From IMG/VR virus record IMGVR_UViG_3300041411_000304: DNA of 64,000 bases; one strand, written 5' to 3'. Under the pieces are notes generated by a model, which was not told the DNA's origin, ran no database searches, and saw nothing but the letters and a program-made list of their open reading frames with translations. Source of the DNA: an uncultured virus (IMG/VR IMGVR_UViG_3300041411_000304). Taxonomy: Duplodnaviria; Heunggongvirae; Uroviricota; Caudoviricetes. Shown here one piece after another: positions 1 to 64,000 of the stretch. Position 1 is the first letter of the stretch. Each line of letters begins with the position of its first letter. Made by a program: the position numbers and the translations under genes.

Positions 1-230
1 GTAACGAAGACCGGCAGGAGGTTCTGGGTGCGCGCGTCAGCCAGATACTTCAGAAAGACCGGATTGGCCGAGTCGCGGTGCAGTTGGCCGTGGTATTCGT
101 CATAGACCGAGTGTCTGACTCCGCCATCCAGCCCGTTGTCAGGAAGGAGGTGGCGACGGTGTTGGTCAAGGGTGGCACAGCCGTCCAGGTCGAAGATGAC
201 CATGCCGGCGAAAACAAGTGTTTCACTCAT
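1..230 (-). CDS. HAD-superfamily phosphatase (polynucleotide kinase/phosphatase-like), runs off window start
   Basis: Manual translation from ATG at 230: MSETLVFAGMVIFDLDGC...LLPVFVT; HAD motif I DxDG and motif II Thr. Confidence 0.7.
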   Translation of the reverse strand, partial: MSETLVFAGMVIFDLDGCATLDQHRRHLLPDNGLDGGVRHSVYDEYHGQLHRDSANPVFLKYLADARTQNLLPVFV

Positions 231-245
231 GAGGCTCAAAGCTCC

Positions 246-1025
246 TTACATCGATTTGCCGTCGACAGCGACGGGGTTGGCTTGCTGTTTTGCGGAGGAC
301 CAGAACACCTGCCGGAGTTCTTCCTGCTCGGCATTGCGATCCATCCAAGGACGGTAGAACTGGCAATGTTTCTTGCCCCAGCGCGGGAAGGCGCAAGAAC
401 CGGTTGCCACGCAGTTTACCTGGATGAGCGGGTCGAATTCCGGATAGATTTCCAACACCAAACGGCGCATCTCGCGGAAGACGTCCTGGTATTCGCCTTG
501 GGTGCGCGCACAGAGGCGGTTCTTTGCCATATCACTCATCGTGCGCAAGTTGAACTTGGCCTTGATGTTGGTCGACATGTTGGATGGTGCCAGCGCACGA
601 GCGTCTTGGAGTTCGGCGCCGTTCGCCAGCAGGGCGTTGTAGTGGGCCTGGGCGTCGGACATGGCATCGAACCAGATGCTGCCAAGGGGCGTCAACTCGC
701 CGCCCTCTTGAACCTTGCCAAAGGCTTCCGGCATCACGGTGCTGCTGTAGATGTCGACCTCCAGGGCGCGGCTGGTTTCCTGCTGATAGGCGCCGGTTCG
801 GGTGCGGACCAGCTGATGGGTAAAGTTCTTGCTGACGCCCTCGATGTTGAAGATGAAGTCAACGAACTCGAAAGGCGACTTGATGGTGTCCAGCATGTAG
901 CGCCAGTGCTCTTGCTTCTCGGCCTCTGTCATCTCTTCCGGAGACTTGCCGCGCATACGGGTCGTCTTGGTTCCAATCAGGAGTTCCAAGGCGTTTTGGG
1001 TGTAGCTAATCAGCGAGACTTTCAT
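246..1025 (-). CDS. thyX: FAD-dependent thymidylate synthase (divergent)
   Basis: HQLVRTRTGAYQQETSR (ThyX RHRx7S-like), DARALAP, FNLR, RLC..QGE motifs. Confidence 0.85.
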   Translation of the reverse strand: MKVSLISYTQNALELLIGTKTTRMRGKSPEEMTEAEKQEHWRYMLDTIKSPFEFVDFIFNIEGVSKNFTHQLVRTRTGAYQQETSRALEVDIYSSTVMPEAFGKVQEGGELTPLGSIWFDAMSDAQAHYNALLANGAELQDARALAPSNMSTNIKAKFNLRTMSDMAKNRLCARTQGEYQDVFREMRRLVLEIYPEFDPLIQVNCVATGSCAFPRWGKKHCQFYRPWMDRNAEQEELRQVFWSSAKQQANPVAVDGKSM

Positions 1026-1098
1026 GAGCTTTCTCAGGTGTATTGGTTGAAGATGCGGGAGTTGATTATAAGGACTCTATATCCCATAGGGCAACTCC

Positions 1099-1515
1099 TT
1101 AATTGCCAATTCTAACCGGTTCTGGTGGACACGCATCGAAGGCGCCCATGAATGGGATTCCGCAGATTGGTTGGACGTCGTGGCCGGCGCAATACGGTTG
1201 CGTCAGTTCGTAGTTCCGCATATTGGCCATGAAGTGCAGCGCCTGGTTCTCGCCATATCCTCCGACGATCTCATTGTCAGGCGCTATCCGGAGCGGGATT
1301 GACTGAATGTGATCGTTGCCGCAGCGCGGGATGACCTTCAGGCGCCAGCACGGCTCGATGCCGTAGCGGATGGAGTCCTGAGTGCAGACATAGCGGGTTT
1401 CTGCGGATTGGGCCTGGGACGTATACAGGATGACAAGGACGCCAATCATTACACCAATCATGGCGACCATCAGGCCGGCGATGATCATCGCAGCCTCTCT
1501 GGAGTACGGTTTCAT
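1099..1515 (-). CDS. hypothetical protein with N-terminal membrane anchor, Cys-rich
   Basis: Start MKPYSRE after AGGAG; hydrophobic IIAGLMVAMIGVMIGVLVILY. Confidence 0.6.
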   Translation of the reverse strand: MKPYSREAAMIIAGLMVAMIGVMIGVLVILYTSQAQSAETRYVCTQDSIRYGIEPCWRLKVIPRCGNDHIQSIPLRIAPDNEIVGGYGENQALHFMANMRNYELTQPYCAGHDVQPICGIPFMGAFDACPPEPVRIGN

Positions 1516-1516
1516 G

Positions 1517-1732
1517 TCAGTATCGCTCCTGCAATTTCGGGTCGGTTTCCTGGATGTAGATTTCGAAGAAGCGTGCTGTGGGCGCCAGTCGTTGGATGCG
1601 CTCCAGAGCCTGGGTCGCCGTTTCCCACTCACCAACGGTGAATGTAACGTATTCGTCTTGGACTTCCATCAACTCGCTGACTGGGTTCCTGACTAGGTCA
1701 CGGCGCTTAATTGCCTTGATGATCGTTGCCAT
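1517..1732 (-). CDS. hypothetical protein
   Basis: ORF in tightly packed minus-strand operon. Confidence 0.6.
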   Translation of the reverse strand: MATIIKAIKRRDLVRNPVSELMEVQDEYVTFTVGEWETATQALERIQRLAPTARFFEIYIQETDPKLQERY

Positions 1733-1943
1733 CTTTCGGTTCCTGCTCTACCAGTTTCACAATATCGTTGAGTGGCATCTTGATGCCGTTGAAGAAATAC
1801 GAACCGCGCAGGACTGGCCTGCCGTCCGCCATCAGGACGCGCCCGGTAAATGTCAGCTGCCCACCGCCCAGGCCGTCGCAATCCTTGAAGAAGGCGTGAA
1901 TGGCCCTGGCCAGCGCGGCTGCGCGCTCGTCAACGCCTGCCAA
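1707..1943 (-). CDS. hypothetical protein, resembles C-terminus of 2335-2943
   Basis: RGSYFFNGIKMPLNDI vs RAFYYMDGKLTPLNMI. Confidence 0.55.
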   Translation of the reverse strand: MAGVDERAAALARAIHAFFKDCDGLGGGQLTFTGRVLMADGRPVLRGSYFFNGIKMPLNDIVKLVEQEPKDGNDHQGN

Positions 1944-2286
1944 AGCTCAAGCCGTCATCGCCATCGAAGAAGGATTTGCCCTTGATGGGCGTCGGGTCTT
2001 GCGGAGCGCCACCAAGCACGGCGAGAATCTGACGCTGGTGCTCGTTGATCTGGCGCAACTCGTCGTGCTGGGCGGATTGGACTAGCCAGAGGCCGAACGT
2101 CAGGGCGAACGCGACGACGAAGGCTATGGCCATCAGAACCAGCTGCCAGGGCGCGACGTCGCCGCGACCCACAGGGGAGTCGGGGGAGGCCAAGGCCAGC
2201 GCAGAGACCAAGAGGATGGCCATAAGACCAATGAGGAAGAGGCCGAGGACGAAGACGTCCACAACCTTGATCAGCATCGCTTTCAT
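1930..2286 (-). CDS. two-TM membrane protein
   Basis: Two hydrophobic stretches; AGGAG RBS. Confidence 0.65.
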   Translation of the reverse strand: MKAMLIKVVDVFVLGLFLIGLMAILLVSALALASPDSPVGRGDVAPWQLVLMAIAFVVAFALTFGLWLVQSAQHDELRQINEHQRQILAVLGGAPQDPTPIKGKSFFDGDDGLSFGRR

Positions 2287-2334
2287 TTGGTGGTACTCCT
2301 ACGGAAGATGGGAGCCTTTCGGCTCCCGGTTGGG

Positions 2335-2943
2335 TTATTTGGCATCCTCACGGCGCTGGATTTCCTGGGCCACCGCAAGGATCATGTTCAGAGGGGTCAG
2401 CTTGCCGTCCATGTAGTAGAAGGCACGGATGAAGGTGGTGCCGTGCTGGTTCCGTACCATATGGACATTGGCGGTGACGCGCAGGTTCCCAAAGATTTCG
2501 TGCAACTCCAGGCCGCGAGCGTACTGGGACTTGCGCAGCTCCATCATCTTGCGGATGGTGGACTGGACGGCTTCAACGCGCTCATCGGTCTTGCGCTCGG
2601 CCTTGACGATTTCGGCGCCTTTGATGGCTTGGCGCAGGTCGGCCAGGTCATCGAACTTGTCAGCGATGAACTTGGCCTCCGGCATGTAACCGAGAAGCTC
2701 AGCACGACGCTTGGCATTCCAAACGTGCAGGTCAAGATTCATCCAGTAAGCGCTTTCCAGGGCCTCGGTACGGCTGACATCGTCAGCACGCAGGTCCCAG
2801 GTCATCTGGTGGACATCACCCTTCAGGATATCAGCGGCGCGGTTCAGCTGGTCCAGGGCGCCCTTCTGGCCGGCCTTGGAGGTGAAACCAGCTTCCAGAG
2901 CGGAGTTGGCGAAGTCAACGCGGGTTTCGAAGGTAATTGCCAT
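2335..2943 (-). CDS. hypothetical early protein
   Basis: GGAG RBS, own promoter, downstream hairpin. Confidence 0.75.
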   Translation of the reverse strand: MAITFETRVDFANSALEAGFTSKAGQKGALDQLNRAADILKGDVHQMTWDLRADDVSRTEALESAYWMNLDLHVWNAKRRAELLGYMPEAKFIADKFDDLADLRQAIKGAEIVKAERKTDERVEAVQSTIRKMMELRKSQYARGLELHEIFGNLRVTANVHMVRNQHGTTFIRAFYYMDGKLTPLNMILAVAQEIQRREDAK

Positions 2944-2975
2944 GTCATTTTCTCCAGTGGCTTTGGCGAGAAGTT

Positions 2976-3021
2976 CGCCGTTTCAATGATTCCATTATAC
3001 GTCATTGAAACGGCGCGTCAA
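2976..3021 (-). promoter_or_regulatory. sigma70-like promoter with -10 in the loop of a 14-bp inverted repeat
   Basis: TTGACG-16-TATAAT; arms 2976-2989 / 3002-3015. Confidence 0.75.
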
Positions 3022-3083
3022 GCGGAAAGTGAACAGAAAGTGAAATTATTTGAGAGGGCCTTTCGGCCATCCCACAACCTCCA

Positions 3084-3527
3084 TCACCTCTTGCTTGCCT
3101 TGGGCTTACGGGCCTTGAGTTCCTCCAGGTCTTTCCGACGCGCGGCTACATATCCACTTTCGCCGCGACTGGCGAGGCTTTCGTTGATTTGGGCCTCAGT
3201 GCGTTTGATCTCATAGACCAGCCATTCAGCGGAGCACTGCAGGCAGAAAGCTTCAGCGGCCTCATCGGACATTAACTTGAAGGTGGCATCACTTTGGTAG
3301 TGGTGCGCTGGGCGGTCGCCTTCCGGGTTGCAATTCGCTGGCATCTCGCCAAACCCGATTTCTGGGCGGAAGTTGCTGCCCATCATCTGTCCGGTGATGT
3401 CATCGCTCAGTGTCATCTTCTTCGCGCCACAGGACTCTACTTTGGCAGTCTGGAAGTAGAAATTCCCATTGCCACGAGTGATGTAGGTGACCAGTTCGCC
3501 CTTGCTGAATGTCTTTGCTTTTGCCAT
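3084..3527 (-). CDS. hypothetical early protein
   Basis: Start MAKAKTF after AAGGAG. Confidence 0.75.
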   Translation of the reverse strand: MAKAKTFSKGELVTYITRGNGNFYFQTAKVESCGAKKMTLSDDITGQMMGSNFRPEIGFGEMPANCNPEGDRPAHHYQSDATFKLMSDEAAEAFCLQCSAEWLVYEIKRTEAQINESLASRGESGYVAARRKDLEELKARKPKASKR

Positions 3528-3554
3528 TTTGCGATCTCCTTTTAGAGTGTTTCG

Positions 3555-3597
3555 CGCTTCAATGAGTTCATTATACGCCATCGAAGCGGTGTGTCAA
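3555..3597 (-). promoter_or_regulatory. consensus sigma70 promoter with -10 inside an inverted repeat
   Basis: TTGACA-16-TATAAT. Confidence 0.8.
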
Positions 3598-3620
3598 GCA
3601 GAATCGAGCACTGAAGTGAA

Positions 3621-4619
3621 TTATTTTCTTCTGGCCATATAGAGGTTGGCGCCGTAGTTCGCCGCGCGCATCAACTTCTCGATGACGTCCAGGTCGTCCA
3701 CGAGGTCGTCCAAGAGGACATTCCTCCACGTGGCGAAGCGCCCCAGGCTGTAGACGTTGTGCCGGGTGGTCAGCTCATACATGTACGCTTCGCGCTCGGC
3801 CTTCTCCAGCGGGACGATCTTGCCATGGCTCTGGATGGCCTTCTCATGTGTTGACATGTCCAGCCAGTCACGCTCCAGGCCAAGGGCGTGGCAGACGGTA
3901 TCCAGGTCGAATTGATCCAGCTCTTCCAGATTCATCTGGGTGAAGCCGGCCACCTCCGGAAACTTCACCAGGCGCTCGATGATGAGTACATCGCCAGTCA
4001 GGCTGGCGCGATAGACCGGCGTGTCAAAATCGGTGAAGTATACTGTCTGGTACACATCGCAGTTCACCTTGAGGTTGAAACGATGGACCATGATTGCGGC
4101 AGCGGAATCGCGACGGCCAAACGTGCCGTTTTCGAACCCGATTCCAGTGAGCTTGAGCATGGCCGGCATCGGCATGGTGGAGATGATCGGTCGCGGCTCA
4201 ACGGACCGGTCGATGACATCCATGGTGGCCGGCGTGTCCCATGTCACACGGTCGCCTACCTTGGTCAGCAGCTGCTCATAGAAGTCCTCCGGGGCCACAT
4301 AGCGCACCGAGGGCGACAGGTCCAGGATCGAACGCGAGGCAATGCCAGCCGATACTTTGACGGAATAGCGGTTTGCCAGGTGGAGCGGGCAACGGTCGCG
4401 CGTCAGCAGTCCTGATTCGTCGCTGTAGACGGCCTTTTGTACTTCCACCCTTTTGAACGGAATGCCCGTCAAATGGCTGACTTCCTCATTGCGGAAGCGA
4501 AGCAGGGCGCGGTGGCGCTCTTTGTTCGATTCGCTGGCAGCGTCGATGACCAGGCCTTGGGTGAACTTGCATGCTGCGATGAGGCCGGCCATGCCAGCGC
4601 CGATGATAATGGGGTTCAT
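3621..4619 (-). CDS. FAD/NAD(P)-binding oxidoreductase
   Basis: N-terminal IIGAGMAG Rossmann motif; C-terminal SLGRFATWRN. Confidence 0.75.
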   Translation of the reverse strand: MNPIIIGAGMAGLIAACKFTQGLVIDAASESNKERHRALLRFRNEEVSHLTGIPFKRVEVQKAVYSDESGLLTRDRCPLHLANRYSVKVSAGIASRSILDLSPSVRYVAPEDFYEQLLTKVGDRVTWDTPATMDVIDRSVEPRPIISTMPMPAMLKLTGIGFENGTFGRRDSAAAIMVHRFNLKVNCDVYQTVYFTDFDTPVYRASLTGDVLIIERLVKFPEVAGFTQMNLEELDQFDLDTVCHALGLERDWLDMSTHEKAIQSHGKIVPLEKAEREAYMYELTTRHNVYSLGRFATWRNVLLDDLVDDLDVIEKLMRAANYGANLYMARRK

Positions 4620-4701
4620 TCTTGTTCCTGTCCGTTTGCTGATGTACTTTCGTGTGGCGACAAAAAAGGGCCATTTCTGGCCCCTTATTGGTTGCGGCTG
4701 G

Positions 4702-5586
4702 TTACGCTTCAGCGTCCTCGGCCACCGGCTCTTCTTCGGTGTCGACCGGATCGGTGTCCAGGTTGACGTCGCGATCCTGGCCGGCTTCCGGCTCTTGCTC
4801 CGGCTTGTCAGCCGGTGCCTGGGTTTCCAGGACGGTGAAGTCCAGGTGGCCCATCTCTTCCAGCTTGCTCAGGAAGCTACGGATGCTGGAGCCGTAGAGC
4901 ATGTGCTTGACTTCCTCACCGAAGGAGGCGATGTCAACCGGCACGCCGATTTCGCAGTTATCCTTGATGTACTGGAAGACCTTGCCGCGAACCGAATGGG
5001 CCTGCGGCTGGGACAGACCTTCACCGGTGTAGATGAAGTGGGTGGCACGGGCACGACGGCTGCCGGCGCTCTTGGTTTCGTTGCGACGCTCTTCGATGGC
5101 CAGCTTGCGACCTTCGGCAGCAGCTTTGCGGTCCAACTTGGCCTGGGCCTTGGCATCGGCCTTGTCCTGCTTGGCCTTGGCCTTGGCCTCTTCGCGCTCG
5201 GCCTTGGCGACTTCCTGGGCGGCCTTGCGCTCTTCGGCCTTGGCCAGCTTGTCGGCTTCGCGCTGCTCGGCAGCTTTGGCGCGTTCAGCGGCCTTCTCTT
5301 CGGCCTTGGCGGCCTTGGCGGCCTCGCGTTCAGCGGCCTTCTCAGCGGCCTTGGATTCGCGTTCAGCGGCCTTCTGTTCAGCCTTGGCAGCGCGCTCGGA
5401 CTCTTTGGCCTTGTTCTGCTCTTCGCGCTTGGCTTCCTTCTCGGCCAGCTTGGCTTCGCGCTCCTGCTGCTTCTTCAGCGCCTTGGCCTCGCGCTCCTGC
5501 TGCTTCTCCAGGCGCTTGGTTTCACGCTCCTGGGCCTTCTCTTCTTTGGACTTGACGTGTACGGTTTCGGTGCCGGTGCCGTTCAT
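4702..5586 (-). CDS. Lys/Glu/Ala-rich coiled-coil protein with possible C-terminal DNA-binding domain
   Basis: ~160 aa charged low-complexity helix, then globular segment and acidic tail. Confidence 0.7.
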   Translation of the reverse strand: MNGTGTETVHVKSKEEKAQERETKRLEKQQEREAKALKKQQEREAKLAEKEAKREEQNKAKESERAAKAEQKAAERESKAAEKAAEREAAKAAKAEEKAAERAKAAEQREADKLAKAEERKAAQEVAKAEREEAKAKAKQDKADAKAQAKLDRKAAAEGRKLAIEERRNETKSAGSRRARATHFIYTGEGLSQPQAHSVRGKVFQYIKDNCEIGVPVDIASFGEEVKHMLYGSSIRSFLSKLEEMGHLDFTVLETQAPADKPEQEPEAGQDRDVNLDTDPVDTEEEPVAEDAEA

Positions 5587-5682
5587 TGCGTAAAACTCCT
5601 AATGTTCGCTACAGTTATTGAGGACTGCCCTCTGTGAAACAAAGTATCTAATAATTGGTTGCTATTAGGCAAGCCCCTGAAA

Positions 5683-5747
5683 TGGACTTTCCGAAAGTTT
5701 TTTAAGATTCGGAAAGTCCAACTAACTCAGCAACTAAGCACAACTAA
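5683..5747. repeat. 13-bp inverted repeat plus three CAACTAA direct repeats
   Basis: TGGACTTTCCGAA 5683-5695 / TTCGGAAAGTCCA 5708-5720; CAACTAA at 5719, 5731, 5741. Confidence 0.8.
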
Positions 5748-5753
5748 GAAGTT

Positions 5754-6953
5754 TTAACTGCGCTGCATCCGCAAAAACTTAATTGCTCTGGTAATACCGG
5801 TGTACATCAACTTCGAATAGGAACAACCCGGCAAAGAACCTTCCAACAGGAACACGCGCGGCCACTCTGAGCCCTGCGACTTGTGGACAGTCAAAGACCA
5901 GCCATAATCGAAGCCGCCGACCTTCTTTTGTTGTTCCTTCCTGGTTTCGAAGTCGTCCGTGAAGGCGTCCGGGTTGAACTTCACCCAGCGCTCTTTGCCG
6001 TCGCCAAGACAGCGGAGCTTCATCAGCCGCATGTTTTCCGGTTCATCGGAGTCTTCCTGGCCTTCAGGAACGTCCTTGAACTCCAGCACGATTCCCTGCT
6101 CACCGTTCATGACGCCATAGCCATGTTGGTTGAATGTGCATACAACCTTTTCACCGATGTTAGGCAGGATGCCGTTGAAGCCAAGCAGGCGCCGGGCCTT
6201 CCGGTTGTAATATTCGCGCTGCTTGTTGGAAACACAAAGGATGACGCTGTCTTCACCGAGGAAGCTGCTGATCACGCTGTCGTCGGCGTTCTGGTCGGTC
6301 ACCACGACGTCGTCATAGGAGCGCGGTGGAAGGCGCTTGCCTTCGCGAACGAACATAGAGGCGCGAACGATGTTGCCGGCGTTGCGTTCGATCTGGGTGA
6401 GGGTGAAGTCGGCACTGTCCTCGGTGAAGTAGACGGCAGCCTTGACCGGCTCCACCTGGCCAGTATCGCCCAGCGCCAGGATCGGCAGACGGCGCTCCAT
6501 GAGCCTGTCCATGTCGTAAGTGCCGACCATGGACGATTCGTCCATGACGACCAGCAGCGGGGCTTCATCCAACACGCCCTTGTCGGTGAAGATCGGGTCG
6601 CCGTTCTCATCCTCGCCGGCCAGGCGATAGATGAACTGGTGGATTGTCTTGGCGCCGGGACAACCTTTGTCGCGGAGTCGCGCAGCGGCCTTGCCGGTCG
6701 GCGCGATGAAGACGGCCCGATCCATGGTACAGCAGAGGTCGGTGATGATCTTGGCGATGGTTGTCTTGCCCGTACCGGCGAAGCCCGCCAGGAAGAACAC
6801 CTGCTTGCGGTGCTTCCGATCCTGCCAGCCAGCGTACCAGGTCACGGCCAGCGTGATGGCCTCATATTGCTGGTCATTGATCGGCACGCCATAGCGCTCG
6901 GCTAGGGTGTCCTTGTCCGGTACGCTGATTTGAAGCTTGTATGCTACGGCCAC
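5754..6953 (-). CDS. RecD/Dda-like SF1B DNA helicase
   Basis: Walker A GFAGTGKT, APTGKAA, DESSMV, LGDTGQ, TVHKSQGSEW, YTGITRA. Confidence 0.92.
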   Translation of the reverse strand: MAVAYKLQISVPDKDTLAERYGVPINDQQYEAITLAVTWYAGWQDRKHRKQVFFLAGFAGTGKTTIAKIITDLCCTMDRAVFIAPTGKAAARLRDKGCPGAKTIHQFIYRLAGEDENGDPIFTDKGVLDEAPLLVVMDESSMVGTYDMDRLMERRLPILALGDTGQVEPVKAAVYFTEDSADFTLTQIERNAGNIVRASMFVREGKRLPPRSYDDVVVTDQNADDSVISSFLGEDSVILCVSNKQREYYNRKARRLLGFNGILPNIGEKVVCTFNQHGYGVMNGEQGIVLEFKDVPEGQEDSDEPENMRLMKLRCLGDGKERWVKFNPDAFTDDFETRKEQQKKVGGFDYGWSLTVHKSQGSEWPRVFLLEGSLPGCSYSKLMYTGITRAIKFLRMQRS

Positions 6954-6965
6954 GTCTTTCTCCTG

Positions 6966-7520
6966 TTATGGCGTGAATGTTACTTTCGTTTTGTAGGCAA
7001 TTTCCGCGCGCGGCCACCAACTCTCATCGGCGTGTGGGCCGCGCAGACCGTGGATGAAGATTTGCGAGGTGAGAGAGTCTAAGTTAACTAGCATGGAGCC
7101 GTCTACGGACAGACCGTCGATGAGGCTATAACGGCGCCCACTCATATCGGTCCAATGTCTGGCGGTCTTGCGAAGATCGACCACGCCGGAAGGACGCCCG
7201 GTGGACACGTTATAGCGGGCTGCCTTGTGGGTGAACAGCTGGAACCCAGGCCGGTGATCCTCCCGTAGCCGTCGCAGCGTGCTGATGACTAGGTGTGGGC
7301 GCGCTGGCGCCGTGGCCCACCCATAGGGTGCCTGGAGCATCTGCCCGGATTCCCGGCACCACTTGAAGCCCTGGGCATCTATATAGGAGCGAACCGCCTC
7401 GCGCACGACGATGGTGGAGCGCCGGCCCAAGGTCCAGATCAACTCGCCAATGTAGTAGTCCTGTTCGGCTGCCTTAGAAGAGATTCTGGAGCGCACTATT
7501 CCTCCGGATTTTGACGTCAT
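6966..7520 (-). CDS. hypothetical protein
   Basis: Start MTSKSGG after AAGGAGG. Confidence 0.7.
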   Translation of the reverse strand: MTSKSGGIVRSRISSKAAEQDYYIGELIWTLGRRSTIVVREAVRSYIDAQGFKWCRESGQMLQAPYGWATAPARPHLVISTLRRLREDHRPGFQLFTHKAARYNVSTGRPSGVVDLRKTARHWTDMSGRRYSLIDGLSVDGSMLVNLDSLTSQIFIHGLRGPHADESWWPRAEIAYKTKVTFTP

Positions 7521-7639
7521 AAAGTTGTTGCCTCCTTTTCGATCTGACCTTATGATATTCGCAGATGGGACGTCAAACATGCCGACCCGTCAAGAACGCG
7601 AACTATAACCGATTTCCCACCACCCAGAAAGGTGATGTC

Positions 7640-8182
7640 ATGACCCAAGTGCCGAAACCCGAAGTAGTATCCATTGATGTGCCTGTGCTCGGTCTGTGCG
7701 TAGACGTTAACATGTCCCGATTCTGCCAGTATTTCCCACCTGCTGAGGCTCTGGTCTGGGACATCACAAACAACAAGTTCAAAGAAGCTTACCAAAGCTC
7801 CTGGCAACGCGAAGCTGTCGACCACGCAAACCGCATCATCGAGGTCTTCGCGGCGGCCACCCAGCTGGCAGAAGGCGAGTTGACCGAGGTGCGCGACCGT
7901 CTGGAGCTGGCGCAAGACCGTCTGGAATCGATGGAGCGTCACCAGGACTACTGGCGGAATGCCTATGCCGAGCACGGTGACGATGTAAACGGCAAGACCC
8001 AGGCGCTGCATGGCGCCAATTGCCAACTGTATGAGTTGCTGGGCGTATCTAATCAAACCGAGGCCGCCCTGCGAATTCGCGGCCTGATGGCCTTCGAGCG
8101 TGATGCACTCGGATGGCTGGAGGATACCAAAGAGGGCGTTTCCCGTCTGCTGGATCGTCCGAAGTATATCAGCGCTGGCTGA
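7640..8182 (+). CDS. hypothetical protein (coiled coil)
   Basis: Start MTQVPK after GAAAGGTG. Confidence 0.7.
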   Translation: MTQVPKPEVVSIDVPVLGLCVDVNMSRFCQYFPPAEALVWDITNNKFKEAYQSSWQREAVDHANRIIEVFAAATQLAEGELTEVRDRLELAQDRLESMERHQDYWRNAYAEHGDDVNGKTQALHGANCQLYELLGVSNQTEAALRIRGLMAFERDALGWLEDTKEGVSRLLDRPKYISAG

Positions 8183-8262
8183 ACCTTCTGCCTGCAGCCA
8201 AGGCGCGGTATAATCCCCAGCCGCGCCACCCACCAACTAGCCTCCAGCAAGAGGACACTTAT

Positions 8263-9054
8263 ATGAGCGTTTCCCACACACCAGTCACCGGGCGACTGCG
8301 CCGAATCCAAGAAGCCAGTGCCCGGAATATCCACAAGCGCCAGAAAGGCCCCGGCTATATCGAACCGACCCACGTGGTCAGCAAAGAGGTCGCGGCCTTT
8401 GTCAAACAAAACCTCAAAAACGGCCATCTATGGCTGCCGGCTGACCTGCTGATCGACCCGCGAGCGCCGATCACCCTCGGCTGCGTTGTGGCTGTGGTCA
8501 ACGAGGCTTCTGCCGAACCGGGCGCTGACGATATCGTCGGCATGTACCTAGGAGCCGTCAAGGGCCAAGGCAGCGGTCAACTGCGCGCCGTCATCGAGAC
8601 TGGCAGCTCCATCATTTACGTGCGCCCGGAGTTGATGAAGCGCATCAGCCGGGAGTTCGCGGACCTCTGGAACCCGAAGTGGATGCGACACCTGGGCCGT
8701 CGCATCCTCAAGAAGCTCAACCAGTGCGGCGTAATGCCCGGCGAAGAGGATAAGGTGCTGCACAGCATCCTCCGCCAAGTCATCTTTGATCGCAAATTCC
8801 TGGCCTGCGTTGATTCCGGTGCTGGGCTCAAGAATGCCGAATTTGCGGCCTTTGTCGCGCTGGACAACTGGGAGACGCGCGAAGATGACAACGCGCCAGG
8901 CAAATTCGTCGGATGGCGCTGCGCAAACCTTCTGATGAAATTCGGCTTCCCGGCTGGAAACCTTATGGGAGGATTCGTTAGCGCACTAAACGAATACCGT
9001 GATCTGCGCCTGAAGATCGAAGGCGTGATGCTGGCCAGCAAAGTGGAGTCCTGA
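8263..9054 (+). CDS. hypothetical protein
   Basis: Start MSVSHT after GAGGA; TATAAT upstream. Confidence 0.75.
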   Translation: MSVSHTPVTGRLRRIQEASARNIHKRQKGPGYIEPTHVVSKEVAAFVKQNLKNGHLWLPADLLIDPRAPITLGCVVAVVNEASAEPGADDIVGMYLGAVKGQGSGQLRAVIETGSSIIYVRPELMKRISREFADLWNPKWMRHLGRRILKKLNQCGVMPGEEDKVLHSILRQVIFDRKFLACVDSGAGLKNAEFAAFVALDNWETREDDNAPGKFVGWRCANLLMKFGFPAGNLMGGFVSALNEYRDLRLKIEGVMLASKVES

Positions 9055-9055
9055 A

Positions 9056-10357
9056 ATGACCATAAAGACTGATCAAAAGCCGTCCTACAGCCTCGTGCCG
9101 ACCAAGGCGACGGCCGACATGGTGCACGCCGGCATCGGCCACGCGCACGGCATCAGCTACGCGTCGGCCTGCGGCATCATCGAACGGGCCATAGCAGCAG
9201 CGCCGGAGGTCTTCCCTACCAAGCGGGCCGACCTGGACGAAATCGTGCGCCTTGCCCAAAAGCGTGGCGCCTCGGTGCTGTTCCTTGTGGAGCCGGACGC
9301 GCCGGGAATCGACAGCATGCTGGCTGCCGAGCACACCAGAAGCTTGCTAGCTGAAGTCTATGAATTGCGCCGGGAGAATAACCAGCTGCGCGCTGGCGTA
9401 GAAGGTACAGTGCCGGCCCACAAGTTCAACGGCCTGGTTCAGCACTGTAAGATGCTGGAGGATCGAGTGGCCAGTCTAAGTCGAGAGCTCAACCAAGTTC
9501 GCTACTACGAAGCCGGCAACACCTGGTTCTGGGAGCGCGAAGGTGAGAACAACCTGGACTCGTTGACCTGCCCAATCGTCATCCAGTCCCAGGACTTGCG
9601 GGAGTTGCTGGCGACGTCCGTGACTCCTGAGCTGGAGCAGGCCATCGGCGAGATGGCCAAAGGGCCGGAGATGAATCGCGCGCCCGTTGAAGTGGTTTCG
9701 AGAATTCTGGAATTCACGTACTGCAACTATCGTGGAGAGTGGTCGCGGCGAAAGGTAGTGCCGCGACTGATGACGTTCAAGTCCACTGAGTTCCACCCGG
9801 AGCCGCAATGGCTGCTGCAGGCGTTCGATGTTGATCGGGATGGCGTCCGCGACTTTGCCATGAAGGACATGTACTTTGACGAGGACTGTGAACCGGCAGA
9901 GCGTGGCCGTCTTGTCCGTGAATTGGACGTCGCCCTCAACGGTAAGGCCGGCGCTGCCAAACAGGCGAGTCTCTGCGATATCGTCGCGCAAGTCGTAAAA
10001 CTTATAGGAATGAGCGGCCTTCCGCACCTACTGGCTGATTTCCCACCTGCCAATGCCTCGGACATTCAAGCGGCCTTTTCCATCAAGGTGGAGAAGTTCA
10101 TCTGCCAACAGATCGGGCGCCAATGGTCCGCAGAAGGGATGTCCATCGAGTCTCTGATCAAAGACCTGGTCGATGCCAAATGGACTCCGCGCCTGCCATC
10201 CAACGTCCAGATCGTCAAAGAGTATGGCGGGCACCCAGGCATCAACTTGATCATCAATGGTCTACAAGACTTCCATCCGTTCCACTCGGCAAATCCCCAG
10301 CAAGCCCGACGCGCCAAGTTCCTTGCGGCGCTGGCAGGAATTGACATCAATGGCTAA
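9056..10357 (+). CDS. mosaic protein with central WYL-like domain
   Basis: FTYCNYRGEWSRRKVVP...QWLLQAFDVDRDGVRDFAMKDM matches the WYL pattern. Confidence 0.7.
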   Translation: MTIKTDQKPSYSLVPTKATADMVHAGIGHAHGISYASACGIIERAIAAAPEVFPTKRADLDEIVRLAQKRGASVLFLVEPDAPGIDSMLAAEHTRSLLAEVYELRRENNQLRAGVEGTVPAHKFNGLVQHCKMLEDRVASLSRELNQVRYYEAGNTWFWEREGENNLDSLTCPIVIQSQDLRELLATSVTPELEQAIGEMAKGPEMNRAPVEVVSRILEFTYCNYRGEWSRRKVVPRLMTFKSTEFHPEPQWLLQAFDVDRDGVRDFAMKDMYFDEDCEPAERGRLVRELDVALNGKAGAAKQASLCDIVAQVVKLIGMSGLPHLLADFPPANASDIQAAFSIKVEKFICQQIGRQWSAEGMSIESLIKDLVDAKWTPRLPSNVQIVKEYGGHPGINLIINGLQDFHPFHSANPQQARRAKFLAALAGIDING

Positions 10358-10514
10358 GTCCAAATCCATCAGCGAGATGACTGCCATAGAGCTTCTGTCG
10401 CACATCATCCATAGTCCGGAGTATCTAACCGATACATACTACATCAAAGAACGCTGGGAAATCGAGGCGCGTTATCAACAACTGCGTGACGAGGATTTGG
10501 ACGATGGAAAGTAA
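10350..10514 (+). CDS. hypothetical protein
   Basis: Small ORF overlapping both neighbours (MAKSKS start). Confidence 0.55.
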   Translation: MAKSKSISEMTAIELLSHIIHSPEYLTDTYYIKERWEIEARYQQLRDEDLDDGK

Positions 10515-11583
10515 CAAGCCTGCCCGTCTCGCAGTTGCAGAAGAGTTCCTGCGCCAGCTCCAGCACACCATCCCGGAGGACGAGCGGGTGATGGTCGGCT
10601 ATGCGGAGGAGGCCACCGTGCAGACAGACGCTAGCGGGAAGAAGGTCAATGCTGGCTGGTGGCCTGTGCCGTGGAAGGACGGCAAATATGTAAACTCGCG
10701 CTCCAACTGCTATGCCTGCATTTCGTCCTCGGTGAAGACTCCGAACCCGCGAACCGGTGAGATGCGCTATTGGCGAGGCGAGACCAGCTTTGGCCACGGA
10801 CTGGCCCTGATGGTGGACGATATCGGCGACGGCAAAGGCTCCAAGGGCGGACTCGGCCTGGACTTCTTTGAGCTCCGGCTGCCACCTACAGCCACCGTGG
10901 AGACGTCGCCGGGCAACTATCAGCTCTGGTATTTCTTCGATGAGCCGGTGGACTCGTTGCTCCACTTCAAGGCGCTGCTGAATTGCTTCGTGGCGAACGT
11001 GCTGAAGAAGGGCGGTGACAACACCATCAAGGACATTTCTCGCTTCGGGCGGATGCCCATCGGCTACAACAACAAGCGCGAAGGTCCAGACGGCAAGTTG
11101 AAGTATGCGATGGAGGACGGCAAGCCATTCCAGGTGCGCCTGGTCCACGCAGACTACTCGCGGCGCTACTCGCCAGAAGAGGTTGCCCGCCAGTTCGGCT
11201 TCTCCATCGTCCTGCCGCAGAAGCCGGCGCTGACCATCAACGAGGATGATTGGAAATTCGATCAAGTCTGGTTGAAGTATGCCGAGCGCATTTGCTCCAA
11301 GTTGCAGATGGGCGAAGGTTCGGGCGGCGAGGTTTCCATGAACATGTCCGGCAAATATCGCATCCGCTGTCCATGGGGCGATGAGCACACCAACGGCGAC
11401 CCATTCGGCGCCTACTTCCGTGGGCCGATCCCTGGTGCAGAGCATGAGTATGTGTTCGGTTGCGGTCACGATACCTGCCGCAAACTCCACAAGCGTACCT
11501 GGGCCGTCTTCATCGACGAAATCGTTATACCTTACATGGCCGATGCGTTAGAATCGATCAACCGAAAAGCAGCAGGAATCTGA
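10504..11583 (+). CDS. RepB-type (AEP) DNA primase with C-terminal Zn-binding motif
   Basis: MVDD, ETSPGNYQ, RFGRMP motifs; CPW..EH and CGH..C. Confidence 0.85.
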   Translation: MESNKPARLAVAEEFLRQLQHTIPEDERVMVGYAEEATVQTDASGKKVNAGWWPVPWKDGKYVNSRSNCYACISSSVKTPNPRTGEMRYWRGETSFGHGLALMVDDIGDGKGSKGGLGLDFFELRLPPTATVETSPGNYQLWYFFDEPVDSLLHFKALLNCFVANVLKKGGDNTIKDISRFGRMPIGYNNKREGPDGKLKYAMEDGKPFQVRLVHADYSRRYSPEEVARQFGFSIVLPQKPALTINEDDWKFDQVWLKYAERICSKLQMGEGSGGEVSMNMSGKYRIRCPWGDEHTNGDPFGAYFRGPIPGAEHEYVFGCGHDTCRKLHKRTWAVFIDEIVIPYMADALESINRKAAGI

Positions 11584-11585
11584 AC

Positions 11586-11792
11586 ATGAGCAAGACCGCA
11601 AGAATGTCCGTCAAAGTCGAAGTGGAGGTGGTCGTCGGCACATGGGATGCCAGTGCCACCTTCTCCAGCCTCCGCGAGCAGATCAAACGCGAGGCCCTGG
11701 GCAAGTTGAAGCGCGCCATAGCCGGTGACAACGAGGTCGCCATCACCAAAGTCACTGGCTATGGCGCTGCCATTTTGGATTCCGCAGAATGA
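11586..11792 (+). CDS. hypothetical protein
   Basis: ATG just after primase stop. Confidence 0.6.
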   Translation: MSKTARMSVKVEVEVVVGTWDASATFSSLREQIKREALGKLKRAIAGDNEVAITKVTGYGAAILDSAE

Positions 11793-11965
11793 TCGACGTC
11801 TACCTGGAAATCATCGTTCACCTCGTGATGTTCCTTCTCGGTGTGATGCTCGCCTGGCCGGAGCCGGGCAAGGGCGTCCATCGCTGGCACTTGGTGTCCG
11901 GCGCCACCGTCTGCTTTGGAGCCGTTCTGTTCGGCTGCTGGCGCCTGTTTGAGTACGCGACATGA
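11789..11965 (+). CDS. small two-TM membrane protein (58 aa, not in ORF track)
   Basis: MIDVYLEIIVHLVMFLLGVMLAW...; ATGA overlaps at both ends. Confidence 0.6.
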   Translation: MIDVYLEIIVHLVMFLLGVMLAWPEPGKGVHRWHLVSGATVCFGAVLFGCWRLFEYAT

Positions 11966-12150
11966 GCACGTTCAACGCGCAAGAATTTGTGAAGTGGATA
12001 AAGGATGACCAAGTCCCTTTTCGCCCGGAGGATGAGTGGGAGGATAAATTCAGCGAGATTGACCACGTCGCCTCCGCGCGACGTCGCGAGGCTGCTGAAG
12101 CCAAGCGCCAGCGCCGGATCGAACGCAACCGAAAGAGGGAAGGAAAGTGA
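11962..12150 (+). CDS. hypothetical protein
   Basis: Translationally coupled ORF. Confidence 0.65.
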   Translation: MSTFNAQEFVKWIKDDQVPFRPEDEWEDKFSEIDHVASARRREAAEAKRQRRIERNRKREGK

Positions 12151-12590
12151 GCCGAGAGTTGCAATTGATCCTCAAGGCAGGTGACCAGATCATCGCCACC
12201 GAGGATGCTTATTTTGACTACAACGAGGAAGTCAAGGCCAAGCGCCTCCTTTCGCAGCGCAAAGGCGACATCATCATGGTCAACAACCCGATGGTGACGC
12301 GCAACGCCAATGGCGTCATCACCAGCATCGGAGACAAGGTGAACGGCAACGGCATCTATGATGGAGGCGGAAGGCCCAAAGGCGAGCGCCCGAACAAGGG
12401 CCTTGGCTGCGGCCTGAAGGTCGGCACCTTTCGTATGGCCACACCCGATGATCCTGGCTACATGGCCACCCGCGAGCAATGGGATGGCCACCTCAGTCAA
12501 CGCCTCAAATCCGAGCGCCGGCAAGCCTTTGTTGCCACCGCGCTGCTACTGCTCACACTCGGCCTAATCGCCATCCACCAAGCCACCTAA
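12147..12590 (+). CDS. hypothetical protein with C-terminal TM helix
   Basis: GTGA overlap; hydrophobic C-terminus. Confidence 0.65.
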   Translation: MSRELQLILKAGDQIIATEDAYFDYNEEVKAKRLLSQRKGDIIMVNNPMVTRNANGVITSIGDKVNGNGIYDGGGRPKGERPNKGLGCGLKVGTFRMATPDDPGYMATREQWDGHLSQRLKSERRQAFVATALLLLTLGLIAIHQAT

Positions 12591-12608
12591 GAGAAGGAAC
12601 CGCAACCA

Positions 12609-13145
12609 ATGGGCCTCCGCAACAACATCAACCACATCGCCGTCGATACGCCAAACGCCAAAGGCTGGGCGCCGATCTTCTATAAGGGCCACCCGGTCGC
12701 TCGCATCCGCCTTGGCACCAAGGATATTGCCGCGATGGACCAGGACGCCAAGGCTCCCTGGATTCTGGAGTGCTTCCCGTATCCGGTCTGTGTCATCTGC
12801 GCCAACCACGAACTCGTCAAGCAGGAACTCGGTGCCCCGATGGCCTGTCGTCACTGCCTGAAGGTCCGCCTGGCCCGCACCACCTACCACAACCTTGGCA
12901 GCGCCGTCCTCCACGTCGTGCGCTACGTCAGCGCGCAAGAGGGCGCCTATGCCACGCAGTACGAACTGAAAACGCTGCTGAAATTCCTCCTCGGCAAGAT
13001 GGACGAAGGCGAAGCGCGCATGCAGTTCCGTCTCGATTGGTTCACTATCCGGCGCGCGACTGAAGCCGGCCTGGCGACCACTACCAATGGACGTATCGAA
13101 GCGCCAGCCGAGCAGGTAGAATCGGCGGTCCAGGCTCAAGAATAG
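12609..13145 (+). CDS. hypothetical protein with CxxC...CxxC motif
   Basis: CVIC and CRHC. Confidence 0.7.
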   Translation: MGLRNNINHIAVDTPNAKGWAPIFYKGHPVARIRLGTKDIAAMDQDAKAPWILECFPYPVCVICANHELVKQELGAPMACRHCLKVRLARTTYHNLGSAVLHVVRYVSAQEGAYATQYELKTLLKFLLGKMDEGEARMQFRLDWFTIRRATEAGLATTTNGRIEAPAEQVESAVQAQE

Positions 13146-13275
13146 TTCGCCAAAGAACACTGAGCACGGAACTTTAATTGCCCTGGACGGTCGCGGGCGG
13201 GATAATAGCGACCCTTTCCCCCTAGAAAACATGTGCTGCCAAATGTAGCGCATATCACCGCTGTAAGGAGTTCGA

Positions 13276-14973
13276 ATGAACACAGAGGAACCGGGCGCCA
13301 GCAATGGCACTCACGATGATTCCGATATGTTCGACCTCTCGCTGATGACCGACGCTGGATTCAGTGAAGAGATGGAAGCCGCAGAAGAGGAAGCTGTACA
13401 GGTCGCGCTCAAGCTCAGCCATCGCGGCCACCGATCAGCGGTTGATGATGCTGAAATATACGCTGAGGCGAACCTAGCCAAGCGCGCCCGACGCCTCGCC
13501 CAGTTCGTGATCTTCAAGCACTTCAAGAAGGCTTCAAAGGTCAAGGATGAAGATGTTGGCCCGCAACCCGATCCATCCTCATCGCTAAACATGTACCTGG
13601 CCTTTGACGCCCTCTTTGATAAGGGCAGCGGCCGTGTGCCATTCCCGCACGTCGATACCTTCCGAGGCCGGCACGTCGATCATCGCGGCGAGCCAATCGA
13701 GAAGTTGATGGACACCCGCGAGATCGAAGAGGCCATGGACGAAATTGGCCTGGTGAACCCGCGACGGAAGATCGTCCAAGAGTGCTATGAGCAATGGGCG
13801 CTCACGCACTTCCACGACCCGATTCAACACTACATCAGGACCAAGACGCCCGACTGGGACGGCGTATCGCGCCTGGATGACTCGCTGATCAAATTGTTCC
13901 GCCCGAAGGACACGCCGCTGACCAGGCTGGTCAGTCGCTACTTCTGGTTGTCACTCTATCAACGCATCATGTTTCCTGGGACGCTGGCGCAACTCTCCAT
14001 CGCGCTGATCGGCGCCCAGGATGCGGGCAAGTCGTATTTCTCTCTGCTCCTTTGCCGCACCTTGATGGGCCAGCCGGACGTCCTCCCGACGCTGCTGGAC
14101 CTCGGGGCGAAGGACTACAAGGAATTTCTGCGCAACATCACCGGCCAGTCCATCATCGCCAACGTCGGTGAGATGACCGGTATGAAGCACGGCGACCTGA
14201 ACCGCATCAAGGAATTTGTTGCCAAGCCCGCAGACCAGTTTGACTACAAGTTTTTGTCCTCCAAGACCAAGCAGCGGCAATGGATCACCATCATGGATGG
14301 CAACGGCTACGATGGCCTGCAGCGCGACGACACCGGCAACAGGCGATTCTATCCGCTGTTCGTGTACCAGACTGAGGACGTCGAAGGCAAGCCGGCCTGG
14401 GAGAAGGGCGTCCGCATTGACTACTCTGAGTTTAAGCAGGACATCTGGCAGATCATGGCCGAGTGCCGCGACTGGGTTGCCGCGAACGGCTTCGATGGCT
14501 GGCTGGCACTCACCAAAGAGGTTAACCAGGGCGTGTCCGCCTTCTCCGAGTCAGAAATGAATAGTGCTCGTGGCGTGATCCGTGACGAGACGGTGGAGGG
14601 CGCCATCAAGCAAGTGCTGGTGAATTGCGATGTGTTCGACGTCGCGCCTCGCGGCACCAGCAAAGGCAAGTTCTTCATTGAGACCATGAACATGCTGGTC
14701 ATCTTTGATAAGCTCGCCAAGATCAAGACATTCCCGCGCGCCTTGACGCCTCACATGAAGGCCATGGGGTTCGAAGCGGCGCAGATCGGTTCGCGCGGCT
14801 GGGCGATGGACAAGGCCAAATTGATGGATTTGTATGGCATCGCGGAGCATGATTTGAGCGTCAGGGATATGCATCGCCACATCGCGGCGCACCACATCGA
14901 TGAAGAGTTGGATGTGGCCGATTTGGATATGATGGTGACTCGTTGGAAAACGACCGAAAGCGAGCGCTTCTGA
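13276..14973 (+). CDS. VapE/VirE-family P-loop helicase-like ATPase
   Basis: PDWDGVSRL, GAQDAGKS, DDTGNRRFYP. Confidence 0.85.
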   Translation: MNTEEPGASNGTHDDSDMFDLSLMTDAGFSEEMEAAEEEAVQVALKLSHRGHRSAVDDAEIYAEANLAKRARRLAQFVIFKHFKKASKVKDEDVGPQPDPSSSLNMYLAFDALFDKGSGRVPFPHVDTFRGRHVDHRGEPIEKLMDTREIEEAMDEIGLVNPRRKIVQECYEQWALTHFHDPIQHYIRTKTPDWDGVSRLDDSLIKLFRPKDTPLTRLVSRYFWLSLYQRIMFPGTLAQLSIALIGAQDAGKSYFSLLLCRTLMGQPDVLPTLLDLGAKDYKEFLRNITGQSIIANVGEMTGMKHGDLNRIKEFVAKPADQFDYKFLSSKTKQRQWITIMDGNGYDGLQRDDTGNRRFYPLFVYQTEDVEGKPAWEKGVRIDYSEFKQDIWQIMAECRDWVAANGFDGWLALTKEVNQGVSAFSESEMNSARGVIRDETVEGAIKQVLVNCDVFDVAPRGTSKGKFFIETMNMLVIFDKLAKIKTFPRALTPHMKAMGFEAAQIGSRGWAMDKAKLMDLYGIAEHDLSVRDMHRHIAAHHIDEELDVADLDMMVTRWKTTESERF

Positions 14974-15000
14974 GTTTCTAGGGAATGGCTAGTGTGGCCA

Positions 15001-15028
15001 GGGGCGTCCTTCGGGGCGCCTTATTTTT
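15001..15028 (+). terminator. rho-independent terminator
   Basis: GGGGCGTCC-TTCG-GGGCGCCTT then ATTTTT. Confidence 0.75.
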
Positions 15029-15049
15029 GTCCGCTGTTTGGTGAGCTTC

Positions 15050-15620
15050 GGAGTTATCCGATAAGTTGTTGTGTGGTTGGTTACTTGTTTGTGGTTGTTG
15101 GTTCGTGGTTTGTGTACGCTTGCCGCGTTTGGTCTGACTGTAAAGTGTGGATTTAGTGTCGACAACCAGTGTTAAGAGTTATCGGATAGCTATCCGATAT
15201 TTCTATCCGATAGGTTCCGAGGGGTTGGGTAGTTGCCGCGAGGGTGCGCCGGGTGTGGGTCTTGGAAACGAGCCGCGAAGTTTGCGGATAATCGGATAGC
15301 TTTTCGATTTTCGAACTTATTAAGAAATATATACGAACGACGCTAAACGTTAGCACGCAAACTAACACGTTTTCTCCTAACGGAATATATATGTATGTCT
15401 ATCCGATTATCCGATATATTTAGCGATATGAAATCCGAAACCCAGGCAGGGCGCGGCCTGCAGCCAACTCCAAACTTATCGGATGGCGCGGCCAGGCCTC
15501 AAATTCACATCGCATTAGCCGATAAGTTCCACGCAGCCCAGGCAGGGCGCGGCCTCCGCAATCGATCCACACAACCACAGCAATCAGCGGCCATGTACCA
15601 CAAACCACGCATCAGCAACA
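15050..15620. other. putative replication origin / cis element, copy 1
   Basis: Multiple TATCCGATA/TATCGGATA iterons; 15-bp inverted repeat 15285-15299/15399-15413 around AT-rich core; GT-rich left, CA-rich right. Confidence 0.55.
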
Positions 15621-15787
15621 TTTGGGAGAGCAACACTGGCCAGATATACACCGCCAACATGCCCATAGACCACGCACACCGCGCGGCGGTATACTTCATT
15701 CAACCAACTTGCAAGTTGCAACTTCCGCAACTAGTCAAGTCAACTAACATACATATCCACAATTGCAACTAAGTGTGAGCCACGAAG

Positions 15788-16297
15788 ATGTCTGACGATT
15801 ATCTGCCAAACGCGAAAGACTTTGAAGACGAGAAGTTTGCGCTGATGAATACAGCATTCTTCGACAAATACATCAAGTTGCGTCTGGAGGGCGTCGGCTC
15901 CTATCGCGCATTTCGCCAGACCTTCGGTGACGATCTAATCGACGGCTTCACCACTTCTCGCATCTACGCGCTGGAGCGGAACCCGTATTTCACCAAGCAC
16001 TTCAAGCAGCGTTTCGACGTCATGAAGCCTGCGGATATGTGGTCGCCAAAGGTTTCCGTCTTCGAACTGCTCCAGATCGTGAAGGACGACATGAACAAGG
16101 CGACCAGCCGAATCTCGGCCATCAGAGAGTTGAACGTGCTCCTGGGCATCACAGTCATCGATGACCTCGGCAAGAGCAAGGTCAGCCGGTCGCTGGAGGA
16201 TTTCTACAAGGAGAATGGCGATGCAATCCAAGACGCTGTCGCCGGAGGGGACCAGGGCGAAATCCCAGCCCCAAACCCCACCCATACGACCCATTAG
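15788..16297 (+). CDS. terS: terminase small subunit
   Basis: Resembles recalled E217/PB1 TerS (RIYALERNPY, ELLQIVKD, SRISAIRELNVL, LEDFY). Confidence 0.85.
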   Translation: MSDDYLPNAKDFEDEKFALMNTAFFDKYIKLRLEGVGSYRAFRQTFGDDLIDGFTTSRIYALERNPYFTKHFKQRFDVMKPADMWSPKVSVFELLQIVKDDMNKATSRISAIRELNVLLGITVIDDLGKSKVSRSLEDFYKENGDAIQDAVAGGDQGEIPAPNPTHTTH

Positions 16298-16424
16298 ACA
16301 CACGGGCAGCCACTGCCTGGCCACGAACTGTGGTCAGGCTAGGCAAGGGTAGCGGGTCGCCCGACCGACCCACGGAAACGCCACTGCATTGGATCCACTC
16401 AGAGACGGAAACCGGAGCAAGGAT

Positions 16425-16796
16425 ATGGGAGCTTTAACGCAGATTTCGAAGGTCTTGGCGAGTGGAGACGATGGGTCGCTGCTCTTCGATTGCCCCGGTT
16501 GCGGGATGACCCACCAGGTCATGACGGGCGCCGGCTCCGGACCTCGCTGGGGATACAATGGCAATGCGGAAGCGCCGACCTTTACGCCATCGATTCTGGT
16601 GCGCTGGCATCAGTGGGAGCCTCCAGCATACGATCTGGAGATGGCCGAGCGGATTCGCCGTGGCGAGATAACGCAGGTCAAGGTGGAGAAGGTCTGCCAC
16701 TCCTTCGTGACCGATGGCCAAATCCAGTTCCTGGGCGATTGCACCCATGCTCTCGCTGGCCAGACGGTTCCGCTGAAGGAATGGGACTTGGACTGA
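16425..16796 (+). CDS. DUF6527-like protein, putative Ser-His peptidase
   Basis: CPGCG..H, W.YNG...PTFTPSI, CHSFVTDGQIQF motifs. Confidence 0.7.
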   Translation: MGALTQISKVLASGDDGSLLFDCPGCGMTHQVMTGAGSGPRWGYNGNAEAPTFTPSILVRWHQWEPPAYDLEMAERIRRGEITQVKVEKVCHSFVTDGQIQFLGDCTHALAGQTVPLKEWDLD

Positions 16797-16815
16797 CGCG
16801 AAGGCCGGAAACGAC

Positions 16816-16844
16816 AAAGGGCGCCCACCTGGAGCGCCCTTTTT
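16816..16844. terminator. bidirectional terminator between convergent genes
   Basis: AAAGGGCGC-CCACCTGGA-GCGCCCTTTTT. Confidence 0.75.
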
Positions 16845-16856
16845 GCTGCCTCGGAT

Positions 16857-17459
16857 TTACTCCTTGTCGGCGTTGGCTTCGAAGGCGCGGAACTCGTACA
16901 CGATGCCGTTGTGCTCGAAAGCCAGGGCGCCCTCCTCCTTCAGCTTCATGCGGAAGCGGATGTGCTTGGAATCCGGCAGGCCGAACTCTGCGAAGGCGGT
17001 GCGAACCGAACGGTGCTCTGTGGTCTTGCCGTTGACGGTGACGGTGACGTTATGGCGAGTCATCCGAGCAGCAGCCACCTCGGCATCGCCCCAGCTGGCA
17101 GCGATGGCTTTGCCGAGGTCTTTGGCCGGAGCGGTCTTGGCCTTCTCGCGCATCTGGCGCAGCTCGGCCAGCGCCTCTTCCTCGGTCACTTCTTCTTCCG
17201 GCTTGGCATCGGCAGCCGGGGCTTCTTCGGCCTTGGCTTTGGAAGCGTTGCGGGTCTTGTGGACCGGCAGATCGGTTTTGGCCACTTCCTCTTTTTCCGG
17301 CAGAGTGGCAACCAGGGCCAGGCAGCGACGTTCTGCGGTCTTGCGATCCGCGAACTTCTTGATGGTGGCGTCTGCGTTGTGGGCGTTCCAGAACTGAACC
17401 AGTTCCTTGGTGTCTACAGCGGTGATGTCGGCGCGGATGCGGGAGATGAGAGTGGCCAT
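16857..17459 (-). CDS. hypothetical (possibly DNA-binding) protein
   Basis: Start MATLIS; promoter TTGACG-17-GATAAT upstream. Confidence 0.75.
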   Translation of the reverse strand: MATLISRIRADITAVDTKELVQFWNAHNADATIKKFADRKTAERRCLALVATLPEKEEVAKTDLPVHKTRNASKAKAEEAPAADAKPEEEVTEEEALAELRQMREKAKTAPAKDLGKAIAASWGDAEVAAARMTRHNVTVTVNGKTTEHRSVRTAFAEFGLPDSKHIRFRMKLKEEGALAFEHNGIVYEFRAFEANADKE

Positions 17460-17600
17460 TTTCTGCGTTCCTCTTTCTGGGGTCTTTCGGTTGATCCGGC
17501 TTCTTGCCGGGAGTGAGGTCATTATCTATGAGCCTGTCCACACCGTCAACACCTTTTTGCAACTTTCTGCAAATAATGCATAGGTGCCGACGGGCGGTAG

Positions 17601-17846
17601 TCAAACAGACGACGAAATGGCGATGACGAAACCGGCCTCAGCAAAGTACGGCACCACACCCTTGTAGGCGATGGCAGTCGCGGCCAACTCCTGGCGCAGA
17701 GCCGACGAATTGGCCTTCACCCAGTCCAGGTATGCCACGGCGATGTCCTCCTCAGCCTTCTGCCAATCCTGGCCCATGCCGGTGAGCATGAATCCGAGTT
17801 CGATGCTGGAGACGGCGACGGTGATGATCATTGTTGACTGGGCCAT
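17601..17846 (-). CDS. small paralogue family member 1
   Basis: C-terminal YFAEAGFVIAI. Confidence 0.7.
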   Translation of the reverse strand: MAQSTMIITVAVSSIELGFMLTGMGQDWQKAEEDIAVAYLDWVKANSSALRQELAATAIAYKGVVPYFAEAGFVIAISSSV

Positions 17847-17849
17847 GGC

Positions 17850-18080
17850 TCAGCACTCCTGGATGACGATGCGATAGTGGCAACTCGCGAGATATCGCAG
17901 CACATTGTCGCGCGAATCGCGCGCCACCGAGTTTGCATAAGCCTGGCTGTAGCGCCGATGCGCTATTCTGACGACCTCTTCGGCCAGCAGATACACGGCC
18001 TCATCGTAATAGCGACCGGTGACAGAGAAGCCGATAGAGTCCGGAGAGTGCGCCAACTTGGCCTCGATTTTGATGGCCAT
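17850..18080 (-). CDS. small paralogue family member 2
   Basis: MAIKIEAK...FSVTG...YLASCHYRIVI. Confidence 0.7.
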   Translation of the reverse strand: MAIKIEAKLAHSPDSIGFSVTGRYYDEAVYLLAEEVVRIAHRRYSQAYANSVARDSRDNVLRYLASCHYRIVIQEC

Positions 18081-18325
18081 TACGCAGCCTCCGAGATGTG
18101 GATTTCGTATCCGCTCTGGATGAGGTAGACGAAGGGGTTGGCGCCGGATGCCGGCCAGATGGAATCGAGGACTTCGCAGAACTCGTCATTGCTCTTGTGC
18201 TTGGCAGCCCAGTCTTCGATCTGCTGGGCCAGCTCACGGTTGACCTTGTCTCGCGGGCAAGTCACCTCAAAGATGATCTCTTTGTCCGGGAGGACTTTGA
18301 TGGCGCGCACTTGGAGTATTGGCAT
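18080..18325 (-). CDS. small paralogue family member 3
   Basis: FEVT...YLIQSGYEIHI. Confidence 0.7.
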   Translation of the reverse strand: MPILQVRAIKVLPDKEIIFEVTCPRDKVNRELAQQIEDWAAKHKSNDEFCEVLDSIWPASGANPFVYLIQSGYEIHISEAA

Positions 18326-18385
18326 GGTTGGATGCTCCTTGGAAGTGAACGACCAGCCTGGCGCGGCTGGTCGTTCTGGGTCAGA

Positions 18386-18613
18386 TCAGAGGTTGTAGAT
18401 GGAGACGTCGAAGCCGTTGTAGGCCAGCCAGTCGATCAGACCGACCATACTCAGCGAGCGCATCTGGAAAGCATATTCGCTATCCTCAAAGACGGACTTG
18501 ATCCAGTCCTCAACGTCCATCTGCATCTTGACGCGAGCGCTTGCGATATTGCTGGCGGTGACTTCAAAGTGAACGTTGGCCATTTCGGCGTTCTTGGCTA
18601 CGATCTTGATCAT
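18386..18613 (-). CDS. small paralogue family member 4
   Basis: MIKIVAKNA...FEVT...WLAYNGFDVSI. Confidence 0.75.
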   Translation of the reverse strand: MIKIVAKNAEMANVHFEVTASNIASARVKMQMDVEDWIKSVFEDSEYAFQMRSLSMVGLIDWLAYNGFDVSIYNL

Positions 18614-18760
18614 GGCTTTCTGGTCCTTTCAACTTGGTAGGCGCCTCTCGCCTCCCAGTGAACAGAGTATCGCCTATCTCACAAATGGCAGGCAACAACT
18701 ATTTCAGCAGAATTATCGGACGGAATGAGGCGCCCCGGATTCCTCCGAGGCGCCTGGCCG

Positions 18761-18988
18761 TCACTCGTTGGTGATGGTGATGTCGTAGCCGGCGTCAGCC
18801 AGGGTGCCGAGGATGCCGCGATCATCGACCAGGCCCATCAGGCAGGTGTATTCGTGGTTGGAGATTTCGACGCTGGCCCACTGGTCAACGATCATGAAGA
18901 GGTGAGCTTCAGCACCGATGAAGTCCGGGCCGCTGGCTTCGAACTCACGGGACTCTTTGGCGTTCTTGGCGGTGATCTTGGTGGTCAT
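18761..18988 (-). CDS. small paralogue family member 5
   Basis: MTTKITAKNA...FEASG...LADAGYDITI. Confidence 0.75.
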   Translation of the reverse strand: MTTKITAKNAKESREFEASGPDFIGAEAHLFMIVDQWASVEISNHEYTCLMGLVDDRGILGTLADAGYDITITNE

Positions 18989-19132
18989 CTTTCTGATCCT
19001 TTCTGGTTCTGGTCAGCTTTATTGCCTTCCAGTGGACATAGTATCGCGCTCCCAGGAATGGAAGGCAACATTTATTTCAGCAGAATCGAGAGAAAGTTGA
19101 AGGCGCCCGAATCGCTCCGGGCGCCTGGTCGA

Positions 19133-19387
19133 TCATTCCTTGTAGACGTCGATGGCAAGACTGAAGCCGTCGCGCACAAGCCAGGACACGGCGCCCATGG
19201 CGGTCATCTCATCCAGCATCTCGTCATACGACTCGTTGTCGGTGCAATTCTCATTGAGGAACTCATCTACAACGTCATACAGGCGCTTGACGGCCTCTTC
19301 ATAGTCCTGGCCAACGACGTCGAAAACGGCGACGACTTGCGGGTGGGTGCCCTCGGTCATCTTGGAAGCGGTGATTTTGACTGGCAT
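19133..19387 (-). CDS. small paralogue family member 6
   Basis: MPVKITAS...FDVVGQDYEEA...WLVRDGFSLAI. Confidence 0.75.
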   Translation of the reverse strand: MPVKITASKMTEGTHPQVVAVFDVVGQDYEEAVKRLYDVVDEFLNENCTDNESYDEMLDEMTAMGAVSWLVRDGFSLAIDVYKE

Positions 19388-19474
19388 CTTTCTGGTCCTT
19401 TCTAGCCTGGAGGCGGAATGCCTTCCAGTGGACATAGTATCGCCTGGCTAAAAGTGGAAGTCAAGCGCCCTGGA

Positions 19475-19726
19475 TCAAAAGGACTTGGCCGGGTGATATC
19501 CGATGCTGAAGGAGTAGCGGAGGTCAAAGAGAAACCCCATCACGCCATCGCGCTCAATGGACTTAACCGCGTGGTCCATGCCAATGTCATCGTACTGGGT
19601 CTGCAAATGACGGAGGACTTCTAAGCGCAACTGCTCTTCTGCCTCTTTGAGCGTCTGGCCCTCGGAATTGTAACTGGCAGACGTCTCGTGTGGGCCGCGA
19701 GCCTCTATGCTGATGTTGAGTTTCAT
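19475..19726 (-). CDS. small paralogue family member 7
   Basis: ISIEAR...EGQTLKEA...FLFDLRYSFSI. Confidence 0.65.
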   Translation of the reverse strand: MKLNISIEARGPHETSASYNSEGQTLKEAEEQLRLEVLRHLQTQYDDIGMDHAVKSIERDGVMGFLFDLRYSFSIGYHPAKSF

Positions 19727-20017
19727 GACGTTCATTCCGATTGGTTGAAGTGGAGTGAATAGCACCAGACCGCCCGTCCGCCAATCCTTCTGACATTACC
19801 GGAACGGCCCAGCGCGACTGAAGCCCGATTGCGGCCTGGCGTCAAGTGCCGGCCTCCATACCATGAACGCCCGCATCCGTTTGGGCGATCCGGACACTGG
19901 CAGCTATATGCGCCTTGGGTGCCCGCCTCGATGATCGACGGGAAGCGCCTGCCTGATGTCCGACCTAGTCAGTAGCTGGCGCTGACCATCCATGCGTCGC
20001 GGTCCTGCTGGTGCCGA

Positions 20018-20188
20018 TTATACCTGGCTTGATGAGGTCCGGATAGCAATCGGAATGAGGCGCATGGGCGCGCGTTCGGTCTGTTCATCTCGGACATAGT
20101 CGCGCGTCGGCGTCCAGTCGACATGTCCACCTGGGCGTTTGATGGTCCATCCCATTGCGTTGCGCTTGTATTCTTGGTTATTAGTCAT
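20018..20188 (-). CDS. hypothetical protein
   Basis: MTNNQEY after AGGAG. Confidence 0.55.
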   Translation of the reverse strand: MTNNQEYKRNAMGWTIKRPGGHVDWTPTRDYVRDEQTERAPMRLIPIAIRTSSSQV

Positions 20189-20285
20189 CGGGCTTCTCCT
20201 GGCCACAGAACGCGCTACGCCCGCAGCAATTGCCGAGGGCGTAGGGTAGACCAGGGAAGAGGGACGGAAGTTCTAGGATCGTGTC

Positions 20286-20630
20286 CTATGGGCTCCTGGG
20301 CGGGGCTTTCGGGGCTTTCGGTGGGGTCTCGGGGCGCTCGGTCCTCGGCATCGAGGCAGATGCCGCGAGCGAGTTGTGTCCGATGGTGTTGAGAGATGCC
20401 TCATGTCTGACGAACCAGTCAATGGCGTCCGATTCTCTGCCTACGCACAGACGACAAAGGAAGCGAGTGAGACGTCCAGGCAGCAACTGGTCGGCCTCCA
20501 GAATTTTGGTCTTCCAGATTGGCTCCAGCCGTACCTGGTAGGCGCACGCAGCACAAGTGCACCAGGTGAATATCGGCAGTACCAGACTCACCCGGATGTA
20601 GGATCGATCCTCCTTCTGCTTGCGCCTCAT
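20286..20630 (-). CDS. Cys-rich hypothetical protein
   Basis: CxxC motifs; ATGA overlap. Confidence 0.55.
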   Translation of the reverse strand: MRRKQKEDRSYIRVSLVLPIFTWCTCAACAYQVRLEPIWKTKILEADQLLPGRLTRFLCRLCVGRESDAIDWFVRHEASLNTIGHNSLAASASMPRTERPETPPKAPKAPPRSP

Positions 20631-21235
20631 TCCGACAGCCTCCGCTCCAGCTCCAGAGTCTCACCCCAGAAGAAAGAACGGAAAATGCCCTGGTTGCTGA
20701 TGGTGGAAGTCATCGTCAAACGAACGACGCAACCGTCCACGTGCTGGACAGACTTCACGACCAGGCGCGGCTCGCCATCGGGACCGCGCAGGACGACGTC
20801 GCCGGCCTTGATGAGTTCGACAAGCCTAAAACGCCTTGGATCGGCCTGGATGAAGCTGGTGGCCATCTCAAAAGCTTTGACGGGCTGTCCATCGGCATCG
20901 GTCACAACGGACCGATTGGCCGGAACCTGGATGGACGGGGCGCGCGGAGTCGGATGGAAGGATGCAATGGCCTCTGCTTCCGGGTCGTTGCCTTTGGCAG
21001 GCTCGCCTCCTTCCAGGTGGAGTGTGTTGATGACCGAGTTGGCGTTGAGCTCGAATTGGCAAGGGCTCAAATCGTCGGCATTCTTGCCTTTGATCAGAAT
21101 GTTGTTTGTGCCCTTCACCATCTGAACGCTTTCAACCAGAATCCGAGCCACAGCTTTTGACGTCGCCACTTGGATCAGGCTTCCGCGCTGGACATCAGCA
21201 GCAAAAGCGCTGCTGGCGTTATGTTCCTTGGACAT
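20627..21235 (-). CDS. protein with two KOW/SH3-like modules
   Basis: AADVQRGSLI and ELIKAGDVV modules. Confidence 0.65.
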   Translation of the reverse strand: MSKEHNASSAFAADVQRGSLIQVATSKAVARILVESVQMVKGTNNILIKGKNADDLSPCQFELNANSVINTLHLEGGEPAKGNDPEAEAIASFHPTPRAPSIQVPANRSVVTDADGQPVKAFEMATSFIQADPRRFRLVELIKAGDVVLRGPDGEPRLVVKSVQHVDGCVVRLTMTSTISNQGIFRSFFWGETLELERRLSE

Positions 21236-21236
21236 C

Positions 21237-21749
21237 TCAATTCTCCTTGGTGAATGCGGTACGGTCAACGGTACGCTCGCCAATGACTAGCGTGAACCAT
21301 TCAGGGTTAATCTTGCTATTGGCTCCTAGCCGGTGCATTGGTTCATACGCCCACCTGCCTTTGGCGTTACGCTTCCACAGAGAGCCATCTTGGCCAGACA
21401 GAGAGAATTGCGTGCCTTTCTTCCAGCTGGCGCCGGTGAGATCGCTGAACCCGGCCAACTTGGACCGGAGGACGATGATGCGCCCGAAGTGGTTGGCGTA
21501 GGCATAGAGGTCGGCACACGGCAGGTTGAACAAGCCGTCTTGGAAGGCTATGCGCGCGTGCTCGGCAATGCCACGGTCGCAGTGGCCGTAGTCCTCCATG
21601 AACCGTTCAACGACCGCAAACGGATCGGCCTTCAGATAGGCGACGCAGTTGACGAAGTCGCGACGGACGAAGTCGCCATAGTAGTCGCCCAGCGATTTGG
21701 TGATGTCCGACTGGATGTTAACATTTGTCTGGATGGCGTTGAAAGACAT
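21237..21749 (-). CDS. hypothetical protein
   Basis: ORF with GAGG RBS. Confidence 0.65.
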   Translation of the reverse strand: MSFNAIQTNVNIQSDITKSLGDYYGDFVRRDFVNCVAYLKADPFAVVERFMEDYGHCDRGIAEHARIAFQDGLFNLPCADLYAYANHFGRIIVLRSKLAGFSDLTGASWKKGTQFSLSGQDGSLWKRNAKGRWAYEPMHRLGANSKINPEWFTLVIGERTVDRTAFTKEN

Positions 21750-21806
21750 GCGCACCTCTTCTTGTTGGAACGGAAAGGCGCCACCTCGCGGCAGCGCCCT
21801 GGTCGG

Positions 21807-22019
21807 TTAGCGGGAGGTCAGGAGCATCCAGTCAGAGGCGCCGAACTTCACTACCTCGTCGGTGTCGGTGGCTTCGTCGTGCATTTCCAGGATGACCTTG
21901 GTGCCTTCGCGGGTGACGCTGAGGACTTGGCGAGCGTGCCACTGGCCCTTGGCGCGATAGCGGATTTTGTCGCCGGTGGTGGCTTCCAGAGCGGTGATGC
22001 TACGGGCGTTCATGTCCAT
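21807..22019 (-). CDS. KOW/SH3-like small protein (frame stays open upstream to 22484)
   Basis: ALEATTGDKI...KFGASD; own RBS and promoter TTGCCC-17-TAGAAT at 22064-22092. Confidence 0.65.
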   Translation of the reverse strand: MDMNARSITALEATTGDKIRYRAKGQWHARQVLSVTREGTKVILEMHDEATDTDEVVKFGASDWMLLTSR

Positions 22020-22483
22020 TTCTGCTTTCCTTTCTTGAGGTGGAGCGGTGGGTTGATGAGGTGATTCTACTTGGACACCGGTGTCCGGGCAAGCAGAATG
22101 TTCATCTTTTTTGAAATATTCTGCGCACGCTTCGGCGCTGCTAGGAAATCTGAACTTTTCGATATCCATCGAGGTCCAGCCGAACACGCGCCACAACGGC
22201 ACGCCAAGGTGGTTGCCATCGAATCGATCTTTGAGGCCATTCGTTCTTGGGTCCAGGCACGGCGCTGCCGGTTCGCCCAGTCCTTCGAATTTGGGAGGCG
22301 CGTCTGCACGACCAAAGAACAACAGGCGCTGCATCTCCGGCGTGAGTTCGGCAAAGTCCAGGCCGGAGATTGGAGTTGTTGAACTCCGGCAGTTAGGGTG
22401 CATCGGAGGACGGCTGGCGCGCTCCGCAGCCTTCTCGCGTTCGCGCCTGGCGATGTACGGCCTGATGTCGGTGACCTTCGCCA

Positions 22484-22663
22484 TCACCAATTCCCTCCAG
22501 CGGTGGAGGCATCGCCAAAGTAGCATGGTCCACACATTCTGGACTTGCCAACTGTCGGAGTCGCCGCGCAACACATACACTCGGCATCGTAGTTGTGGGC
22601 CATGGATGGCCGGCGCTCTGGCCGGTCCTCCTTCCTGGCGTTCGGTTTGCGCTTCTTGGCCAT
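22484..22663 (-). CDS. small Zn-finger-like protein
   Basis: CMCC...CGPC; TGATG couplings. Confidence 0.6.
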   Translation of the reverse strand: MAKKRKPNARKEDRPERRPSMAHNYDAECMCCAATPTVGKSRMCGPCYFGDASTAGGNW

Positions 22664-22815
22664 CACACAGCCTCCCACACCAGGTTGGCGGAGCGGTCGT
22701 GAGCCTCGTTGGACGCCCAGAACACCTTCTTGCCCAGGCCGTCGATCTTGGAGAAGACGAAGCGTGCGCCATTGGCCTTGGCCCATTTGATGGTAGCGGT
22801 CTTGGAGTGGATCAT
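22663..22815 (-). CDS. hypothetical protein
   Basis: MIHSKTA after GGAG; TTGCCT-17-CATACT promoter upstream. Confidence 0.6.
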   Translation of the reverse strand: MIHSKTATIKWAKANGARFVFSKIDGLGKKVFWASNEAHDRSANLVWEAV

Positions 22816-22892
22816 TCTGGGTTGCTCCGGTTTCGTTTCAGGTGAGACAAGTATGCCTGCCATCCAAATGGAAGGCAAGCGCTGATGTTCAC

Positions 22893-23234
22893 TTATTTGA
22901 CGATGGGCATCGCCAGAATGGCTTCGCGGAGTTCGATGGCCTGGACCATACGCGCTTCCAGAGCAGCGGCTTGGGCGTCGGTCAGGTAGGAGCGGATGGC
23001 GATGGTCTTGCGGGCATTCCAGACCGGCTTGCCGGTGACCAGGCGGGCGCGGGCACTTTCTTCGGCATCGGCACCCTTGGCCTCGAACACGGCAGCCAGA
23101 ATTTCCTTCTCAACGCACTGGAATGCCCACTTGGCCTGGTCCGCAGCCTCTTGACGGTCGGCCTTGGTCTTGAAGGAGCCGGCAGCAGAGTTGGTCTTGG
23201 CCAGGTTCATGTAGACTTCGAAGGTGTAGATCAT
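22893..23234 (-). CDS. hypothetical early protein
   Basis: Own promoter TTGACA-17-TAAGAT. Confidence 0.7.
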   Translation of the reverse strand: MIYTFEVYMNLAKTNSAAGSFKTKADRQEAADQAKWAFQCVEKEILAAVFEAKGADAEESARARLVTGKPVWNARKTIAIRSYLTDAQAAALEARMVQAIELREAILAMPIVK

Positions 23235-23310
23235 TTCGGTGACTCCGCTTTCTGGTTAAGATGGGAGTATCTTACGACACTCCCAATCGGGTGTCAACAT
23301 TTATTCTCAC

Positions 23311-23562
23311 TTAATCGAATTTGGACCTGGCGATTATGGCCATATTCTCTTCCATGTACTTCTTGGCCATGGCCTTCTGGCTTTCATAAGCCTCGGTGGC
23401 CATGGCGATGTCCGATTTCATCGCCTCAACGTTGCGCCCGGTCACGCTGACGTTCTGCATCACGGCCACGAACTCGGCACCAGCCCTTGCCAGCATGGCA
23501 TTGTAGGTGGCTGTGACGTTCAGGGTGGCTTCCAGCTGGGTGCCTTTGGCTTGGTTGCTCAT
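23311..23562 (-). CDS. hypothetical early protein
   Basis: Own promoter TTGCCG-17-TATAAT. Confidence 0.7.
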   Translation of the reverse strand: MSNQAKGTQLEATLNVTATYNAMLARAGAEFVAVMQNVSVTGRNVEAMKSDIAMATEAYESQKAMAKKYMEENMAIIARSKFD

Positions 23563-23628
23563 TTCGGCTTACTCTTTCTGGTGGATGTGAGCGAATTATA
23601 ATGCACATCCACCAGCTCGGCAAGCACC

Positions 23629-24096
23629 TTAGCTGATCTTTTTGATCCTCACCTCATATCCGAGTTCCACCAGGTGCTTGGTGAAGGAATCGGAGCTGAC
23701 GAAGCGCCCACGGATGGCCGAGGCGTCATGCATCCTCTGGTAGAGGTCGCGCAGCGCATAGTATTGCGTATGGCCTTCGCCGTGGCCCATCTCGGTGCCG
23801 TTGGCGTTGTATATCTTGACTTGGATTGGCATGGGGTCGGCCTCCTTTGGTGGATTCCTGGTGAGTGGCGCGACGTCCTGGGCGTACCATGGGCCGCGAT
23901 GGTGTGAGACGGCATGGTATAGCCGAAGCTCCAGCCGGTCGCGGCAATACTCCAGGGCGCGCGGTTTTGGGTTCTTTGGCAGGCGCTCGGCCAGTTCGTA
24001 CCGGCGTCCGTCCGTCTTGAAGAGCAGCACGAGCGTGTCGCGATTGGACACGCTCCAGCGCTTCCTGCCTTGGGAAAGCCAGGGCTTCTCAAACAT
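23629..24096 (-). CDS. hypothetical protein; internal start at 23832 gives a possible dispersed 8th paralogue
   Basis: AAGGAGG before MPIQVKI; ends LVELGYEVRI. Confidence 0.6.
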   Translation of the reverse strand: MFEKPWLSQGRKRWSVSNRDTLVLLFKTDGRRYELAERLPKNPKPRALEYCRDRLELRLYHAVSHHRGPWYAQDVAPLTRNPPKEADPMPIQVKIYNANGTEMGHGEGHTQYYALRDLYQRMHDASAIRGRFVSSDSFTKHLVELGYEVRIKKIS

Positions 24097-24265
24097 CAGC
24101 GCGACTCCCGCAGGACGAATAGAGGATCAGGACGGCACACACCGCCATGGTCACGAAGGCGACATTCTCAACCACGTCGACCGTCCTGGTCCGGGCATCG
24201 CTCGCCGCGCAACCGGACCAGACGATGTACGCAACGAGGCCGACGATGAAGGCGATGCCGCCCAT
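24089..24265 (-). CDS. small two-TM membrane protein (58 aa, not in ORF track)
   Basis: MGGIAFIVGLVAYIVW...AFVTMAVCAVLILY. Confidence 0.55.
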   Translation of the reverse strand: MGGIAFIVGLVAYIVWSGCAASDARTRTVDVVENVAFVTMAVCAVLILYSSCGSRADV

Positions 24266-24657
24266 CAGCGCACCGCCTTGCTCAGACGCACCAGGTCGTC
24301 AGCTCGGAAGATGCGGGCCTGCAGGAGCGTGTAGTGCGGGTCACGGAACACCAGCTCAGTGAGGGCGCGACCTTCGCGCGGGAAGGTGTGGACGTCGACA
24401 AGGCGGACGTCACCCCAGGTTTCGTCGCAGATGACGTCGCCCACTTCAAGCTCGCAAGCTTGGAGGAAGCTGGCGCGTATTTCCACCTGGGTGACTTCGC
24501 CAAAGTGAAGACCGGAGCGTCCGATGAACAGGGCCACCTCTCCTTCGTTCTGGAACTCCTTGTGGCTGACAGCGCGGAAAGTGCCGTCCTGCAGCAGAAG
24601 CTCCATCCCTACGCGAACTTCCTTGGCGGTGAAGCGGGCGGTGATCTGGTTCATCAT
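24265..24657 (-). CDS. tandem EF-P-domain-I-like KOW protein
   Basis: TAKEVRVG.. and ACELEVGD...PREGRA...IFRADD. Confidence 0.65.
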   Translation of the reverse strand: MMNQITARFTAKEVRVGMELLLQDGTFRAVSHKEFQNEGEVALFIGRSGLHFGEVTQVEIRASFLQACELEVGDVICDETWGDVRLVDVHTFPREGRALTELVFRDPHYTLLQARIFRADDLVRLSKAVR

Positions 24658-24836
24658 TTGAACTCCTTGGCAAACTTGGCTTTGAGGACAACGAGACGGT
24701 GCTTGACGGCCAGCATTGCTTCACCGCGCAGGCCTTCCATCTCGGCATCGCGGATGTCGAAGACGGCGCTGCGGATTTGGTCGTTCAGTTCTGCGCGGCG
24801 AGCTTCGCGGGCTTCGTAGTTCATTTCAGTCACCAT
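24654..24836 (-). CDS. hypothetical protein
   Basis: Downstream of TTGCCT-17-CATACT promoter; start uncertain. Confidence 0.55.
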   Translation of the reverse strand: MVTEMNYEAREARRAELNDQIRSAVFDIRDAEMEGLRGEAMLAVKHRLVVLKAKFAKEFK

Positions 24837-24886
24837 TTCGTTGGAAGTGAGGCTAGTATGCCTCACATCAGAATGGAAGGCAACAC

Positions 24887-25126
24887 TTATTTCGGCAGAT
24901 AAGCGTTCAGGTGCTCGCGACCTTTGGTGATGCGACGAAGCTGAATGCAGAACTTGCGGCAGGCATATGGCGCCTCGTCAGCGTAGAATTCGATGATGTT
25001 TTTGATGTTGGCGACACCGGAGTGGCTGAGGTGGATGGCCCGGAGGACCGGACGGCCACGACGCTCTGCAGCGACCTCGATGCTGATGGTATCGCCTTCC
25101 TTGTACTGCCATTTTTGATTTGCCAT
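24887..25126 (-). CDS. hypothetical protein
   Basis: GGAG RBS; own promoter. Confidence 0.6.
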   Translation of the reverse strand: MANQKWQYKEGDTISIEVAAERRGRPVLRAIHLSHSGVANIKNIIEFYADEAPYACRKFCIQLRRITKGREHLNAYLPK

Positions 25127-25190
25127 TTCATCTCTCCGAAATAAGTGGAAGTGAGGCTATTATGAACGCCTCACTTCCATTCGGCAACAC

Positions 25191-25478
25191 TTATTTGTGC
25201 TTTTGTTGCCGGCCATTTGAGCCGTTGACTTCATCGTCAAACCGCAGCTCACAGAGGGCGTCCAGCTCGGCCTCGGTTTCCACGCGGATGTTTTCGATGG
25301 CCTGCTCATACTTCTGGATGGCCAGTTCGATGTCCTTCTTGGCCAGGGCGTCCGGCTTCTTGCTGGAGCTGATGCTGTGGATTTCGTCCGAAAGGTCGAA
25401 ACCGGCTTTGCCGACACGAAAGTTCATTTGCAGAACGATAGCAGCGATGGCGTTAGCACGTTTGGTGAACTTGATCAT
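25191..25478 (-). CDS. hypothetical protein
   Basis: AAGGAG RBS. Confidence 0.7.
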   Translation of the reverse strand: MIKFTKRANAIAAIVLQMNFRVGKAGFDLSDEIHSISSSKKPDALAKKDIELAIQKYEQAIENIRVETEAELDALCELRFDDEVNGSNGRQQKHK

Positions 25479-25632
25479 GGTGAGTCTCCTTTGCGACGTT
25501 TATGTGCGCCGCGCTTTCTGATGGATTTGCCCCCAAATCACAACTCTTCACTCCAGCGGTCTTCACTTCCCGCTGATCTGATACTAGCTCAGATCAGCGG
25601 AGCCGGCAAGGTCCATTGTGCCGAAATTTTGC

Positions 25633-26037
25633 TTATTGGTTCAGGCTGGCCAGATAATCCTCCAGACCGGCCTCCTTGATGGCCAGCAGCTTGGCGACTT
25701 TGATGGAGGCCGCGAACTCGGCACGGATGGCCTGGCCCAGCTCGCCGTCACGACGCTCCGCATAGGGGATATCGTGATACTTGGTACGCTCGGTGACGGC
25801 TTCGCGAGCAGCCTTGATGACTGCCACCAGGCCATCGCGGACGTCCAGGTCAACGACTTCGAAGGTGGAGCAAGTGCCTTTGGACTTCTCGTGGGCCATC
25901 ACCGCATCGACCTCGGAGCGAGTCATGTCGCGAACGCTGCCGGTGGTCCAGTGGCCGGAAACCATGTCCTTGGAGTACACGCCGCCTTGAGGGGAGGTCA
26001 TCACTACAGCGAAACGGGTCTTGGTGGTGGTGATCAT
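25633..26037 (-). CDS. hypothetical early protein
   Basis: Promoter TTGCCG-17-CATACT upstream. Confidence 0.7.
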   Translation of the reverse strand: MITTTKTRFAVVMTSPQGGVYSKDMVSGHWTTGSVRDMTRSEVDAVMAHEKSKGTCSTFEVVDLDVRDGLVAVIKAAREAVTERTKYHDIPYAERRDGELGQAIRAEFAASIKVAKLLAIKEAGLEDYLASLNQ

Positions 26038-26206
26038 TTTCTTTCTCCGGGGCTTTCTGGTGGAAGTGAGGCTAGTATGCCGAAGCTCAGAATGGACGGC
26101 AACAATTATTTCACCTGAATGTTTATGAAGCCGACGAAAGGCAACATAGAACGTGGTGCGCCAGCCAGGTATACTCCGGCCAAAGCCTTATAGTTTGGAA
26201 GCCTCA

Positions 26207-27592
26207 ATGTTCCAATTGAACCCGTTCCTCAAACAGTTCTGGCGCACTAAAAGCCGGTACAAAGTCCTCTATGGAGGCCGCGCCAGCTCCAAGTCTCACG
26301 ACGCGGCTGGCATCGCCGTCTACCTGGCCGCCAACTTCACTTTGAAGTTTCTTTGTGCTCGCCAGTTCCAGAACCGTATCAGCGAATCTGTGTACACTCT
26401 GATCAAGGACAAGATCGAAAATTCAGAGTATCGTGGCGAGTTCCACATCACCAAAAACTCGATTATCCACAAGCGGACGCGCAGCGAATTCCTTTTCTAC
26501 GGTATTGCCAGGAACCTATCTGAGATTAAATCGACGGAAGGCGTCGACGTCCTCTGGCTGGAAGAGGCGCACTATCTTACCAAAGAGCAGTGGGAGGTGA
26601 TTGAGCCGACAATCCGTAAAGAGGGGTCGGAAATCTGGATCATCTTCAACCCGAATGAAATGGCAGACTTCGTCTACCAGCGCTTTGTGGTCGCGCCTCC
26701 ACCAAACACCGTCGTGAAGATGATCAACTGGAACGCAAACCCGTTCCTCAGCGAGACGATGCTGGATGTTATCCGTCACGCGTACATCGAAAACGACGAA
26801 GACGCACAGCACATCTACGGCGGCCAGCCAAAGACGGGTGGCGACCTATCCGTCATCAACCTCAAGTTCATCCTGGCTTCGCTGGATGCCCACATCAAGT
26901 TGGGCTGGGAGCCTGCCGGGCAGAAGCGTATCGGCTTCGACGTCGCGGACGATGGCCGAGACAAGAACGCCACCACCTATGCCCACGGCAACGTGCTTAT
27001 GGAGGTCGATGAGTGGGCCGGCTTGGAGGATAAGTTGCTGCAGTCATCTTCTCGCGTCTGGAACCTGGCCCGCGAGAAGGGCGCCAGCGTGACCTATGAC
27101 TCTATTGGCGTCGGCGCCCACGTCGGGTCGAAGTTCTCGGAGTTGAACGATGAGCATGGATCCAAATTCAAGCTTCCGTATGACCCATTCAACGCTGGCG
27201 GAGCGGTGATGGACCCGGATGCGATATTTATGAAGCTTCCGCACACCGAAATCACCAACAAAGACTATTTCTCGAACATCAAGGCGCAGATGTGGGTGGA
27301 CGTCGCAACCCGGTTCCGCAAGACCTATGAGATGATAGAGCACGGCAAGGTCTATCCGTTCGATGAGCTGATATCCATCAACACCGCGACCATTCCGAAG
27401 GACAAGCTAAACCAGCTCTGCCTGGAACTCGCGGCGCCTCGCAAAGACCTGGACAAGAACGGTCGCTACAAGGTCGAATCCAAGGACGATATGCGCGACA
27501 AGCGCGGCATCCAGTCACCGAACATCGCAGACTCCGCCATCATGGCGTTGGTCAAGCCGAAGCGGAAGCCTGCTGGGTTCTTCGACTTCTAA
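26207..27592 (+). CDS. terL: terminase large subunit (PBSX/Terminase_3 family)
   Basis: YGGRASSKS, WLEEA, IIFNP; nuclease GFDVAD and SPNIADS. Confidence 0.95.
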   Translation: MFQLNPFLKQFWRTKSRYKVLYGGRASSKSHDAAGIAVYLAANFTLKFLCARQFQNRISESVYTLIKDKIENSEYRGEFHITKNSIIHKRTRSEFLFYGIARNLSEIKSTEGVDVLWLEEAHYLTKEQWEVIEPTIRKEGSEIWIIFNPNEMADFVYQRFVVAPPPNTVVKMINWNANPFLSETMLDVIRHAYIENDEDAQHIYGGQPKTGGDLSVINLKFILASLDAHIKLGWEPAGQKRIGFDVADDGRDKNATTYAHGNVLMEVDEWAGLEDKLLQSSSRVWNLAREKGASVTYDSIGVGAHVGSKFSELNDEHGSKFKLPYDPFNAGGAVMDPDAIFMKLPHTEITNKDYFSNIKAQMWVDVATRFRKTYEMIEHGKVYPFDELISINTATIPKDKLNQLCLELAAPRKDLDKNGRYKVESKDDMRDKRGIQSPNIADSAIMALVKPKRKPAGFFDF

Positions 27593-27596
27593 AAAT

Positions 27597-27626
27597 GAAA
27601 GCCCCGGACGATGCCGGGGCTTTCTT
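27597..27626. terminator. bidirectional terminator
   Basis: GAAAGCCCCGG-ACGATG-CCGGGGCTTTC. Confidence 0.75.
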
Positions 27627-27642
27627 CTGCCAGGACTGGCGC

Positions 27643-28062
27643 TTAGTGCTTGGTCGCGTCGGACGGTGCTGGTGCCGCTTCCGGGGCCGGACCTAGCACC
27701 GCCATGTTGACGTCCTTGCTGATGTCCAGGATTTTTCCGATGGTCTGTTTGAGTGCGCAGGACGGGCAGCCGCACTGGAATCCTTCGACCTGCTTGACCT
27801 CTTCGACCAGGGCCACCACGACGTCGCCAGCATCGTCCTTGTAGATGATGTAGCGCGCCTCTGGATCGTTGATGCCGGCTGCCGTGCGAATCTCATCCCA
27901 GACCGCCTGATGCTCGGCAGATTGCTTCGCCAGAAGCTCCTTGCGTTGCTGGTTGTGGGATTCCAGCTCGGCATGGTGGCGAGTCCCCACGGCCTCCAAC
28001 TTGGCGAAAAGATCGCCGGAGATGACGACTGCGGAAGGGCACGCTTTGATGGTCTTGTACAT
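27643..28062 (-). CDS. hypothetical protein
   Basis: MYKTIK after AGGAG; CGCPSC motif. Confidence 0.7.
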   Translation of the reverse strand: MYKTIKACPSAVVISGDLFAKLEAVGTRHHAELESHNQQRKELLAKQSAEHQAVWDEIRTAAGINDPEARYIIYKDDAGDVVVALVEEVKQVEGFQCGCPSCALKQTIGKILDISKDVNMAVLGPAPEAAPAPSDATKH

Positions 28063-28073
28063 GCAGAAAACTC

Positions 28074-28598
28074 CTAGTTTTCTTTGTGGTTGAGGTAGTG
28101 GAACGCGAAAACGCCGATAACCCATCCGGCAAAGCAAATTACAATTCCGGCGCCCATTCCACGTACAAACTCGGAATCGGCTTTGATTCGGAAATACAGG
28201 TGCTGGGCGCGAATCTCGCGGACTTGCGCGGCGGTATACGTCGCCTGGCCAGCGTATTGGCCCGGTTTGGCCACAGAAGGCCCATCGACTGGCGGAATAG
28301 GGACTAAGGCCTGGTCCGATACCTTGGACCATCCTGGGGCGCCCTGGCCCACCGGGCGCTCGGCAGCCAGCAGGCCGTTATCGTGCAGCGCGACGACTAT
28401 GCCAATTGCCACGACCAGGATGACTTGGACGACCCGGAGGCGCCATTTATCGGTTCTTTGGCGCTGGCGGTCCAGCGCGGTTTCCAGGTCCAGCAAATCA
28501 CTCTCCAGCTTCTTGATGTAGTCCTCGCGAGAAATTGCGCGGGTGATGTCCTCCGGGCGACGGGCGCCCGGAGTGTCGATGAATCCCTTGTATCGCAT
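28074..28598 (-). CDS. membrane protein (coiled coil + two TM)
   Basis: Two hydrophobic segments. Confidence 0.65.
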   Translation of the reverse strand: MRYKGFIDTPGARRPEDITRAISREDYIKKLESDLLDLETALDRQRQRTDKWRLRVVQVILVVAIGIVVALHDNGLLAAERPVGQGAPGWSKVSDQALVPIPPVDGPSVAKPGQYAGQATYTAAQVREIRAQHLYFRIKADSEFVRGMGAGIVICFAGWVIGVFAFHYLNHKEN

Positions 28599-28600
28599 TA

Positions 28601-29338
28601 TCAATCCTCGATGGAGCGGACAATTTCAACTTTCTGGCCGGCAGCAACACCGGCATGGAATGCTTCCAGGTCTTCGCGACTTTCAACGGCTGGCGCTTTG
28701 CCGTCCTTATATTTGATTTCACCGAAGCGCTCTGCCACAGCCTTCTCTTTGGCAACGATTAACGCGGTCCCGGTTGAGCCGGACTGGCCGGTCAAGGCTT
28801 CGCGCTCCTTGGTCATCTGACCCAGGCGACGGGTGATGGTTCCGATGGCCGCGTGTTTGAACTGGCCGCCAAGACGGACATTGTACTTGGGAAGGCCCAG
28901 GCCGTCCATGTACTCTTTGCAGAGCTTATTGATGGCCGCTTCCAGCGAGTTGTACATTTGTACGCACATCTCAACGTCTGACTGATAGCCACGGAACTGC
29001 AGGGCCTTGCCCATCTTCTTGCGGTCGCCGACCTTCTTCTTGAAGTCCACGATGCCCCAGTCAAAGATGGCCTGGCAGTCGTTGTACTTGGCGATGGCAC
29101 AACCAAAGAAACTGAGGTAAAGCGGGAAGGCTGCGAAGTGGCGGGTGGCGTTCATAGCCAGGAATTCTTCGACAAAACCGGCCTGGCAATCCATCGCATC
29201 CAGCTGATACTTGTCCATCAGCTTGCGAGCGCGAGAGGCAGCGATGGCGGCCTCATTCGGGCTGGACGAATCTTCCGCCATAGCGAGCAACTTGGCGATG
29301 CGATCCTTGATTTTCTGCAGGTCGGTAGTGTCGTTCAT
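28601..29338 (-). CDS. DUF2786-domain protein
   Basis: RIAKLLAMAE...NEAAIA...ARKLMDKY. Confidence 0.75.
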   Translation of the reverse strand: MNDTTDLQKIKDRIAKLLAMAEDSSSPNEAAIAASRARKLMDKYQLDAMDCQAGFVEEFLAMNATRHFAAFPLYLSFFGCAIAKYNDCQAIFDWGIVDFKKKVGDRKKMGKALQFRGYQSDVEMCVQMYNSLEAAINKLCKEYMDGLGLPKYNVRLGGQFKHAAIGTITRRLGQMTKEREALTGQSGSTGTALIVAKEKAVAERFGEIKYKDGKAPAVESREDLEAFHAGVAAGQKVEIVRSIED

Positions 29339-29424
29339 CTTTCTATCCTCTTTCTGGGGAGTTCGTTTCAGATGGCGCCATTATCCGCCACCTGAAACCC
29401 AAAGTAAACCCCTTTTTGGAAATA

Positions 29425-30021
29425 TTATCGAACGCTGAACATACGTCCACCGATGACGTCCAAAACATACTCCCACAACGCCTCCTCCGGGAGTTGGAAG
29501 CGGTCGAAGTGCGCATCAGGCGTCACGCCAACGGCGCAGTATGAGGTGGCGCCGCGACTGAATTCGGCGGTCTTGGTCATGATCGTGGCCGCTTTCCCGT
29601 CCTGGCAGACCGGCATGGACGTGTGAAGTTCATACGGCTTGATTTCGTAGCGGTCGCCTGGGTTTATCCACTTGTTTGCGCGGTGCGCCTTGTATTCGGC
29701 GATGCTGACCCAGCCACTGCGATCCCACGGACGCCCTCCGCCAGCCATCCTGGGACCTTCGTGGCGATATGCTGCGTGAGTCGCGTAGCGCTCTGACTCC
29801 TTCGGCTCTGCCTTGTACATGGTGTTATTGAGGATTCCGACCAACACCTGGCTGGTGAAGCCAAACCGATGGTCGTGGATGGCAGAATCCTTGAAGCATG
29901 CCCGGCGCGGCAAGTCCGGGTGCCAAACGTGCATACGCTGGTTGCCGTCCAGCTGGACCTGGATGAATCCGAGGCCGTGGAGGGATATCTTGGACTTCAT
30001 TTTATCATCGATAGTGGACAT
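29425..30021 (-). CDS. cupin-fold metalloprotein
   Basis: RMHVW, IHDHRFGFTSQVLVG, later ELH. Confidence 0.65.
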   Translation of the reverse strand: MSTIDDKMKSKISLHGLGFIQVQLDGNQRMHVWHPDLPRRACFKDSAIHDHRFGFTSQVLVGILNNTMYKAEPKESERYATHAAYRHEGPRMAGGGRPWDRSGWVSIAEYKAHRANKWINPGDRYEIKPYELHTSMPVCQDGKAATIMTKTAEFSRGATSYCAVGVTPDAHFDRFQLPEEALWEYVLDVIGGRMFSVR

Positions 30022-30024
30022 TGT

Positions 30025-30357
30025 TCAATCACCCTGGACGGTCTGGACCTTCACCAGAAGATCGGCGCTGACGCGCTCGACTTCGCAGTCATCGGCACGC
30101 CAAACACGCCCGGTCTGGAGGTTCGTGATCCAATAGCCGTGATCCGGTCCCTCATTGATATTCAAAGAGGCACACGAAGAGCGAATGGCAACATCAACAC
30201 GCATACATGCCATGCCTTCGCGCAGGAAGAGTTGGCCGCGCTTCAACTCGGATATCCTAGCCGCATTCGGACGGACGCCGATGAATTGGACTTTCAACTC
30301 GGATGCCGACTTGATGGCGCGCGGCTGTCTTTCGTGTCGCATTTTCACCTCAAACAC
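30025..30357 (-). CDS. hypothetical protein
   Basis: ORF in operon. Confidence 0.6.
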   Translation of the reverse strand: MFEVKMRHERQPRAIKSASELKVQFIGVRPNAARISELKRGQLFLREGMACMRVDVAIRSSCASLNINEGPDHGYWITNLQTGRVWRADDCEVERVSADLLVKVQTVQGD

Positions 30358-30444
30358 TCGATGTAGATTAGCAGGGAAAGGATGGCGCCGCTATACAGCA
30401 GCGCCGTGAACAACATGGCCTTCGCGATGAGGCGGAACACACCA

Positions 30445-31386
30445 TCACCCAAAGAACTTGGAACGGCAGATGGGGCCGATGCCGAGGCGAACCGACTCCT
30501 CATTGGAAAGCTCGCGGCCACAGCAGGAGCAGGTTCCGGTCAGGTTTCCGTAGGCCACAGCGGAGGCCAGGGAATCCTTGAACATCTCGATGATGCTGGC
30601 ACGCTGCTCCGGGGTGCAGTCACGGCCATGGAGGAACTTTCCGTTGGTGATCTTGCCCATGTACTCGCCATCGGTCGACTTGACGTAAAGCGAGCCGGCG
30701 TTGACGCTGTGGGCAACGGCCTCGTACACGACGATGGTGAATTCATCCTTGCCGGCCAGGCGCACCTTCGGCTTGCCGAGGCCGTTGGCTTTGGCGGTAC
30801 GGATGGCCCGCTCAATGCTCTCAGTCTCCAGGACCGGGGCATCAGCGACGGCCTGGGCGCGCTCGGCTTGGCGCTGCTTGCCCTTCTCGATGGTGCGGAG
30901 GGCTGCCGCGTGTTGGCCTTCGGTAAGTTTGCCGTAGCGGAAGCAAGCCGCGCGCAGCGACTGGGAAAACTCCCAGGTGTTCTCGCGCCACCAGGCAGCA
31001 ATCTCCGGATTTTCGGCTTCGAACTGGTCAAAGGCGATTTGGCGCTGGCGCAGCTCTTCGTCGGCCTTTGCAAATTTGCGCTCAGCGGCCTTGCCGCGAG
31101 CCTTGGCGCGTTGCTCTGCACTGGTTTTGAACTCTTTGTAGCCGACGCCACCGCACTCAAAGCACTGGTTGCCGTGGGTGGACGGGTGGAAGTATTTCCC
31201 GGACCCGCCGCACTTCTTGCACTTCTCGCGGAACAACTTGACCTCTTGAGCAGCGGTCTTGCGAGTGTGGCGAGCGCCCATGGATGCTTCCTCCACGGTG
31301 TCCGGCTTTCCGGTCGTGTTGGAGATGTCGTTGAAATCGTTGCCGAGGTCATCGAAGCCGGTGAAGGTGTTCTTGGCTGCGTTCAT
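30445..31386 (-). CDS. Zn-finger protein with C-terminal DUF6011-like domain
   Basis: CKKCGGSG/CFECGGVG; CSCCGREL...S..LGIGPIC. Confidence 0.75.
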   Translation of the reverse strand: MNAAKNTFTGFDDLGNDFNDISNTTGKPDTVEEASMGARHTRKTAAQEVKLFREKCKKCGGSGKYFHPSTHGNQCFECGGVGYKEFKTSAEQRAKARGKAAERKFAKADEELRQRQIAFDQFEAENPEIAAWWRENTWEFSQSLRAACFRYGKLTEGQHAAALRTIEKGKQRQAERAQAVADAPVLETESIERAIRTAKANGLGKPKVRLAGKDEFTIVVYEAVAHSVNAGSLYVKSTDGEYMGKITNGKFLHGRDCTPEQRASIIEMFKDSLASAVAYGNLTGTCSCCGRELSNEESVRLGIGPICRSKFFG

Positions 31387-31464
31387 GGTGGCGCTCCTTT
31401 TTGGGATTTCGCGTTAGGTGAGGCAAGTATGCGCCACCTTTTCCATCTCGGCAACAACTATCTG

Positions 31465-31653
31465 CTATAGGTCAATCAAAAGTTCACTGATGGTGGACTT
31501 GTCCTGGGCCGAGATGTCATCATCGTGTATCGTCATGTAGGTGAGGAGGGTCAAGGCCAGGGCCTTGGCGATGTCGCCCTGGGTGGCGCCGTGAAACTCC
31601 TTCATACGGACGGCGTTGGTCAGGGATTCGACCACCGATGTCAGGTCTTTCAT
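31465..31653 (-). CDS. hypothetical protein
   Basis: AAGGA RBS. Confidence 0.6.
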   Translation of the reverse strand: MKDLTSVVESLTNAVRMKEFHGATQGDIAKALALTLLTYMTIHDDDISAQDKSTISELLIDL

Positions 31654-31662
31654 TTTCGGTCC

Positions 31663-31917
31663 TTAGAATGGGAAATCGTCGTAGATAGGTGGCAACTCAA
31701 AGGCCGGCGCCAATTTGCCGTCCTGGTCGCGCTTGCAGCCAGCAGAGCCGGCCCGGTGGGGATATTCACGGCAATCCAAATCGCACACGTACTCTCGTTT
31801 GACGGCATAGAGATTCCTCCAGCCGCACCGGGTGCACTTCTTGTCCGCTTGGACGTCACGGAAGCGGTGGCGCTTTCCGCAACGTCCACAACGAACGGTA
31901 GGCTCGTGAAACATCAA
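31663..31917 (-). CDS. Cys-rich Zn-ribbon protein
   Basis: CGRC, CTRC, CDLDC..HR. Confidence 0.65.
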   Translation of the reverse strand: MMFHEPTVRCGRCGKRHRFRDVQADKKCTRCGWRNLYAVKREYVCDLDCREYPHRAGSAGCKRDQDGKLAPAFELPPIYDDFPF

Positions 31918-32447
31918 CCTCGGAGCGCCCCATAGCCACTGTTGCAGCGCTCCGGATTAAATCGGCCAAGGATGTAGTCCGGGCGCCGGGAATCCGGCTG
32001 CGGGCACGCGGCAATTATGCGCCAGCCTTCATCGATCTTGCCTTGCAGGAGGTCGGTGCACGCATCCTCCAGCAGCATAGTTTCGTTGTAGGTGGCAAGG
32101 GCCTGGCCAGGCATGTGAACTTCGCAGCGCTCGTTGAAGTGCGACTCAAAAGGGGATGACATCGTCATCTGCTGCTCGAATCTTTGGGCCGCTACTTCGA
32201 AAGGGCGCGCAATTGCCGGCGCGGAAAGGTCCATGGAGCTGATGATGGCAGCCGGCTGGTGTCCGGCCAACCAGAGGTCGACCAGCTGTGAGTCCGTCAC
32301 CAGGACTTGCGGCTGGTTCTTTTGGCCTCCTTGGTAGGATATGCCCATTTGCTCCAGCAGTTGCAGGCGTTCTTCTTGCTTGACTTCCGATTCTGCGCCA
32401 TACATCCATTGGAGTTGTATGAGGTTGACGCGCGTTTTCCCTTGCAT
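31914..32447 (-). CDS. hypothetical protein
   Basis: DACTDLLQ...GWRIIAACPQPDSRRPDYILG. Confidence 0.7.
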   Translation of the reverse strand: MQGKTRVNLIQLQWMYGAESEVKQEERLQLLEQMGISYQGGQKNQPQVLVTDSQLVDLWLAGHQPAAIISSMDLSAPAIARPFEVAAQRFEQQMTMSSPFESHFNERCEVHMPGQALATYNETMLLEDACTDLLQGKIDEGWRIIAACPQPDSRRPDYILGRFNPERCNSGYGALRG

Positions 32448-32474
32448 CTCTTTCTGTTCCTTTCTGATTGATGT

Positions 32475-32789
32475 TCAAATGATGCCGTGCATGTAGTCAA
32501 ACGTCCTGATGAGGTCGTCGTCCTGCTTGCCGCGAGACGCTATTTTAAGCGTTTCTGAGTATCCGTGGCAACCTCCTTCTATGGACAGAGATGAGATGAA
32601 GCCTGCGGATACAACAGAAGTTAGAACGGCGCCAGGACGTCGCCCATCGATGTGAGCACTGCGAATTGCAGCGGCCAAGTCCGTGGCGACGTCCGCATGA
32701 ACAAGCTCATTTGGGAATATGAACGGCAGCTCACGTATAAACTCGCCATTGTCGTTGACGGTCTTGACTTGAAGGACTATGTATTTCAC
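32475..32789 (-). CDS. hypothetical protein
   Basis: GTG start (KYIVLQ) after GGGAG. Confidence 0.65.
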   Translation of the reverse strand: MKYIVLQVKTVNDNGEFIRELPFIFPNELVHADVATDLAAAIRSAHIDGRRPGAVLTSVVSAGFISSLSIEGGCHGYSETLKIASRGKQDDDLIRTFDYMHGII

Positions 32790-32989
32790 TTTTGACTGCT
32801 CCCGTAACGCTGGATGCACGGAAATTGACAAGACGGCTCCAGTCGCGGCGCTGGGCGATAAACGCCCCATGAAACCGGACACTGGGCCGTGGAATAGTCG
32901 TGAACCTCGCCGGCGACTAGGGCGCCCAATAGCGCGCTAGATGTCGACAACATAAGGACTTGATACCAGGATTTCAACGGTCGGCGCAT
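32786..32989 (-). CDS. small signal-peptide/membrane protein
   Basis: Hydrophobic N-terminus. Confidence 0.5.
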   Translation of the reverse strand: MRRPLKSWYQVLMLSTSSALLGALVAGEVHDYSTAQCPVSWGVYRPAPRLEPSCQFPCIQRYGSSQK

Positions 32990-33438
32990 GACCACTCAAT
33001 CCGCTTGGATCCACTGAAATATCGATACTGTCCGAAGTAAATTCCGCCCAGCTTGCCGCGAGCCATGATGACTCCGGTTGCCGGCACAGCAGTCTCCCAC
33101 CCATCGGCCTTCGGGTGATCGGTGAACGGCGTGGAGTAGGCCATTCCGCCAGAAGGCGACAGCGCGAAGAACTCGTGGCCACGATCCAGGATGAACACGC
33201 GCTGGGCGCCCATCATACGCTCTTCAATCTGGCCATCGCCGTCCGAGTCCGACAGAGCGAATACGCGCTCATTGCAGGCCAGCAGGATGGCCTCGGCGCC
33301 CTTCTGGTCGGTGACGTCACTAAGGTACGTGCCGTGGATCGTCGGCACTTGGATGCGGTCGCGGTTGCCATCGGCCATCGCCACAGAACTCGCGGCGATG
33401 GCCAGGAACAACGCTTTGGCGCTTAGGCTGATCACCAA
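32974..33438 (-). CDS. putative exported protein
   Basis: Signal-peptide-like KALFLAIAASSVAMA. Confidence 0.6.
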   Translation of the reverse strand: MVISLSAKALFLAIAASSVAMADGNRDRIQVPTIHGTYLSDVTDQKGAEAILLACNERVFALSDSDGDGQIEERMMGAQRVFILDRGHEFFALSPSGGMAYSTPFTDHPKADGWETAVPATGVIMARGKLGGIYFGQYRYFSGSKRIEWSCADR

Positions 33439-33641
33439 GAGTCTCCCTTTGACGGACGGTAAACCGGCACACAGTCGACCTCAGCCGCGTTGATGCTGGG
33501 GAGATGAGACGGCAGGTCGGCACGGCAACCATACTCTGTCTGGTAGACTTTGTCCACCTCCTGCTTGATGACACAATCGTCGGACCCAGGGAAGACGCAA
33601 ACGATGCTGGCTATGATGTATCCAACAAGCACTCCGTCCAT
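33432..33641 (-). CDS. small Cys-containing protein
   Basis: MDGVLVG after AAGGAG. Confidence 0.6.
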   Translation of the reverse strand: MDGVLVGYIIASIVCVFPGSDDCVIKQEVDKVYQTEYGCRADLPSHLPSINAAEVDCVPVYRPSKGDSW

Positions 33642-33700
33642 TTCTTTGACTCCTTTGTTGAGGTGAGATAAGCGTAACGCCAAATGGCGAAGCCGGCAAG

Positions 33701-34054
33701 CTATTCAGCCATGCCTTTGATATCCTTCCCCATCAACCAGAGTGGCGCGTCTTTGTGGTCCCCCTGGACGAAGTACAGCACCGAGTCACGAGAGTCTAGA
33801 GCCGTAGATTCAACCTCCAGGACTATTCCGATGCCCTCAATGATTCCGTCTTTGTACACCACGCTGTCGTTGGTCTCATAGCGCTCTTTCTTTTGGAGAT
33901 TCACCGGAGTCTCTTGGTCATTTACCATCCAGCTTTCGACGGACGCGCCAGGATAACTCACGGCAAGCTCGTGGGCCTTGGTATCGTCCTCGAACACGCC
34001 GATGACGCCTGTTCCATCCGTTACTATGTGGACAATAGGCGAAAGTTCTTTCAT
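33701..34054 (-). CDS. hypothetical protein
   Basis: AAGGAG RBS. Confidence 0.7.
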   Translation of the reverse strand: MKELSPIVHIVTDGTGVIGVFEDDTKAHELAVSYPGASVESWMVNDQETPVNLQKKERYETNDSVVYKDGIIEGIGIVLEVESTALDSRDSVLYFVQGDHKDAPLWLMGKDIKGMAE

Positions 34055-34193
34055 TTTGAAGCTCCTTGTATTAACTCACGCAACTCGGTCGTGTACATAT
34101 GCAATGTGACCTTAACAGAAATGTGATTGCCCTGTGTGGAGGTCACACAATATACTAGCCACAAGTCTCAGCCCAATAAACATGGAACCAAAC

Positions 34194-36488
34194 ATGTTCA
34201 AATTCCAGTGGCCTTTTAAGTCGGTCAAGAATAATGCCGACGAAGAACTTCGGCAAGTAAAAGAGCAATTTGCGCCTCAGTATGACGCCCTTGACCCACT
34301 AAGCCGCCTGGGAAAAGTTCGCGGATGGGATGTCACCGAGAAAGAGCCGTTCAAGCTCGCGACGGTGGATGACTTCCTGGAGAGCAAGCTGATGCCTGCC
34401 GGAGTCATGGACGGCGCCCTGGCAAAGAGCGCGATGGACGATGGCGACGGCACCATGCCGGCTGCCAAGGCCGCGAACGGCGCCAGCAACTACACGGTGC
34501 CGGAGCAACTTCAGAACTGGTACAATTCCCAGAGCTTCATCGGCTATCAGTCTTGCGCGATCATCGCCCAGCACTGGCTGGTGGACAAGGCCTGTTCCAT
34601 GGCCGGCGAAGACGCCCTGCGGAACGGATGGGAAGTCAAGACCGATGGCGTCAAGCTCACCGATGAACAAAAGGCGGTTATTGCCGATCTGGACATCAAG
34701 TTCAAGATCAAAGAAAACTTGGCCGAGTTCAACCGGTTCAAGAACATCTTTGGCATCCGAATCGCCCTGTTTGAAGTTGAGTCCGAGGACAAAGACTACT
34801 ACAGCAAGCCATTCAACATTGATGGCGTGATAGAAGGCTCATACAAGGGCGTTTCCCAGGTCGACCCGTACTGGATGATGCCAATGTTGACGAACGCATC
34901 AACCGCCGATCCGTCTGCCAAGGACTTCTATGAGCCGGACTATTGGATCATCAGTGGCAAGAAGTACCATCGCAGCCACCTGATCATCGCTCGCGGCCCG
35001 CAGCCAGCGGATATCCTCAAGCCAACATACATATTCGGCGGCATCCCGCTGACCCAGCGCATCTATGAGCGTGTGTATGCTGCCGAACGGACGGCAAACG
35101 AGGCGCCGCTGCTGGCAACCAACAAGCGGACCACGGCCATTCACGTGGACGTCGAAAAGGCCCTGGTCAACGAAGAAAGTTTTGTCAAACGCCTCCTGTT
35201 CTGGGTCAAATACCGGGACAACCATGCCGTCAAGGTTCTTGGCAAAGAAGAGTCCATGGAACAATTCGACACCAACTTGTCGGATTTTGACTCGGTCATC
35301 ATGAACCAATACCAACTTGTCGCGGCCATTGCCAAGACTCCAGCCACCAAGTTGCTTGGAACTTCGCCAAAGGGATTCAATGCCACCGGCGAGTTTGAGA
35401 TGGTATCCTATCACGAGGAACTGGAGTCCATCCAGGAGCATGTTTATGACCCGCTACTGGACCGTCACTACCAGCTGGCGTGCAAATCTCTCAACTTCAG
35501 CGCCCAACTGAAAGTTGTATGGAACTCGGTGGACTCCTGCACCAGCCAGCAGCTGGCCGACCTCAACGCGAAGAAGGCCGAGACTGATGAGCGCAACGTC
35601 AATATGGGCGCGATTTCGCCTGACGAAGTTCGCCAGCGTCTGCGCGATGATCCGCGTTCCGGATACAATCGCCTGACTGACGATGAGGCCGAGATGGAAC
35701 CTGGCATGTCGCCGGAGAACCTGGCCGAATTGGAGAAGGCCGGCAGCGAGGCGGTCGAAGCCGAGGCCGCGCGCACGGCTTCGGCGCTTGGCGCGACCCC
35801 TCCGACCGCCCCGACAACGCCTAAGCCCCAGGCCGCGCCCATCCCGGCGCCCAAAGCCAAGGAGGACGCCGAGCCGGCGCCGACCAAAGCCGACGAAATC
35901 CGGAACCTGCTGGCCTCGTTGGTGTCGAAGCTAGACGACCTGGCCGACGCGACCATGGCCGAAGGCGTCGACCTTCAGCACGACGACGCGCCCGGCCTCC
36001 ATCGCACCACCAAACCGAGTGTGAAGGGCATGGAGCCTAGCGTATATGGACAGGCCCGACTGGTTGGCGAGAAAGACCACTCCCAGCTCCACCGCATCAA
36101 GATGGACGGCATCGTGTCTCTGATCGAGAACCCGCGCGGAAGCATCAGACAAGGCAAAGACGGCTCGTGGCGCGTCAAGATGCCTCACCACTACGGCTTC
36201 ATCAAAGGGACCAAAGGCGCGGATGGCGATGAGGTTGACTGCTTCATCGGTCCTAACTTGAAGTCCAAGCGTGTGTTCGTGGTCAACCAGGTCGGCAAAA
36301 CCGGCCAGTTTGACGAGCACAAGTGTATGCTGGGTTTCGACTCCGAAACCGACGCACGCAAAGGCTATCTTGGCAGCTTCTCGCCCGGCTGGGACGGCCT
36401 CGGCTCAATCCACGAAATCCACCTGAATGACTTCCGGAAGTGGCTGGCGAAAGGCGACACTAGCAAACCGTTCGGGGCCATCCGTTGA
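34194..36488 (+). CDS. portal protein (DUF1073-type) with C-terminal inorganic-pyrophosphatase-like domain
   Basis: YHRSHLI, TPATKLLGTSPKGFNATGE; C-terminal HYGFIKGTKGADGDEVDCF...DEHK; start could be 34182. Confidence 0.88.
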   Translation: MFKFQWPFKSVKNNADEELRQVKEQFAPQYDALDPLSRLGKVRGWDVTEKEPFKLATVDDFLESKLMPAGVMDGALAKSAMDDGDGTMPAAKAANGASNYTVPEQLQNWYNSQSFIGYQSCAIIAQHWLVDKACSMAGEDALRNGWEVKTDGVKLTDEQKAVIADLDIKFKIKENLAEFNRFKNIFGIRIALFEVESEDKDYYSKPFNIDGVIEGSYKGVSQVDPYWMMPMLTNASTADPSAKDFYEPDYWIISGKKYHRSHLIIARGPQPADILKPTYIFGGIPLTQRIYERVYAAERTANEAPLLATNKRTTAIHVDVEKALVNEESFVKRLLFWVKYRDNHAVKVLGKEESMEQFDTNLSDFDSVIMNQYQLVAAIAKTPATKLLGTSPKGFNATGEFEMVSYHEELESIQEHVYDPLLDRHYQLACKSLNFSAQLKVVWNSVDSCTSQQLADLNAKKAETDERNVNMGAISPDEVRQRLRDDPRSGYNRLTDDEAEMEPGMSPENLAELEKAGSEAVEAEAARTASALGATPPTAPTTPKPQAAPIPAPKAKEDAEPAPTKADEIRNLLASLVSKLDDLADATMAEGVDLQHDDAPGLHRTTKPSVKGMEPSVYGQARLVGEKDHSQLHRIKMDGIVSLIENPRGSIRQGKDGSWRVKMPHHYGFIKGTKGADGDEVDCFIGPNLKSKRVFVVNQVGKTGQFDEHKCMLGFDSETDARKGYLGSFSPGWDGLGSIHEIHLNDFRKWLAKGDTSKPFGAIR

Positions 36489-37327
36489 TGGCCTTCGTGG
36501 CGCGCAAAACTCGCGAGCGACGGGCGCCGATGCCCGTTGGTCGCGGCAAGCCCATTGTGCCAAACGCAGCAATCGAGGCCTGGTATCGTCAGCAGATGAA
36601 TGCCATGGCAAAGGCCATGATTGCTGACTACCGGAAAGAGCTTGGAGCGGTGATGGCCTCGCCAAGCGTCCGCAAGTTTTATGGCAAGGACGAATCGCCA
36701 AGCTCGGCCTTCACGCGCACTCTGAATAGCCTTCGTCAACGCTGGCGTAGCATGTTCGAAGGATTCGCCATCAAACTGGCGCCAGAGTTCACCGGAAAGG
36801 TAGACGCAGCAGCGACATCATCCACCCTTAATAGCCTTTCCGTGGCCGGCCTGGATCAGCCGCGCGCGACCTATAACGAGGCAATTCAGAATACCCTCAA
36901 GGCCGCGACCGAATTCAACCACACGCTGATAACGAACATCAGCCAAGAAGTGCACGAAAAGATTTACAGTGCCATCATGCTTTCCCTAACTTCCCCAAAT
37001 CCGGAGGAGCAAGGGACGGCAGGCATCACGAATGCCTTGCGCGACGTCGGGGAGTTCTCCGAGAAGCGCATCAAGCTCATCGCCAAAGACCAGACCAGCA
37101 AGTTGTACAGCTCTGTCAGCGATGAGCGAATGGGGCAAAATGGCGTTGAAGAGTTTGAATGGATGCACTCTTCTGCAGGGAAAGTTCCACGGCACACCCA
37201 CGTGGAGAAAAATGGACAAATATTCAAACTCAATGACCCACGGCTGTGGCAGGGACCGAAGGCCGACCAGGGACCGCCAGGGTGGGCGATCAACTGCCGG
37301 TGTCGCAAGATTCCGGTCATCAGATAA
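36485..37327 (+). CDS. Mu gpF/SPP1 gp7-like minor head protein
   Basis: IAKDQTSK, EW..S...PR.TH, PGWAINCRC. Confidence 0.88.
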   Translation: MMAFVARKTRERRAPMPVGRGKPIVPNAAIEAWYRQQMNAMAKAMIADYRKELGAVMASPSVRKFYGKDESPSSAFTRTLNSLRQRWRSMFEGFAIKLAPEFTGKVDAAATSSTLNSLSVAGLDQPRATYNEAIQNTLKAATEFNHTLITNISQEVHEKIYSAIMLSLTSPNPEEQGTAGITNALRDVGEFSEKRIKLIAKDQTSKLYSSVSDERMGQNGVEEFEWMHSSAGKVPRHTHVEKNGQIFKLNDPRLWQGPKADQGPPGWAINCRCRKIPVIR

Positions 37328-37489
37328 CTTCGCGGTCTGCTTTGGCGTTGTGACGCGATACCAACGTGGAGACACCGAGATGAATACCGAATCGACGCGG
37401 GAAAGGAAGTGGTGGCTGGAGTTCTCCGCTGCTTTTGCGGATTGCAAACGTGGCCGCTTCCTTAACCCGAAACTTGCCGCTGTGGACTT

Positions 37490-37900
37490 AGTTGTCTGCT
37501 TGGCATTCGTTGTGACGTTGTTCTAGTGTTAAGAGTTATCGGATAACTTCCCAGGAGGTTATCCGATAATTTATCCGATAAGTTTGCACACCTAGTGCCG
37601 CGTGCGTTTGCTGGGAAGTTATCGGATAATCGGATAGAGTTGCAATTTTCGCAAGCTTTACGGAAATATATAAGACTCTTCCATTTAGTGTACTAGTCCT
37701 GAAATATTTCTCCTAACGTATTCAAATGCAATATCTATCCGATTATCCGGGAAGTATTAGCGATTGAATCGCAGACCCCTTGCGGCAGTAAGGCCGAACA
37801 CAACTCCAGACCCATCGCATGGACTTCCCGGATAGCTTGCGGCAAATTATCCGATAACTTCGCCACTCTTCCCGTCCAATACACGACGCGCGGCAATGCC
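37490..37900. other. putative replication origin / cis element, copy 2
   Basis: Same iterons as 15050-15620; 16-bp inverted repeat 37623-37638/37734-37749. Confidence 0.55.
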
Positions 37901-37978
37901 CCTCTATATTACACTTGCCCTCACACTTGGCGCGGCGGTATAATGCCAACCATCTTTCGTATTATCTGAATAACACCG

Positions 37979-39412
37979 ATGCCAAGATCAGCGCGAAGAA
38001 TCGACGAAAATGGGTACATGACAGTACGTGCATGTCCAATATCGTCTTTTGGCATATTCGATTATTCGGCAGGCCAACTTGGCTTGCCTGGTGATCCTAA
38101 TCGCATAGTCAAAGTCTTCCGCCCGGAGTCTGCCGTCAGCAGCCTTGAGGCCATCGAGTCGTTCAAAGATATCCCTCTCATCAATGACCATGAAATGCTT
38201 TCCGGGTTCGATGGTGATGACGAGAACACCGCCCCGGAAGAATACGGCGTTGACGGTGTAATGACCGGCAATGTGTACTATGAGGCGCCGTGGATGCGCG
38301 GCGACCTCAAGGTGTTCAGTCGTTCGATGCAGCAGGCCCTTCGCAAAGGCAAAAAATGCCTTTCCCTTGGGTATGATTGCGACTTCGAAGAGGCCCCAGG
38401 CACTTGGCAAGGGCAAGCCTATGAGCTGGTCCAAGTCAACATGCGCGGAAACCACATTGCACTCGTTGATGACGGGCGCGTGCCGGGCGCGCGAGTGCTC
38501 GATGGTCGTTGCTTCGACCACATGAGCTTCACCTTCAAACCATCCGATGAGGACGACACCATGCCGAAAGGTATCAAGGCGATGGACAAAGCGGCTCGTG
38601 ACTCTGCCGTGGACGACCTTCGCAAGCTGATCCCGGCCCTCACTTCCGCCCTGGAAAAATTCCTGGCTGAAGAGGCCCAAGAACCGCAGCACGAAGGTGG
38701 CGAACAACCCGCTGCCGACCCCGCTGCCGACCCCGCTGCCGAGCCGGAAGAAGGCACCCCGGAGGCCATCGCCCAGCCGGAGCAGGACGTTGATCCCGCT
38801 GCCGACCCGGCTGCCGAACCTGCTGCCGACCCGGCTGCCGAACCCGCTGCCGAGGGCAACAGCCTGGAAGAGCTGATTGGCGCCGCTCGCGACCTGTTGG
38901 CCCGTCTGGAGGCCGCTGCTGGCGGCGAGCAACCGCAACCGGAAAGCGAGGCACCGGCACAGGATGAAGTCGAAGCCAACGAGGTCAAAGACACCGTTGA
39001 GGGCCTCCAAGCTCAAGACCCGGTTGAGGGCGCCCAAGTCGCCACCGACGAAGACCCCATGGCCGCTGCCGTCGACAACGAAGAGCCTGCCGTCCCAGCC
39101 CAAAAGGCTCAAGACGCTGCGCTTCGCCATTTCTACGCTGATGCTGCTGCTAAGGATAGCCTCTACAAGCGTGTTAGTCCCCTGGTTGGTGCATTTGATC
39201 ACCGAGCTATGGACGCGCGTGCGGTCAGCGTTTACGGCGTGAAGAAACTCGGCATCAAGTGTGCCGATGGCCAAGAAATGGTCGTTCTCGATGCCTACCT
39301 GTCGGGCATCGAAATGGCAAACAAGGCAGCCAAAACTGCTCCGCAAAAACGTGCCCAGGATGCCGCTCCGAAGTGCGATGAACTGGAAGACTACCTGAAG
39401 GGGAGTATTTAA
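37979..39412 (+). CDS. DUF2213 prohead protease/scaffold
   Basis: VFRP, LSLGY, GNHIALVDDGR; acidic PAAD/E repeats. Confidence 0.85.
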   Translation: MPRSARRIDENGYMTVRACPISSFGIFDYSAGQLGLPGDPNRIVKVFRPESAVSSLEAIESFKDIPLINDHEMLSGFDGDDENTAPEEYGVDGVMTGNVYYEAPWMRGDLKVFSRSMQQALRKGKKCLSLGYDCDFEEAPGTWQGQAYELVQVNMRGNHIALVDDGRVPGARVLDGRCFDHMSFTFKPSDEDDTMPKGIKAMDKAARDSAVDDLRKLIPALTSALEKFLAEEAQEPQHEGGEQPAADPAADPAAEPEEGTPEAIAQPEQDVDPAADPAAEPAADPAAEPAAEGNSLEELIGAARDLLARLEAAAGGEQPQPESEAPAQDEVEANEVKDTVEGLQAQDPVEGAQVATDEDPMAAAVDNEEPAVPAQKAQDAALRHFYADAAAKDSLYKRVSPLVGAFDHRAMDARAVSVYGVKKLGIKCADGQEMVVLDAYLSGIEMANKAAKTAPQKRAQDAAPKCDELEDYLKGSI

Positions 39413-39414
39413 CT

Positions 39415-40044
39415 ATGTTCCAGAAAACCGTTAACCGCCAGTTCACCACTGGCTTTCCCGGCGAGCTGATCGAAGACGGCCCGAAACGTGCCCGCACGGC
39501 GCGCATCATGCCGCTGAGTCCTGCTGCTGCAACCCAGGGCGACAACACCATCAGCCGCGCCTTCGGTTTCGGTGGCGATGCTGGCGACGTCGGCCTGGCC
39601 ACCTCCATCACCCAGGCCGCTCGCGTGTCCGAGGTCGTTGTTGGTGGCGCCGAATTCTTCGGCATCCTCGGCCATCCGAAGCACCACGCTCTGTTCGGCT
39701 CTGCCGGCGACTCCCTGGCCGCTTCCTACAACCTGCCTGACGGTGCTGAAGGCGAGTTCTTCGACATGGCCACCGGCCTGGTCGTTGAGCTGTTCAACTT
39801 CACCGCTGCTCCGGTGGACGTCGGCTTTGGCTGGCAACTGGCCTACGTCACCAACGCTGCCACCGCGCTGGAGAACGCCAACGACGTCCCGGCTGGCGGC
39901 CTGATCGCCCTGGCACCCGGCGCGGCTGCCCCTGCCGGCACCAAAATCATCCCCAACGCGCGCGTTGTGAACACCATCTCGCTGGTAGCGTCCGCCCCTG
40001 ACGCCCCGGTTGCCGGTGTTACCATCGTCCAGCTGACTCAGTAA
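39415..40044 (+). CDS. head decoration protein
   Basis: MFQKTVN start; position between scaffold and MCP. Confidence 0.7.
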   Translation: MFQKTVNRQFTTGFPGELIEDGPKRARTARIMPLSPAAATQGDNTISRAFGFGGDAGDVGLATSITQAARVSEVVVGGAEFFGILGHPKHHALFGSAGDSLAASYNLPDGAEGEFFDMATGLVVELFNFTAAPVDVGFGWQLAYVTNAATALENANDVPAGGLIALAPGAAAPAGTKIIPNARVVNTISLVASAPDAPVAGVTIVQLTQ

Positions 40045-40055
40045 GGAGCGCCTAA

Positions 40056-41207
40056 ATGAGCGTTGCATCCATCAGCCGCACCCACGCACGGATTCGCGGT
40101 CGCAAGGCCCGTCCGTATGACATGAAGCAGGTCACCGACGCTGCCGTCAAGGGCCTTGCCAAACTCGGCATGATCTTCGACCACGCTACCGTGTCCGATC
40201 AGATCGTGGCCCTGAACAAAGCCGGCGCTTTCCGCCAGTCTGGCGTAATGGACTCCGCGTTCACCGCCCCGGCCACCTCGCCGTCCATTCCGACCCCCAT
40301 CCAGTTCCTCCAGACCTGGCTGCCGGGCTTCGTGAAGATCATGACCGCTGCCCGCAAGATCGATGAGATCGTGGGCATCAACACTGTCGGCTCCTGGGAA
40401 GACCAGGAAATCGTGCAGGGTGTTGTGGAGCCGTCGGGAACCGCGACCGAGTATGGCGACTACACCAACATTCCGCTGACCAGCTGGAACGCCAACTTTG
40501 AGCGCCGCACCATCGTGCGCGGTGAACTCGGCATGTCCGTTGGCACCCTGGAAGAAGGTCGCGCCTCTGCCATCCGCCTGAACTCCGCTGAAACCAAGCG
40601 TCAGCAGGCGGCCATCGGCCTGGAAATCTTCCGGAACGCCGTGGGCTTCTTCGGCTGGCAGAACGGTCTGGGCAATCGCACTTTCGGCTTCCTGAACGAT
40701 CCGAACCTGCCGGCCTTCCAGACCGCTCCGAGTGGCGGCTGGGCCAACGACTTCCAGGCCATCATTGGCGACTTCCGCGAAGGCATCCGCCGTCTGCGCG
40801 TCCAGTCCCAGGACATGGTCGATCCGCAGGCCGTTGAGATCACCGTCGCGCTGCCGACCAGCAAGGTTGACCTGCTGTCGGTGACCACCGACTTCGGCAT
40901 CAGCGTGATGGACTGGTTGAAGCAGACCTATCCCAAGCTGCGTGTCGTATCCGCCCCGGAACTCTCAGGTGTACAGATGGACGGTGCCGAAGCGCTGGAC
41001 GCCATGTACTTCTTCGCAGAAGACATCGACAGCTCCGTCGACGGCTCCACCGATGGCGGTGACGTGTTTGCTCAGCTGGTACAGAGCAAGTTCATCACCC
41101 TGGGCGTTGAGAAGCGCGCCAAGTCCTACATCGAGGACTTCAGCAACGGCACCGCTGGTGTGCTCTGCAAGCGTCCGTGGGCTGTGGTGCGCTTCATCGG
41201 CATCTAA
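40056..41207 (+). CDS. major capsid protein
   Basis: 383 aa; [27 protein letters not shown]; terminator follows. Confidence 0.9.
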
Positions 41208-41225
41208 GCCTTCTGGCGTTGAACC

Positions 41226-41254
41226 GAAACGGGCGGAACTTCCGCCCGTTTCTC
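41226..41254 (+). terminator. rho-independent terminator after MCP
   Basis: GAAACGGGCGG-AACTT-CCGCCCGTTTC. Confidence 0.75.
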
Positions 41255-41314
41255 TATCCCGACTCTGAGTGTGCTGTAGGGGCCTCCAGGGCGTAATTAT
41301 TAGGACTACAAACC

Positions 41315-41752
41315 ATGACTGTATACGTTATTTCGACCATGACCCAGAACGTGTCCTACAACCTGTATGACACCACCAAACGCGACCAACCCATCTTCCT
41401 CAAAGGCATCCTCATTCGTGGCGGCGCCGGCATCAACTCGGCCCGTTCCGGCTTCGGTGAGATGCAGAGCGATGCCGAAGGCCGACCGATCTGGACTGCC
41501 GAAGGTTTCGTCACCCCGATCAGCGAGGCTGATTGGGAAATCCTCAAAGAGAACAAGGTGTTCAAGAAGCACATGGATGCCGGCTACATCAAGACGACCA
41601 AGTCGGATATCGTCGGCAACCACCGCGCCGTCCAGAAGGAATCGCGAGGCATGCAACGTGACGGCTTCCAGCCGCTCAACAAGGATACCATCAAGCAGAA
41701 GGTGAAGGTGTCCACCAGCTTCGCTCCGCAAGAGTCGGAATTCCGCCTGTAA
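41315..41752 (+). CDS. virion-associated protein
   Basis: Position after MCP. Confidence 0.65.
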   Translation: MTVYVISTMTQNVSYNLYDTTKRDQPIFLKGILIRGGAGINSARSGFGEMQSDAEGRPIWTAEGFVTPISEADWEILKENKVFKKHMDAGYIKTTKSDIVGNHRAVQKESRGMQRDGFQPLNKDTIKQKVKVSTSFAPQESEFRL

Positions 41753-41767
41753 CAAACGAGGTCCGAT

Positions 41768-42235
41768 ATGGTCACGCTTGACATTGCTAAATTCCGCGTA
41801 CTCTTCCCGGCTTACAAAGACCCGGTGGCGTATCCGGATTTGATGATAGAAATGTATTGGGAGCTTGCTACCCAGTTCATTTCTGCTGACGATTGCCCAT
41901 ATCGGACCTTGAGCGGAAAAGTCCTTGAGACTTGCCTTTACTACTTGACCGCGCACCTTTTGGCCCTCGGCACCATGCAAACCGCTGGCGCTGGCGGCCA
42001 GGGCCAATCGGCTGGTGGCGTTCAAGGCGGTTTCATCACCTCCGCGACCGTGGGCGAGGTCAGCGTGGCCAAATTGGCACCTCCGGCCACCAACGGCTGG
42101 CAGTGGTGGTTGGCCAGCACGCCCTATGGCCAGGCCCTCTGGGCGCTGCTAAGCGTGAAGGCTGTGGGCGGATTTGCCATCGGCGGACTCCCGGAGCGTG
42201 AAGGCTTCCGGAAAGTCGGGGGAGTATTCTTTTGA
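41768..42235 (+). CDS. head-tail adaptor (DUF4054-like)
   Basis: FRVLFPAY, TAHLL, VGEVSV, STPYGQ. Confidence 0.8.
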   Translation: MVTLDIAKFRVLFPAYKDPVAYPDLMIEMYWELATQFISADDCPYRTLSGKVLETCLYYLTAHLLALGTMQTAGAGGQGQSAGGVQGGFITSATVGEVSVAKLAPPATNGWQWWLASTPYGQALWALLSVKAVGGFAIGGLPEREGFRKVGGVFF

Positions 42236-42654
42236 TACCGGGCGTCAACCTCCTTTCCCTGGCCTTCAGTGTGGTCGGCACCTCCCTGGTGCCGTATCGC
42301 AAGGCCGATGGCCGAACCCAGAACGAGCTGCGCCAGTTCGTGTCCTCTTATGGCGTACCGTTCCACGTCAACGCCTCGGTGCAATCGGTCAAGCAATCGG
42401 TCTATCGCCAATTCAACCTGGACTGGCAGAAGCAATATGTCAGGATTTTCGTATCTCTGGACGTCATAGACCTGGAGCGCGACAACCACGGCGACCAGTT
42501 CATCTGGGGCGGCCAAACGTTCCAGCTACAAGATCGCAATACCTGGTTTATCCAAGATGGATGGTGTGGCGCGCTTGCCGTCGCCATCGGCCCGGCTCAG
42601 TTCGAAGTTCCGGCCCCGGCCCCGGACGAAGGTGAAGGCGATGAAGGACAATGA
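42232..42654 (+). CDS. head closure/neck protein
   Basis: ASVQ, GDQFIWGG; synteny. Confidence 0.65.
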   Translation: MIPGVNLLSLAFSVVGTSLVPYRKADGRTQNELRQFVSSYGVPFHVNASVQSVKQSVYRQFNLDWQKQYVRIFVSLDVIDLERDNHGDQFIWGGQTFQLQDRNTWFIQDGWCGALAVAIGPAQFEVPAPAPDEGEGDEGQ

Positions 42655-43180
42655 CCTGCTGATCTTCGTCGGCAATATGATCGAGGAAGGTCTGGCCCAC
42701 TGGAACGTCGCGGCTGAGATCATCCAAAAGCCTCTCCCGGACCAGCAGGGCACGCCAAGCGCGCCAACGGTATTTTTCGAGCGCATGTTTGACCTTCACC
42801 ACGGCTCGCCGCAAGTCGGTCTTTCGCACATCACTCCGGCCCGCGAGTTCAAAGAAAGCGAACGTCAGGTGGTCAACACCGTCATCCAGATCAGTTGCCG
42901 ATATCGCCAAGACCCGCTGGTCACGTCAACTCCGACCGCGCCGGATTTGGCAAACATGATGAAGATGTTTTTGCAATCCCGCTATTCCATTGCCAAGTTC
43001 AAGGCAGTCGAAGTCGCGATGCTGCGTGTGACTGACGTTCGCAACGACAAGTTCGAAAATGATCTGCACCAGTTCGAATCCTTCCCAAGTTTCGATATCA
43101 CTCTGATCCACAACCGAGTCTTCGAATTCACCACACCTGCTGCATATAGCGCTGAGGAAGAGTTCATCACAGGAGTTTGA
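42641..43180 (+). CDS. neck/tail terminator-like protein
   Basis: MKDNDL start; synteny. Confidence 0.6.
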   Translation: MKDNDLLIFVGNMIEEGLAHWNVAAEIIQKPLPDQQGTPSAPTVFFERMFDLHHGSPQVGLSHITPAREFKESERQVVNTVIQISCRYRQDPLVTSTPTAPDLANMMKMFLQSRYSIAKFKAVEVAMLRVTDVRNDKFENDLHQFESFPSFDITLIHNRVFEFTTPAAYSAEEEFITGV

Positions 43181-43181
43181 C

Positions 43182-43751
43182 ATGGCCGGCTCCAAGATGA
43201 TTGAGGAACATATAAAGAACCTCAAACAACTCAAAGGCAAACAGGTGGAGGCTGGCTGGTTCGAAACGGCCCGCTATCCTGCCGCAGAAGGCAAGGAAGG
43301 TATCCAGGTTGCTCGCGTTGCCCGTATCCAAGAGTATGGTGGAACTATCGACCATCCGGGCGGGACAAAGTATATTACGGACGCGGCAACCAAAGATCGA
43401 TTCCTTGGCACTCGATTCGTCAGAAACGATTTCGAGGGCGATCACGAAGTCACCAAGCCGCACAAGATTGAGATTCCAGCGCGGCCGTTCATGCGGCTTG
43501 CCTGGTTGATGTTCCTTCAACAAAGGAGCAGCATTCAGAAGGCGATAGCAAATAAGATGGCCAAGGGTGAGATATCCGCCGAAGAGGGCCTGGCTCAAAT
43601 CGGGATGGCATTGGAGAATTGCATCGCACAGAGCATCAAAAATGGAAATTGGCAGACAAACGCGCCGTCCACAGTTAGAAAGAAAGGCTTTAACAAGCCT
43701 CTGATTGATTCGGCGCATATGCTCCAGTCCATAAGCAGCAAAGTCACTTAA
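43182..43751 (+). CDS. tail completion/neck protein
   Basis: QEYGG, IPARPFMR, NAPST..KKGFNKPLIDS. Confidence 0.7.
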   Translation: MAGSKMIEEHIKNLKQLKGKQVEAGWFETARYPAAEGKEGIQVARVARIQEYGGTIDHPGGTKYITDAATKDRFLGTRFVRNDFEGDHEVTKPHKIEIPARPFMRLAWLMFLQQRSSIQKAIANKMAKGEISAEEGLAQIGMALENCIAQSIKNGNWQTNAPSTVRKKGFNKPLIDSAHMLQSISSKVT

Positions 43752-43765
43752 CAGGAGACTCCAAA

Positions 43766-45286
43766 GTGATCAGTCAAAAACGCTATGTAAACATCGTCTC
43801 TGGCGTAGGCGCCGGTGCTGCGGTGGCGGAGCGCAAACTCATTCTCCGCATCATCACCCAGAACCCGCTCCTCACCCCTGGCGTCATTGCCGAATTCGGC
43901 ACCGCTGATGTAGTCGGCCAGTTCTTCGGCTTCAACTCCGAAGAGTACAAGCGCGCCCTGCCCTACTTCGGCTTCATCAACAAGAACATCCAGGCTCCGA
44001 GCGTCATCAGCTTCGCGCGCTGGGTCAACTCGGCGGTGCCGTCGATGCTCGTTGGCGACAGCCAACCGAAGAACATTGCCAGCTTCACCCCGGTGACCAC
44101 CGGCTCGCTGACAGTCAACCTTGGCGCCGTCACCAAGAAGTTCACCGCCATCGACCTGTCGGCCTCCACCGACCTCACCGACGTCGCGGCTGACCTCCAG
44201 GCAATCATTGTCGCTGACACCGATTTCGCTGGTGTGACCGTCACCTATTCGACCAACACCAACGTCTTCACCCTCACCGGCCCCGGCGCCGGCCCCGGCT
44301 CTGCGGCCATCTCCGTCACCCCGACTGGCGAGGCCACCGACATCTCGGCCCTGCTGGGCTGGGGCACCTCCGGTTCCGTCCTGGTAGTCGGCCAAAACGC
44401 TGATACTCCGGACGTCGCCGTGGCCAAGTCCGCCGCCGTCTCCAACAACTTCGGCTCCTTCGTCTTCACCAACGCCGAAGGCCGACTGGCCAACGCCGAC
44501 GTGACGAAGGTTGCGGAGTGGAACGACACGCAGAACAACATGTACATCTACAGCGTGCCGACCCCGCTGGCGAACGCCTCTGCGTTGTTCGATCTGGTCA
44601 AGGGCCTGAGTGGCTGCGCGCTCAACATCCTATCCACCACTCAGCTCAACGACTATGTTGAGCAGATTCCGTGCGAGATTCTGGCCGCGACCAACTTCAA
44701 CCAGCCGGCAGCGAACCAGAACTACATGTTTTATGAATTCGACCAGCGCAACGTGACGGTCAGCGACGACCCGACCGCCGACCTGGCCGACTCCCTGCGC
44801 TGCAACTACATCGGTGTGACCCAGAACGCTGGCCAAAGCCTGGCATTCTACCAGCGCGGCATCCTGTGCGGCGGCTCGCAAGATGCCGTTGACATGAACA
44901 TCTATGCCAACGAGATGTGGCTCAAGTCGACCCTGGCCAGCACCTTCCTGCGTCTGTTCCTGGCAGTCGGCGCGGTCCCGGCGAGCGCCCTGGGTGAAGC
45001 CCAGCTGCTGGCCGTCGTCCAGCCGGTCATCACCTCGGCTGTGAACAACGGAACCTTCAGCTATGGCAAGACTCTGGACGCCAGCCAGCAGCAATACATC
45101 AGCAACATCACCGGTGATATGAATGCTTGGCGTCAGGTCCAGACTCTCGGCTATTGGATTGACATCCGCTTCGAATCGTATGTCAACCAAAACACCGATC
45201 TGACCGAGTGGAAGGCGGTGTATCGCCTCGTCTACTCCAAGGGCGACGTCATCCGCTTCGTGGAAGGCTCTGACGTAATGGTATAA
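43766..45286 (+). CDS. contractile tail sheath (DUF3383-type)
   Basis: MISQKRYVNIVSGV, YANEMWLK, YSKGDVIR; 506 aa. Confidence 0.88.
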   Translation: MISQKRYVNIVSGVGAGAAVAERKLILRIITQNPLLTPGVIAEFGTADVVGQFFGFNSEEYKRALPYFGFINKNIQAPSVISFARWVNSAVPSMLVGDSQPKNIASFTPVTTGSLTVNLGAVTKKFTAIDLSASTDLTDVAADLQAIIVADTDFAGVTVTYSTNTNVFTLTGPGAGPGSAAISVTPTGEATDISALLGWGTSGSVLVVGQNADTPDVAVAKSAAVSNNFGSFVFTNAEGRLANADVTKVAEWNDTQNNMYIYSVPTPLANASALFDLVKGLSGCALNILSTTQLNDYVEQIPCEILAATNFNQPAANQNYMFYEFDQRNVTVSDDPTADLADSLRCNYIGVTQNAGQSLAFYQRGILCGGSQDAVDMNIYANEMWLKSTLASTFLRLFLAVGAVPASALGEAQLLAVVQPVITSAVNNGTFSYGKTLDASQQQYISNITGDMNAWRQVQTLGYWIDIRFESYVNQNTDLTEWKAVYRLVYSKGDVIRFVEGSDVMV

Positions 45287-45352
45287 GCCTGGCCGCCCGG
45301 TTGAATGGCCGGGCGGTTTTCGATACAATCAGGACTCCTTAGAGGACGCACC

Positions 45353-45796
45353 ATGATCAACATTTCCGGCTTCTCCCTTTCGGCCATTTGCGTGGCCAGC
45401 AACACATTCCCCAGCGGCGTCTCGCTGTCGGCCTTTGCCGATGATACCGACCCGATGGACTCTCCCGACTTCACCGCTGCCGACACCGCCATGGGCCTGA
45501 ACGGTGACCTGGTCGTGTGGACCCGTCCGGGCGGCATTGAGATGGTGTTTGGCATCATCCCGAACAGCGAAGACGACATCAACCTGGAGGCCCTGCTGAA
45601 TGCTAACCGCGTTGGCAAGTCCAAGTCCGGCTCCCAGGACATCATCAGCATCGTTCTGAACTATCCGAACGGCAAGAAGGTGACCGGCTCCAACGGCGTC
45701 ATCACCCAAGGCCCGCTGATGCCCTCGGTCGCCTCTTCCGGTCGCCTGAAGAGCCGTGTGTATCGCTTCCGCTTCGAAAGTGTGACCCAAGGCTAA
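45353..45796 (+). CDS. tail tube protein
   Basis: ISGF, FADDTDP, GLNGDLVVW; follows sheath. Confidence 0.8.
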   Translation: MINISGFSLSAICVASNTFPSGVSLSAFADDTDPMDSPDFTAADTAMGLNGDLVVWTRPGGIEMVFGIIPNSEDDINLEALLNANRVGKSKSGSQDIISIVLNYPNGKKVTGSNGVITQGPLMPSVASSGRLKSRVYRFRFESVTQG

Positions 45797-45798
45797 TC

Positions 45799-46116
45799 AT
45801 GTTCAGAATCCCACTAGCAGCGATTCCAAATCAGGCCATTTCGTTCAACGTTGACGGCGCATTCTGGTCGATCCATGTCTATCAAGCAATCGATCACATG
45901 TATGCCGACGTCAGCCGCAACGGCGAGGTGTTGATAACTGGAACTCGCTGTCTAGTGGGCGAGCCACTGATGCCTTATCAGTTCATGCACTTGCCGAACT
46001 ATGGCAACTTTCTATTTGATGCCGATCCGGACTGGACCAACTTTGGCGAGTCGTGCAACTTGTTGTATTTGACTCTTCCAGAGTACAAAGAATTCACCGG
46101 CTTGAGGGTGGCTTGA
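45799..46116 (+). CDS. baseplate-associated protein
   Basis: IPLAAIPNQ..., GNF.F, L.Y. Confidence 0.6.
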   Translation: MFRIPLAAIPNQAISFNVDGAFWSIHVYQAIDHMYADVSRNGEVLITGTRCLVGEPLMPYQFMHLPNYGNFLFDADPDWTNFGESCNLLYLTLPEYKEFTGLRVA

Positions 46117-46469
46117 TGACAACTTCCAGCCTTCGCACCAACATCAACAATGACCTGTTTCTGTTCGATGGCAGGAACTTGGAGTTGGTGAATAACATCG
46201 AAGCGTGCGCGCAAGACGTCCGCAGTCGCACTTTGATGCGCCTTGGCGAAGACATATATGACGTGACGGCAGGCGTCGGCTACTTCGAATTTGTATTCAC
46301 TCCGCAACAGAACTATGATGCGGCTCGCAAGAGCCTCATCGATGCCATATCCAGCAGCCCTGATGTCGTCAGCATTGACTCTCTGGATATTCAAGTTGGC
46401 AGCGGCATATTCAACTTCCAGGCCGTTGTCTCCACTCTCCACGGTAGAACAAGGGTGACAAACTCATGA
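46116..46469 (+). CDS. gp25-like baseplate/sheath initiator
   Basis: EACAQ...LGE..YD...GV.Y. Confidence 0.7.
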   Translation: MTTSSLRTNINNDLFLFDGRNLELVNNIEACAQDVRSRTLMRLGEDIYDVTAGVGYFEFVFTPQQNYDAARKSLIDAISSSPDVVSIDSLDIQVGSGIFNFQAVVSTLHGRTRVTNS

Positions 46470-46885
46470 AGACCAAACCGTATAACGTCCAATACGCCAA
46501 CGGCGTGATGCGCATCGACGGCAACCAACGCAGCCTCAAGCTGGACCCGCTGCCGAGCTTCGGGCCTTCGCCGGACCAGATGCCGCGCGGCCAGGAGCTG
46601 CCCGCCTCGCCGGACATTGACGCGACCGTCGCCCCGGACCTCGGCCTTGGCATCGATCACGGTCTGGCCGCGCCAATGTCCGCCCCGGTCGTTGAGCCGG
46701 CCCCGGTCGTTGAGCCGGCCCCGGTCGTTGAGCCGGCCCCGGTCGTTGAGCCTGCACCGGTCGTTGAGCCTGCACCGGTCGTTGAGCCTGCACCGGTCGT
46801 TGAGCCTGCACCGGTCGTTGAGCCTGCACCGGTAGTGGAAGAGCCTGCACCGGCCCCGGTCGCCAAAACCACCACCAAGAAGTAA
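46466..46885 (+). CDS. Pro-rich protein with nine APVVE(P) repeats
   Basis: ATGA overlap; 18-bp tandem repeat. Confidence 0.65.
   Translation: MKTKPYNVQYANGVMRIDGNQRSLKLDPLPSFGPSPDQMPRGQELPASPDIDATVAPDLGLGIDHGLAAPMSAPVVEPAPVVEPAPVVEPAPVVEPAPVVEPAPVVEPAPVVEPAPVVEPAPVVEEPAPAPVAKTTTKK
46682..46840 (+). repeat. 18-bp tandem repeat x9
   Basis: GC(C/A)CCGGTCGTTGAGCC(G/T). Confidence 0.95.
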
Positions 46886-46894
46886 GGTCGAAAG

Positions 46895-47395
46895 ATGGAA
46901 GACATCAGCGGGTTTGGAACAGAAATAATGATTTTGGCGCTGCAGTCCTTCCCTATGGGATTCAGCTTGTCCAAATTCGCTGATGACACCGACCCGATAA
47001 GCGCCAAGGAGATGGAGCCGTTTGGCTATGAACCGCTTTATGACGGCACCATCTTCACCTATGCCCAGGCAGCGCCAATCGAGGTCAGTGTATCCGTCAT
47101 TCCGAATAGCGACGAAGACATCAACCTGAAAATCCTCCTCGGCAACAAGAAGGGTGGCCTGTCCCTCTTCCCGTTTGAGGATATCACCACCATGGCAATC
47201 TCCTACCCTGATGGCGGTAGGACGATCCTAAGCCACGGCAGCATCCTGCGCGGCCCGGCCCTGGACTCGATTCAAAGCACCGGTCGCAGAAAGAGCAACA
47301 CCTACACGTTCGTGTTCGGCACCGTCACCGGCGCCCAATCGGCCAAGCAGCTGATTGCCGGTGGAATCCAATCGGCCTTGGGGTTCTTTGGTTGA
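46895..47395 (+). CDS. tail tube paralogue (tube initiator)
   Basis: ISGFG...FADDTDP...IPNSDEDINL shared with 45353-45796. Confidence 0.75.
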   Translation: MEDISGFGTEIMILALQSFPMGFSLSKFADDTDPISAKEMEPFGYEPLYDGTIFTYAQAAPIEVSVSVIPNSDEDINLKILLGNKKGGLSLFPFEDITTMAISYPDGGRTILSHGSILRGPALDSIQSTGRRKSNTYTFVFGTVTGAQSAKQLIAGGIQSALGFFG

Positions 47396-47949
47396 ACATA
47401 ATAGACCAACTCATTGGCACCAAGGCTTGTGAGTTCATCGATATGTCAACGGACATACCGGTCCTTCCGGACGTCCGCGTGGCCTCGGTGATGATGCGCC
47501 TGCAGTCCGACCCGATGCGCCACCACATGGAAGACGGGTCGCTGTTCATCGACACCAGGGTGCCGCGCCCGAACATCATGACCATCCAGATATTTTGCCC
47601 GAACCTGGACGCGGTCAACCAAGTCAACGCGGTGATGGCCAATCGACACTCTTTGTACACCATCAAGTCGCGCGGCCTTAGTTTTCGGTCGATGAAGCTG
47701 AACTCCATGGCACCGGAGCAAACGCCCAAGGTCTTGTCAGCGACCCCGATGACTTTGGAATTCAGGCAAATCATTGTCCAGAACGTTGCTCCGGTCCTAT
47801 TTCGCCAGGCCAGCGACTCCAAGTTGGTTGATCGCGGCATCTCCCTGATAGAAGACGCAAAAGAAAGCGTGCTTGGCGTTGTAGACTCCGTCAACAAGGC
47901 CGTTGGCCAGGCGACCGAGCGGGCCACGAACTTCATAGGCAACATATGA
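47392..47949 (+). CDS. baseplate tube-like protein
   Basis: HMEDGS; EQTPKVLSA shared with next gene. Confidence 0.65.
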   Translation: MNIIDQLIGTKACEFIDMSTDIPVLPDVRVASVMMRLQSDPMRHHMEDGSLFIDTRVPRPNIMTIQIFCPNLDAVNQVNAVMANRHSLYTIKSRGLSFRSMKLNSMAPEQTPKVLSATPMTLEFRQIIVQNVAPVLFRQASDSKLVDRGISLIEDAKESVLGVVDSVNKAVGQATERATNFIGNI

Positions 47950-48542
47950 ACGCCATTGATGCGATAATCCAGCCGCGCGTCTTCAAAGTGCGTGACCTTT
48001 ATACTGCCCTTATTGTCTGGGACAAGTTGAAGATCAGGTCCGTAACGCCATATATCGACTCTGATACCTCTGACAGTCCGGTTGCCATCAAGGATTTGAC
48101 TGATGTTAACTTGGCCCTGGACCAGACCAACAAGGACTCGCGCAACTCCAAAATCATCAAGCCGGTGAAGTTGCTGGTTCGCGCTATGTGCGACGACATC
48201 ACCACTCTGGAATCTATGATCGACAGCTTCTATGATGTCGAATCGACCTTTGAAGTCACAACCAAAGAGTTCATTGCAGATAACATGGCGCTGACTCGCA
48301 TCCAAATCGAGCAGACGCCAAAAATCATATCTGCCAACGTCATTGAATTTGAGATGGAGCAAGCCGAAAAGACAGTTATGGACCAATTCGATCCAAAGAG
48401 TCCATCTGACGAATCGACCTTTGGCGTCAAAGTCCAGGACCCAAAAGCAACTTCGATATCCGAAGGCATTTCCAACGGCGTCTCCACCTTTACTTCGCCC
48501 GCTGAGGCTCTGTATAATAAAGTCCTTTCCTATATTGGGTGA
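47946..48542 (+). CDS. baseplate tube-like protein (paralogue)
   Basis: EQTPKIISA. Confidence 0.65.
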   Translation: MNAIDAIIQPRVFKVRDLYTALIVWDKLKIRSVTPYIDSDTSDSPVAIKDLTDVNLALDQTNKDSRNSKIIKPVKLLVRAMCDDITTLESMIDSFYDVESTFEVTTKEFIADNMALTRIQIEQTPKIISANVIEFEMEQAEKTVMDQFDPKSPSDESTFGVKVQDPKATSISEGISNGVSTFTSPAEALYNKVLSYIG

Positions 48543-48970
48543 TGGACATGATTGAGATAACCGGTCGCCAAGGGCAACTCAAGCAAGTTGAGTTGCTTCA
48601 CTTCTCCGCGCTGGACGGGTGGGACATCCAGATGCGCTTCCTGGACTTCGCGGCCACCACCGACAAGGCATTTCGTCGCGCCTTCGTCATGGAAATCCTG
48701 CAATACGCCCGCGTTGTAGTCGGAGACCACGTTTACCCTTTGTCGACCGATGGTCTGATCGATAACCACTTGGAAACGTGGACGAACATCCAGTTGGTGT
48801 TTGAGGCTGTCCTCGTGCACAACGGCATCGATCCGGTGACTCACGCGAGCAAGCCGCATTTTTGGGCCAATGCCGGCTCCGAACTGGCCGTGGCCTTTAT
48901 CGCTGAATGCACCAAGCTCATGGGGCCTGCCTTTGAGCTGGCTGGACAGGCCGCTACTCAAGAGGGCTGA
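48539..48970 (+). CDS. putative tail assembly chaperone (G-like)
   Basis: Immediately before tape measure. Confidence 0.55.
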   Translation: MMDMIEITGRQGQLKQVELLHFSALDGWDIQMRFLDFAATTDKAFRRAFVMEILQYARVVVGDHVYPLSTDGLIDNHLETWTNIQLVFEAVLVHNGIDPVTHASKPHFWANAGSELAVAFIAECTKLMGPAFELAGQAATQEG

Positions 48971-48972
48971 TC

Positions 48973-51591
48973 ATGGCCACCGAGATGGACACTTTTGTCC
49001 TTCAGTACCAAGTAGAACTTAAGGACGCCATCAACCGCCTGGAGCAGTTGAACCAGCGGGTCGAAGTCGTCAACAAGGGACCGGGAAAGGCGCGCAAGGA
49101 ATTCAGCGAGTTTGCCCGCGAGGCCGGCAACGAGATTGGTCGCCTCATCCCTGGGATGGACAAGGTCGGCGCGGCGACGTCCGCCATGACCGTTGGATTT
49201 ACCGCTGCCTCTGCCGCAGTCGCCGCCCTTGGCGCTGGTATTTTGTCCGTCATCAAGCTTCGCGATCAATTCAACCAGCAGCGCATGGTCGGCATGGACG
49301 TCGGCATGTCCGGCATGCGCCTTGAAGAGATTGAGCGGAAGGTCGCACGAACCTCCGGTGGCACCATCACCCGCGAGCAGACCCGCGAGAACGTCAAGGG
49401 CGTATCCGATCTGATCAAGCGAGCGTACACAGACCCGACCCGCTCCGGCACTGAGAACCGATTCCTGCGAATCATGGGCATGAATCCGGGCGCACTTGGC
49501 GGCCCGATGCTTGGCACCAAGGATGCGCTTGTCCAGTTGGCCGCCCGCTTTCAGAAGATGGGACCGGAGCGCGCCCAGGGCGTTTCCGAGCAGGCAGGCA
49601 TCAGCAAGGACTTCGCGCTGACTATGGCGAAGCTTGGACCGGAAATCGGCAAGGTCACCGAGATGACTGCGCAAGAAATTGACGTCCGCAAGCAGGCGGA
49701 AGCCGACCTGGCCAGATTCAATGATGAAATGGCCAAATTCAGCGACAGCGTCAACCAGCTGCAAATCAGCCTCGGCTCCAAACTCCTCCCGGTGCTCAAC
49801 AAGATCATCGAGAAGGTGAAAGAGATTTCCGACATAGCAGACCAGTATCTGCCTGATGCCGATGAAGTCGCCTCGCCGGGCACCCCGGAAAACAAGCTCA
49901 TCAAAAACTTCTGGGCCGATGGCTTCCCTGGCATCGCCATGGGCAAATACGCCGTCGACAAGAGCAAGCAAGCCTACAACTGGGCTTTCGGGAAGCCAGA
50001 GGCCGGCGATGGCCAGCGCTTGGCCGGTCTTGGCCAGGACGCAGCGAGAAAGGGCCTGCCCTTGTCCGGGCCTGACCTCTTGATGCCGTCGCGTAACGGC
50101 CAAGAGAGTGGCCAGCAGGGCGCACGCATCCTATCGGCAATCGAAGGCCAGAGCCGGAACGTGGCCGAAGGTCGCAAGACCGCTGACGAGCTGATCGATC
50201 AGGCCGACCGGAACAACCAGCTGGGCCTGCAGACGGCTTCGCAGATGTCGCTGGCGGTCAACATGTTCAACAGCGCCGTCGCGACCTTCTCCAATGCCAT
50301 CGATGAGCGCCAGGCCTGGGCAGCTTGGGCCGGTATGGTCGGCCAGGCCTCCGGTCTGGGCAGTACCACCCAAGGCCCGCAGCGCACTGACCCGCTTCCA
50401 CGCAAGGCAGACGGCACGCCGAACTGGAGCGCGATGAGCAGCAACGGAAATTACGACCCAATCAGCGGCACGACTCCCGGCGGCACTCCGGTGCTCGCAA
50501 AGCCGTCTGCGAATCCGCCAGTCAAGACGCCATACGACGACATATTTGCCAAGGCCGCGCAAAAGTACAACCTGAACGTCAATTGGCTCAAGGCCCAAAC
50601 ACAAGTTGAGTCCAAGATGGACCCGATGGCCACCAGCGGAGCCGGCGCGCAGGGCCTTATGCAGCTGATGCCAAAGACTGCCAAGTCACTGGGCGTCCGT
50701 AACGCATACGACCCCTATGAGAATATCATGGCCGGCGCCAAGCTCATGCGGGAGAACCTGGACAGAACCGGCAGCTATGAAGATGCCCTGCTGATGTACC
50801 ATGGCGGCACGAACCCTGCCAACTACGGCCCTCTAACACGCTCTTATCCGGACAAGGTCAAACGCGAGCTGGAGGCCCTGGAGCGCGCCCAAGGCATTCG
50901 TTCGCCGTTGCCGGCGGACCTGCCTGCAGCGCTTGCCGGGCACAACGATTGGACGTCCAGCCCGATTCCGCAGCCGCAGCGCGCCCCGGTGGAAGCCAGC
51001 AAGTCCAACGGACAATCCTCCAACCTGCCGGCATCGCTCAACGGCCAGGGCGATTGGGCAAAAAGCCCGAACCCGAACGCCCCGAATACGCCAGTGGCAG
51101 ATGCCCGTTACTTTGACACAGGACGCGCCGGGGCCAGTGGCGGCGAGAACCGCGAGAAGATCAACAAGGTCACCGTTCAAGCGAACATCGCCCAGGCCCT
51201 TGGCGTCCCGGTCACCCAGCTCCAGCACGGCGCCGTGAACCGCGACGATGTCGCCTGGAAGGTCGCCCAGCTGGAGGCCGGCTATCAGAACCACAAGACG
51301 CGCATCCAGACGGAACTGTCCAACCAGATGTTGACAGACAGCGCACGCGCAGAACTGATGGAGCAGTACAAAATCCAGGAAACCGGATTGACCGCCCTCC
51401 GCGCATTTGGCGGCGACGTCATCCAGGACCAGCGCCAAGGACCGCGCGAAATCACCGTGGGTGAGCGCGCAATCCAGATCAACGTCAATGGCGTCGGAAG
51501 CCCGCAGGAGACTGCCGAGGCCGTGCGAGGCCGCGTGCAAGACGGCCTCAGCGACATCGTCAACAATGCCTCGGATGGGGTTAAGCTCTGA
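48973..51591 (+). CDS. tape measure protein with lytic transglycosylase (SLT) domain
   Basis: Helical N-terminus; VES, GAQGLMQLMP, NIMAG, YHGG. Confidence 0.88.
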   Translation: MATEMDTFVLQYQVELKDAINRLEQLNQRVEVVNKGPGKARKEFSEFAREAGNEIGRLIPGMDKVGAATSAMTVGFTAASAAVAALGAGILSVIKLRDQFNQQRMVGMDVGMSGMRLEEIERKVARTSGGTITREQTRENVKGVSDLIKRAYTDPTRSGTENRFLRIMGMNPGALGGPMLGTKDALVQLAARFQKMGPERAQGVSEQAGISKDFALTMAKLGPEIGKVTEMTAQEIDVRKQAEADLARFNDEMAKFSDSVNQLQISLGSKLLPVLNKIIEKVKEISDIADQYLPDADEVASPGTPENKLIKNFWADGFPGIAMGKYAVDKSKQAYNWAFGKPEAGDGQRLAGLGQDAARKGLPLSGPDLLMPSRNGQESGQQGARILSAIEGQSRNVAEGRKTADELIDQADRNNQLGLQTASQMSLAVNMFNSAVATFSNAIDERQAWAAWAGMVGQASGLGSTTQGPQRTDPLPRKADGTPNWSAMSSNGNYDPISGTTPGGTPVLAKPSANPPVKTPYDDIFAKAAQKYNLNVNWLKAQTQVESKMDPMATSGAGAQGLMQLMPKTAKSLGVRNAYDPYENIMAGAKLMRENLDRTGSYEDALLMYHGGTNPANYGPLTRSYPDKVKRELEALERAQGIRSPLPADLPAALAGHNDWTSSPIPQPQRAPVEASKSNGQSSNLPASLNGQGDWAKSPNPNAPNTPVADARYFDTGRAGASGGENREKINKVTVQANIAQALGVPVTQLQHGAVNRDDVAWKVAQLEAGYQNHKTRIQTELSNQMLTDSARAELMEQYKIQETGLTALRAFGGDVIQDQRQGPREITVGERAIQINVNGVGSPQETAEAVRGRVQDGLSDIVNNASDGVKL

Positions 51592-52463
51592 TGAAACGTC
51601 GCCTACTACGGGTCACTTTCACACTCCAAAACAACAAGGTCGTTTTGGACGAAACTCTGCAGCTGCGGGTGCGCATCCAGAAGGCAGCGCTGGCCATCCA
51701 GGCCCGCGCCGTCGTGGAGGTCGTCGGCATGTCCACCGAGATGCGCGAGGGCCTGCTGTCCCAGTTCACCGCCTGGAACAACCGCCTGGTCCAGACCGGC
51801 CAGGCGCCGGAGCCGTTCGTAAAGGTCACCATCGAGGCCGGCTATTCTGAACGCCGATCCGAGAACCTGGCCGTGGTCTTCAAGGGCGAAGTCGCCATGG
51901 TCGATCCCTCGTCCACCCCTCCGGATATTGGCGTCAAAATCACCTGCTTCACGCGCCAAGTCGACAAGACGAAGTGGGTGACTAATCGCACGCCATCCTC
52001 CATGCGCTTCTATGATCTGGTGGCCTGGGTTTCCGATCAAATCGGCTTCGGCAGCAACTTCGTTTGTGAGACGTCCTTCAATGACACGCCAATCGAGAAC
52101 CCGGCGCGCTCCATCCAGACCGTCGCCGGCCTGATCCCATACATCCAGGACTTGTATAAGCCGGACGTCGCGGCATTCATCGATGACGACGTGCTCATAG
52201 TCAAGGACCGCGACAAGGTCATCAGCCGCGAACAACTCGTGCCTCTTGATGTCTTCGTCGGCATCCCCTCGTGGACCGAGTGGGGTGTGGAATTCACGAC
52301 CATCTTCAATCCGTCCATACGCCTCGCTGGCGCCGTCAACCTGACCTCCAAGATGAACCCAGGCGTCAACGGCAACTATGTCCTGACGTCGTTGGAGTAC
52401 GATCTGAACAGCCGCGACCGAGCATTTTACGTCAAAGGATTCGGCAGCCCGCCGTCAGCATAA
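51591..52463 (+). CDS. baseplate hub protein
   Basis: IEAGY, VFKG, GIPSWTEWG; synteny. Confidence 0.7.
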   Translation: MKRRLLRVTFTLQNNKVVLDETLQLRVRIQKAALAIQARAVVEVVGMSTEMREGLLSQFTAWNNRLVQTGQAPEPFVKVTIEAGYSERRSENLAVVFKGEVAMVDPSSTPPDIGVKITCFTRQVDKTKWVTNRTPSSMRFYDLVAWVSDQIGFGSNFVCETSFNDTPIENPARSIQTVAGLIPYIQDLYKPDVAAFIDDDVLIVKDRDKVISREQLVPLDVFVGIPSWTEWGVEFTTIFNPSIRLAGAVNLTSKMNPGVNGNYVLTSLEYDLNSRDRAFYVKGFGSPPSA

Positions 52464-52464
52464 C

Positions 52465-52983
52465 ATGGCCAGACAAACCAGAGAATTCACCGCATTCGGC
52501 ATCGCCTATCGCACCAAGCAATTCGATGCCGTTTCTGGTATGCGCTTCGTTGATACTCGTGGCGCCGATCACCCCTGTCGGATGTTGGCGACAACCGAGG
52601 CTTGGCACGATGGCGCCTGGCACTCGTTGGCGACCCCGGAGAATATCAACCGTTACGTCTATGACGGTGCGCGCTGCGTCTCGCCGCTGATGGTTCTGCG
52701 CGGCATCGTCAGCGTCATCCGGGAGTTCAATTTCTCTTTCATCGGCACCTGGAAGGGCGTCAGGGTTCCGTCCAGATTCTTGACTGACGTGGATGGCGTG
52801 GCCTCCCAGAACGTCCTGCCGATGATCAGCGCCTTGATCCAGCAGGAGGCCGCCAGCCTCAAGGAGTTGGAAGAGTATTATTCTCTGGAGGACGCCTTCA
52901 AGATGTTTGATGTGATGACTTCCAAGGGCGTGAACGAGGCCCTTGCCAATGAGCGGGCAATGAAGAAGGCCGAGCGACGCTGA
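52465..52983 (+). CDS. putative tail assembly chaperone (GT-like)
   Basis: N-part resembles 48539 gene; C-terminal ASLKELEEYYSLEDA. Confidence 0.55.
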   Translation: MARQTREFTAFGIAYRTKQFDAVSGMRFVDTRGADHPCRMLATTEAWHDGAWHSLATPENINRYVYDGARCVSPLMVLRGIVSVIREFNFSFIGTWKGVRVPSRFLTDVDGVASQNVLPMISALIQQEAASLKELEEYYSLEDAFKMFDVMTSKGVNEALANERAMKKAERR

Positions 52984-53041
52984 TTTACCTGGGCGTTGCA
53001 CCCGCTTATAATTGGGACTTGAATCAGCGGGTGCCATCAGA

Positions 53042-53737
53042 ATGTCCAATCAACAATCGATCCTCTCAGCATCACAGCCGGACAAGTCCAAGCAGCTCGC
53101 GGCGATAAAGGAGCTGCTTCGCAAAGCCGTCATCTTTGATGATAACGTGCTACCGGCGCAAATCCTTCAGTATGACCGCGAGTCCAACCTGGCCACGATC
53201 AAGCCGCTGATTGCTTGGGTCGGGACCGACGATAAATTGCATTCTCGGCACGAGATTGACAACGTACCGGTCATATCTCTGGGCGCTGGTGGATTCCACA
53301 TCAACTTCCCGATCAAGGCCGGCGACCTGGGCTGGATTTACGCTTCCGACCGCGACATCTCCCAGTTCAAAGAGACGTTGGCCGAGTCGCAGCCTAACTC
53401 TGGCCGCCTGCACACGTTCGAAGATTGCATGTTCATTCCTGACGTCTTCCGCCAGTATGTTATTCACGCAGAAGATGCCGATGCCATGGTCATCCAGTCG
53501 ACCGATAGCGCAACCCGGATCAGCATTCGCGGCGACAACATCAAAATAACGACGCCCAGCAAGATAACGCTGGACACTCCGTTGACCGATATCACCGGAA
53601 ACGTCAACATTCAGCAAAACTTGACGGTGCTTGGGATTTCAACTCTGAAGAACACCACTGTCAACGACATTAACGTGTCCTCTCACGGACACCAAGAGAC
53701 TAACAGCGGAAGGACCGCAGGGGGCATGGTATCGTGA
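53042..53737 (+). CDS. baseplate central spike (Gp138-like)
   Basis: FPIKAGDLG, DRDIS, RLHTFED, C-terminal HGH. Confidence 0.8.
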   Translation: MSNQQSILSASQPDKSKQLAAIKELLRKAVIFDDNVLPAQILQYDRESNLATIKPLIAWVGTDDKLHSRHEIDNVPVISLGAGGFHINFPIKAGDLGWIYASDRDISQFKETLAESQPNSGRLHTFEDCMFIPDVFRQYVIHAEDADAMVIQSTDSATRISIRGDNIKITTPSKITLDTPLTDITGNVNIQQNLTVLGISTLKNTTVNDINVSSHGHQETNSGRTAGGMVS

Positions 53738-54993
53738 CCGAGTATATTTATTCACGCGAAACGGGCGCAATTTCTGTCGATACGGCAGACATGCTGGAAG
53801 AGGTCCAAAACGAGTTCAAGACGGCCCTTGGCCAGAGCCTCAACACACAATCCAACACGCCGCAAGGCAGCCTCATCACTGCCGAAGCAATCGCGCGTAA
53901 CGATGTTATGCGCAACAACGCAGAATACGCAAACCTGCTCAATCCGGACCTGTCATATGGGCGGTTTCTGGATGCCATCTGCGCCTTCAACGCCATCGGT
54001 CGCGGCGAGAACCAGGCAACCATCGTCCGCAAGGTTCTGCTTGGCGGAAACCAGGCCACCGTTATCCCGGCAGGTTCGCGTTTGCAGGACCAAGACGGCG
54101 TGATATTCACGACCATTGACCAGGTCACCATCCCGGCTTCCAAAGCCATAGTCGTGGACATCATTGCGTCGGAGCCGGGCGCCCTGGAAGTCCCGGAGCA
54201 AGACCTGACCATCATCGACGGCGTCATTGGCTGGGGCTCGGCAGAGGTCACCCTGACTTCCGTGGTTGAGCCTGGTTCGACGGCGCTGAAGGATGGCGCG
54301 CTGAAGAACGTCCGGCGCCGCCGCCTGGCCGCCCTCGGCATAGGCTCTTCCGGGGCAATCCTGGCATCGGTCCTGGCCGTGCCCAACGTCCGGTCGGCGC
54401 TGGTGGTGGAGAACAATACCGGGGCCACCGGGCTGGTCAAGGGCGTTACCTTTACCCTGCCCAACGCCGTGTGGGTTTGCGTGGCCGGCGAGGCCGTGGT
54501 GGACGACGTCGCGGCTGCCCTCTATCGCACCCACCATATGGGCATTCCGTGGGACTACGGCAACACCGGCAACGGCACCCCGGTCCAGTCGCCCAACGGC
54601 GTATCAACCCCGGACCCGTCCAGCGGGATTTTCTACAACGTCAAGTTCACACAAGCGGTGGAATATGACGCATATTTCAAGATCAAGGTCCGTCGCCAAC
54701 CGGGCGCGTCGACCCCGACCGAAACCGTGAAAGAGGCAGTGGTGGCCTATGGCAACGGCGAGATTGACGGTGAAGACGGATTCGTGGTCGGTGCCTCCAT
54801 CTACGCCTTCGACGTGGCAGGGGCCATATCGGCGCAAATGCCCGGTCTTTCCATCGTTGAGATCAAGGTCGCGTGCGTCCTGAAGGGCCTGTCGCCACCG
54901 GTGGACGGCGCGTATGCCTTTGAGTTCGCGATGGCGGCCTGGGGTATCGCCTCCACCAACGTCGGTAGCGTTCTTGTGGAGATTCTGCCATGA
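53734..54993 (+). CDS. baseplate J-like wedge protein
   Basis: TPQG, NPD..G.FLD, IPAGS, VVEN.T. Confidence 0.82.
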   Translation: MTEYIYSRETGAISVDTADMLEEVQNEFKTALGQSLNTQSNTPQGSLITAEAIARNDVMRNNAEYANLLNPDLSYGRFLDAICAFNAIGRGENQATIVRKVLLGGNQATVIPAGSRLQDQDGVIFTTIDQVTIPASKAIVVDIIASEPGALEVPEQDLTIIDGVIGWGSAEVTLTSVVEPGSTALKDGALKNVRRRRLAALGIGSSGAILASVLAVPNVRSALVVENNTGATGLVKGVTFTLPNAVWVCVAGEAVVDDVAAALYRTHHMGIPWDYGNTGNGTPVQSPNGVSTPDPSSGIFYNVKFTQAVEYDAYFKIKVRRQPGASTPTETVKEAVVAYGNGEIDGEDGFVVGASIYAFDVAGAISAQMPGLSIVEIKVACVLKGLSPPVDGAYAFEFAMAAWGIASTNVGSVLVEILP

Positions 54994-56453
54994 TGACGCC
55001 CCACAATACGGACATCATGCAGGCGCTCAAGTGGCTGCAGAACGAAGCCCCGAACATCCAGTCAATCATCTCCCAGAAGGCCGAGTGGTATGAACGGAAC
55101 CACTTCCAATTCTGGGATGACTGGTATCAAACAGTGTTCAACATAGACACCGCCAGCGACTTCGGCTTGATCGTCTGGTGCATCATCCTTGGCGTCAACA
55201 CCGAACCGTTCAGCTTCGATCCGATTGAGAATGCATGGGGTTACGGCGCAAACCGTGAGAACTTCATATTCAGCGGCACGCCGGGAAGCCTCACCGACCC
55301 CAACCTGATCGGCGGCAACTTCATCGGCGGCGGCGCCGGTTCCATTGTTAACTTGGATGAGATTCGCCGCCTGCTGAAGCTGCGTTATGTCGCGTTGACC
55401 CACAACGGCACTCTGGCGCACATCAACTACATGCTGCGCGAAATCTTCAACGATGGTGAGCCTTGGGACTTCGCCAACGGCAACTATTTCTATGCCATGG
55501 ACGTGACTGGTGCTGGCAATACCAGCAGCGCTGCCATAAAGCGCCTCTATGAGAAGACGGCTGCTGAGGGCGAGGTGACGCTGCAAGAGGTCACCAGAAA
55601 CCAAGGCCTGGCCGACTCCGGCTGGACCGGCGTGCAGACGACCGTGGACATTCAGGCTGCCGTTCCGGAATTTCCGTCCACCTACAGCGTCATCCGGATG
55701 ACGGCCCAGTCGATATCCTCTGGCGCTCAATTCATGGGCAACCAGACAAATGCCGTGGCCGGTCGCCATGTCTTCCAAGCGCTGCTGAAGACGTCCGGCG
55801 TCAACCAAGTCGTGATGCAGGTAACGAACACCGCAAGCTTGGCATCGCAGATCGTCATCGATATCGGCGCGGCATCTATCATTTCCGTGGAAGGTGAATA
55901 TGTCGATTTTGGCATAGAGCAGCTGGCCAACGGCTATGTGAAGGTCTGGTTATGCGTTGACATCGCCGCAATCAACCCAATTGCCCGATTCTGGATGGCG
56001 GATAGCGGTCGCACCGGGATTCCCATCCCGGCTGGCGCCTACGTCACCGTGGTCGCGCCAATGCTTGCCCTTGGAAGTGACTACGGCAAATATGTTAAGC
56101 GCCCGACCAGCTCTGTCGTGACACAGAAGGACTACACGCTGACGGCATCGACCGGGGCGCTGGCCATGGGGTATACTATGGCGAGCAACGCGGAGCTGTT
56201 CTGGTCCGGTGGATTCAAGGGCGCTGACACCATCTTTGATGTCAAAGTTGGACAAGGGGATGGCTCCACAACGGCCTTCATCATCCCTACTCCGCCGAAC
56301 TCCACCACCAAGACCGCGACGCCGATGTTGATAGAATACCGACTGGGCCAAAATGCCGGCGTGTCGGACCAGAGCCTGGTGATCTTAGCCGATCCAGAAT
56401 CTGGAATCACCCCGGCTCCTGCTGGCGTTCGATATACCATGACCAAGGTGTAA
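54990..56453 (+). CDS. baseplate wedge / fibre attachment (DUF2612-like)
   Basis: FNIDTA.DFGL.VW.IILG; C-terminal PAGV. Confidence 0.78.
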   Translation: MMTPHNTDIMQALKWLQNEAPNIQSIISQKAEWYERNHFQFWDDWYQTVFNIDTASDFGLIVWCIILGVNTEPFSFDPIENAWGYGANRENFIFSGTPGSLTDPNLIGGNFIGGGAGSIVNLDEIRRLLKLRYVALTHNGTLAHINYMLREIFNDGEPWDFANGNYFYAMDVTGAGNTSSAAIKRLYEKTAAEGEVTLQEVTRNQGLADSGWTGVQTTVDIQAAVPEFPSTYSVIRMTAQSISSGAQFMGNQTNAVAGRHVFQALLKTSGVNQVVMQVTNTASLASQIVIDIGAASIISVEGEYVDFGIEQLANGYVKVWLCVDIAAINPIARFWMADSGRTGIPIPAGAYVTVVAPMLALGSDYGKYVKRPTSSVVTQKDYTLTASTGALAMGYTMASNAELFWSGGFKGADTIFDVKVGQGDGSTTAFIIPTPPNSTTKTATPMLIEYRLGQNAGVSDQSLVILADPESGITPAPAGVRYTMTKV

Positions 56454-56456
56454 ATA

Positions 56457-58874
56457 ATGGCACTCCTGACTCCTGATCTGATCCAAGCAACATTCGCATC
56501 TGGCGGCGAGAAAGACACGCCGCCGCAACTCTCCCCGCAAGGCTTCGTGAACTTCACCGAAGGATACACGCCATTCTATGAGATGCGACTGGATGCCGGC
56601 CAGCCGCAAGCCAAGGCGGTTGAGCGGAAGGTCCAGAACTACATGTTCAACCAGGCCACCCTGCATGCCAAAGCTTGGCAATCGGCCTGCATTCCGCCGT
56701 GGTACGCCGGAATGCCCGGAGGCTACGCCAAGAATGCCATTGTCATCCACGAGATTGCCGGTGTGGCCACCCCGTTTCGTTCGTTGGTCGCCGGCAACGT
56801 TACCACTCCCGGCTCAGCTCCGACTCAGTGGGAATATGTTCAGACCGTCTCGGAGATGATTCAAAACATCCCGATGCCGTCTGGCGGCGCGACTACTGCT
56901 ATGGCATCGGCAGGCATCATTGCCACCGGAGGGGCGGCATACGATCCTCTGACGCTCCCTCGCGGAACATACATGTACTCCAACAATGCCGCTGCCGCTG
57001 CCACGCCGAATTTGCCAAAGGACATTCACACCGCTGCACCATCGGCGCTCGCTGGCATTCTGGAGGTGTGCACAGCAAGCGCCGTCGCAGGCGTCAAAAT
57101 ACTTCGATACGTGGACATGCTTGGCAACGTATACATCCTGCCGAGCGGCTCAACAACTTGGGTGCAATACACCAACTATGGAATCCTTCAGGCGCAGAAA
57201 CCGACTTTTGCATTGACGGCATCGACCACTACCAACAACTATCTGGCCAACTTGACGCCAGCCCCTGCTGCCCTGACAGATGGCATGGAAGTTCGACTGC
57301 GGATGCACGCAAGCAACACCGGCGCATCGACACTTAATTTGAATAACCTTGGTGCCAAGACAATTCTGGGGCAGGCCTTCCAGGCACTCTCCGGTTCCGA
57401 GATGCTGATTGGACGCAACGTGACTCTGCGTTGGACGCCGACGTCTGATGCCTGGGTCATCATCAATGCGACGTCTCGTCTCCAGGTTAACGATGCCATT
57501 GCCGATAACCATGTACCGAGCTGGAAGCAAGTCAAGGACTATGTCGCTACAGAAGTGGTCATCGACTGGGACGAAGTCCAGAACAAGCCGGACGTCGTCA
57601 TCAACAAGAACGCGGCCACCTTGTCCACTCTTTTGTTGAACCGGAATCCTGGTGGCGCCAACCCGGCCATATCTTGGCGCAACACTGATGGCGGATTAAC
57701 CAGGTTTTCCGAGTCTCTGATTGACGACAACACCATTCGTCTTGCAACACAAGCTGTGGTCCTGCGAGAGTACACGCAAACCACAGTAGACTACAAGGCG
57801 ATAACGTTTTTTCAACAAGGAATCCGCTGCACACAAACCACAAACGGCATGATCCGTTTCCTGGCAAGCGATGGACAGACAGCCAGGTACTTGTTTACCA
57901 GCAACGACACCGCCATGTACTTCTATGGCTATGATGATGCTGCCGCTGCTCAATTGATATATACGGCAAACAGACACACCCAAGTGATGGCGTTCTCCAA
58001 ACGCCCGACCTTTGAAGGGGTCGTTCCTTGGGACGAGAACAACCTGGCCATGACTGGCGCTATCTCGGCGTTTAGCCACAGCTCGCCAGGCGGCGGCTGG
58101 TTGTTCTGTGATGGTTCTGCAGTTTCGCGAACCACCTACGCGGCATTGTTTGCGAAGATTGGCACGACCTTTGGTGCCGGCAACGGATCAACAACGTTCA
58201 ACGTGCCTGACCTGCGTGGCCAGTTCGTGCGAGGTGTAGATGCCGGCAGAGGGCTTGATCCGAGTCGCGTACTCGGCTCCTCGCAAAGTTTCGCGATGCA
58301 ATCGCACAGCCACACGGCGACGGCCTCCAATGCTGGCACGCACGACCACACGGCGACGGCGCTTGCCGCTGGCAGCCACACCCATACTACAACGGTTTCC
58401 ACGGACGGAATCCACACCCACACTGCAAGCACCGGCGATGCCGGCGCACACACCCACACCGTCTCCGGCACTTCCGGAACAACTAACACTTCTCGGTTCT
58501 CTTCTGCCATCCAGCAAGGTGGTTCTGCGGCGAGCATCACCGTTCCTGCCAGCGGCCAGTCCACCACAGGCGTTATGTGCGACGGCCAGTCCGTATCTGG
58601 TCCTTTCGGTATCTACTTCACCAACACGCTGGAAGGTCACGCGCACTCCATAAGCGCCACTGCTGCTTCGAACGGCACCCACGACCACACTGTGTCCATT
58701 GCAAACAGCACCGGCCACACCCATACCGTCACCAACTCGACCATTGGCAACCACCAACACACGGTCGATGTAGACGTTGGCGGCGACCACGCCCACACCA
58801 TCGTAGTCAATGCCAACGGCTCCACCGAGACGCGCCCGACCAACGTGGCCCTTCACTACTTCATCCACATCTAA
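56457..58874 (+). CDS. tail fibre with collar domain and HxH metal-binding needle
   Basis: GWLFCDGS, FNVPDLRGQFVRG, ten HxH motifs, ETRPTNVA. Confidence 0.9.
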   Translation: MALLTPDLIQATFASGGEKDTPPQLSPQGFVNFTEGYTPFYEMRLDAGQPQAKAVERKVQNYMFNQATLHAKAWQSACIPPWYAGMPGGYAKNAIVIHEIAGVATPFRSLVAGNVTTPGSAPTQWEYVQTVSEMIQNIPMPSGGATTAMASAGIIATGGAAYDPLTLPRGTYMYSNNAAAAATPNLPKDIHTAAPSALAGILEVCTASAVAGVKILRYVDMLGNVYILPSGSTTWVQYTNYGILQAQKPTFALTASTTTNNYLANLTPAPAALTDGMEVRLRMHASNTGASTLNLNNLGAKTILGQAFQALSGSEMLIGRNVTLRWTPTSDAWVIINATSRLQVNDAIADNHVPSWKQVKDYVATEVVIDWDEVQNKPDVVINKNAATLSTLLLNRNPGGANPAISWRNTDGGLTRFSESLIDDNTIRLATQAVVLREYTQTTVDYKAITFFQQGIRCTQTTNGMIRFLASDGQTARYLFTSNDTAMYFYGYDDAAAAQLIYTANRHTQVMAFSKRPTFEGVVPWDENNLAMTGAISAFSHSSPGGGWLFCDGSAVSRTTYAALFAKIGTTFGAGNGSTTFNVPDLRGQFVRGVDAGRGLDPSRVLGSSQSFAMQSHSHTATASNAGTHDHTATALAAGSHTHTTTVSTDGIHTHTASTGDAGAHTHTVSGTSGTTNTSRFSSAIQQGGSAASITVPASGQSTTGVMCDGQSVSGPFGIYFTNTLEGHAHSISATAASNGTHDHTVSIANSTGHTHTVTNSTIGNHQHTVDVDVGGDHAHTIVVNANGSTETRPTNVALHYFIHI

Positions 58875-58882
58875 GGTTGAAT

Positions 58883-59545
58883 ATGGCAAAGTTAACGCAA
58901 AACATCATAGTGGTCGGCTGTGGCGCTACGGCGCTGCTAGCCGGCAAGTGGCTGGAGCCCTTACAGGTTGCCTGCGATGAGTTCAAAATCGTTACGGCGA
59001 ACCGCGTTGGGGCCTTCCTGGCCAACGTTGGGGTGGAGTCCGGCGGCCTGGTATCTCTGGTTGAATCGTTGTACTATACCGACCCGGTGCGAGTGGCCAA
59101 GATTTTCCGGTCGTCTATGGATATCAACAACAACAAGGTCGTGGATGAGGCTGACATTGAGTTCGCCAAACAATACATCCGCAACAGCGAGAAGATGGCC
59201 AACCGGGTCTATGCGAACCGGATGGGCAACGGCAACGAGGCCAGCGGTGATGGGTTCCGCTATCGTGGGCGCGGCGCGATGCAGACGACCGGTCGCGAGA
59301 ACTACGCCAAAGCGGGAAAAGCCCTGGGCGTGGACCTCATTGGAAACCCGGACCTGCTGACGCGACCGGACGTCGCCGCCAGATCAGCTGCGTACTTCTT
59401 CCAGAGCAACGGCTGCAACGAGATGGCAGACGGCAACCAAATCTCCCGGATCGTCCAGACCATCAATGGTGCGCTGCCCAACGCCAACAACCACGGCCCG
59501 CTTCGTTTGGAGCGGTATCACAAAGTAAGGCAGATGCTTGCCTGA
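58883..59545 (+). CDS. endolysin, GH19 chitinase-like
   Basis: AFLA..VES, ANRVYANRMGNG, YRGRGAMQTTGRENY, ING. Confidence 0.92.
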   Translation: MAKLTQNIIVVGCGATALLAGKWLEPLQVACDEFKIVTANRVGAFLANVGVESGGLVSLVESLYYTDPVRVAKIFRSSMDINNNKVVDEADIEFAKQYIRNSEKMANRVYANRMGNGNEASGDGFRYRGRGAMQTTGRENYAKAGKALGVDLIGNPDLLTRPDVAARSAAYFFQSNGCNEMADGNQISRIVQTINGALPNANNHGPLRLERYHKVRQMLA

Positions 59546-59552
59546 CCCAAAA

Positions 59553-59579
59553 GAAAGGGGCCTGAATGGCCCCTTTCTG
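59553..59579. terminator. bidirectional terminator
   Basis: AGAAAGGGGCC-TGAAT-GGCCCCTTTCT. Confidence 0.75.
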
Positions 59580-59590
59580 CTGCTTCATGG

Positions 59591-59797
59591 TTATTCAGTG
59601 ATTCCTTTCAGAACCTCTCCGGCAACATCCCCAATGCCAAAGTAGTTCGCGGCGATAGTCCCTAGTCCTACCAGTGCCGCCCTGAACACCTTGTCTTTTA
59701 CCGTTTCCCCCGCCAGCTTGACCAAGACCGCGACGACTTCCCTTTTCAGCACAGTCTTGACGACGCGAACAACGCGCAGCACGTCCTTTCTTTTCAT
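59591..59797 (-). CDS. small basic membrane-associated protein
   Basis: Basic N-terminus, hydrophobic C-part. Confidence 0.55.
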   Translation of the reverse strand: MKRKDVLRVVRVVKTVLKREVVAVLVKLAGETVKDKVFRAALVGLGTIAANYFGIGDVAGEVLKGITE

Positions 59798-60039
59798 GGT
59801 CTACCTCTCGATGCTATAGACTTCCCCCTCAGCCGTAATGGACGGCCACCAGCTGGTTTGGTTGTTGTATTGTTGGCGACCCGGAAGTCCGGACACGTAT
59901 AGTATACCTGGAAGTGGATGGCGGAACTATGGCGCCTGTCGGCGGTCTAATGCCGTCCGTATCCGGACACTAGGAAGGCGCAGACAAGAAAAAGGCCGGG
60001 CAACCGCTCGTGTGGATTGCCCGGCCTAATGTCCGCTAA

Positions 60040-60942
60040 TTAGAGGTCGAAAGCCTCGCGGTATCCATCGAAGACGGCATGGCGCGGCACGTCCTTCATC
60101 CCATGCGCAAAGAACTTATAGCGACACAAACGGCCACGATTCTTGGCACGCTCTTCCCAGGCTTTGCGGCGTTGATCGTGATCCATGGAGCCGCAGCTAA
60201 CGCGGAACGGCTTTGGATAGTCCGGGTGCGCAACGACATAGCTGCCGATCATTCCGGACGGCACGAGGCCATCGGCATGGTCCGAGCGCTTGGTGTGACC
60301 AAGTTCATCGACATAAGCCGGGTTCTCGTTGTGCATCAATTCGACTTCATCGATGATCTTGGCCTCGCCGTGGCTCATCCGCTTCACCTTCAGCAGAATG
60401 CCTTCTTTGACGGTAGAGCGCCCGAACTTGTAACGGCCATTCGGGTCGCGAATCATCACACCCTCATATCCTTCCGCCAACTTGATGGATTCGAACTCGT
60501 CAAGCTCATCCATGTTGCGGATCAACTTGTGCTCCACCAGTCGTAGGCGCGGCACGTCGATGATATCATTGAGCCGTTCAACGCGACGGGCCGCGCTGTC
60601 CAGACGCTTCTCAAAAGGATCGTTTGGGTTGGTGATATCATCGAAGATGTGCCAGGAGAAATCCGGCTCACCATCGATGGAGCGAAGCGCGCCAGAGGTG
60701 CCCTGGAACACCTTCGGATCGGTCGGACTTCCCACGGTCAACTCGCCATCGAGGCGGTCGAAGAGCGAGTTGGCGAGAGTCGCGCGCACGAAGTTGTTCT
60801 GCATCGGCTTCCGGCTGCGACTCAACATCATCTGGTCGTGGAAGGAGCGGAAGCCGTCGATTTTACCGGAGCCCAGAACCGGGAATCGGATTTCTTCTTG
60901 AACGGCATCGGAGGCCAGCAGCGGCTTGATCAGGACGGTCAT
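60040..60942 (-). CDS. ATP-dependent DNA ligase
   Basis: KIDGFR, LDGEL, IFD, EGVMIR, LLKVK. Confidence 0.93.
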   Translation of the reverse strand: MTVLIKPLLASDAVQEEIRFPVLGSGKIDGFRSFHDQMMLSRSRKPMQNNFVRATLANSLFDRLDGELTVGSPTDPKVFQGTSGALRSIDGEPDFSWHIFDDITNPNDPFEKRLDSAARRVERLNDIIDVPRLRLVEHKLIRNMDELDEFESIKLAEGYEGVMIRDPNGRYKFGRSTVKEGILLKVKRMSHGEAKIIDEVELMHNENPAYVDELGHTKRSDHADGLVPSGMIGSYVVAHPDYPKPFRVSCGSMDHDQRRKAWEERAKNRGRLCRYKFFAHGMKDVPRHAVFDGYREAFDL

Positions 60943-61520
60943 GCTTTGGCCTCCTGCTGGTTGACTTCTTCGCTCTGGTACAGGCCGATGATCGACTCAT
61001 ACAGAGGATCGTCCGTCTTCACGAACGCGCCATTGTGCATGATGCCGCGACGGTCTTTAATTTCGTTGTACGCCGATTCGAACGCCTCCAGCACATCGAT
61101 GCTGTAGAGATTCGCGACTTGCTCCAGGGAGGCGACGATGATGCCCAGTTGAACGGCCAGCTTTTCATTCTGCCCTTTGACGGCGAAACGCGCGCCACGA
61201 CCGATGGCGATGCACAGGCCGTTGACGGCGCCATGGCCAGGACGGCTAGCCAGCGCGACTTCTATGTGCGGCTTCAGCAGAGAACCGATCTGCTCCGAGA
61301 TGACCGTGGCCACAACGATACCGTCGCCAATGGCATCGATGATAAGCGCTCGGTCGCTGGTTTCCATGCCCAAAAACAGCTCTTCCATCACCTCTTCGAC
61401 CAGCTTCAAATACTGGTCCTTGGGGGTGGCACCCTTGATCAGATTGCGCGCGTGCGCCCAGCCGACGGTATTGTTGTAGGCGATTGCGAAGCGTGAGGGT
61501 CGTTCAGCGATCTGGTTCAT
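60939..61520 (-). CDS. MazG-like nucleoside triphosphate pyrophosphohydrolase
   Basis: KLVEE..E, IDAIGD, AYNEIKDRRG...FVK. Confidence 0.85.
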   Translation of the reverse strand: MNQIAERPSRFAIAYNNTVGWAHARNLIKGATPKDQYLKLVEEVMEELFLGMETSDRALIIDAIGDGIVVATVISEQIGSLLKPHIEVALASRPGHGAVNGLCIAIGRGARFAVKGQNEKLAVQLGIIVASLEQVANLYSIDVLEAFESAYNEIKDRRGIMHNGAFVKTDDPLYESIIGLYQSEEVNQQEAKA

Positions 61521-62095
61521 TGCACATTCCTGTTTGCGGCGTCAAGGGCCGAGTTCATGTTGATTTGGTTCTGGCGGGAGGTTTCGCGAGTGGCGCCGAA
61601 GTAGAAGGCCATGGCCTGCTTCAACTCGTTAAACCAGAAGCCTATGATGGTGCCGAGGGTGACGGACGCGGTCGGGTCTTTCAACATCTCGCGACCGAAG
61701 GTGAAGATGGCAATGAAGACGAACACGGACCCGGCAAGCAACACAAAGGTGATGGCCGGGCGTACCATATCCTTGTCCAGCGCAGCCAGACGTCGGGCCG
61801 AGTCGCGGTCTTGGACTTCCAACTTGTGGGTCTGGTTCTCCGTGTTGGCTACCATGGCCGCGTGCTGGTAGGAGAGTTCCGCGAGCTTGGTCCGCTCGTT
61901 TGACTGGAGTTCTTCCAGCCGTATACGGGCCTGCGGGTCGGTTTCTAGCGCTGCTGCGACGGCTGCAGGGGTTGACCCCACCCCAAGCGCGCCTGCAACC
62001 AGCAGGCCAACGGCGCCACCAGCCGGGCCGCCGATCAGGGTGCCAAGCGCCGGGGCGAACGCGCCGACCTTGGACGCGATGTCCTTCCATTCCAT
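61517..62095 (-). CDS. putative holin (3-TM, GTA-holin-like)
   Basis: APALGT.IGGP, DRDSAR, RPAIT TM segments, FYFG. Confidence 0.65.
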   Translation of the reverse strand: MEWKDIASKVGAFAPALGTLIGGPAGGAVGLLVAGALGVGSTPAAVAAALETDPQARIRLEELQSNERTKLAELSYQHAAMVANTENQTHKLEVQDRDSARRLAALDKDMVRPAITFVLLAGSVFVFIAIFTFGREMLKDPTASVTLGTIIGFWFNELKQAMAFYFGATRETSRQNQINMNSALDAANRNVQ

Positions 62096-62112
62096 GTCAA
62101 TTTCCTCGCAAA

Positions 62113-62141
62113 AATAAGGCGCCCATTAGGACGCCTTATTT
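62113..62141 (-). terminator. terminator hairpin
   Basis: AAATAAGGCG-CCCATTAGGA-CGCCTTATTT. Confidence 0.7.
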
Positions 62142-62155
62142 GGTTGGTTGGCGGG

Positions 62156-63052
62156 TTAGAATCCTTCGGCCTCGGTGGCCTCACCAACGCCATCGCCACC
62201 GCTGCTGGCTGCATCGGCCTTGTTGTAGTCCACGTTGGCTTCGCCAGCGATGATGGTGCTGTAGAAAGCTTTCGCGGATTCGTACATGCCCTTGTCCGAT
62301 ACCAGGCCTTCCAGTTCGAAGCCGGCGCCAGACCAAGTGCCCTGGTCATTGGACTGGGCGATGGTGGACAGGCGGACCAGGTTGGCGAAGGTCGGAGGAG
62401 TCTTCATGCCTTGCGGCGTCTGGACCTTCTTCTGGCTCAGCGAGGTCATCAACTTCTTGGAAGCCTTGATTTGGCTGGAGGCCAGGGAGAGGATGGCATT
62501 GCCAAACTCGCCGGTTTCCGGATCGATGACGATGACGAAGTGCTCGCGAGTGTCGGCATAGTAGTCGTTTTTCTTCTCGTTCACACTGCCATCTTCGTTC
62601 GGCACGAAGTAGCGGCGGTCAACTTCCTTGACCTTGGTGGGGTCTTGCACGATGGCGCGGAATTGCTCAACGGTGAGCACGCCCTTGAAGCCCTTGTTTT
62701 CAGCCTCGCGACCGCCCCAGCGGATGAAGCTGCGGCGATAGGCACAGGGGATGATCAGGATGCCGGCTTTGCCATCGTAGAGACGACCGGTGACGGTGTT
62801 GTAGATCATGCCGGCCTTGGCGCCTTGAACGTACTTGGCACTGTCTTCGTCCACCAGCGGGGACATCTTCTGCAGAATCTGCAGGAAGGGAATGGCATAC
62901 GACTCGGCATCAGCGCCTTCGAAGCCGGAGTGGCCGCCGAAGTCGCTCATGTCCATGAATTCAGCGACCGCGCCGCCCTGGGTGGCCAGAGCCACGTCCT
63001 TCACTTCTTCTTCTTTTCCCTTGGTCGCATCTTTCACATTGGTACCGGCCAT
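62156..63052 (-). CDS. conserved phage protein, possibly ssDNA-binding
   Basis: IPFLQILQKMSP, GAKAGMIYN; acidic C-tail ending in F. Confidence 0.6.
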   Translation of the reverse strand: MAGTNVKDATKGKEEEVKDVALATQGGAVAEFMDMSDFGGHSGFEGADAESYAIPFLQILQKMSPLVDEDSAKYVQGAKAGMIYNTVTGRLYDGKAGILIIPCAYRRSFIRWGGREAENKGFKGVLTVEQFRAIVQDPTKVKEVDRRYFVPNEDGSVNEKKNDYYADTREHFVIVIDPETGEFGNAILSLASSQIKASKKLMTSLSQKKVQTPQGMKTPPTFANLVRLSTIAQSNDQGTWSGAGFELEGLVSDKGMYESAKAFYSTIIAGEANVDYNKADAASSGGDGVGEATEAEGF

Positions 63053-63128
63053 GTTTGGCTCCTTTCTGGTTTGGTTTTCAGCGTTCAAGCTGTGGTAGTA
63101 TCGTATGGTTTTTGGTGCGGAAAAGCAA

Positions 63129-63737
63129 TCACTTTTTCTTGGCTTTGGGTGTCTTAATTTCTGCCTCGGTGAACTCGAACACGTTGACCTGCTCAGGCAG
63201 CTGGGTGCCCTTCTCTTGCTGCTCCTTGCAGAAGCTTTGGAGGGTCTGGTAGTGGACACTTTGATTGAGGGACGGGAAGAAATCGGCTTGCTCAAGGATT
63301 TCGCGGGCCTTTTTGGCCTGCTCCATCTCGCCGCGCCCGAATTCGCACGCCACGTTGGTCTTGACGATGCCGTCATTTTCGGTTTCCTCCAGCCACTTGT
63401 AGAAGGCTTTGGCCTTCTCTTCCGGCACAGAATACTTGGCCTTCTTCTTGACGACCACTTTGCGACCATCGGTCAAAGTGGTTTCTTCCAGGCCGAGTTC
63501 CTTCATGATTTCCGGAATCAGCTCACGCTTGACCTTGGACAACTCTTCCTGCTTTTCCGCCAGCTCCTTCTCAAGCCGGGCGACGTCTGCGGCCAGGCCG
63601 TTGGCGGAGTTGACCTGGACCAGCAGGCGGGTGCCCGCAGGCAACTCTTCCACGTTGGCTTCCGGGAGGTCGGCCCAGTAGTCCAGCGGTGCCGATTCGT
63701 TCACGTGTTCGGGGATTTGGTCTTCAGGGGTGCTCAC
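63129..63737 (-). CDS. conserved phage replication-region protein
   Basis: GTG after GGAG; IPEIM.ELGL...DG, VH.QTL..F.KE. Confidence 0.7.
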   Translation of the reverse strand: MSTPEDQIPEHVNESAPLDYWADLPEANVEELPAGTRLLVQVNSANGLAADVARLEKELAEKQEELSKVKRELIPEIMKELGLEETTLTDGRKVVVKKKAKYSVPEEKAKAFYKWLEETENDGIVKTNVACEFGRGEMEQAKKAREILEQADFFPSLNQSVHYQTLQSFCKEQQEKGTQLPEQVNVFEFTEAEIKTPKAKKK

Positions 63738-64000
63738 AAAGAAATCTCCACTTCGATGTAGTCCTTCAGGATGCGATCCCACTTCAACATCTTGATGGAG
63801 TCGAAACGACGCAACAAGATGGCCGAGCAGGCCGCGATGATTGCCGGGTCGCCCACGGCCATGAGAAAGTCGCCAGTTTCAAAGTCGACCAGTTCGGCCT
63901 TGGCCTTGCTGATGACCGGCGCCATTAGTGCCGTCTCTTCATCCGAATCGATGACGGATCGAAGCGCGCCAAATCGCGCGGCCTTGGTGAAGTCCAGCTG
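63734..64000 (-). CDS. hypothetical protein (begins beyond window end)
   Basis: DFLMAVGDP...LKWDR. Confidence 0.6.
   Translation of the reverse strand, partial: QLDFTKAARFGALRSVIDSDEETALMAPVISKAKAELVDFETGDFLMAVGDPAIIAACSAILLRRFDSIKMLKWDRILKDYIEVEISL

Follow-up and report, generated by a model that had tools for sequence, protein, structure and literature searches.

The locus and its surroundings

The window analysed here, a 64-kb stretch of DNA from an uncultured virus taken at its full length, carries a gene of the DUF6527 family on the plus strand at 16425-16796. The reading frame extends from an ATG at 16425 to a TGA at 16794-16796 and encodes a product of 123 amino acids (aa). As read from the sequence, a Shine-Dalgarno-like element (GGAGCAAGGA) is located at 16414-16423 (plus strand), two bases 5' of this ATG. 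An in-frame TTG at 16389 was also considered as a start codon and is unlikely, as the relatives start at an ATG-encoded methionine.

The sequence-only reading of this stretch had placed the gene directly downstream of terS, and this position was confirmed. The open reading frame (ORF) at 15788-16297 (plus strand, 169 aa) matched the PDB chain 7uxe_A, named 'Small terminase', over residues 3-165 with an E-value of 3.8e-40 (140.8 bits), and it also belongs to phrog_4783. Homologues of this small terminase subunit were found in 359 phage records, mostly of Pseudomonas PB1-like phages; most of these records call the protein hypothetical, and only one of 40 homologue rows among the matches listed carries the label 'terminase small subunit'. 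Together, terS as the leading gene and the DUF6527 gene form a rightward two-gene unit, and the genes beyond the hairpin downstream of it point leftward. This strong hairpin (16816-16845) has an A-tract on its 5' side and a T-tract on its 3' side, folds with -21.7 kcal/mol (z -2.73; equally stable folds in 3 of 200 shuffles) and lies between the DUF6527 gene and a convergent minus-strand gene at 16857-17522. It is likely a two-way terminator that ends the terS-DUF6527 unit. On the other side, the consensus scan alone picked up a terminator-like hairpin with a T-run at 15001-15032 (plus strand), consisting of a nine-pair stem (15001-15022) followed by ATTTTTGT, which would close the VapE-like primase gene at 13276-14973.

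The 0.8-kb gap 5' of terS contains nine near-palindromic TATCCGATA-like sites between 15055 and 15524. The sole other cluster of such sites in the window comprises seven copies at 37537-37856, ahead of the head protease, scaffold and capsid genes. Allowing at most one mismatch, 31 strand-hits were counted in the window against 4.6 expected, a number that was reached in none of 100 shuffles. The two clusters suggest that the terS and head operons are co-regulated under a common late control. We infer that the DUF6527 gene is expressed late as well, since it shares strand and unit with terS and since the TATCCGATA cluster recurs only before the head-gene operon.

A PHROGs map of 73 ORFs places the replication genes up to 14973, followed by the large terminase at 26153, the portal at 34134, the capsid at 40056, the sheath at 43766, the tail fibre at 56457 and the endolysin at 58577-59545. 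The phage is a lytic myovirus distantly like the Pseudomonas PB1-type phages, with which a 15-kb query shares 75% DNA similarity along no more than 8% of its length. In a PB1-like relative, terS is followed by an HNH endonuclease gene on the opposite strand, and none of the PB1-like phages identified by DNA similarity or by their terS homologues was found among the DUF6527 tblastn matches listed (120 row entries of 303 records). The gene is therefore probably a lineage-specific addition in the lineage of the window phage. The nearest virus record, a 27.9-kb fragment, contained no DUF6527 match.

Genes for a ubiquitin-like conjugation machinery were searched for throughout the window. Among the 127 ORFs that were scanned with PHROGs (73 + 4 ORFs) and/or Pfam (50 + 4 ORFs), there was no match to E1/ThiF, E2, Multi_ubiq, ubiquitin-like protein (Ubl) or JAB families, in agreement with the earlier description of the gene as standing alone. 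The features of a bacterial ubiquitination-like (Bub) operon, namely an E1 (ThiF), an E2 (Prok-E2_E or DUF6791) and a Ubl (Multi_ubiq), were thus missing here and present at ten Bub loci described below. Likewise, the gene is not part of a lysis cassette in this phage; its neighbours are terS and the putative terminator.

Sequence features, conservation and predicted fold

The 123-aa protein contains the motifs CPGCGMTH (residues 23-30), PTFTPSI (51-57) and CHSF (91-94). Its proposed membership in DUF6527 was borne out by the profile search, as all three motifs were found and the match to Pfam PF20137 scored 50.7 bits (E 1.7e-13) against a curated gathering cut-off of 23.6. Moreover, it matched phrog_3362 over nearly its full length with an E-value of 8.5e-39. 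DUF6527 was the sole Pfam family above its cut-off. The names 'ammonia monooxygenase' and 'anaerobic dehydrogenase' that some phage records of this family bear found no support here. The Pfam match covers residues 19-102, corresponding to profile positions 3-62 of 63. Since 84 residues fall on 60 profile positions, the protein must contain an insertion. According to the Pfam match, the alignment and the model, this variable insertion comprises residues 62-88 (16608-16688, plus strand) with a helix at residues 71-78, and its 27 residues are present neither in BubE nor in phage forms of 103-105 aa. The protein has 22 residues N-terminal of the cysteine knuckle and 15 residues C-terminal of H108. 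No hydrophobic or signal segment was detected in it, the maximum Kyte-Doolittle value of any 19-mer being 0.63. Its own cluster has four members, and the longest contig with a member is about 72 kb.

DUF6527 is the BubE protein that is encoded in all 544 catalogued Bub operons, and the preprint describes an invariant S92-H102 pair in BubE of Citrobacter sp. RHBSTW-00271 (10.1101/2024.11.21.623953). The structure predicted there for BubE is a beta-sandwich of compact shape that includes a C4 zinc site (C57/C59/C61/C99), and a hydrophobic N- or C-terminal extension is conserved across BubE, for which membrane targeting was proposed (10.1101/2024.11.21.623953). The statement in the sequence-only reading that DUF6527 acts as the Ser-His peptidase of Bub operons agrees with this description. 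The residue numbering of the preprint is consistent with the BubE motifs CxCGCG, PS[IV] and CxxH[YF]W, and S56 and H92 of the window protein are accordingly taken as the equivalents of the dyad, a match that is based on these motifs and the numbering and not on the Citrobacter sequence itself. The codon of S56 in the PS motif lies at 16590-16592, and the codons of C91 and H92 lie at 16695-16700 (both plus strand). In the alignment, these two residues fall on the catalytic serine and histidine of BubE.

Both residues are retained throughout the phage-type sequences. S56, H92, C91, D105 and G98 were each found in 267 of 267 sequences, H108 in 266 and C106 in 248, the other 19 having a serine at this position. 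C23, C26 and H30 were each present in 263 of 267 sequences; the others have gaps, with the exception of a single substitution each at C26 and H30. The complete conservation of S56, H92, C91 and D105 indicates strong purifying selection on a catalytic-looking set of residues. An alignment of 19 rows, made up of eight phage-type or intermediate sequences and 11 Bub-type sequences (ten from Bub operons and the variant L094), left only C23, C26, P55, S56 and H92 as invariant columns. The codons of the putative zinc knuckle C23-P-G-C26-G-M-T-H30 lie at 16491-16514 (plus strand). C23 and C26 align to the BubE knuckle, and C91 lies beside H92, off the position of the cysteine in the BubE CxxH motif. 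Candidates for a fourth zinc ligand are H30, C106 (Ser in the 19 sequences mentioned) and H108. The motif D105-C106-T107-H108 (16737-16748, plus strand), which contains two of these candidates, is specific for the phage branch and missing from the BubE rows.

An AlphaFold2 model built from an alignment of 134 rows was confident and compact (mean pLDDT 94.6, pTM 0.82). It comprises seven strands, and its single helix lies in the insertion. The predicted fold is a small beta-rich domain that would be held by a cysteine/histidine zinc site. The sequence-only reading had proposed a Foldseek comparison with DUF6527 and Bub peptidase structures; a Foldseek search of the PDB with the model returned no relative at E <= 1e-3. 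A sequence search of the PDB yielded nothing (best E 0.38), and VIA-align against 48,161 chains reached a best Z of 4.0. In BFVD only the DUF6527 family itself was found (three matches at E <= 1e-3), and in the ESM Atlas, after removal of PF20137, one unnamed 48-aa cluster appeared at 0.85, which is under the useful range. Similarly, the preprint reports that no structural relative of BubE was found (10.1101/2024.11.21.623953).

Size and spread of the family

Among 5,527 candidate clusters (90% identity), 5,519 were DUF6527 relatives at E <= 1e-3. The phage-borne branch comprises 4,370 representatives at 50% identity, 1,677 of them at E <= 1e-10. By tblastn, a DUF6527 relative was identified in 303 phage records, the majority being phages of Salmonella, Klebsiella, Escherichia and Dickeya with a length of about 150-160 kb. 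Other carriers are temperate phages of Aeromonas, Rhodobacter, Pseudomonas, Rhizobium and Burkholderia as well as jumbo Erwinia phages, and two Arthrobacter phages have relatives at lower identity. The phage-type sequences share about 40-67% identity across phages of widely different hosts and occur in all Ackermannviridae records among the matches listed. The relative in Aeromonas phage ST4 has 67% identity to the window protein. In a quick maximum-likelihood tree of 57 rows, the window protein belongs to a well-supported set of 13 together with ST4 and Pseudomonas phage Haddon. Ten BubE sequences and one intermediate sequence lie beyond a branch of length 3.96 (SH-aLRT 93), at which, according to a warning of the tool, long branches meet.

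The Pfam DUF6527 model matched proteins in 18 of 401 Pseudomonadota genomes. Two score classes were seen in these genomes: a class of 71-93 bits without the insertion and a lower class of 34-55 bits. The argument that the phage branch outnumbers BubE was dropped, since the high-scoring BubE class was present in ten and the clear phage-type class in three of the 401 genomes. Pfam context was determined for 17 genomic places of DUF6527 genes, and a Bub operon was confirmed at ten of these loci. Six high-scoring copies adjoin DUF6791-ThiF fusions and thus belong to Type II Bub operons, including locus L093, whose genome was reached through a locus; four others adjoin Multi_ubiq/Prok-E2_E and JAB-ThiF genes, which corresponds to Type I. 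The copy at L094 adjoins a ThiF gene and a kinase-like gene.

Genomic context of relatives

We examined the neighbourhoods of the best 80 of 303 relatives in bacterial genomes by scanning their same-strand flanking ORFs with PHROGs. Being the top matches to the query, these loci share common descent and are hence not independent; the ORFs were called by script, and the PHROG names are annotations. Directly upstream of the DUF6527 gene, an endolysin, lysozyme or transglycosylase gene was found at 53 of the 80 loci. For a random phage gene, an endolysin gene in this position would be expected in about one of fifty cases. At 22 loci the upstream gene was not recognisably muralytic (unknown or other), and five loci had no upstream ORF. 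The upstream endolysins belong to at least 13 PHROG families (181, 90, 7, 15649/938, 873, 894, 669, 315, 5867, 3513, 17001, 4067 and 1259), and this variety implies that the pairing arose many times or survived many endolysin swaps.

Directly downstream, an Rz-like spanin gene was present at 21 of 80 loci and an endolysin gene at two. The remaining downstream genes comprise neck, baseplate and HNH genes, unknowns and packaging genes, the latter being terS at locus L002, the large terminase at L027 and the portal at L054. Of 74 downstream ORFs, 40 were seen to begin with a hydrophobic segment. Among these are 19 of the 21 spanins as well as several ORFs whose starts are lipobox-like or holin-like. 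Four-base stop/start overlaps of the ATGA type were common on both sides of the DUF6527 gene. The closest bacterial relatives, L001 and L003 (61-62% identity), have the order endolysin, DUF6527, spanin.

Similar results were obtained for viral contigs. Among the best 80 of 571 confirmed viral-contig relatives, whose neighbours were classified only by BLAST against the labelled bacterial set, at least 51 had an endolysin-like gene upstream and at least 25 a spanin-like gene downstream; part of this set may coincide with prophages of the bacterial sample. In named phages, the DUF6527 gene of Pseudomonas phage Haddon overlaps the end of the endolysin gene, and Aeromonas phage ST4 has the order holin, endolysin, three ORFs, DUF6527. 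In RcapMu the gene is located between the large terminase and portal genes, and in the examined Kuttervirus record (Ackermannviridae) it lies among topoisomerase and DexA-type exonuclease genes. The unassigned gene between endolysin and spanin of Pseudomonas phage MD8 (PMC8508860) was considered as a further case and rejected, since it encodes only 52 aa and no DUF6527 protein.

Sixteen longer homologues were searched with Pfam for fused domains, and 14 of them had no second Pfam domain, nor did any of the 16 contain an endolysin, E1, E2 or Ubl domain. In one fusion, P0274 (four member sequences on two contigs), DUF6527 is combined with an Rz domain (PF03245, E 4.6e-8) and a hydrophobic segment, an arrangement in which the DUF6527 part would sit at the inner membrane and face the cytoplasm. 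A second fusion joins DUF2514 to DUF6527. Four long representatives lack any additional Pfam domain, and in one representative DUF6527 occurs in tandem. We weighed these fusions lightly, as several resemble neighbouring ORFs that were run together.

Discussion

With a probability of roughly 40%, we favour the reading that the window protein is a cytoplasmic peptidase which acts late, within the programme of lysis and release, and not a dedicated anti-Bub factor. A lysis or release peptidase thus ranks first, followed by a Ubl deconjugase and then by a protein with another target. Homology says that the protein is a peptidase that recognises a beta-grasp tail, and context says that it is made with, and perhaps works with, lysis proteins. 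As a soluble 123-aa member of the phage-borne branch with the DUF6527/BubE fold, it would act through its Ser-His pair, be made late in the cytoplasm and serve the end of the infection cycle, that is lysis and virion release. A cytoplasmic location would fit the cysteine-rich zinc site and the missing signal sequence. A place at the inner face of the membrane is suggested by the Rz fusion P0274 and by the extension through which BubE, according to the preprint, may reach membranes (10.1101/2024.11.21.623953). The usual home of the phage-type gene appears to be the lysis cassette, where it would be translationally coupled between the endolysin and spanin genes. In the PB1-like window phage, with its scattered lysis genes, the gene would have moved behind terS into the terminator-bounded two-gene unit.

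Several observations stand against a role in lysis. In the window, the endolysin gene is located 42 kb from the DUF6527 gene; the copies in Ackermannviridae and RcapMu have non-lysis neighbours, and of the 80 loci, 22 have an upstream gene that is not recognisably muralytic and five have no upstream ORF. A few Arthrobacter phages, whose host is Gram-positive and which have no spanins, carry weaker relatives. Besides, BubE is the one relative for which assays are reported, and its substrate is a ubiquitin-like protein (10.1101/2024.11.21.623953). Regarding gene order, the layouts of the window phage and of the large virulent phages neither contradict nor support a lysis role, since virulent phages commonly scatter their lysis genes.

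If the lysis reading is extended to the whole branch, the phage-type DUF6527 proteins might be a fourth type of lysis factor of phages with Gram-negative hosts that has so far gone unrecognised, a peptidase or isopeptidase made together with the endolysin, although we consider this broader proposal doubtful. Such a zinc-stabilised Ser-His, possibly Ser-His-Asp, enzyme could set the timing of lysis by processing one of the lysis proteins on the cytoplasmic side of the inner membrane. Alternatively, it could cross the membrane through the holin lesion and cleave a covalent link in the envelope. If this were true, a lysis enzyme widespread in phages would have the bacterial deconjugase BubE among its relatives.

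The sequence-only reading had proposed that the protein strips the Ubl modifiers which Bil- or Bub-type systems attach to virion proteins. This proposal received no support from any test performed here, and the dominant context of the relatives is the lysis cassette; we regard it as possible but improbable. According to it, the phage protein would bind to the beta-grasp domain at the C terminus of host Ubls (BubA, perhaps BilA) late in infection and would use S56 and H92 to cleave the modifier off virion proteins or to destroy free modifier. The homologous BubE removes BubA-target conjugates in cells and requires its serine and histidine for this, as stated in the preprint (10.1101/2024.11.21.623953). 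The Ser-His dyad was found in all 267 phage-type sequences, the window gene stands without E1, E2 and Ubl genes, and late-gene neighbourhoods match the period in which virion proteins are synthesised. One Rhodobacter capsulatus genome contains a phage-type copy along with a Bub operon of Type II. Moreover, a BubE-type match was present in 4 of 50 genomes carrying the phage type compared to 10 of 401 sampled Pseudomonadota genomes, a borderline difference (odds ratio 3.4, Fisher p 0.058) that is uncontrolled for genome size and taxon. A complex prediction for the Type II BubA of R. capsulatus (L093:6496-6753), the phage-type DUF6527 protein of a prophage in the same genome (L027) and zinc gave a median of 0.47, with 0.33 for a single unrelated control, and favoured neither binding nor its absence.

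However, the preprint also reports that the in vitro activity of BubE is very weak and was seen with the cognate Ubl only, and that none of the Bub operons has yet been shown to protect against phage (10.1101/2024.11.21.623953). The phage branch shares no more than 14-24% identity with BubE, with the long branch of 3.96 in between, and it lacks the hydrophobic extension that is conserved in BubE. Its tight identity of about 40-67% across hosts and its occurrence in all Ackermannviridae records among the matches listed would be unusual for an arms-race gene that faces Ubls, which are described in the preprint as highly diverse (10.1101/2024.11.21.623953). The coupling to endolysin and spanin genes is left unexplained by a deconjugase as well.

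Least probable of the three is a protease or zinc-binding adaptor with a target outside lysis and Ubl conjugation, for instance in morphogenesis or packaging or in the form of a conserved host protein. Its place beside lysis and terminase genes would then reflect a module boundary at which late accessory genes accumulate. Packaging neighbours do recur (terS in the window, L002, L027, L054 and RcapMu), the Kuttervirus copy lies among DNA-metabolism genes, the fusion partners of the longer forms are varied and without a common theme, and the fold has no solved relative (Foldseek none at E <= 1e-3; VIA-align best Z 4.0). Nevertheless, the endolysin adjacency in 53 of 80 bacterial and 51 of 80 viral loci, with at least 13 endolysin families and overlapping codons, is far above what a module boundary predicts, and the invariant Ser, His and Asp would favour catalysis over a purely structural role.

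BubE is the sole characterised member of DUF6527, and a large phage branch retains its catalytic residues outside a ubiquitin-like operon, most often in a lysis cassette between endolysin and spanin. If DUF6527 acts in lysis, a pathway regarded as well mapped would gain a new component. Should it be a deconjugase, the protein would represent a phage answer to ubiquitin-like immunity and an indirect sign that Bub systems are antiviral. The families Pfam DUF6527 and phrog_3362 were already known; as far as our literature searches reach, the phage-specific branch, its distinguishing motifs and its home in the lysis cassette are new. None of the literature mentions of DUF6527/PF20137 that we found concerned phages, and neither the link to endolysin and spanin genes nor a phage branch with own motifs was found described in the literature on DUF6527/PF20137 or on lysis cassettes. 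The available part of the preprint on BubE does not mention phage copies, and its Table S1 might list stand-alone copies (10.1101/2024.11.21.623953).

Comparison with known systems

The window protein falls into its own PHROG, phrog_3362, which has no assigned function, and the most informative known relative is BubE. Both belong to the same Pfam family and are small beta-rich domains without a solved structural relative, and the PS-motif serine and the histidine align between them. The cysteine knuckle of the phage protein corresponds to the CxCxC motif of BubE, and the phage type differs here in having CxxC...H. Furthermore, its cysteine directly precedes the histidine (CH), whereas in BubE it is positioned three residues before it (CxxH). 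The phage branch adds the invariant D-C-T-H motif after the last long strand and frequently contains an insertion of 20-27 residues, with 27 in the window protein. In contrast to BubE, the window protein lacks a hydrophobic extension at either terminus and its gene has no E1, E2 or Ubl neighbour. The two types share 14-24% identity across the branch of length 3.96, and their Pfam scores form separate classes, with 42-55 bits for the phage type and 75-93 bits for BubE encoded in operons.

In ubiquitin-like immunity, JAB/JAMM deconjugases are described in the preprint, namely Cap3 in Type II CBASS and BilC in Bil systems (10.1101/2024.11.21.623953). If the counter-defence reading were right, these enzymes might be functional analogues of the window protein, as they would likewise cut a modifier from its target. 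Fold and chemistry are however unrelated, since Cap3 and BilC are metalloproteases and the DUF6527 protein would be a Ser-His enzyme, and no JAB domain was found in the window.

For the lysis reading, other phage systems offer a comparison. In phage P2, the gene of the membrane protein LysA is flanked by the endolysin gene K on one side and by lysB/lysC, which encode the spanins, on the other. The LysB protein of mycobacteriophages is an esterase and acts as an accessory enzyme of lysis. The window protein is soluble and predicted to bind zinc, and it shares no sequence relation with P2 LysA or mycobacteriophage LysB. By analogy, phage-type DUF6527 genes may nonetheless occupy a similar slot between endolysin and spanin or play a similar role, as a non-essential extra enzyme or a timing factor.

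DUF6527 forms in other genomes and proteins

Among the places found in Pseudomonadota genomes by the Pfam search for BubE-type genes, L094 (G177:C167) carries a DUF6527 gene (ORF 7992-8399) that adjoins genes for a kinase-like protein (8390-9895) and a ThiF E1 (9871-11715). The kinase-like call relies on APH and TCAD9 matches under the cut-off. By its predicted gene content, this locus is a Bub-like variant carrying a kinase-like gene. A second place from the same search, L092 (G361:C1, ORF 7899-8192), encodes a DUF6527 protein of 98 aa which combines a BubE-like CPCGCG knuckle with the phage-like W.WNG motif. It groups with the BubE side in the tree and an E1 was not found among the scanned neighbours. 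L092 may be an intermediate stand-alone form of DUF6527. Besides, P0155 of the representative library (312 aa) contains a tandem pair of DUF6527 domains separated by a low-complexity linker.

The phage-type DUF6527 also occurs in Actinobacteria-labelled assemblies, at L012 and L022 (Gordonia sp. in the record title) and at L008 (a Streptomyces contig of 440 nt). Its neighbours at these loci are a Pseudomonas-like endolysin and an Rz spanin. These look like mislabelled or contaminated assemblies rather than a true Gram-positive host.

Repeated near-palindromes and gene order around terS

We scanned the window for the near-palindrome TATCCGATA, allowing at most one mismatch, and obtained 31 strand-hits vs 4.6 expected. 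The hits are grouped in two clusters, one of 9 sites in the gap upstream of terS (15055-15524) and one of 7 sites in the gap upstream of the head protease, scaffold and capsid genes (37537-37856). A phage regulator probably binds at these sites, or else they belong to a class of promoters.

Seven tandem small genes of 75-100 aa each are located on the minus strand at 17601-19765, where they open the leftward block of early-looking genes. PHROG and Pfam profile searches gave no match for them. Their proteins align end to end with the common pattern M.IKI.A...F.V.G...A...L...V..W...S..EY...G...LA..GY.I.I, and judged by this alignment the seven genes are a diverged paralogous array.

The leftward small-gene block lies between terS (15788-16297) and the large terminase gene (26153-27592), two genes with a spacing of almost 10 kb. 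In GenBank, the majority of homologues of this terS still carry the label hypothetical. In PB1-type phages the upstream order is as in the window, with the primase followed by terS and the leftward block.

Follow-up and report, generated by a model that had tools for sequence, protein, structure and literature searches.

Do the seven small genes that stand side by side at 17601–19726 of the window, the 64,000-nt stretch of phage DNA analysed here, form one family, and what might such an array do for the phage? The source is an uncultured phage from rhizosphere soil whose relatives are the Pseudomonas phages of the PB1 group (Pbunavirus). The first-pass annotation had read the locus as seven diverged tandem paralogues, partly in repeated expression cassettes, and had proposed a gene accordion of one scaffold diversified against variable host targets. 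A literature search for such an array, under Pbunavirus early-gene paralogs and tandem paralogous phage anti-defense genes, found no published description.

All seven ORFs (75–84 aa) adjoin one another on the minus strand where the first-pass annotation had placed them, from m7, the first array gene, to m1, the last. The start of m7 (19475–19726, 83 aa, pI 5.5) is ambiguous between 19726 and 19735. For m6 (19133–19387, 84 aa, pI 4.1, net charge about −12), a longer start at 19435 is available, but its use is unlikely because it begins directly after the −10 box. Next come m5 (18761–18988, 75 aa, pI 4.4) and m4 (18386–18613, 75 aa, pI 4.6). No promoter specific to m3 (18080–18325, 81 aa, pI 4.8) was found; this gene has its own AAGGAG ribosome-binding site, and its stop codon overlaps the start of m2 (17850–18080, 76 aa, pI 7.8) in the sequence TAATG. 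A gap of 3 nt separates m2 from m1 (17601–17846, 81 aa, pI 4.3), which is preceded by AGGAG and is translationally close-coupled to m2. Six of the seven proteins thus have a pI of 4.1–5.5, the exception being the near-neutral m2, which occurs as two alleles. Long antisense ORFs are also present in the array region.

To assess the relationship, each member was left out in turn, and a profile of the remaining ones was used to rank it among the 1053 stop-to-stop ORFs of the window. The left-out member ranked first in all seven runs, with E-values of 5.8e-11 (m4), 3.4e-10 (m5), 1.8e-7 (m2), 5e-7 (m6), 6.5e-7 (m7), 0.001 (m1) and 0.014 (m3), and the best non-member never scored better than E 0.42. 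Among window ORFs of at least 50 aa, BLASTP linked m4 with m5 (3e-7) and m5 with m6 (2e-4), and the motifs quoted in the first-pass annotation were found in the seven ORFs. Based on these profile and sequence comparisons, the seven array genes form one family, as had been proposed. The members have diverged far, with pairwise protein identities of 15–31%. The columns they share are almost all hydrophobic or glycine, the single invariant column is an isoleucine, and the alignment of the seven contains no conserved polar or catalytic residue; this pattern supports the earlier idea of one scaffold with diversified surfaces. The suggested eighth copy at 23629–23832 on the minus strand did not withstand the same test. 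It is the basic C-terminal part (67 aa, pI 9.1) of a 155-aa ORF at 23629–24096, ranked third with E 1.1, and gave an AlphaFold model of pLDDT 59.2 and pTM 0.35 with the family as alignment; it was rejected as a family member.

With only eight alignment rows, AlphaFold modelled m5 at pLDDT 96.3 and pTM 0.83, and the ESM Atlas yielded a separate m5 model at pLDDT 0.85. The predicted order is strand-strand-helix-helix-strand (strands 3–9, 14–20 and 69–74; helices 23–41 and 44–65). In the m5 model, the strand residues on the side opposite the helices are polar (T, K, S and H in the sequences), and the predicted sheet face therefore offers no obvious interface. The nearest predicted structures in BFVD are uncharacterised phage proteins of about 82 aa, from Pectobacterium phage PP101 (A0A1J0MFG6) and Escherichia phages SKA49 and vB_EcoM_4HA13, with TM scores of 0.58–0.63 and Foldseek probabilities of 0.96–0.99. 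These proteins resemble m5 in length and predicted fold, whereas their E-values are 0.027–0.059 and their identity is 12–14%. At the level of fold, the C-terminal domain of AcrIIA15 (PDB 8jfo/8jft) and the N-terminal (antitoxin) domain of HicB were candidate likenesses, compared by structural superposition.

Scans of the seven members and the proposed eighth against Pfam and PHROG gave nothing significant for the array proteins; the sole match at E ≤1e-3 linked the N-terminal portion of the 155-aa ORF to phrog_5896. The best PDB sequence scored E 0.061 against the family profile, m5 had no tblastn match at E ≤1 in 50,697 phage records, and megablast of 17000–20500 returned no match. When profile A1 was run against a word index of 5.8 billion proteins, six matches came back, all of them the window's own or near-identical proteins. 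Scanning 1.84 billion representatives exhaustively with HMMER gave 15 matches at E ≤1e-3: eight were the profile's own sequences, one (P0013) was the second m2 allele, and six were long proteins (577–3754 aa) matched over multiple short stretches and taken as spurious. In IMG/VR, the protein scan with m5 reached a single locus, a 30-kb contig, and the viral pattern scan reached the same contig only. A scan with the protein related to gp77 of Pbunavirus phage 14-1 found five loci, four of which, Pbunavirus-like or more distant, are without the array family. Metagenome scans by protein and by promoter pattern added no relatives, and the array region is absent from the record nearest to the window (G001). 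Collectively, these searches, including the profile scan of 1.84 billion proteins, mark the family as an orphan found solely in this phage lineage; the first-pass annotation, too, had not recognised the family.

Between copies, the control regions are better conserved than the gene bodies. The heads of the m4, m5 and m6 cassettes, all on the minus strand, repeat one module, which bears out the first-pass description of repeated spacers. The m4 head (18616–18695) contains a promoter-like TTGCCT-18-GATACT (18666–18695), the initial transcribed CTGTTCACTGGGAGGC and the leader/RBS GAAAGGACCAGAAAG (18616–18630). Similarly, the m5 head (18989–19068) contains TTGCCT-17-GATACT (19040–19068), ATGTCCACTGGAAGGC and the leader GAAAGGATCAGAAAG (18989–19003), and the m6 head (19388–19464) contains TTGACT-17-GATACT (19436–19464), ATGTCCACTGGAAGGC and the leader GAAAGGACCAGAAAG (19388–19402). 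Exactly three exact occurrences of GAAAGGAYCAGAAAG were found, all before m4, m5 and m6 (10 matches against 2.72 expected at up to three mismatches), and GATACTNTGTYCACTGGRAGG occurs three times against 0.02 expected. Along the cassettes, nucleotide identity is 0.7–0.8 over the promoter, the leader and the first ~10 codons, and 0.3–0.5 in the gene bodies. Shuffles would give 0.67 sites of the promoter consensus, but the window has 17, of which 14 lie on the minus strand, and the consensus also stands ahead of other early genes at 22878, 24883, 25187, 26102 and 31454; the promoter is not specific to the array and, on this distribution, is the phage's general early promoter.

Stem-loops follow the same three genes on the minus strand. 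Two carry the GGCGCC hairpin that had been noticed in two spacers, after m5 (18719–18762; −32.4 kcal/mol, z −4.9) and after m6 (19101–19126; −23 kcal/mol, z −3.0), and a 12-bp stem-loop after m4 (18347–18376; GAACGACCAGCC/GGCTGGTCGTTC, no U-tract; −26.4 kcal/mol, z −5.3) differs from them; in each case, none of 200 shuffles was as good. No hairpin stands ahead of the m6 cassette head. The leader was rejected as a conserved RNA structure, since its folds do not surpass those of shuffles (z −1.1 to −1.7). A structured RNA in the 559 nt upstream of m7 was likewise rejected (z −0.67), and Rfam returned only sub-threshold hairpin matches across 17400–20400, with none at gathering score.

To place the array in the genome, the proteins of phage 14-1 were compared with the window by tblastn and phmmer. 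Downstream lies the homologue of 14-1 gp77 (phrog_4730; 16857–17522, minus strand; match 16875–17432, 58% identity, E 1e-52), which has its own promoter-like site at 17521–17549. Upstream lies a gp83-like gene (phrog_5896; 23866–24096, minus strand), which forms the N-terminal portion of the 155-aa ORF mentioned above; the match to 14-1 gp83 spans 23887–24126 (minus strand, 2e-7), and that to gp88 spans 24905–25126 (minus strand, 1e-9). Homologues of gp76, gp77, gp83 and gp88 flank the array region in the order and on the strand seen in 14-1, and the array has the gp77 homologue on its downstream side and the gp88/gp89 homologues on its upstream side, all on the same strand. According to a preprint, the Pbunavirus anti-defence island (adi) of 14-1 comprises gp80–88, including Bdi1 (gp80), Bdi2 (gp81), gp82 and the anti-END protein gp88, and its locus is plastic, with gene gain and loss (10.64898/2026.06.18.732992). 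The interval between gp83 and gp77, which holds gp78–gp82 in 14-1, covers part of that island (Bdi1, Bdi2 and gp82) in the same source; it measures about 6.1 kb in the window against about 2.1 kb in 14-1.

In both intervals, small ORFan genes follow one another upstream of a gp77 homologue and include tandem paralogues, gp80/gp81 in 14-1 (34% identity over 71 aa) and m1–m7 here. In contrast, no member of the array has a homologue among the genes of the 14-1 interval, and the available part of the 14-1 account does not describe a seven-fold expansion of one fold (10.64898/2026.06.18.732992). By tblastn, gp78–gp82 had no match in the window at E ≤0.01; by phmmer, gp80 alone among them scored, against m3 (15.9–16.0 bits). 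This 15.9-bit lead to Bdi1 was rejected at the family level: hhalign of the seven members plus the second m2 allele (A8) against seven Bdi-like sequences (A7) gave a probability of 0.16% over two aligned columns, and the family HMM gave gp80 2.1 bits. A relationship of the family to gp83-like proteins, an idea that came from a MAFFT misalignment, was also rejected (hhalign A1 against A6, probability 0.5%), and the PHROG scan matched none of the seven array proteins to phrog_5896.

The array was also compared with its relatives, with L002 (94–98% identical) as the reference for pN/pS. No RNA dataset was among the nine runs listed. The ratio is 0.03–0.34 for six of the seven genes (m1 0.03, m3 0.23, m4 0.24, m5 0.08, m6 0.34 and m7 0.26), values that place these six under purifying selection at the sequence level. 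For m2, a pN/pS of 0.59 with a pS of 0.53 indicates allele replacement. Indeed, all four other runs have a 197-nt alternative allele in place of 17865–18057 of m2, both alleles occur in run X2, and the two, about 51% identical in protein, are exchanged without change in the neighbouring genes. Against L002, the array genes are 91–96% identical and both flanks 98.5–99.4%, which marks the array as a local hot spot of divergence.

L002 and a 10,187-nt contig of run X3 (record 9), the two relatives with sequence across the whole array, both keep all seven genes, and array genes are kept in strains from at least four further runs. The one hint of variation is a contig joint in run X4 (depth 2.5) that skips 18981–19384, that is, m6 and its leader, and falls within the repeated leader and 5′ coding stretch; the m6-bearing form is also there at depth 6.95. 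Tandem host-antagonist genes and recombination between repeats characterise poxvirus K3L-type gene accordions, whose recent, near-identical copies vary in number between close isolates. The array shares the tandem copies with these systems, but its copies are only 15–31% identical in protein and number seven in both full-length relatives. The near-identical copies expected of recent amplification are absent, and, given how far the paralogues have diverged, the duplications are old. The idea of an accordion whose copy number changes rapidly is therefore not upheld; of the proposed gain, loss and shuffling, shuffling finds some support in the m2 swap and the m6-skipping joint. According to a study of T4, recombination in that phage produced segmental amplifications in which a counter-defence gene was multiplied (PMC9391042); by analogy, such an event could be the first step that seeds such arrays.

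Based on these observations, we propose that a small, mostly acidic alpha/beta protein has undergone a tandem expansion specific to this lineage, within the early accessory island of a Pbunavirus-related phage. The ancestral unit would have been a complete cassette, in which a stem-loop, an early sigma-70-type promoter and a leader/RBS accompanied the coding sequence. Duplicated long ago, it would have kept its regulatory head 70–80% identical as the coding bodies drifted to their present divergence, leaving a layout in which m7 heads the array, m6, m5 and m4 each have a promoter, and m3-m2-m1 may be expressed as one coupled unit. Because no polar site is conserved, the proteins most likely act non-enzymatically, by binding. 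On a common core, each paralogue may display a surface of its own and thereby neutralise its own host protein soon after infection begins, most probably a component of anti-phage defence and less probably a housekeeping target. The island position lends indirect support to the seven proteins as anti-defence or host-takeover candidates, and the account as a whole, early binders of host proteins with defence the likelier target, is on balance probable and the best explanation we have.

Small early proteins of other lytic phages act by host takeover, and the host-takeover module of Bacillus phage SPO1 has the same cassette layout. Early-type promoters, small acidic proteins that lack a catalytic signature and cassettes that each have a promoter and an RBS would equally suit paralogues that shut down housekeeping machinery (RNA polymerase, replication, division and nucleases) rather than immune systems. 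Seven diverged copies, however, fit variable immune targets better than conserved housekeeping ones, the divergence hot spot and the allele swap point the same way, and the position matches an island reported as anti-defence; we consider takeover unlikely. The translational coupling of m3-m2-m1 (TAATG overlap and 3-nt gap), the seven copies fixed in both full-length relatives and the purifying selection on six genes could also reflect joint action, as subunits of a hetero-oligomer, or a role in regulating the phage's own early programme. Yet the promoter and stem-loop of m4, m5 and m6 point to independent dosage, m2 can be swapped for a 51% identical allele with its neighbours unchanged, and the polar outward strand residues leave no obvious sheet-face interface in the model, all of which makes this reading distinctly improbable. 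More improbable still is a special case of anti-defence in which the acidic members imitate DNA as decoys and block DNA-binding defence nucleases, given that all structural scores lie in the noise range and m2 is near neutral at pI 7.8. Finally, the family has no homologues beyond the lineage, and long antisense ORFs lie nearby, as might be expected of chance ORFs or decaying, functionless duplicates in a GC-rich spacer region. The low pN/pS values in the minus-strand frames, the confident predicted fold, the ribosome-binding sites and promoters, and the retention of the genes in strains of at least four further runs all speak against this; the leave-one-out profiles, the m5 model and pN/pS effectively refute it, and its probability is negligible.

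The anti-defence reading also has a stronger form, which we regard as doubtful. The 75-aa scaffold would have radiated into at least seven specificities, a "binder library" in which each paralogue blocks another immune system. The two m2 alleles suggest that co-circulating strains might trade single cassettes, and the m6 joint suggests that the repeated promoter-leader module might now and then cause the loss of one. If this reading is true, the fold would represent a new evolvable inhibitor platform and bring seven new anti-defence activities together. Paralogue expansions in accessory islands may point to scaffolds that were turned against one target after another during evolution, and most new anti-defence proteins now come from phage accessory islands. 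The weight of the case is lessened by the phage being uncultured. Nevertheless, seven small candidate proteins without known homologues at the position of a published anti-defence island make a compact set that is cheap to synthesise and screen, within which the natural allele swap points to m2 as the most contested member.

Seven adjacent minus-strand ORFs of 75–84 aa occupy 17601–19726 (m7 first, m1 last), where the first-pass annotation had placed them, and carry the motifs that it quoted. Family membership was assessed without circularity, with a profile from the remaining members searched against the window's full set of 1053 stop-to-stop ORFs. The left-out member ranked first in all seven cases, with E values from 5.8e-11 (m4) to 0.014 (m3), while the best non-member ORF reached 0.42 or worse; the seven ORFs are thus one family. 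An AlphaFold2 model of m5, from the 8-row alignment alone, reached a pLDDT of 96.3 and a pTM of 0.83, with the predicted order strand 3–9, strand 14–20, helix 23–41, helix 44–65, and strand 69–74. A separate model of m5 in the ESM Atlas has a pLDDT of 0.85. The possible eighth copy (23629–23832, minus strand) ranked third in the leave-one-out profile search (E 1.1), gave a pLDDT of only 59.2 with the family alignment, and forms the basic (pI 9.1) C-terminal end of a 155-aa ORF, the N-terminal portion of which falls in the phrog_5896/gp83 family of the Pbunavirus phage 14-1. We therefore count seven members, not eight.

The earlier remark that the family is unrecognisable was borne out. Scans of Pfam and PHROG yielded no fitting family, the family profile fitted no PDB sequence, and tblastn of 50,697 phage records found no encoded relative of m5. 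In a HMMER profile scan of 1.84 billion representative proteins, we recovered only the eight sequences of the profile itself, a second m2 allele, and six long proteins matched in brief, dispersed stretches. Additionally, the conserved columns of the family consensus are hydrophobic or glycine, a single column is invariant, and six of the seven members are acidic (pI 4.1–5.5; net charge of m6 about −12). Collectively, these features are characteristic of a small, stable scaffold that varies at its surface and lacks an enzymatic centre.

As annotated, m6, m5, and m4 are preceded by spacers that can be aligned as a single minus-strand module. Its elements are a GGCGCC stem-loop (confined to the spacers after m6 and m5), AATTCTGCTGAAATA, a TTG(C/A)CT-17/18-GATACT promoter-like site, and then the strings (A/C)TGT(C/T)CACTGG(A/G)AGGC and GAAAGGA(C/T)CAGAAAG, the latter adjoining the ATG. 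Each of these two strings has exactly three copies in the 64 kb, all of them in the array spacers. The stem-loops after m6 (−23 kcal/mol, z −3.0), m5 (−32.4 kcal/mol, z −4.9), and m4 (−26.4 kcal/mol, z −5.3) were each matched by none of 200 shuffles, which supports the two annotated GGCGCC hairpins; U-tracts are absent from all three, and a consensus terminator scan called none of them, so they may act either in termination or in transcript stabilisation. In a sliding comparison of the three cassettes (stem-loop, promoter-like site, leader, and coding sequence), identity is 0.7–0.8 across the promoter, leader, and first ten codons, drops to 0.3–0.5 in the gene bodies, and climbs again at the last strand. 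This profile shows that duplication involved the whole cassette, whose regulatory head has since been conserved or homogenised as the proteins drifted apart. For m3, m2, and m1, no separate promoters were found; the m2 start overlaps the m3 stop (TAATG), and m1 begins 3 nt further on, with AGGAG upstream.

The pattern TTG[AC]CN-16..18-NATA[CA]T occurs at 17 sites in the window versus 0.67 in shuffles (shuffle maximum 5), 14 of them on the minus strand and ten within 17.5–31.5 kb, with the common flanks AAATAAGTG upstream and GCCTCAC downstream. It is the general early-type promoter of the phage rather than an array-specific one, and the array holds three such promoter-like sites within 1.2 kb. 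Along 17521–31454 on the minus strand (e.g., 19025–19068, 24850–24883, and 25159–25187), the downstream flank reads GCCTCACTTCCA. Many of these promoters are bracketed by inverted repeats, as in TTGCCTTCCA ... TGGAAGGCAA at the m5 promoter, and a GTGAGGC-ATACTA-GCCTCAC inverted repeat spans the −10 at 24855–24883. The arrangement looks operator-like, as though the early promoters could be shut by a regulator acting as a dimer.

The 784-aa protein at 34134–36488 shares 66% identity with the portal/minor head protein found in Pseudomonas phages of the Pbunavirus (PB1-like) group, and several further window genes have Pbunavirus homologues. Megablast found no nucleotide-level match of the array region to phage records, and parts of the region are present in nine rhizosphere-metagenome runs from nine studies, of which one may be the source; a protein search also found the array proteins on a 72,579-nt contig. 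Together, these observations indicate that the window comes from an uncultured phage of soil, a distant relative of Pbunavirus.

A 30-kb IMG/VR relative (L002) carries the complete set of seven genes, in unchanged order, and is 94–98% identical across the region. Based on Nei–Gojobori comparison with this relative, pN/pS is 0.03 for m1, 0.08 for m5, 0.23 for m3, 0.24 for m4, 0.26 for m7, and 0.34 for m6; the reading that the ORFs are not genes is effectively excluded. For m2, protein identity is 51% overall (pS 0.53, pN/pS 0.59), with the first ~30 residues recognisably alike and the middle and C-terminal part replaced. Positions 17865–18057 within m2 are swapped for 197 other nucleotides in contigs of all four other runs, and one of these (X2) additionally has a contig of 295 nt that matches the window's version exactly; two m2 alleles thus circulate together. 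Identity to L002 is 91–96% in the array genes versus 98.5–99.4% in the blocks on either side, which makes the array a local divergence hot spot. Upstream of the array, the 559 nt that separate it from the next gene (19727–20285) are 98.9% identical to L002, versus 92–96% for the neighbouring genes; their sole ORF has 62 aa (20018–20206), Rfam gave no hits, and their predicted fold does not outperform shuffles (z −0.67).

The array had been read as a gene accordion of one diversified scaffold, an interpretation that is partly supported. A single fold with variable surfaces is borne out, and the m2 allele swap lends some support to shuffling, but an accordion in the sense of rapid copy-number change is not supported. 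Protein identity among the paralogues is 15–31%, so the copies are old, and both array-spanning relatives, L002 and a 10,187-nt contig from run X3, keep seven genes. On the other side, a contig of depth 2.5 from run X4 joins 18980 to 19385 through two intervening nucleotides, removing m6. The joint falls within a 36-nt repeat (18969–19004/19368–19403, 83% identical), and the same run has an m6-bearing contig of depth 6.95. Since it comes from assembled contigs and is a single table entry, we treat this sole hint of copy-number change as a lead. Amplification of a counter-defence gene through recombination is documented in T4 (PMC9391042); the array resembles what such a process would leave behind over a long time, not an accordion in motion.

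Placed on the window, 14-1 proteins have homologues in Pbunavirus order and orientation at 15791–16279 (gp76), 16875–17432 (gp77), 23887–24126 (gp83), and 24905–25126 (gp88). The 14-1 interval from gp83 to gp77 contains gp82, gp81, gp80, gp79, and gp78. A 2026 preprint defines gp80–88 as an anti-defence island, with gp80 (Bdi1) and gp81 (Bdi2) as broad defence inhibitors and gp82 and gp88 as additional anti-defence genes (10.64898/2026.06.18.732992); in our matching of its numbers to the GenBank record, gp80–82 are unambiguous and gp88 may be ORF88 or ORF88.1. According to a 2026 review, Bdi1 and Bdi2 act against Druantia and Zorya by an unknown mechanism (PMC12904381). A search with the 14-1 proteins detected no gp78–gp82 homologues in the 64-kb window. 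Instead, the interval spans about 6.1 kb, versus 2.1 kb in 14-1, and holds ORFan genes and the seven-gene array, which immediately precedes the gp77 homologue on its upstream side. The protein family is new, whereas this kind of locus, a phage early accessory/anti-defence island with paralogue expansion, is already known. In 14-1, gp80 and gp81 are themselves tandem paralogues (34% over 71 aa; 10506–10991 in 14-1, 4406–4864 in DL60), a precedent for paralogue pairs at the locus. Kinship of the array family with Bdi1 was rejected (gp80–m3 pairwise 15.9 bits; family-versus-family hhalign probability 0.16%), as was kinship with gp83 (a suggestive MAFFT alignment only; hhalign probability 0.5%).

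The single fold, the seven diverged copies, purifying selection, early-type promoters of their own for three members, the accessory-island position, the allele swap, and the elevated divergence suggest that the array proteins would be made early in infection and bind host proteins, with a separate target for each paralogue. Components of anti-phage defence are the most likely targets in view of the locus position and the way in which the array varies, a choice that we hold tentatively. Early host binding might instead serve takeover of housekeeping machinery, which we consider rather improbable on its own; defence and takeover taken together stand somewhat above even. That the paralogues act jointly as a complex, or in the phage's own programme, is unlikely, and DNA mimicry, a special case, is slightly more so. 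The seven members form a clean, testable candidate set.

Several observations concern the remaining island genes. The ORF at 24887–25126 is a homologue of PP141_gp88 (36% identity, E 1e-9, phrog_5496) and would be the Pbunavirus island's anti-END nuclease gene, provided that the preprint numbering follows the locus tags. The 155-aa ORF (23629–24096) joins a gp83-like domain to a 67-aa extension absent from the Pbunavirus homologues (108 aa); an AAGGAGG-like string precedes an internal ATG, so the tail might be produced separately. A gp84 homologue (31917–32474, minus strand, E 2e-18) is set apart from the remaining island genes by about 8 kb, indicating rearrangement relative to Pbunavirus, and a one-mismatch copy of the array leader string, GAAAGGAACAGAAAG, lies inside its span (32450–32464). 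In the structural region, the plus-strand ORFs 45305–45793 and 46886–47392 are also paralogues (38.5% over 148 aa, E 3e-32).
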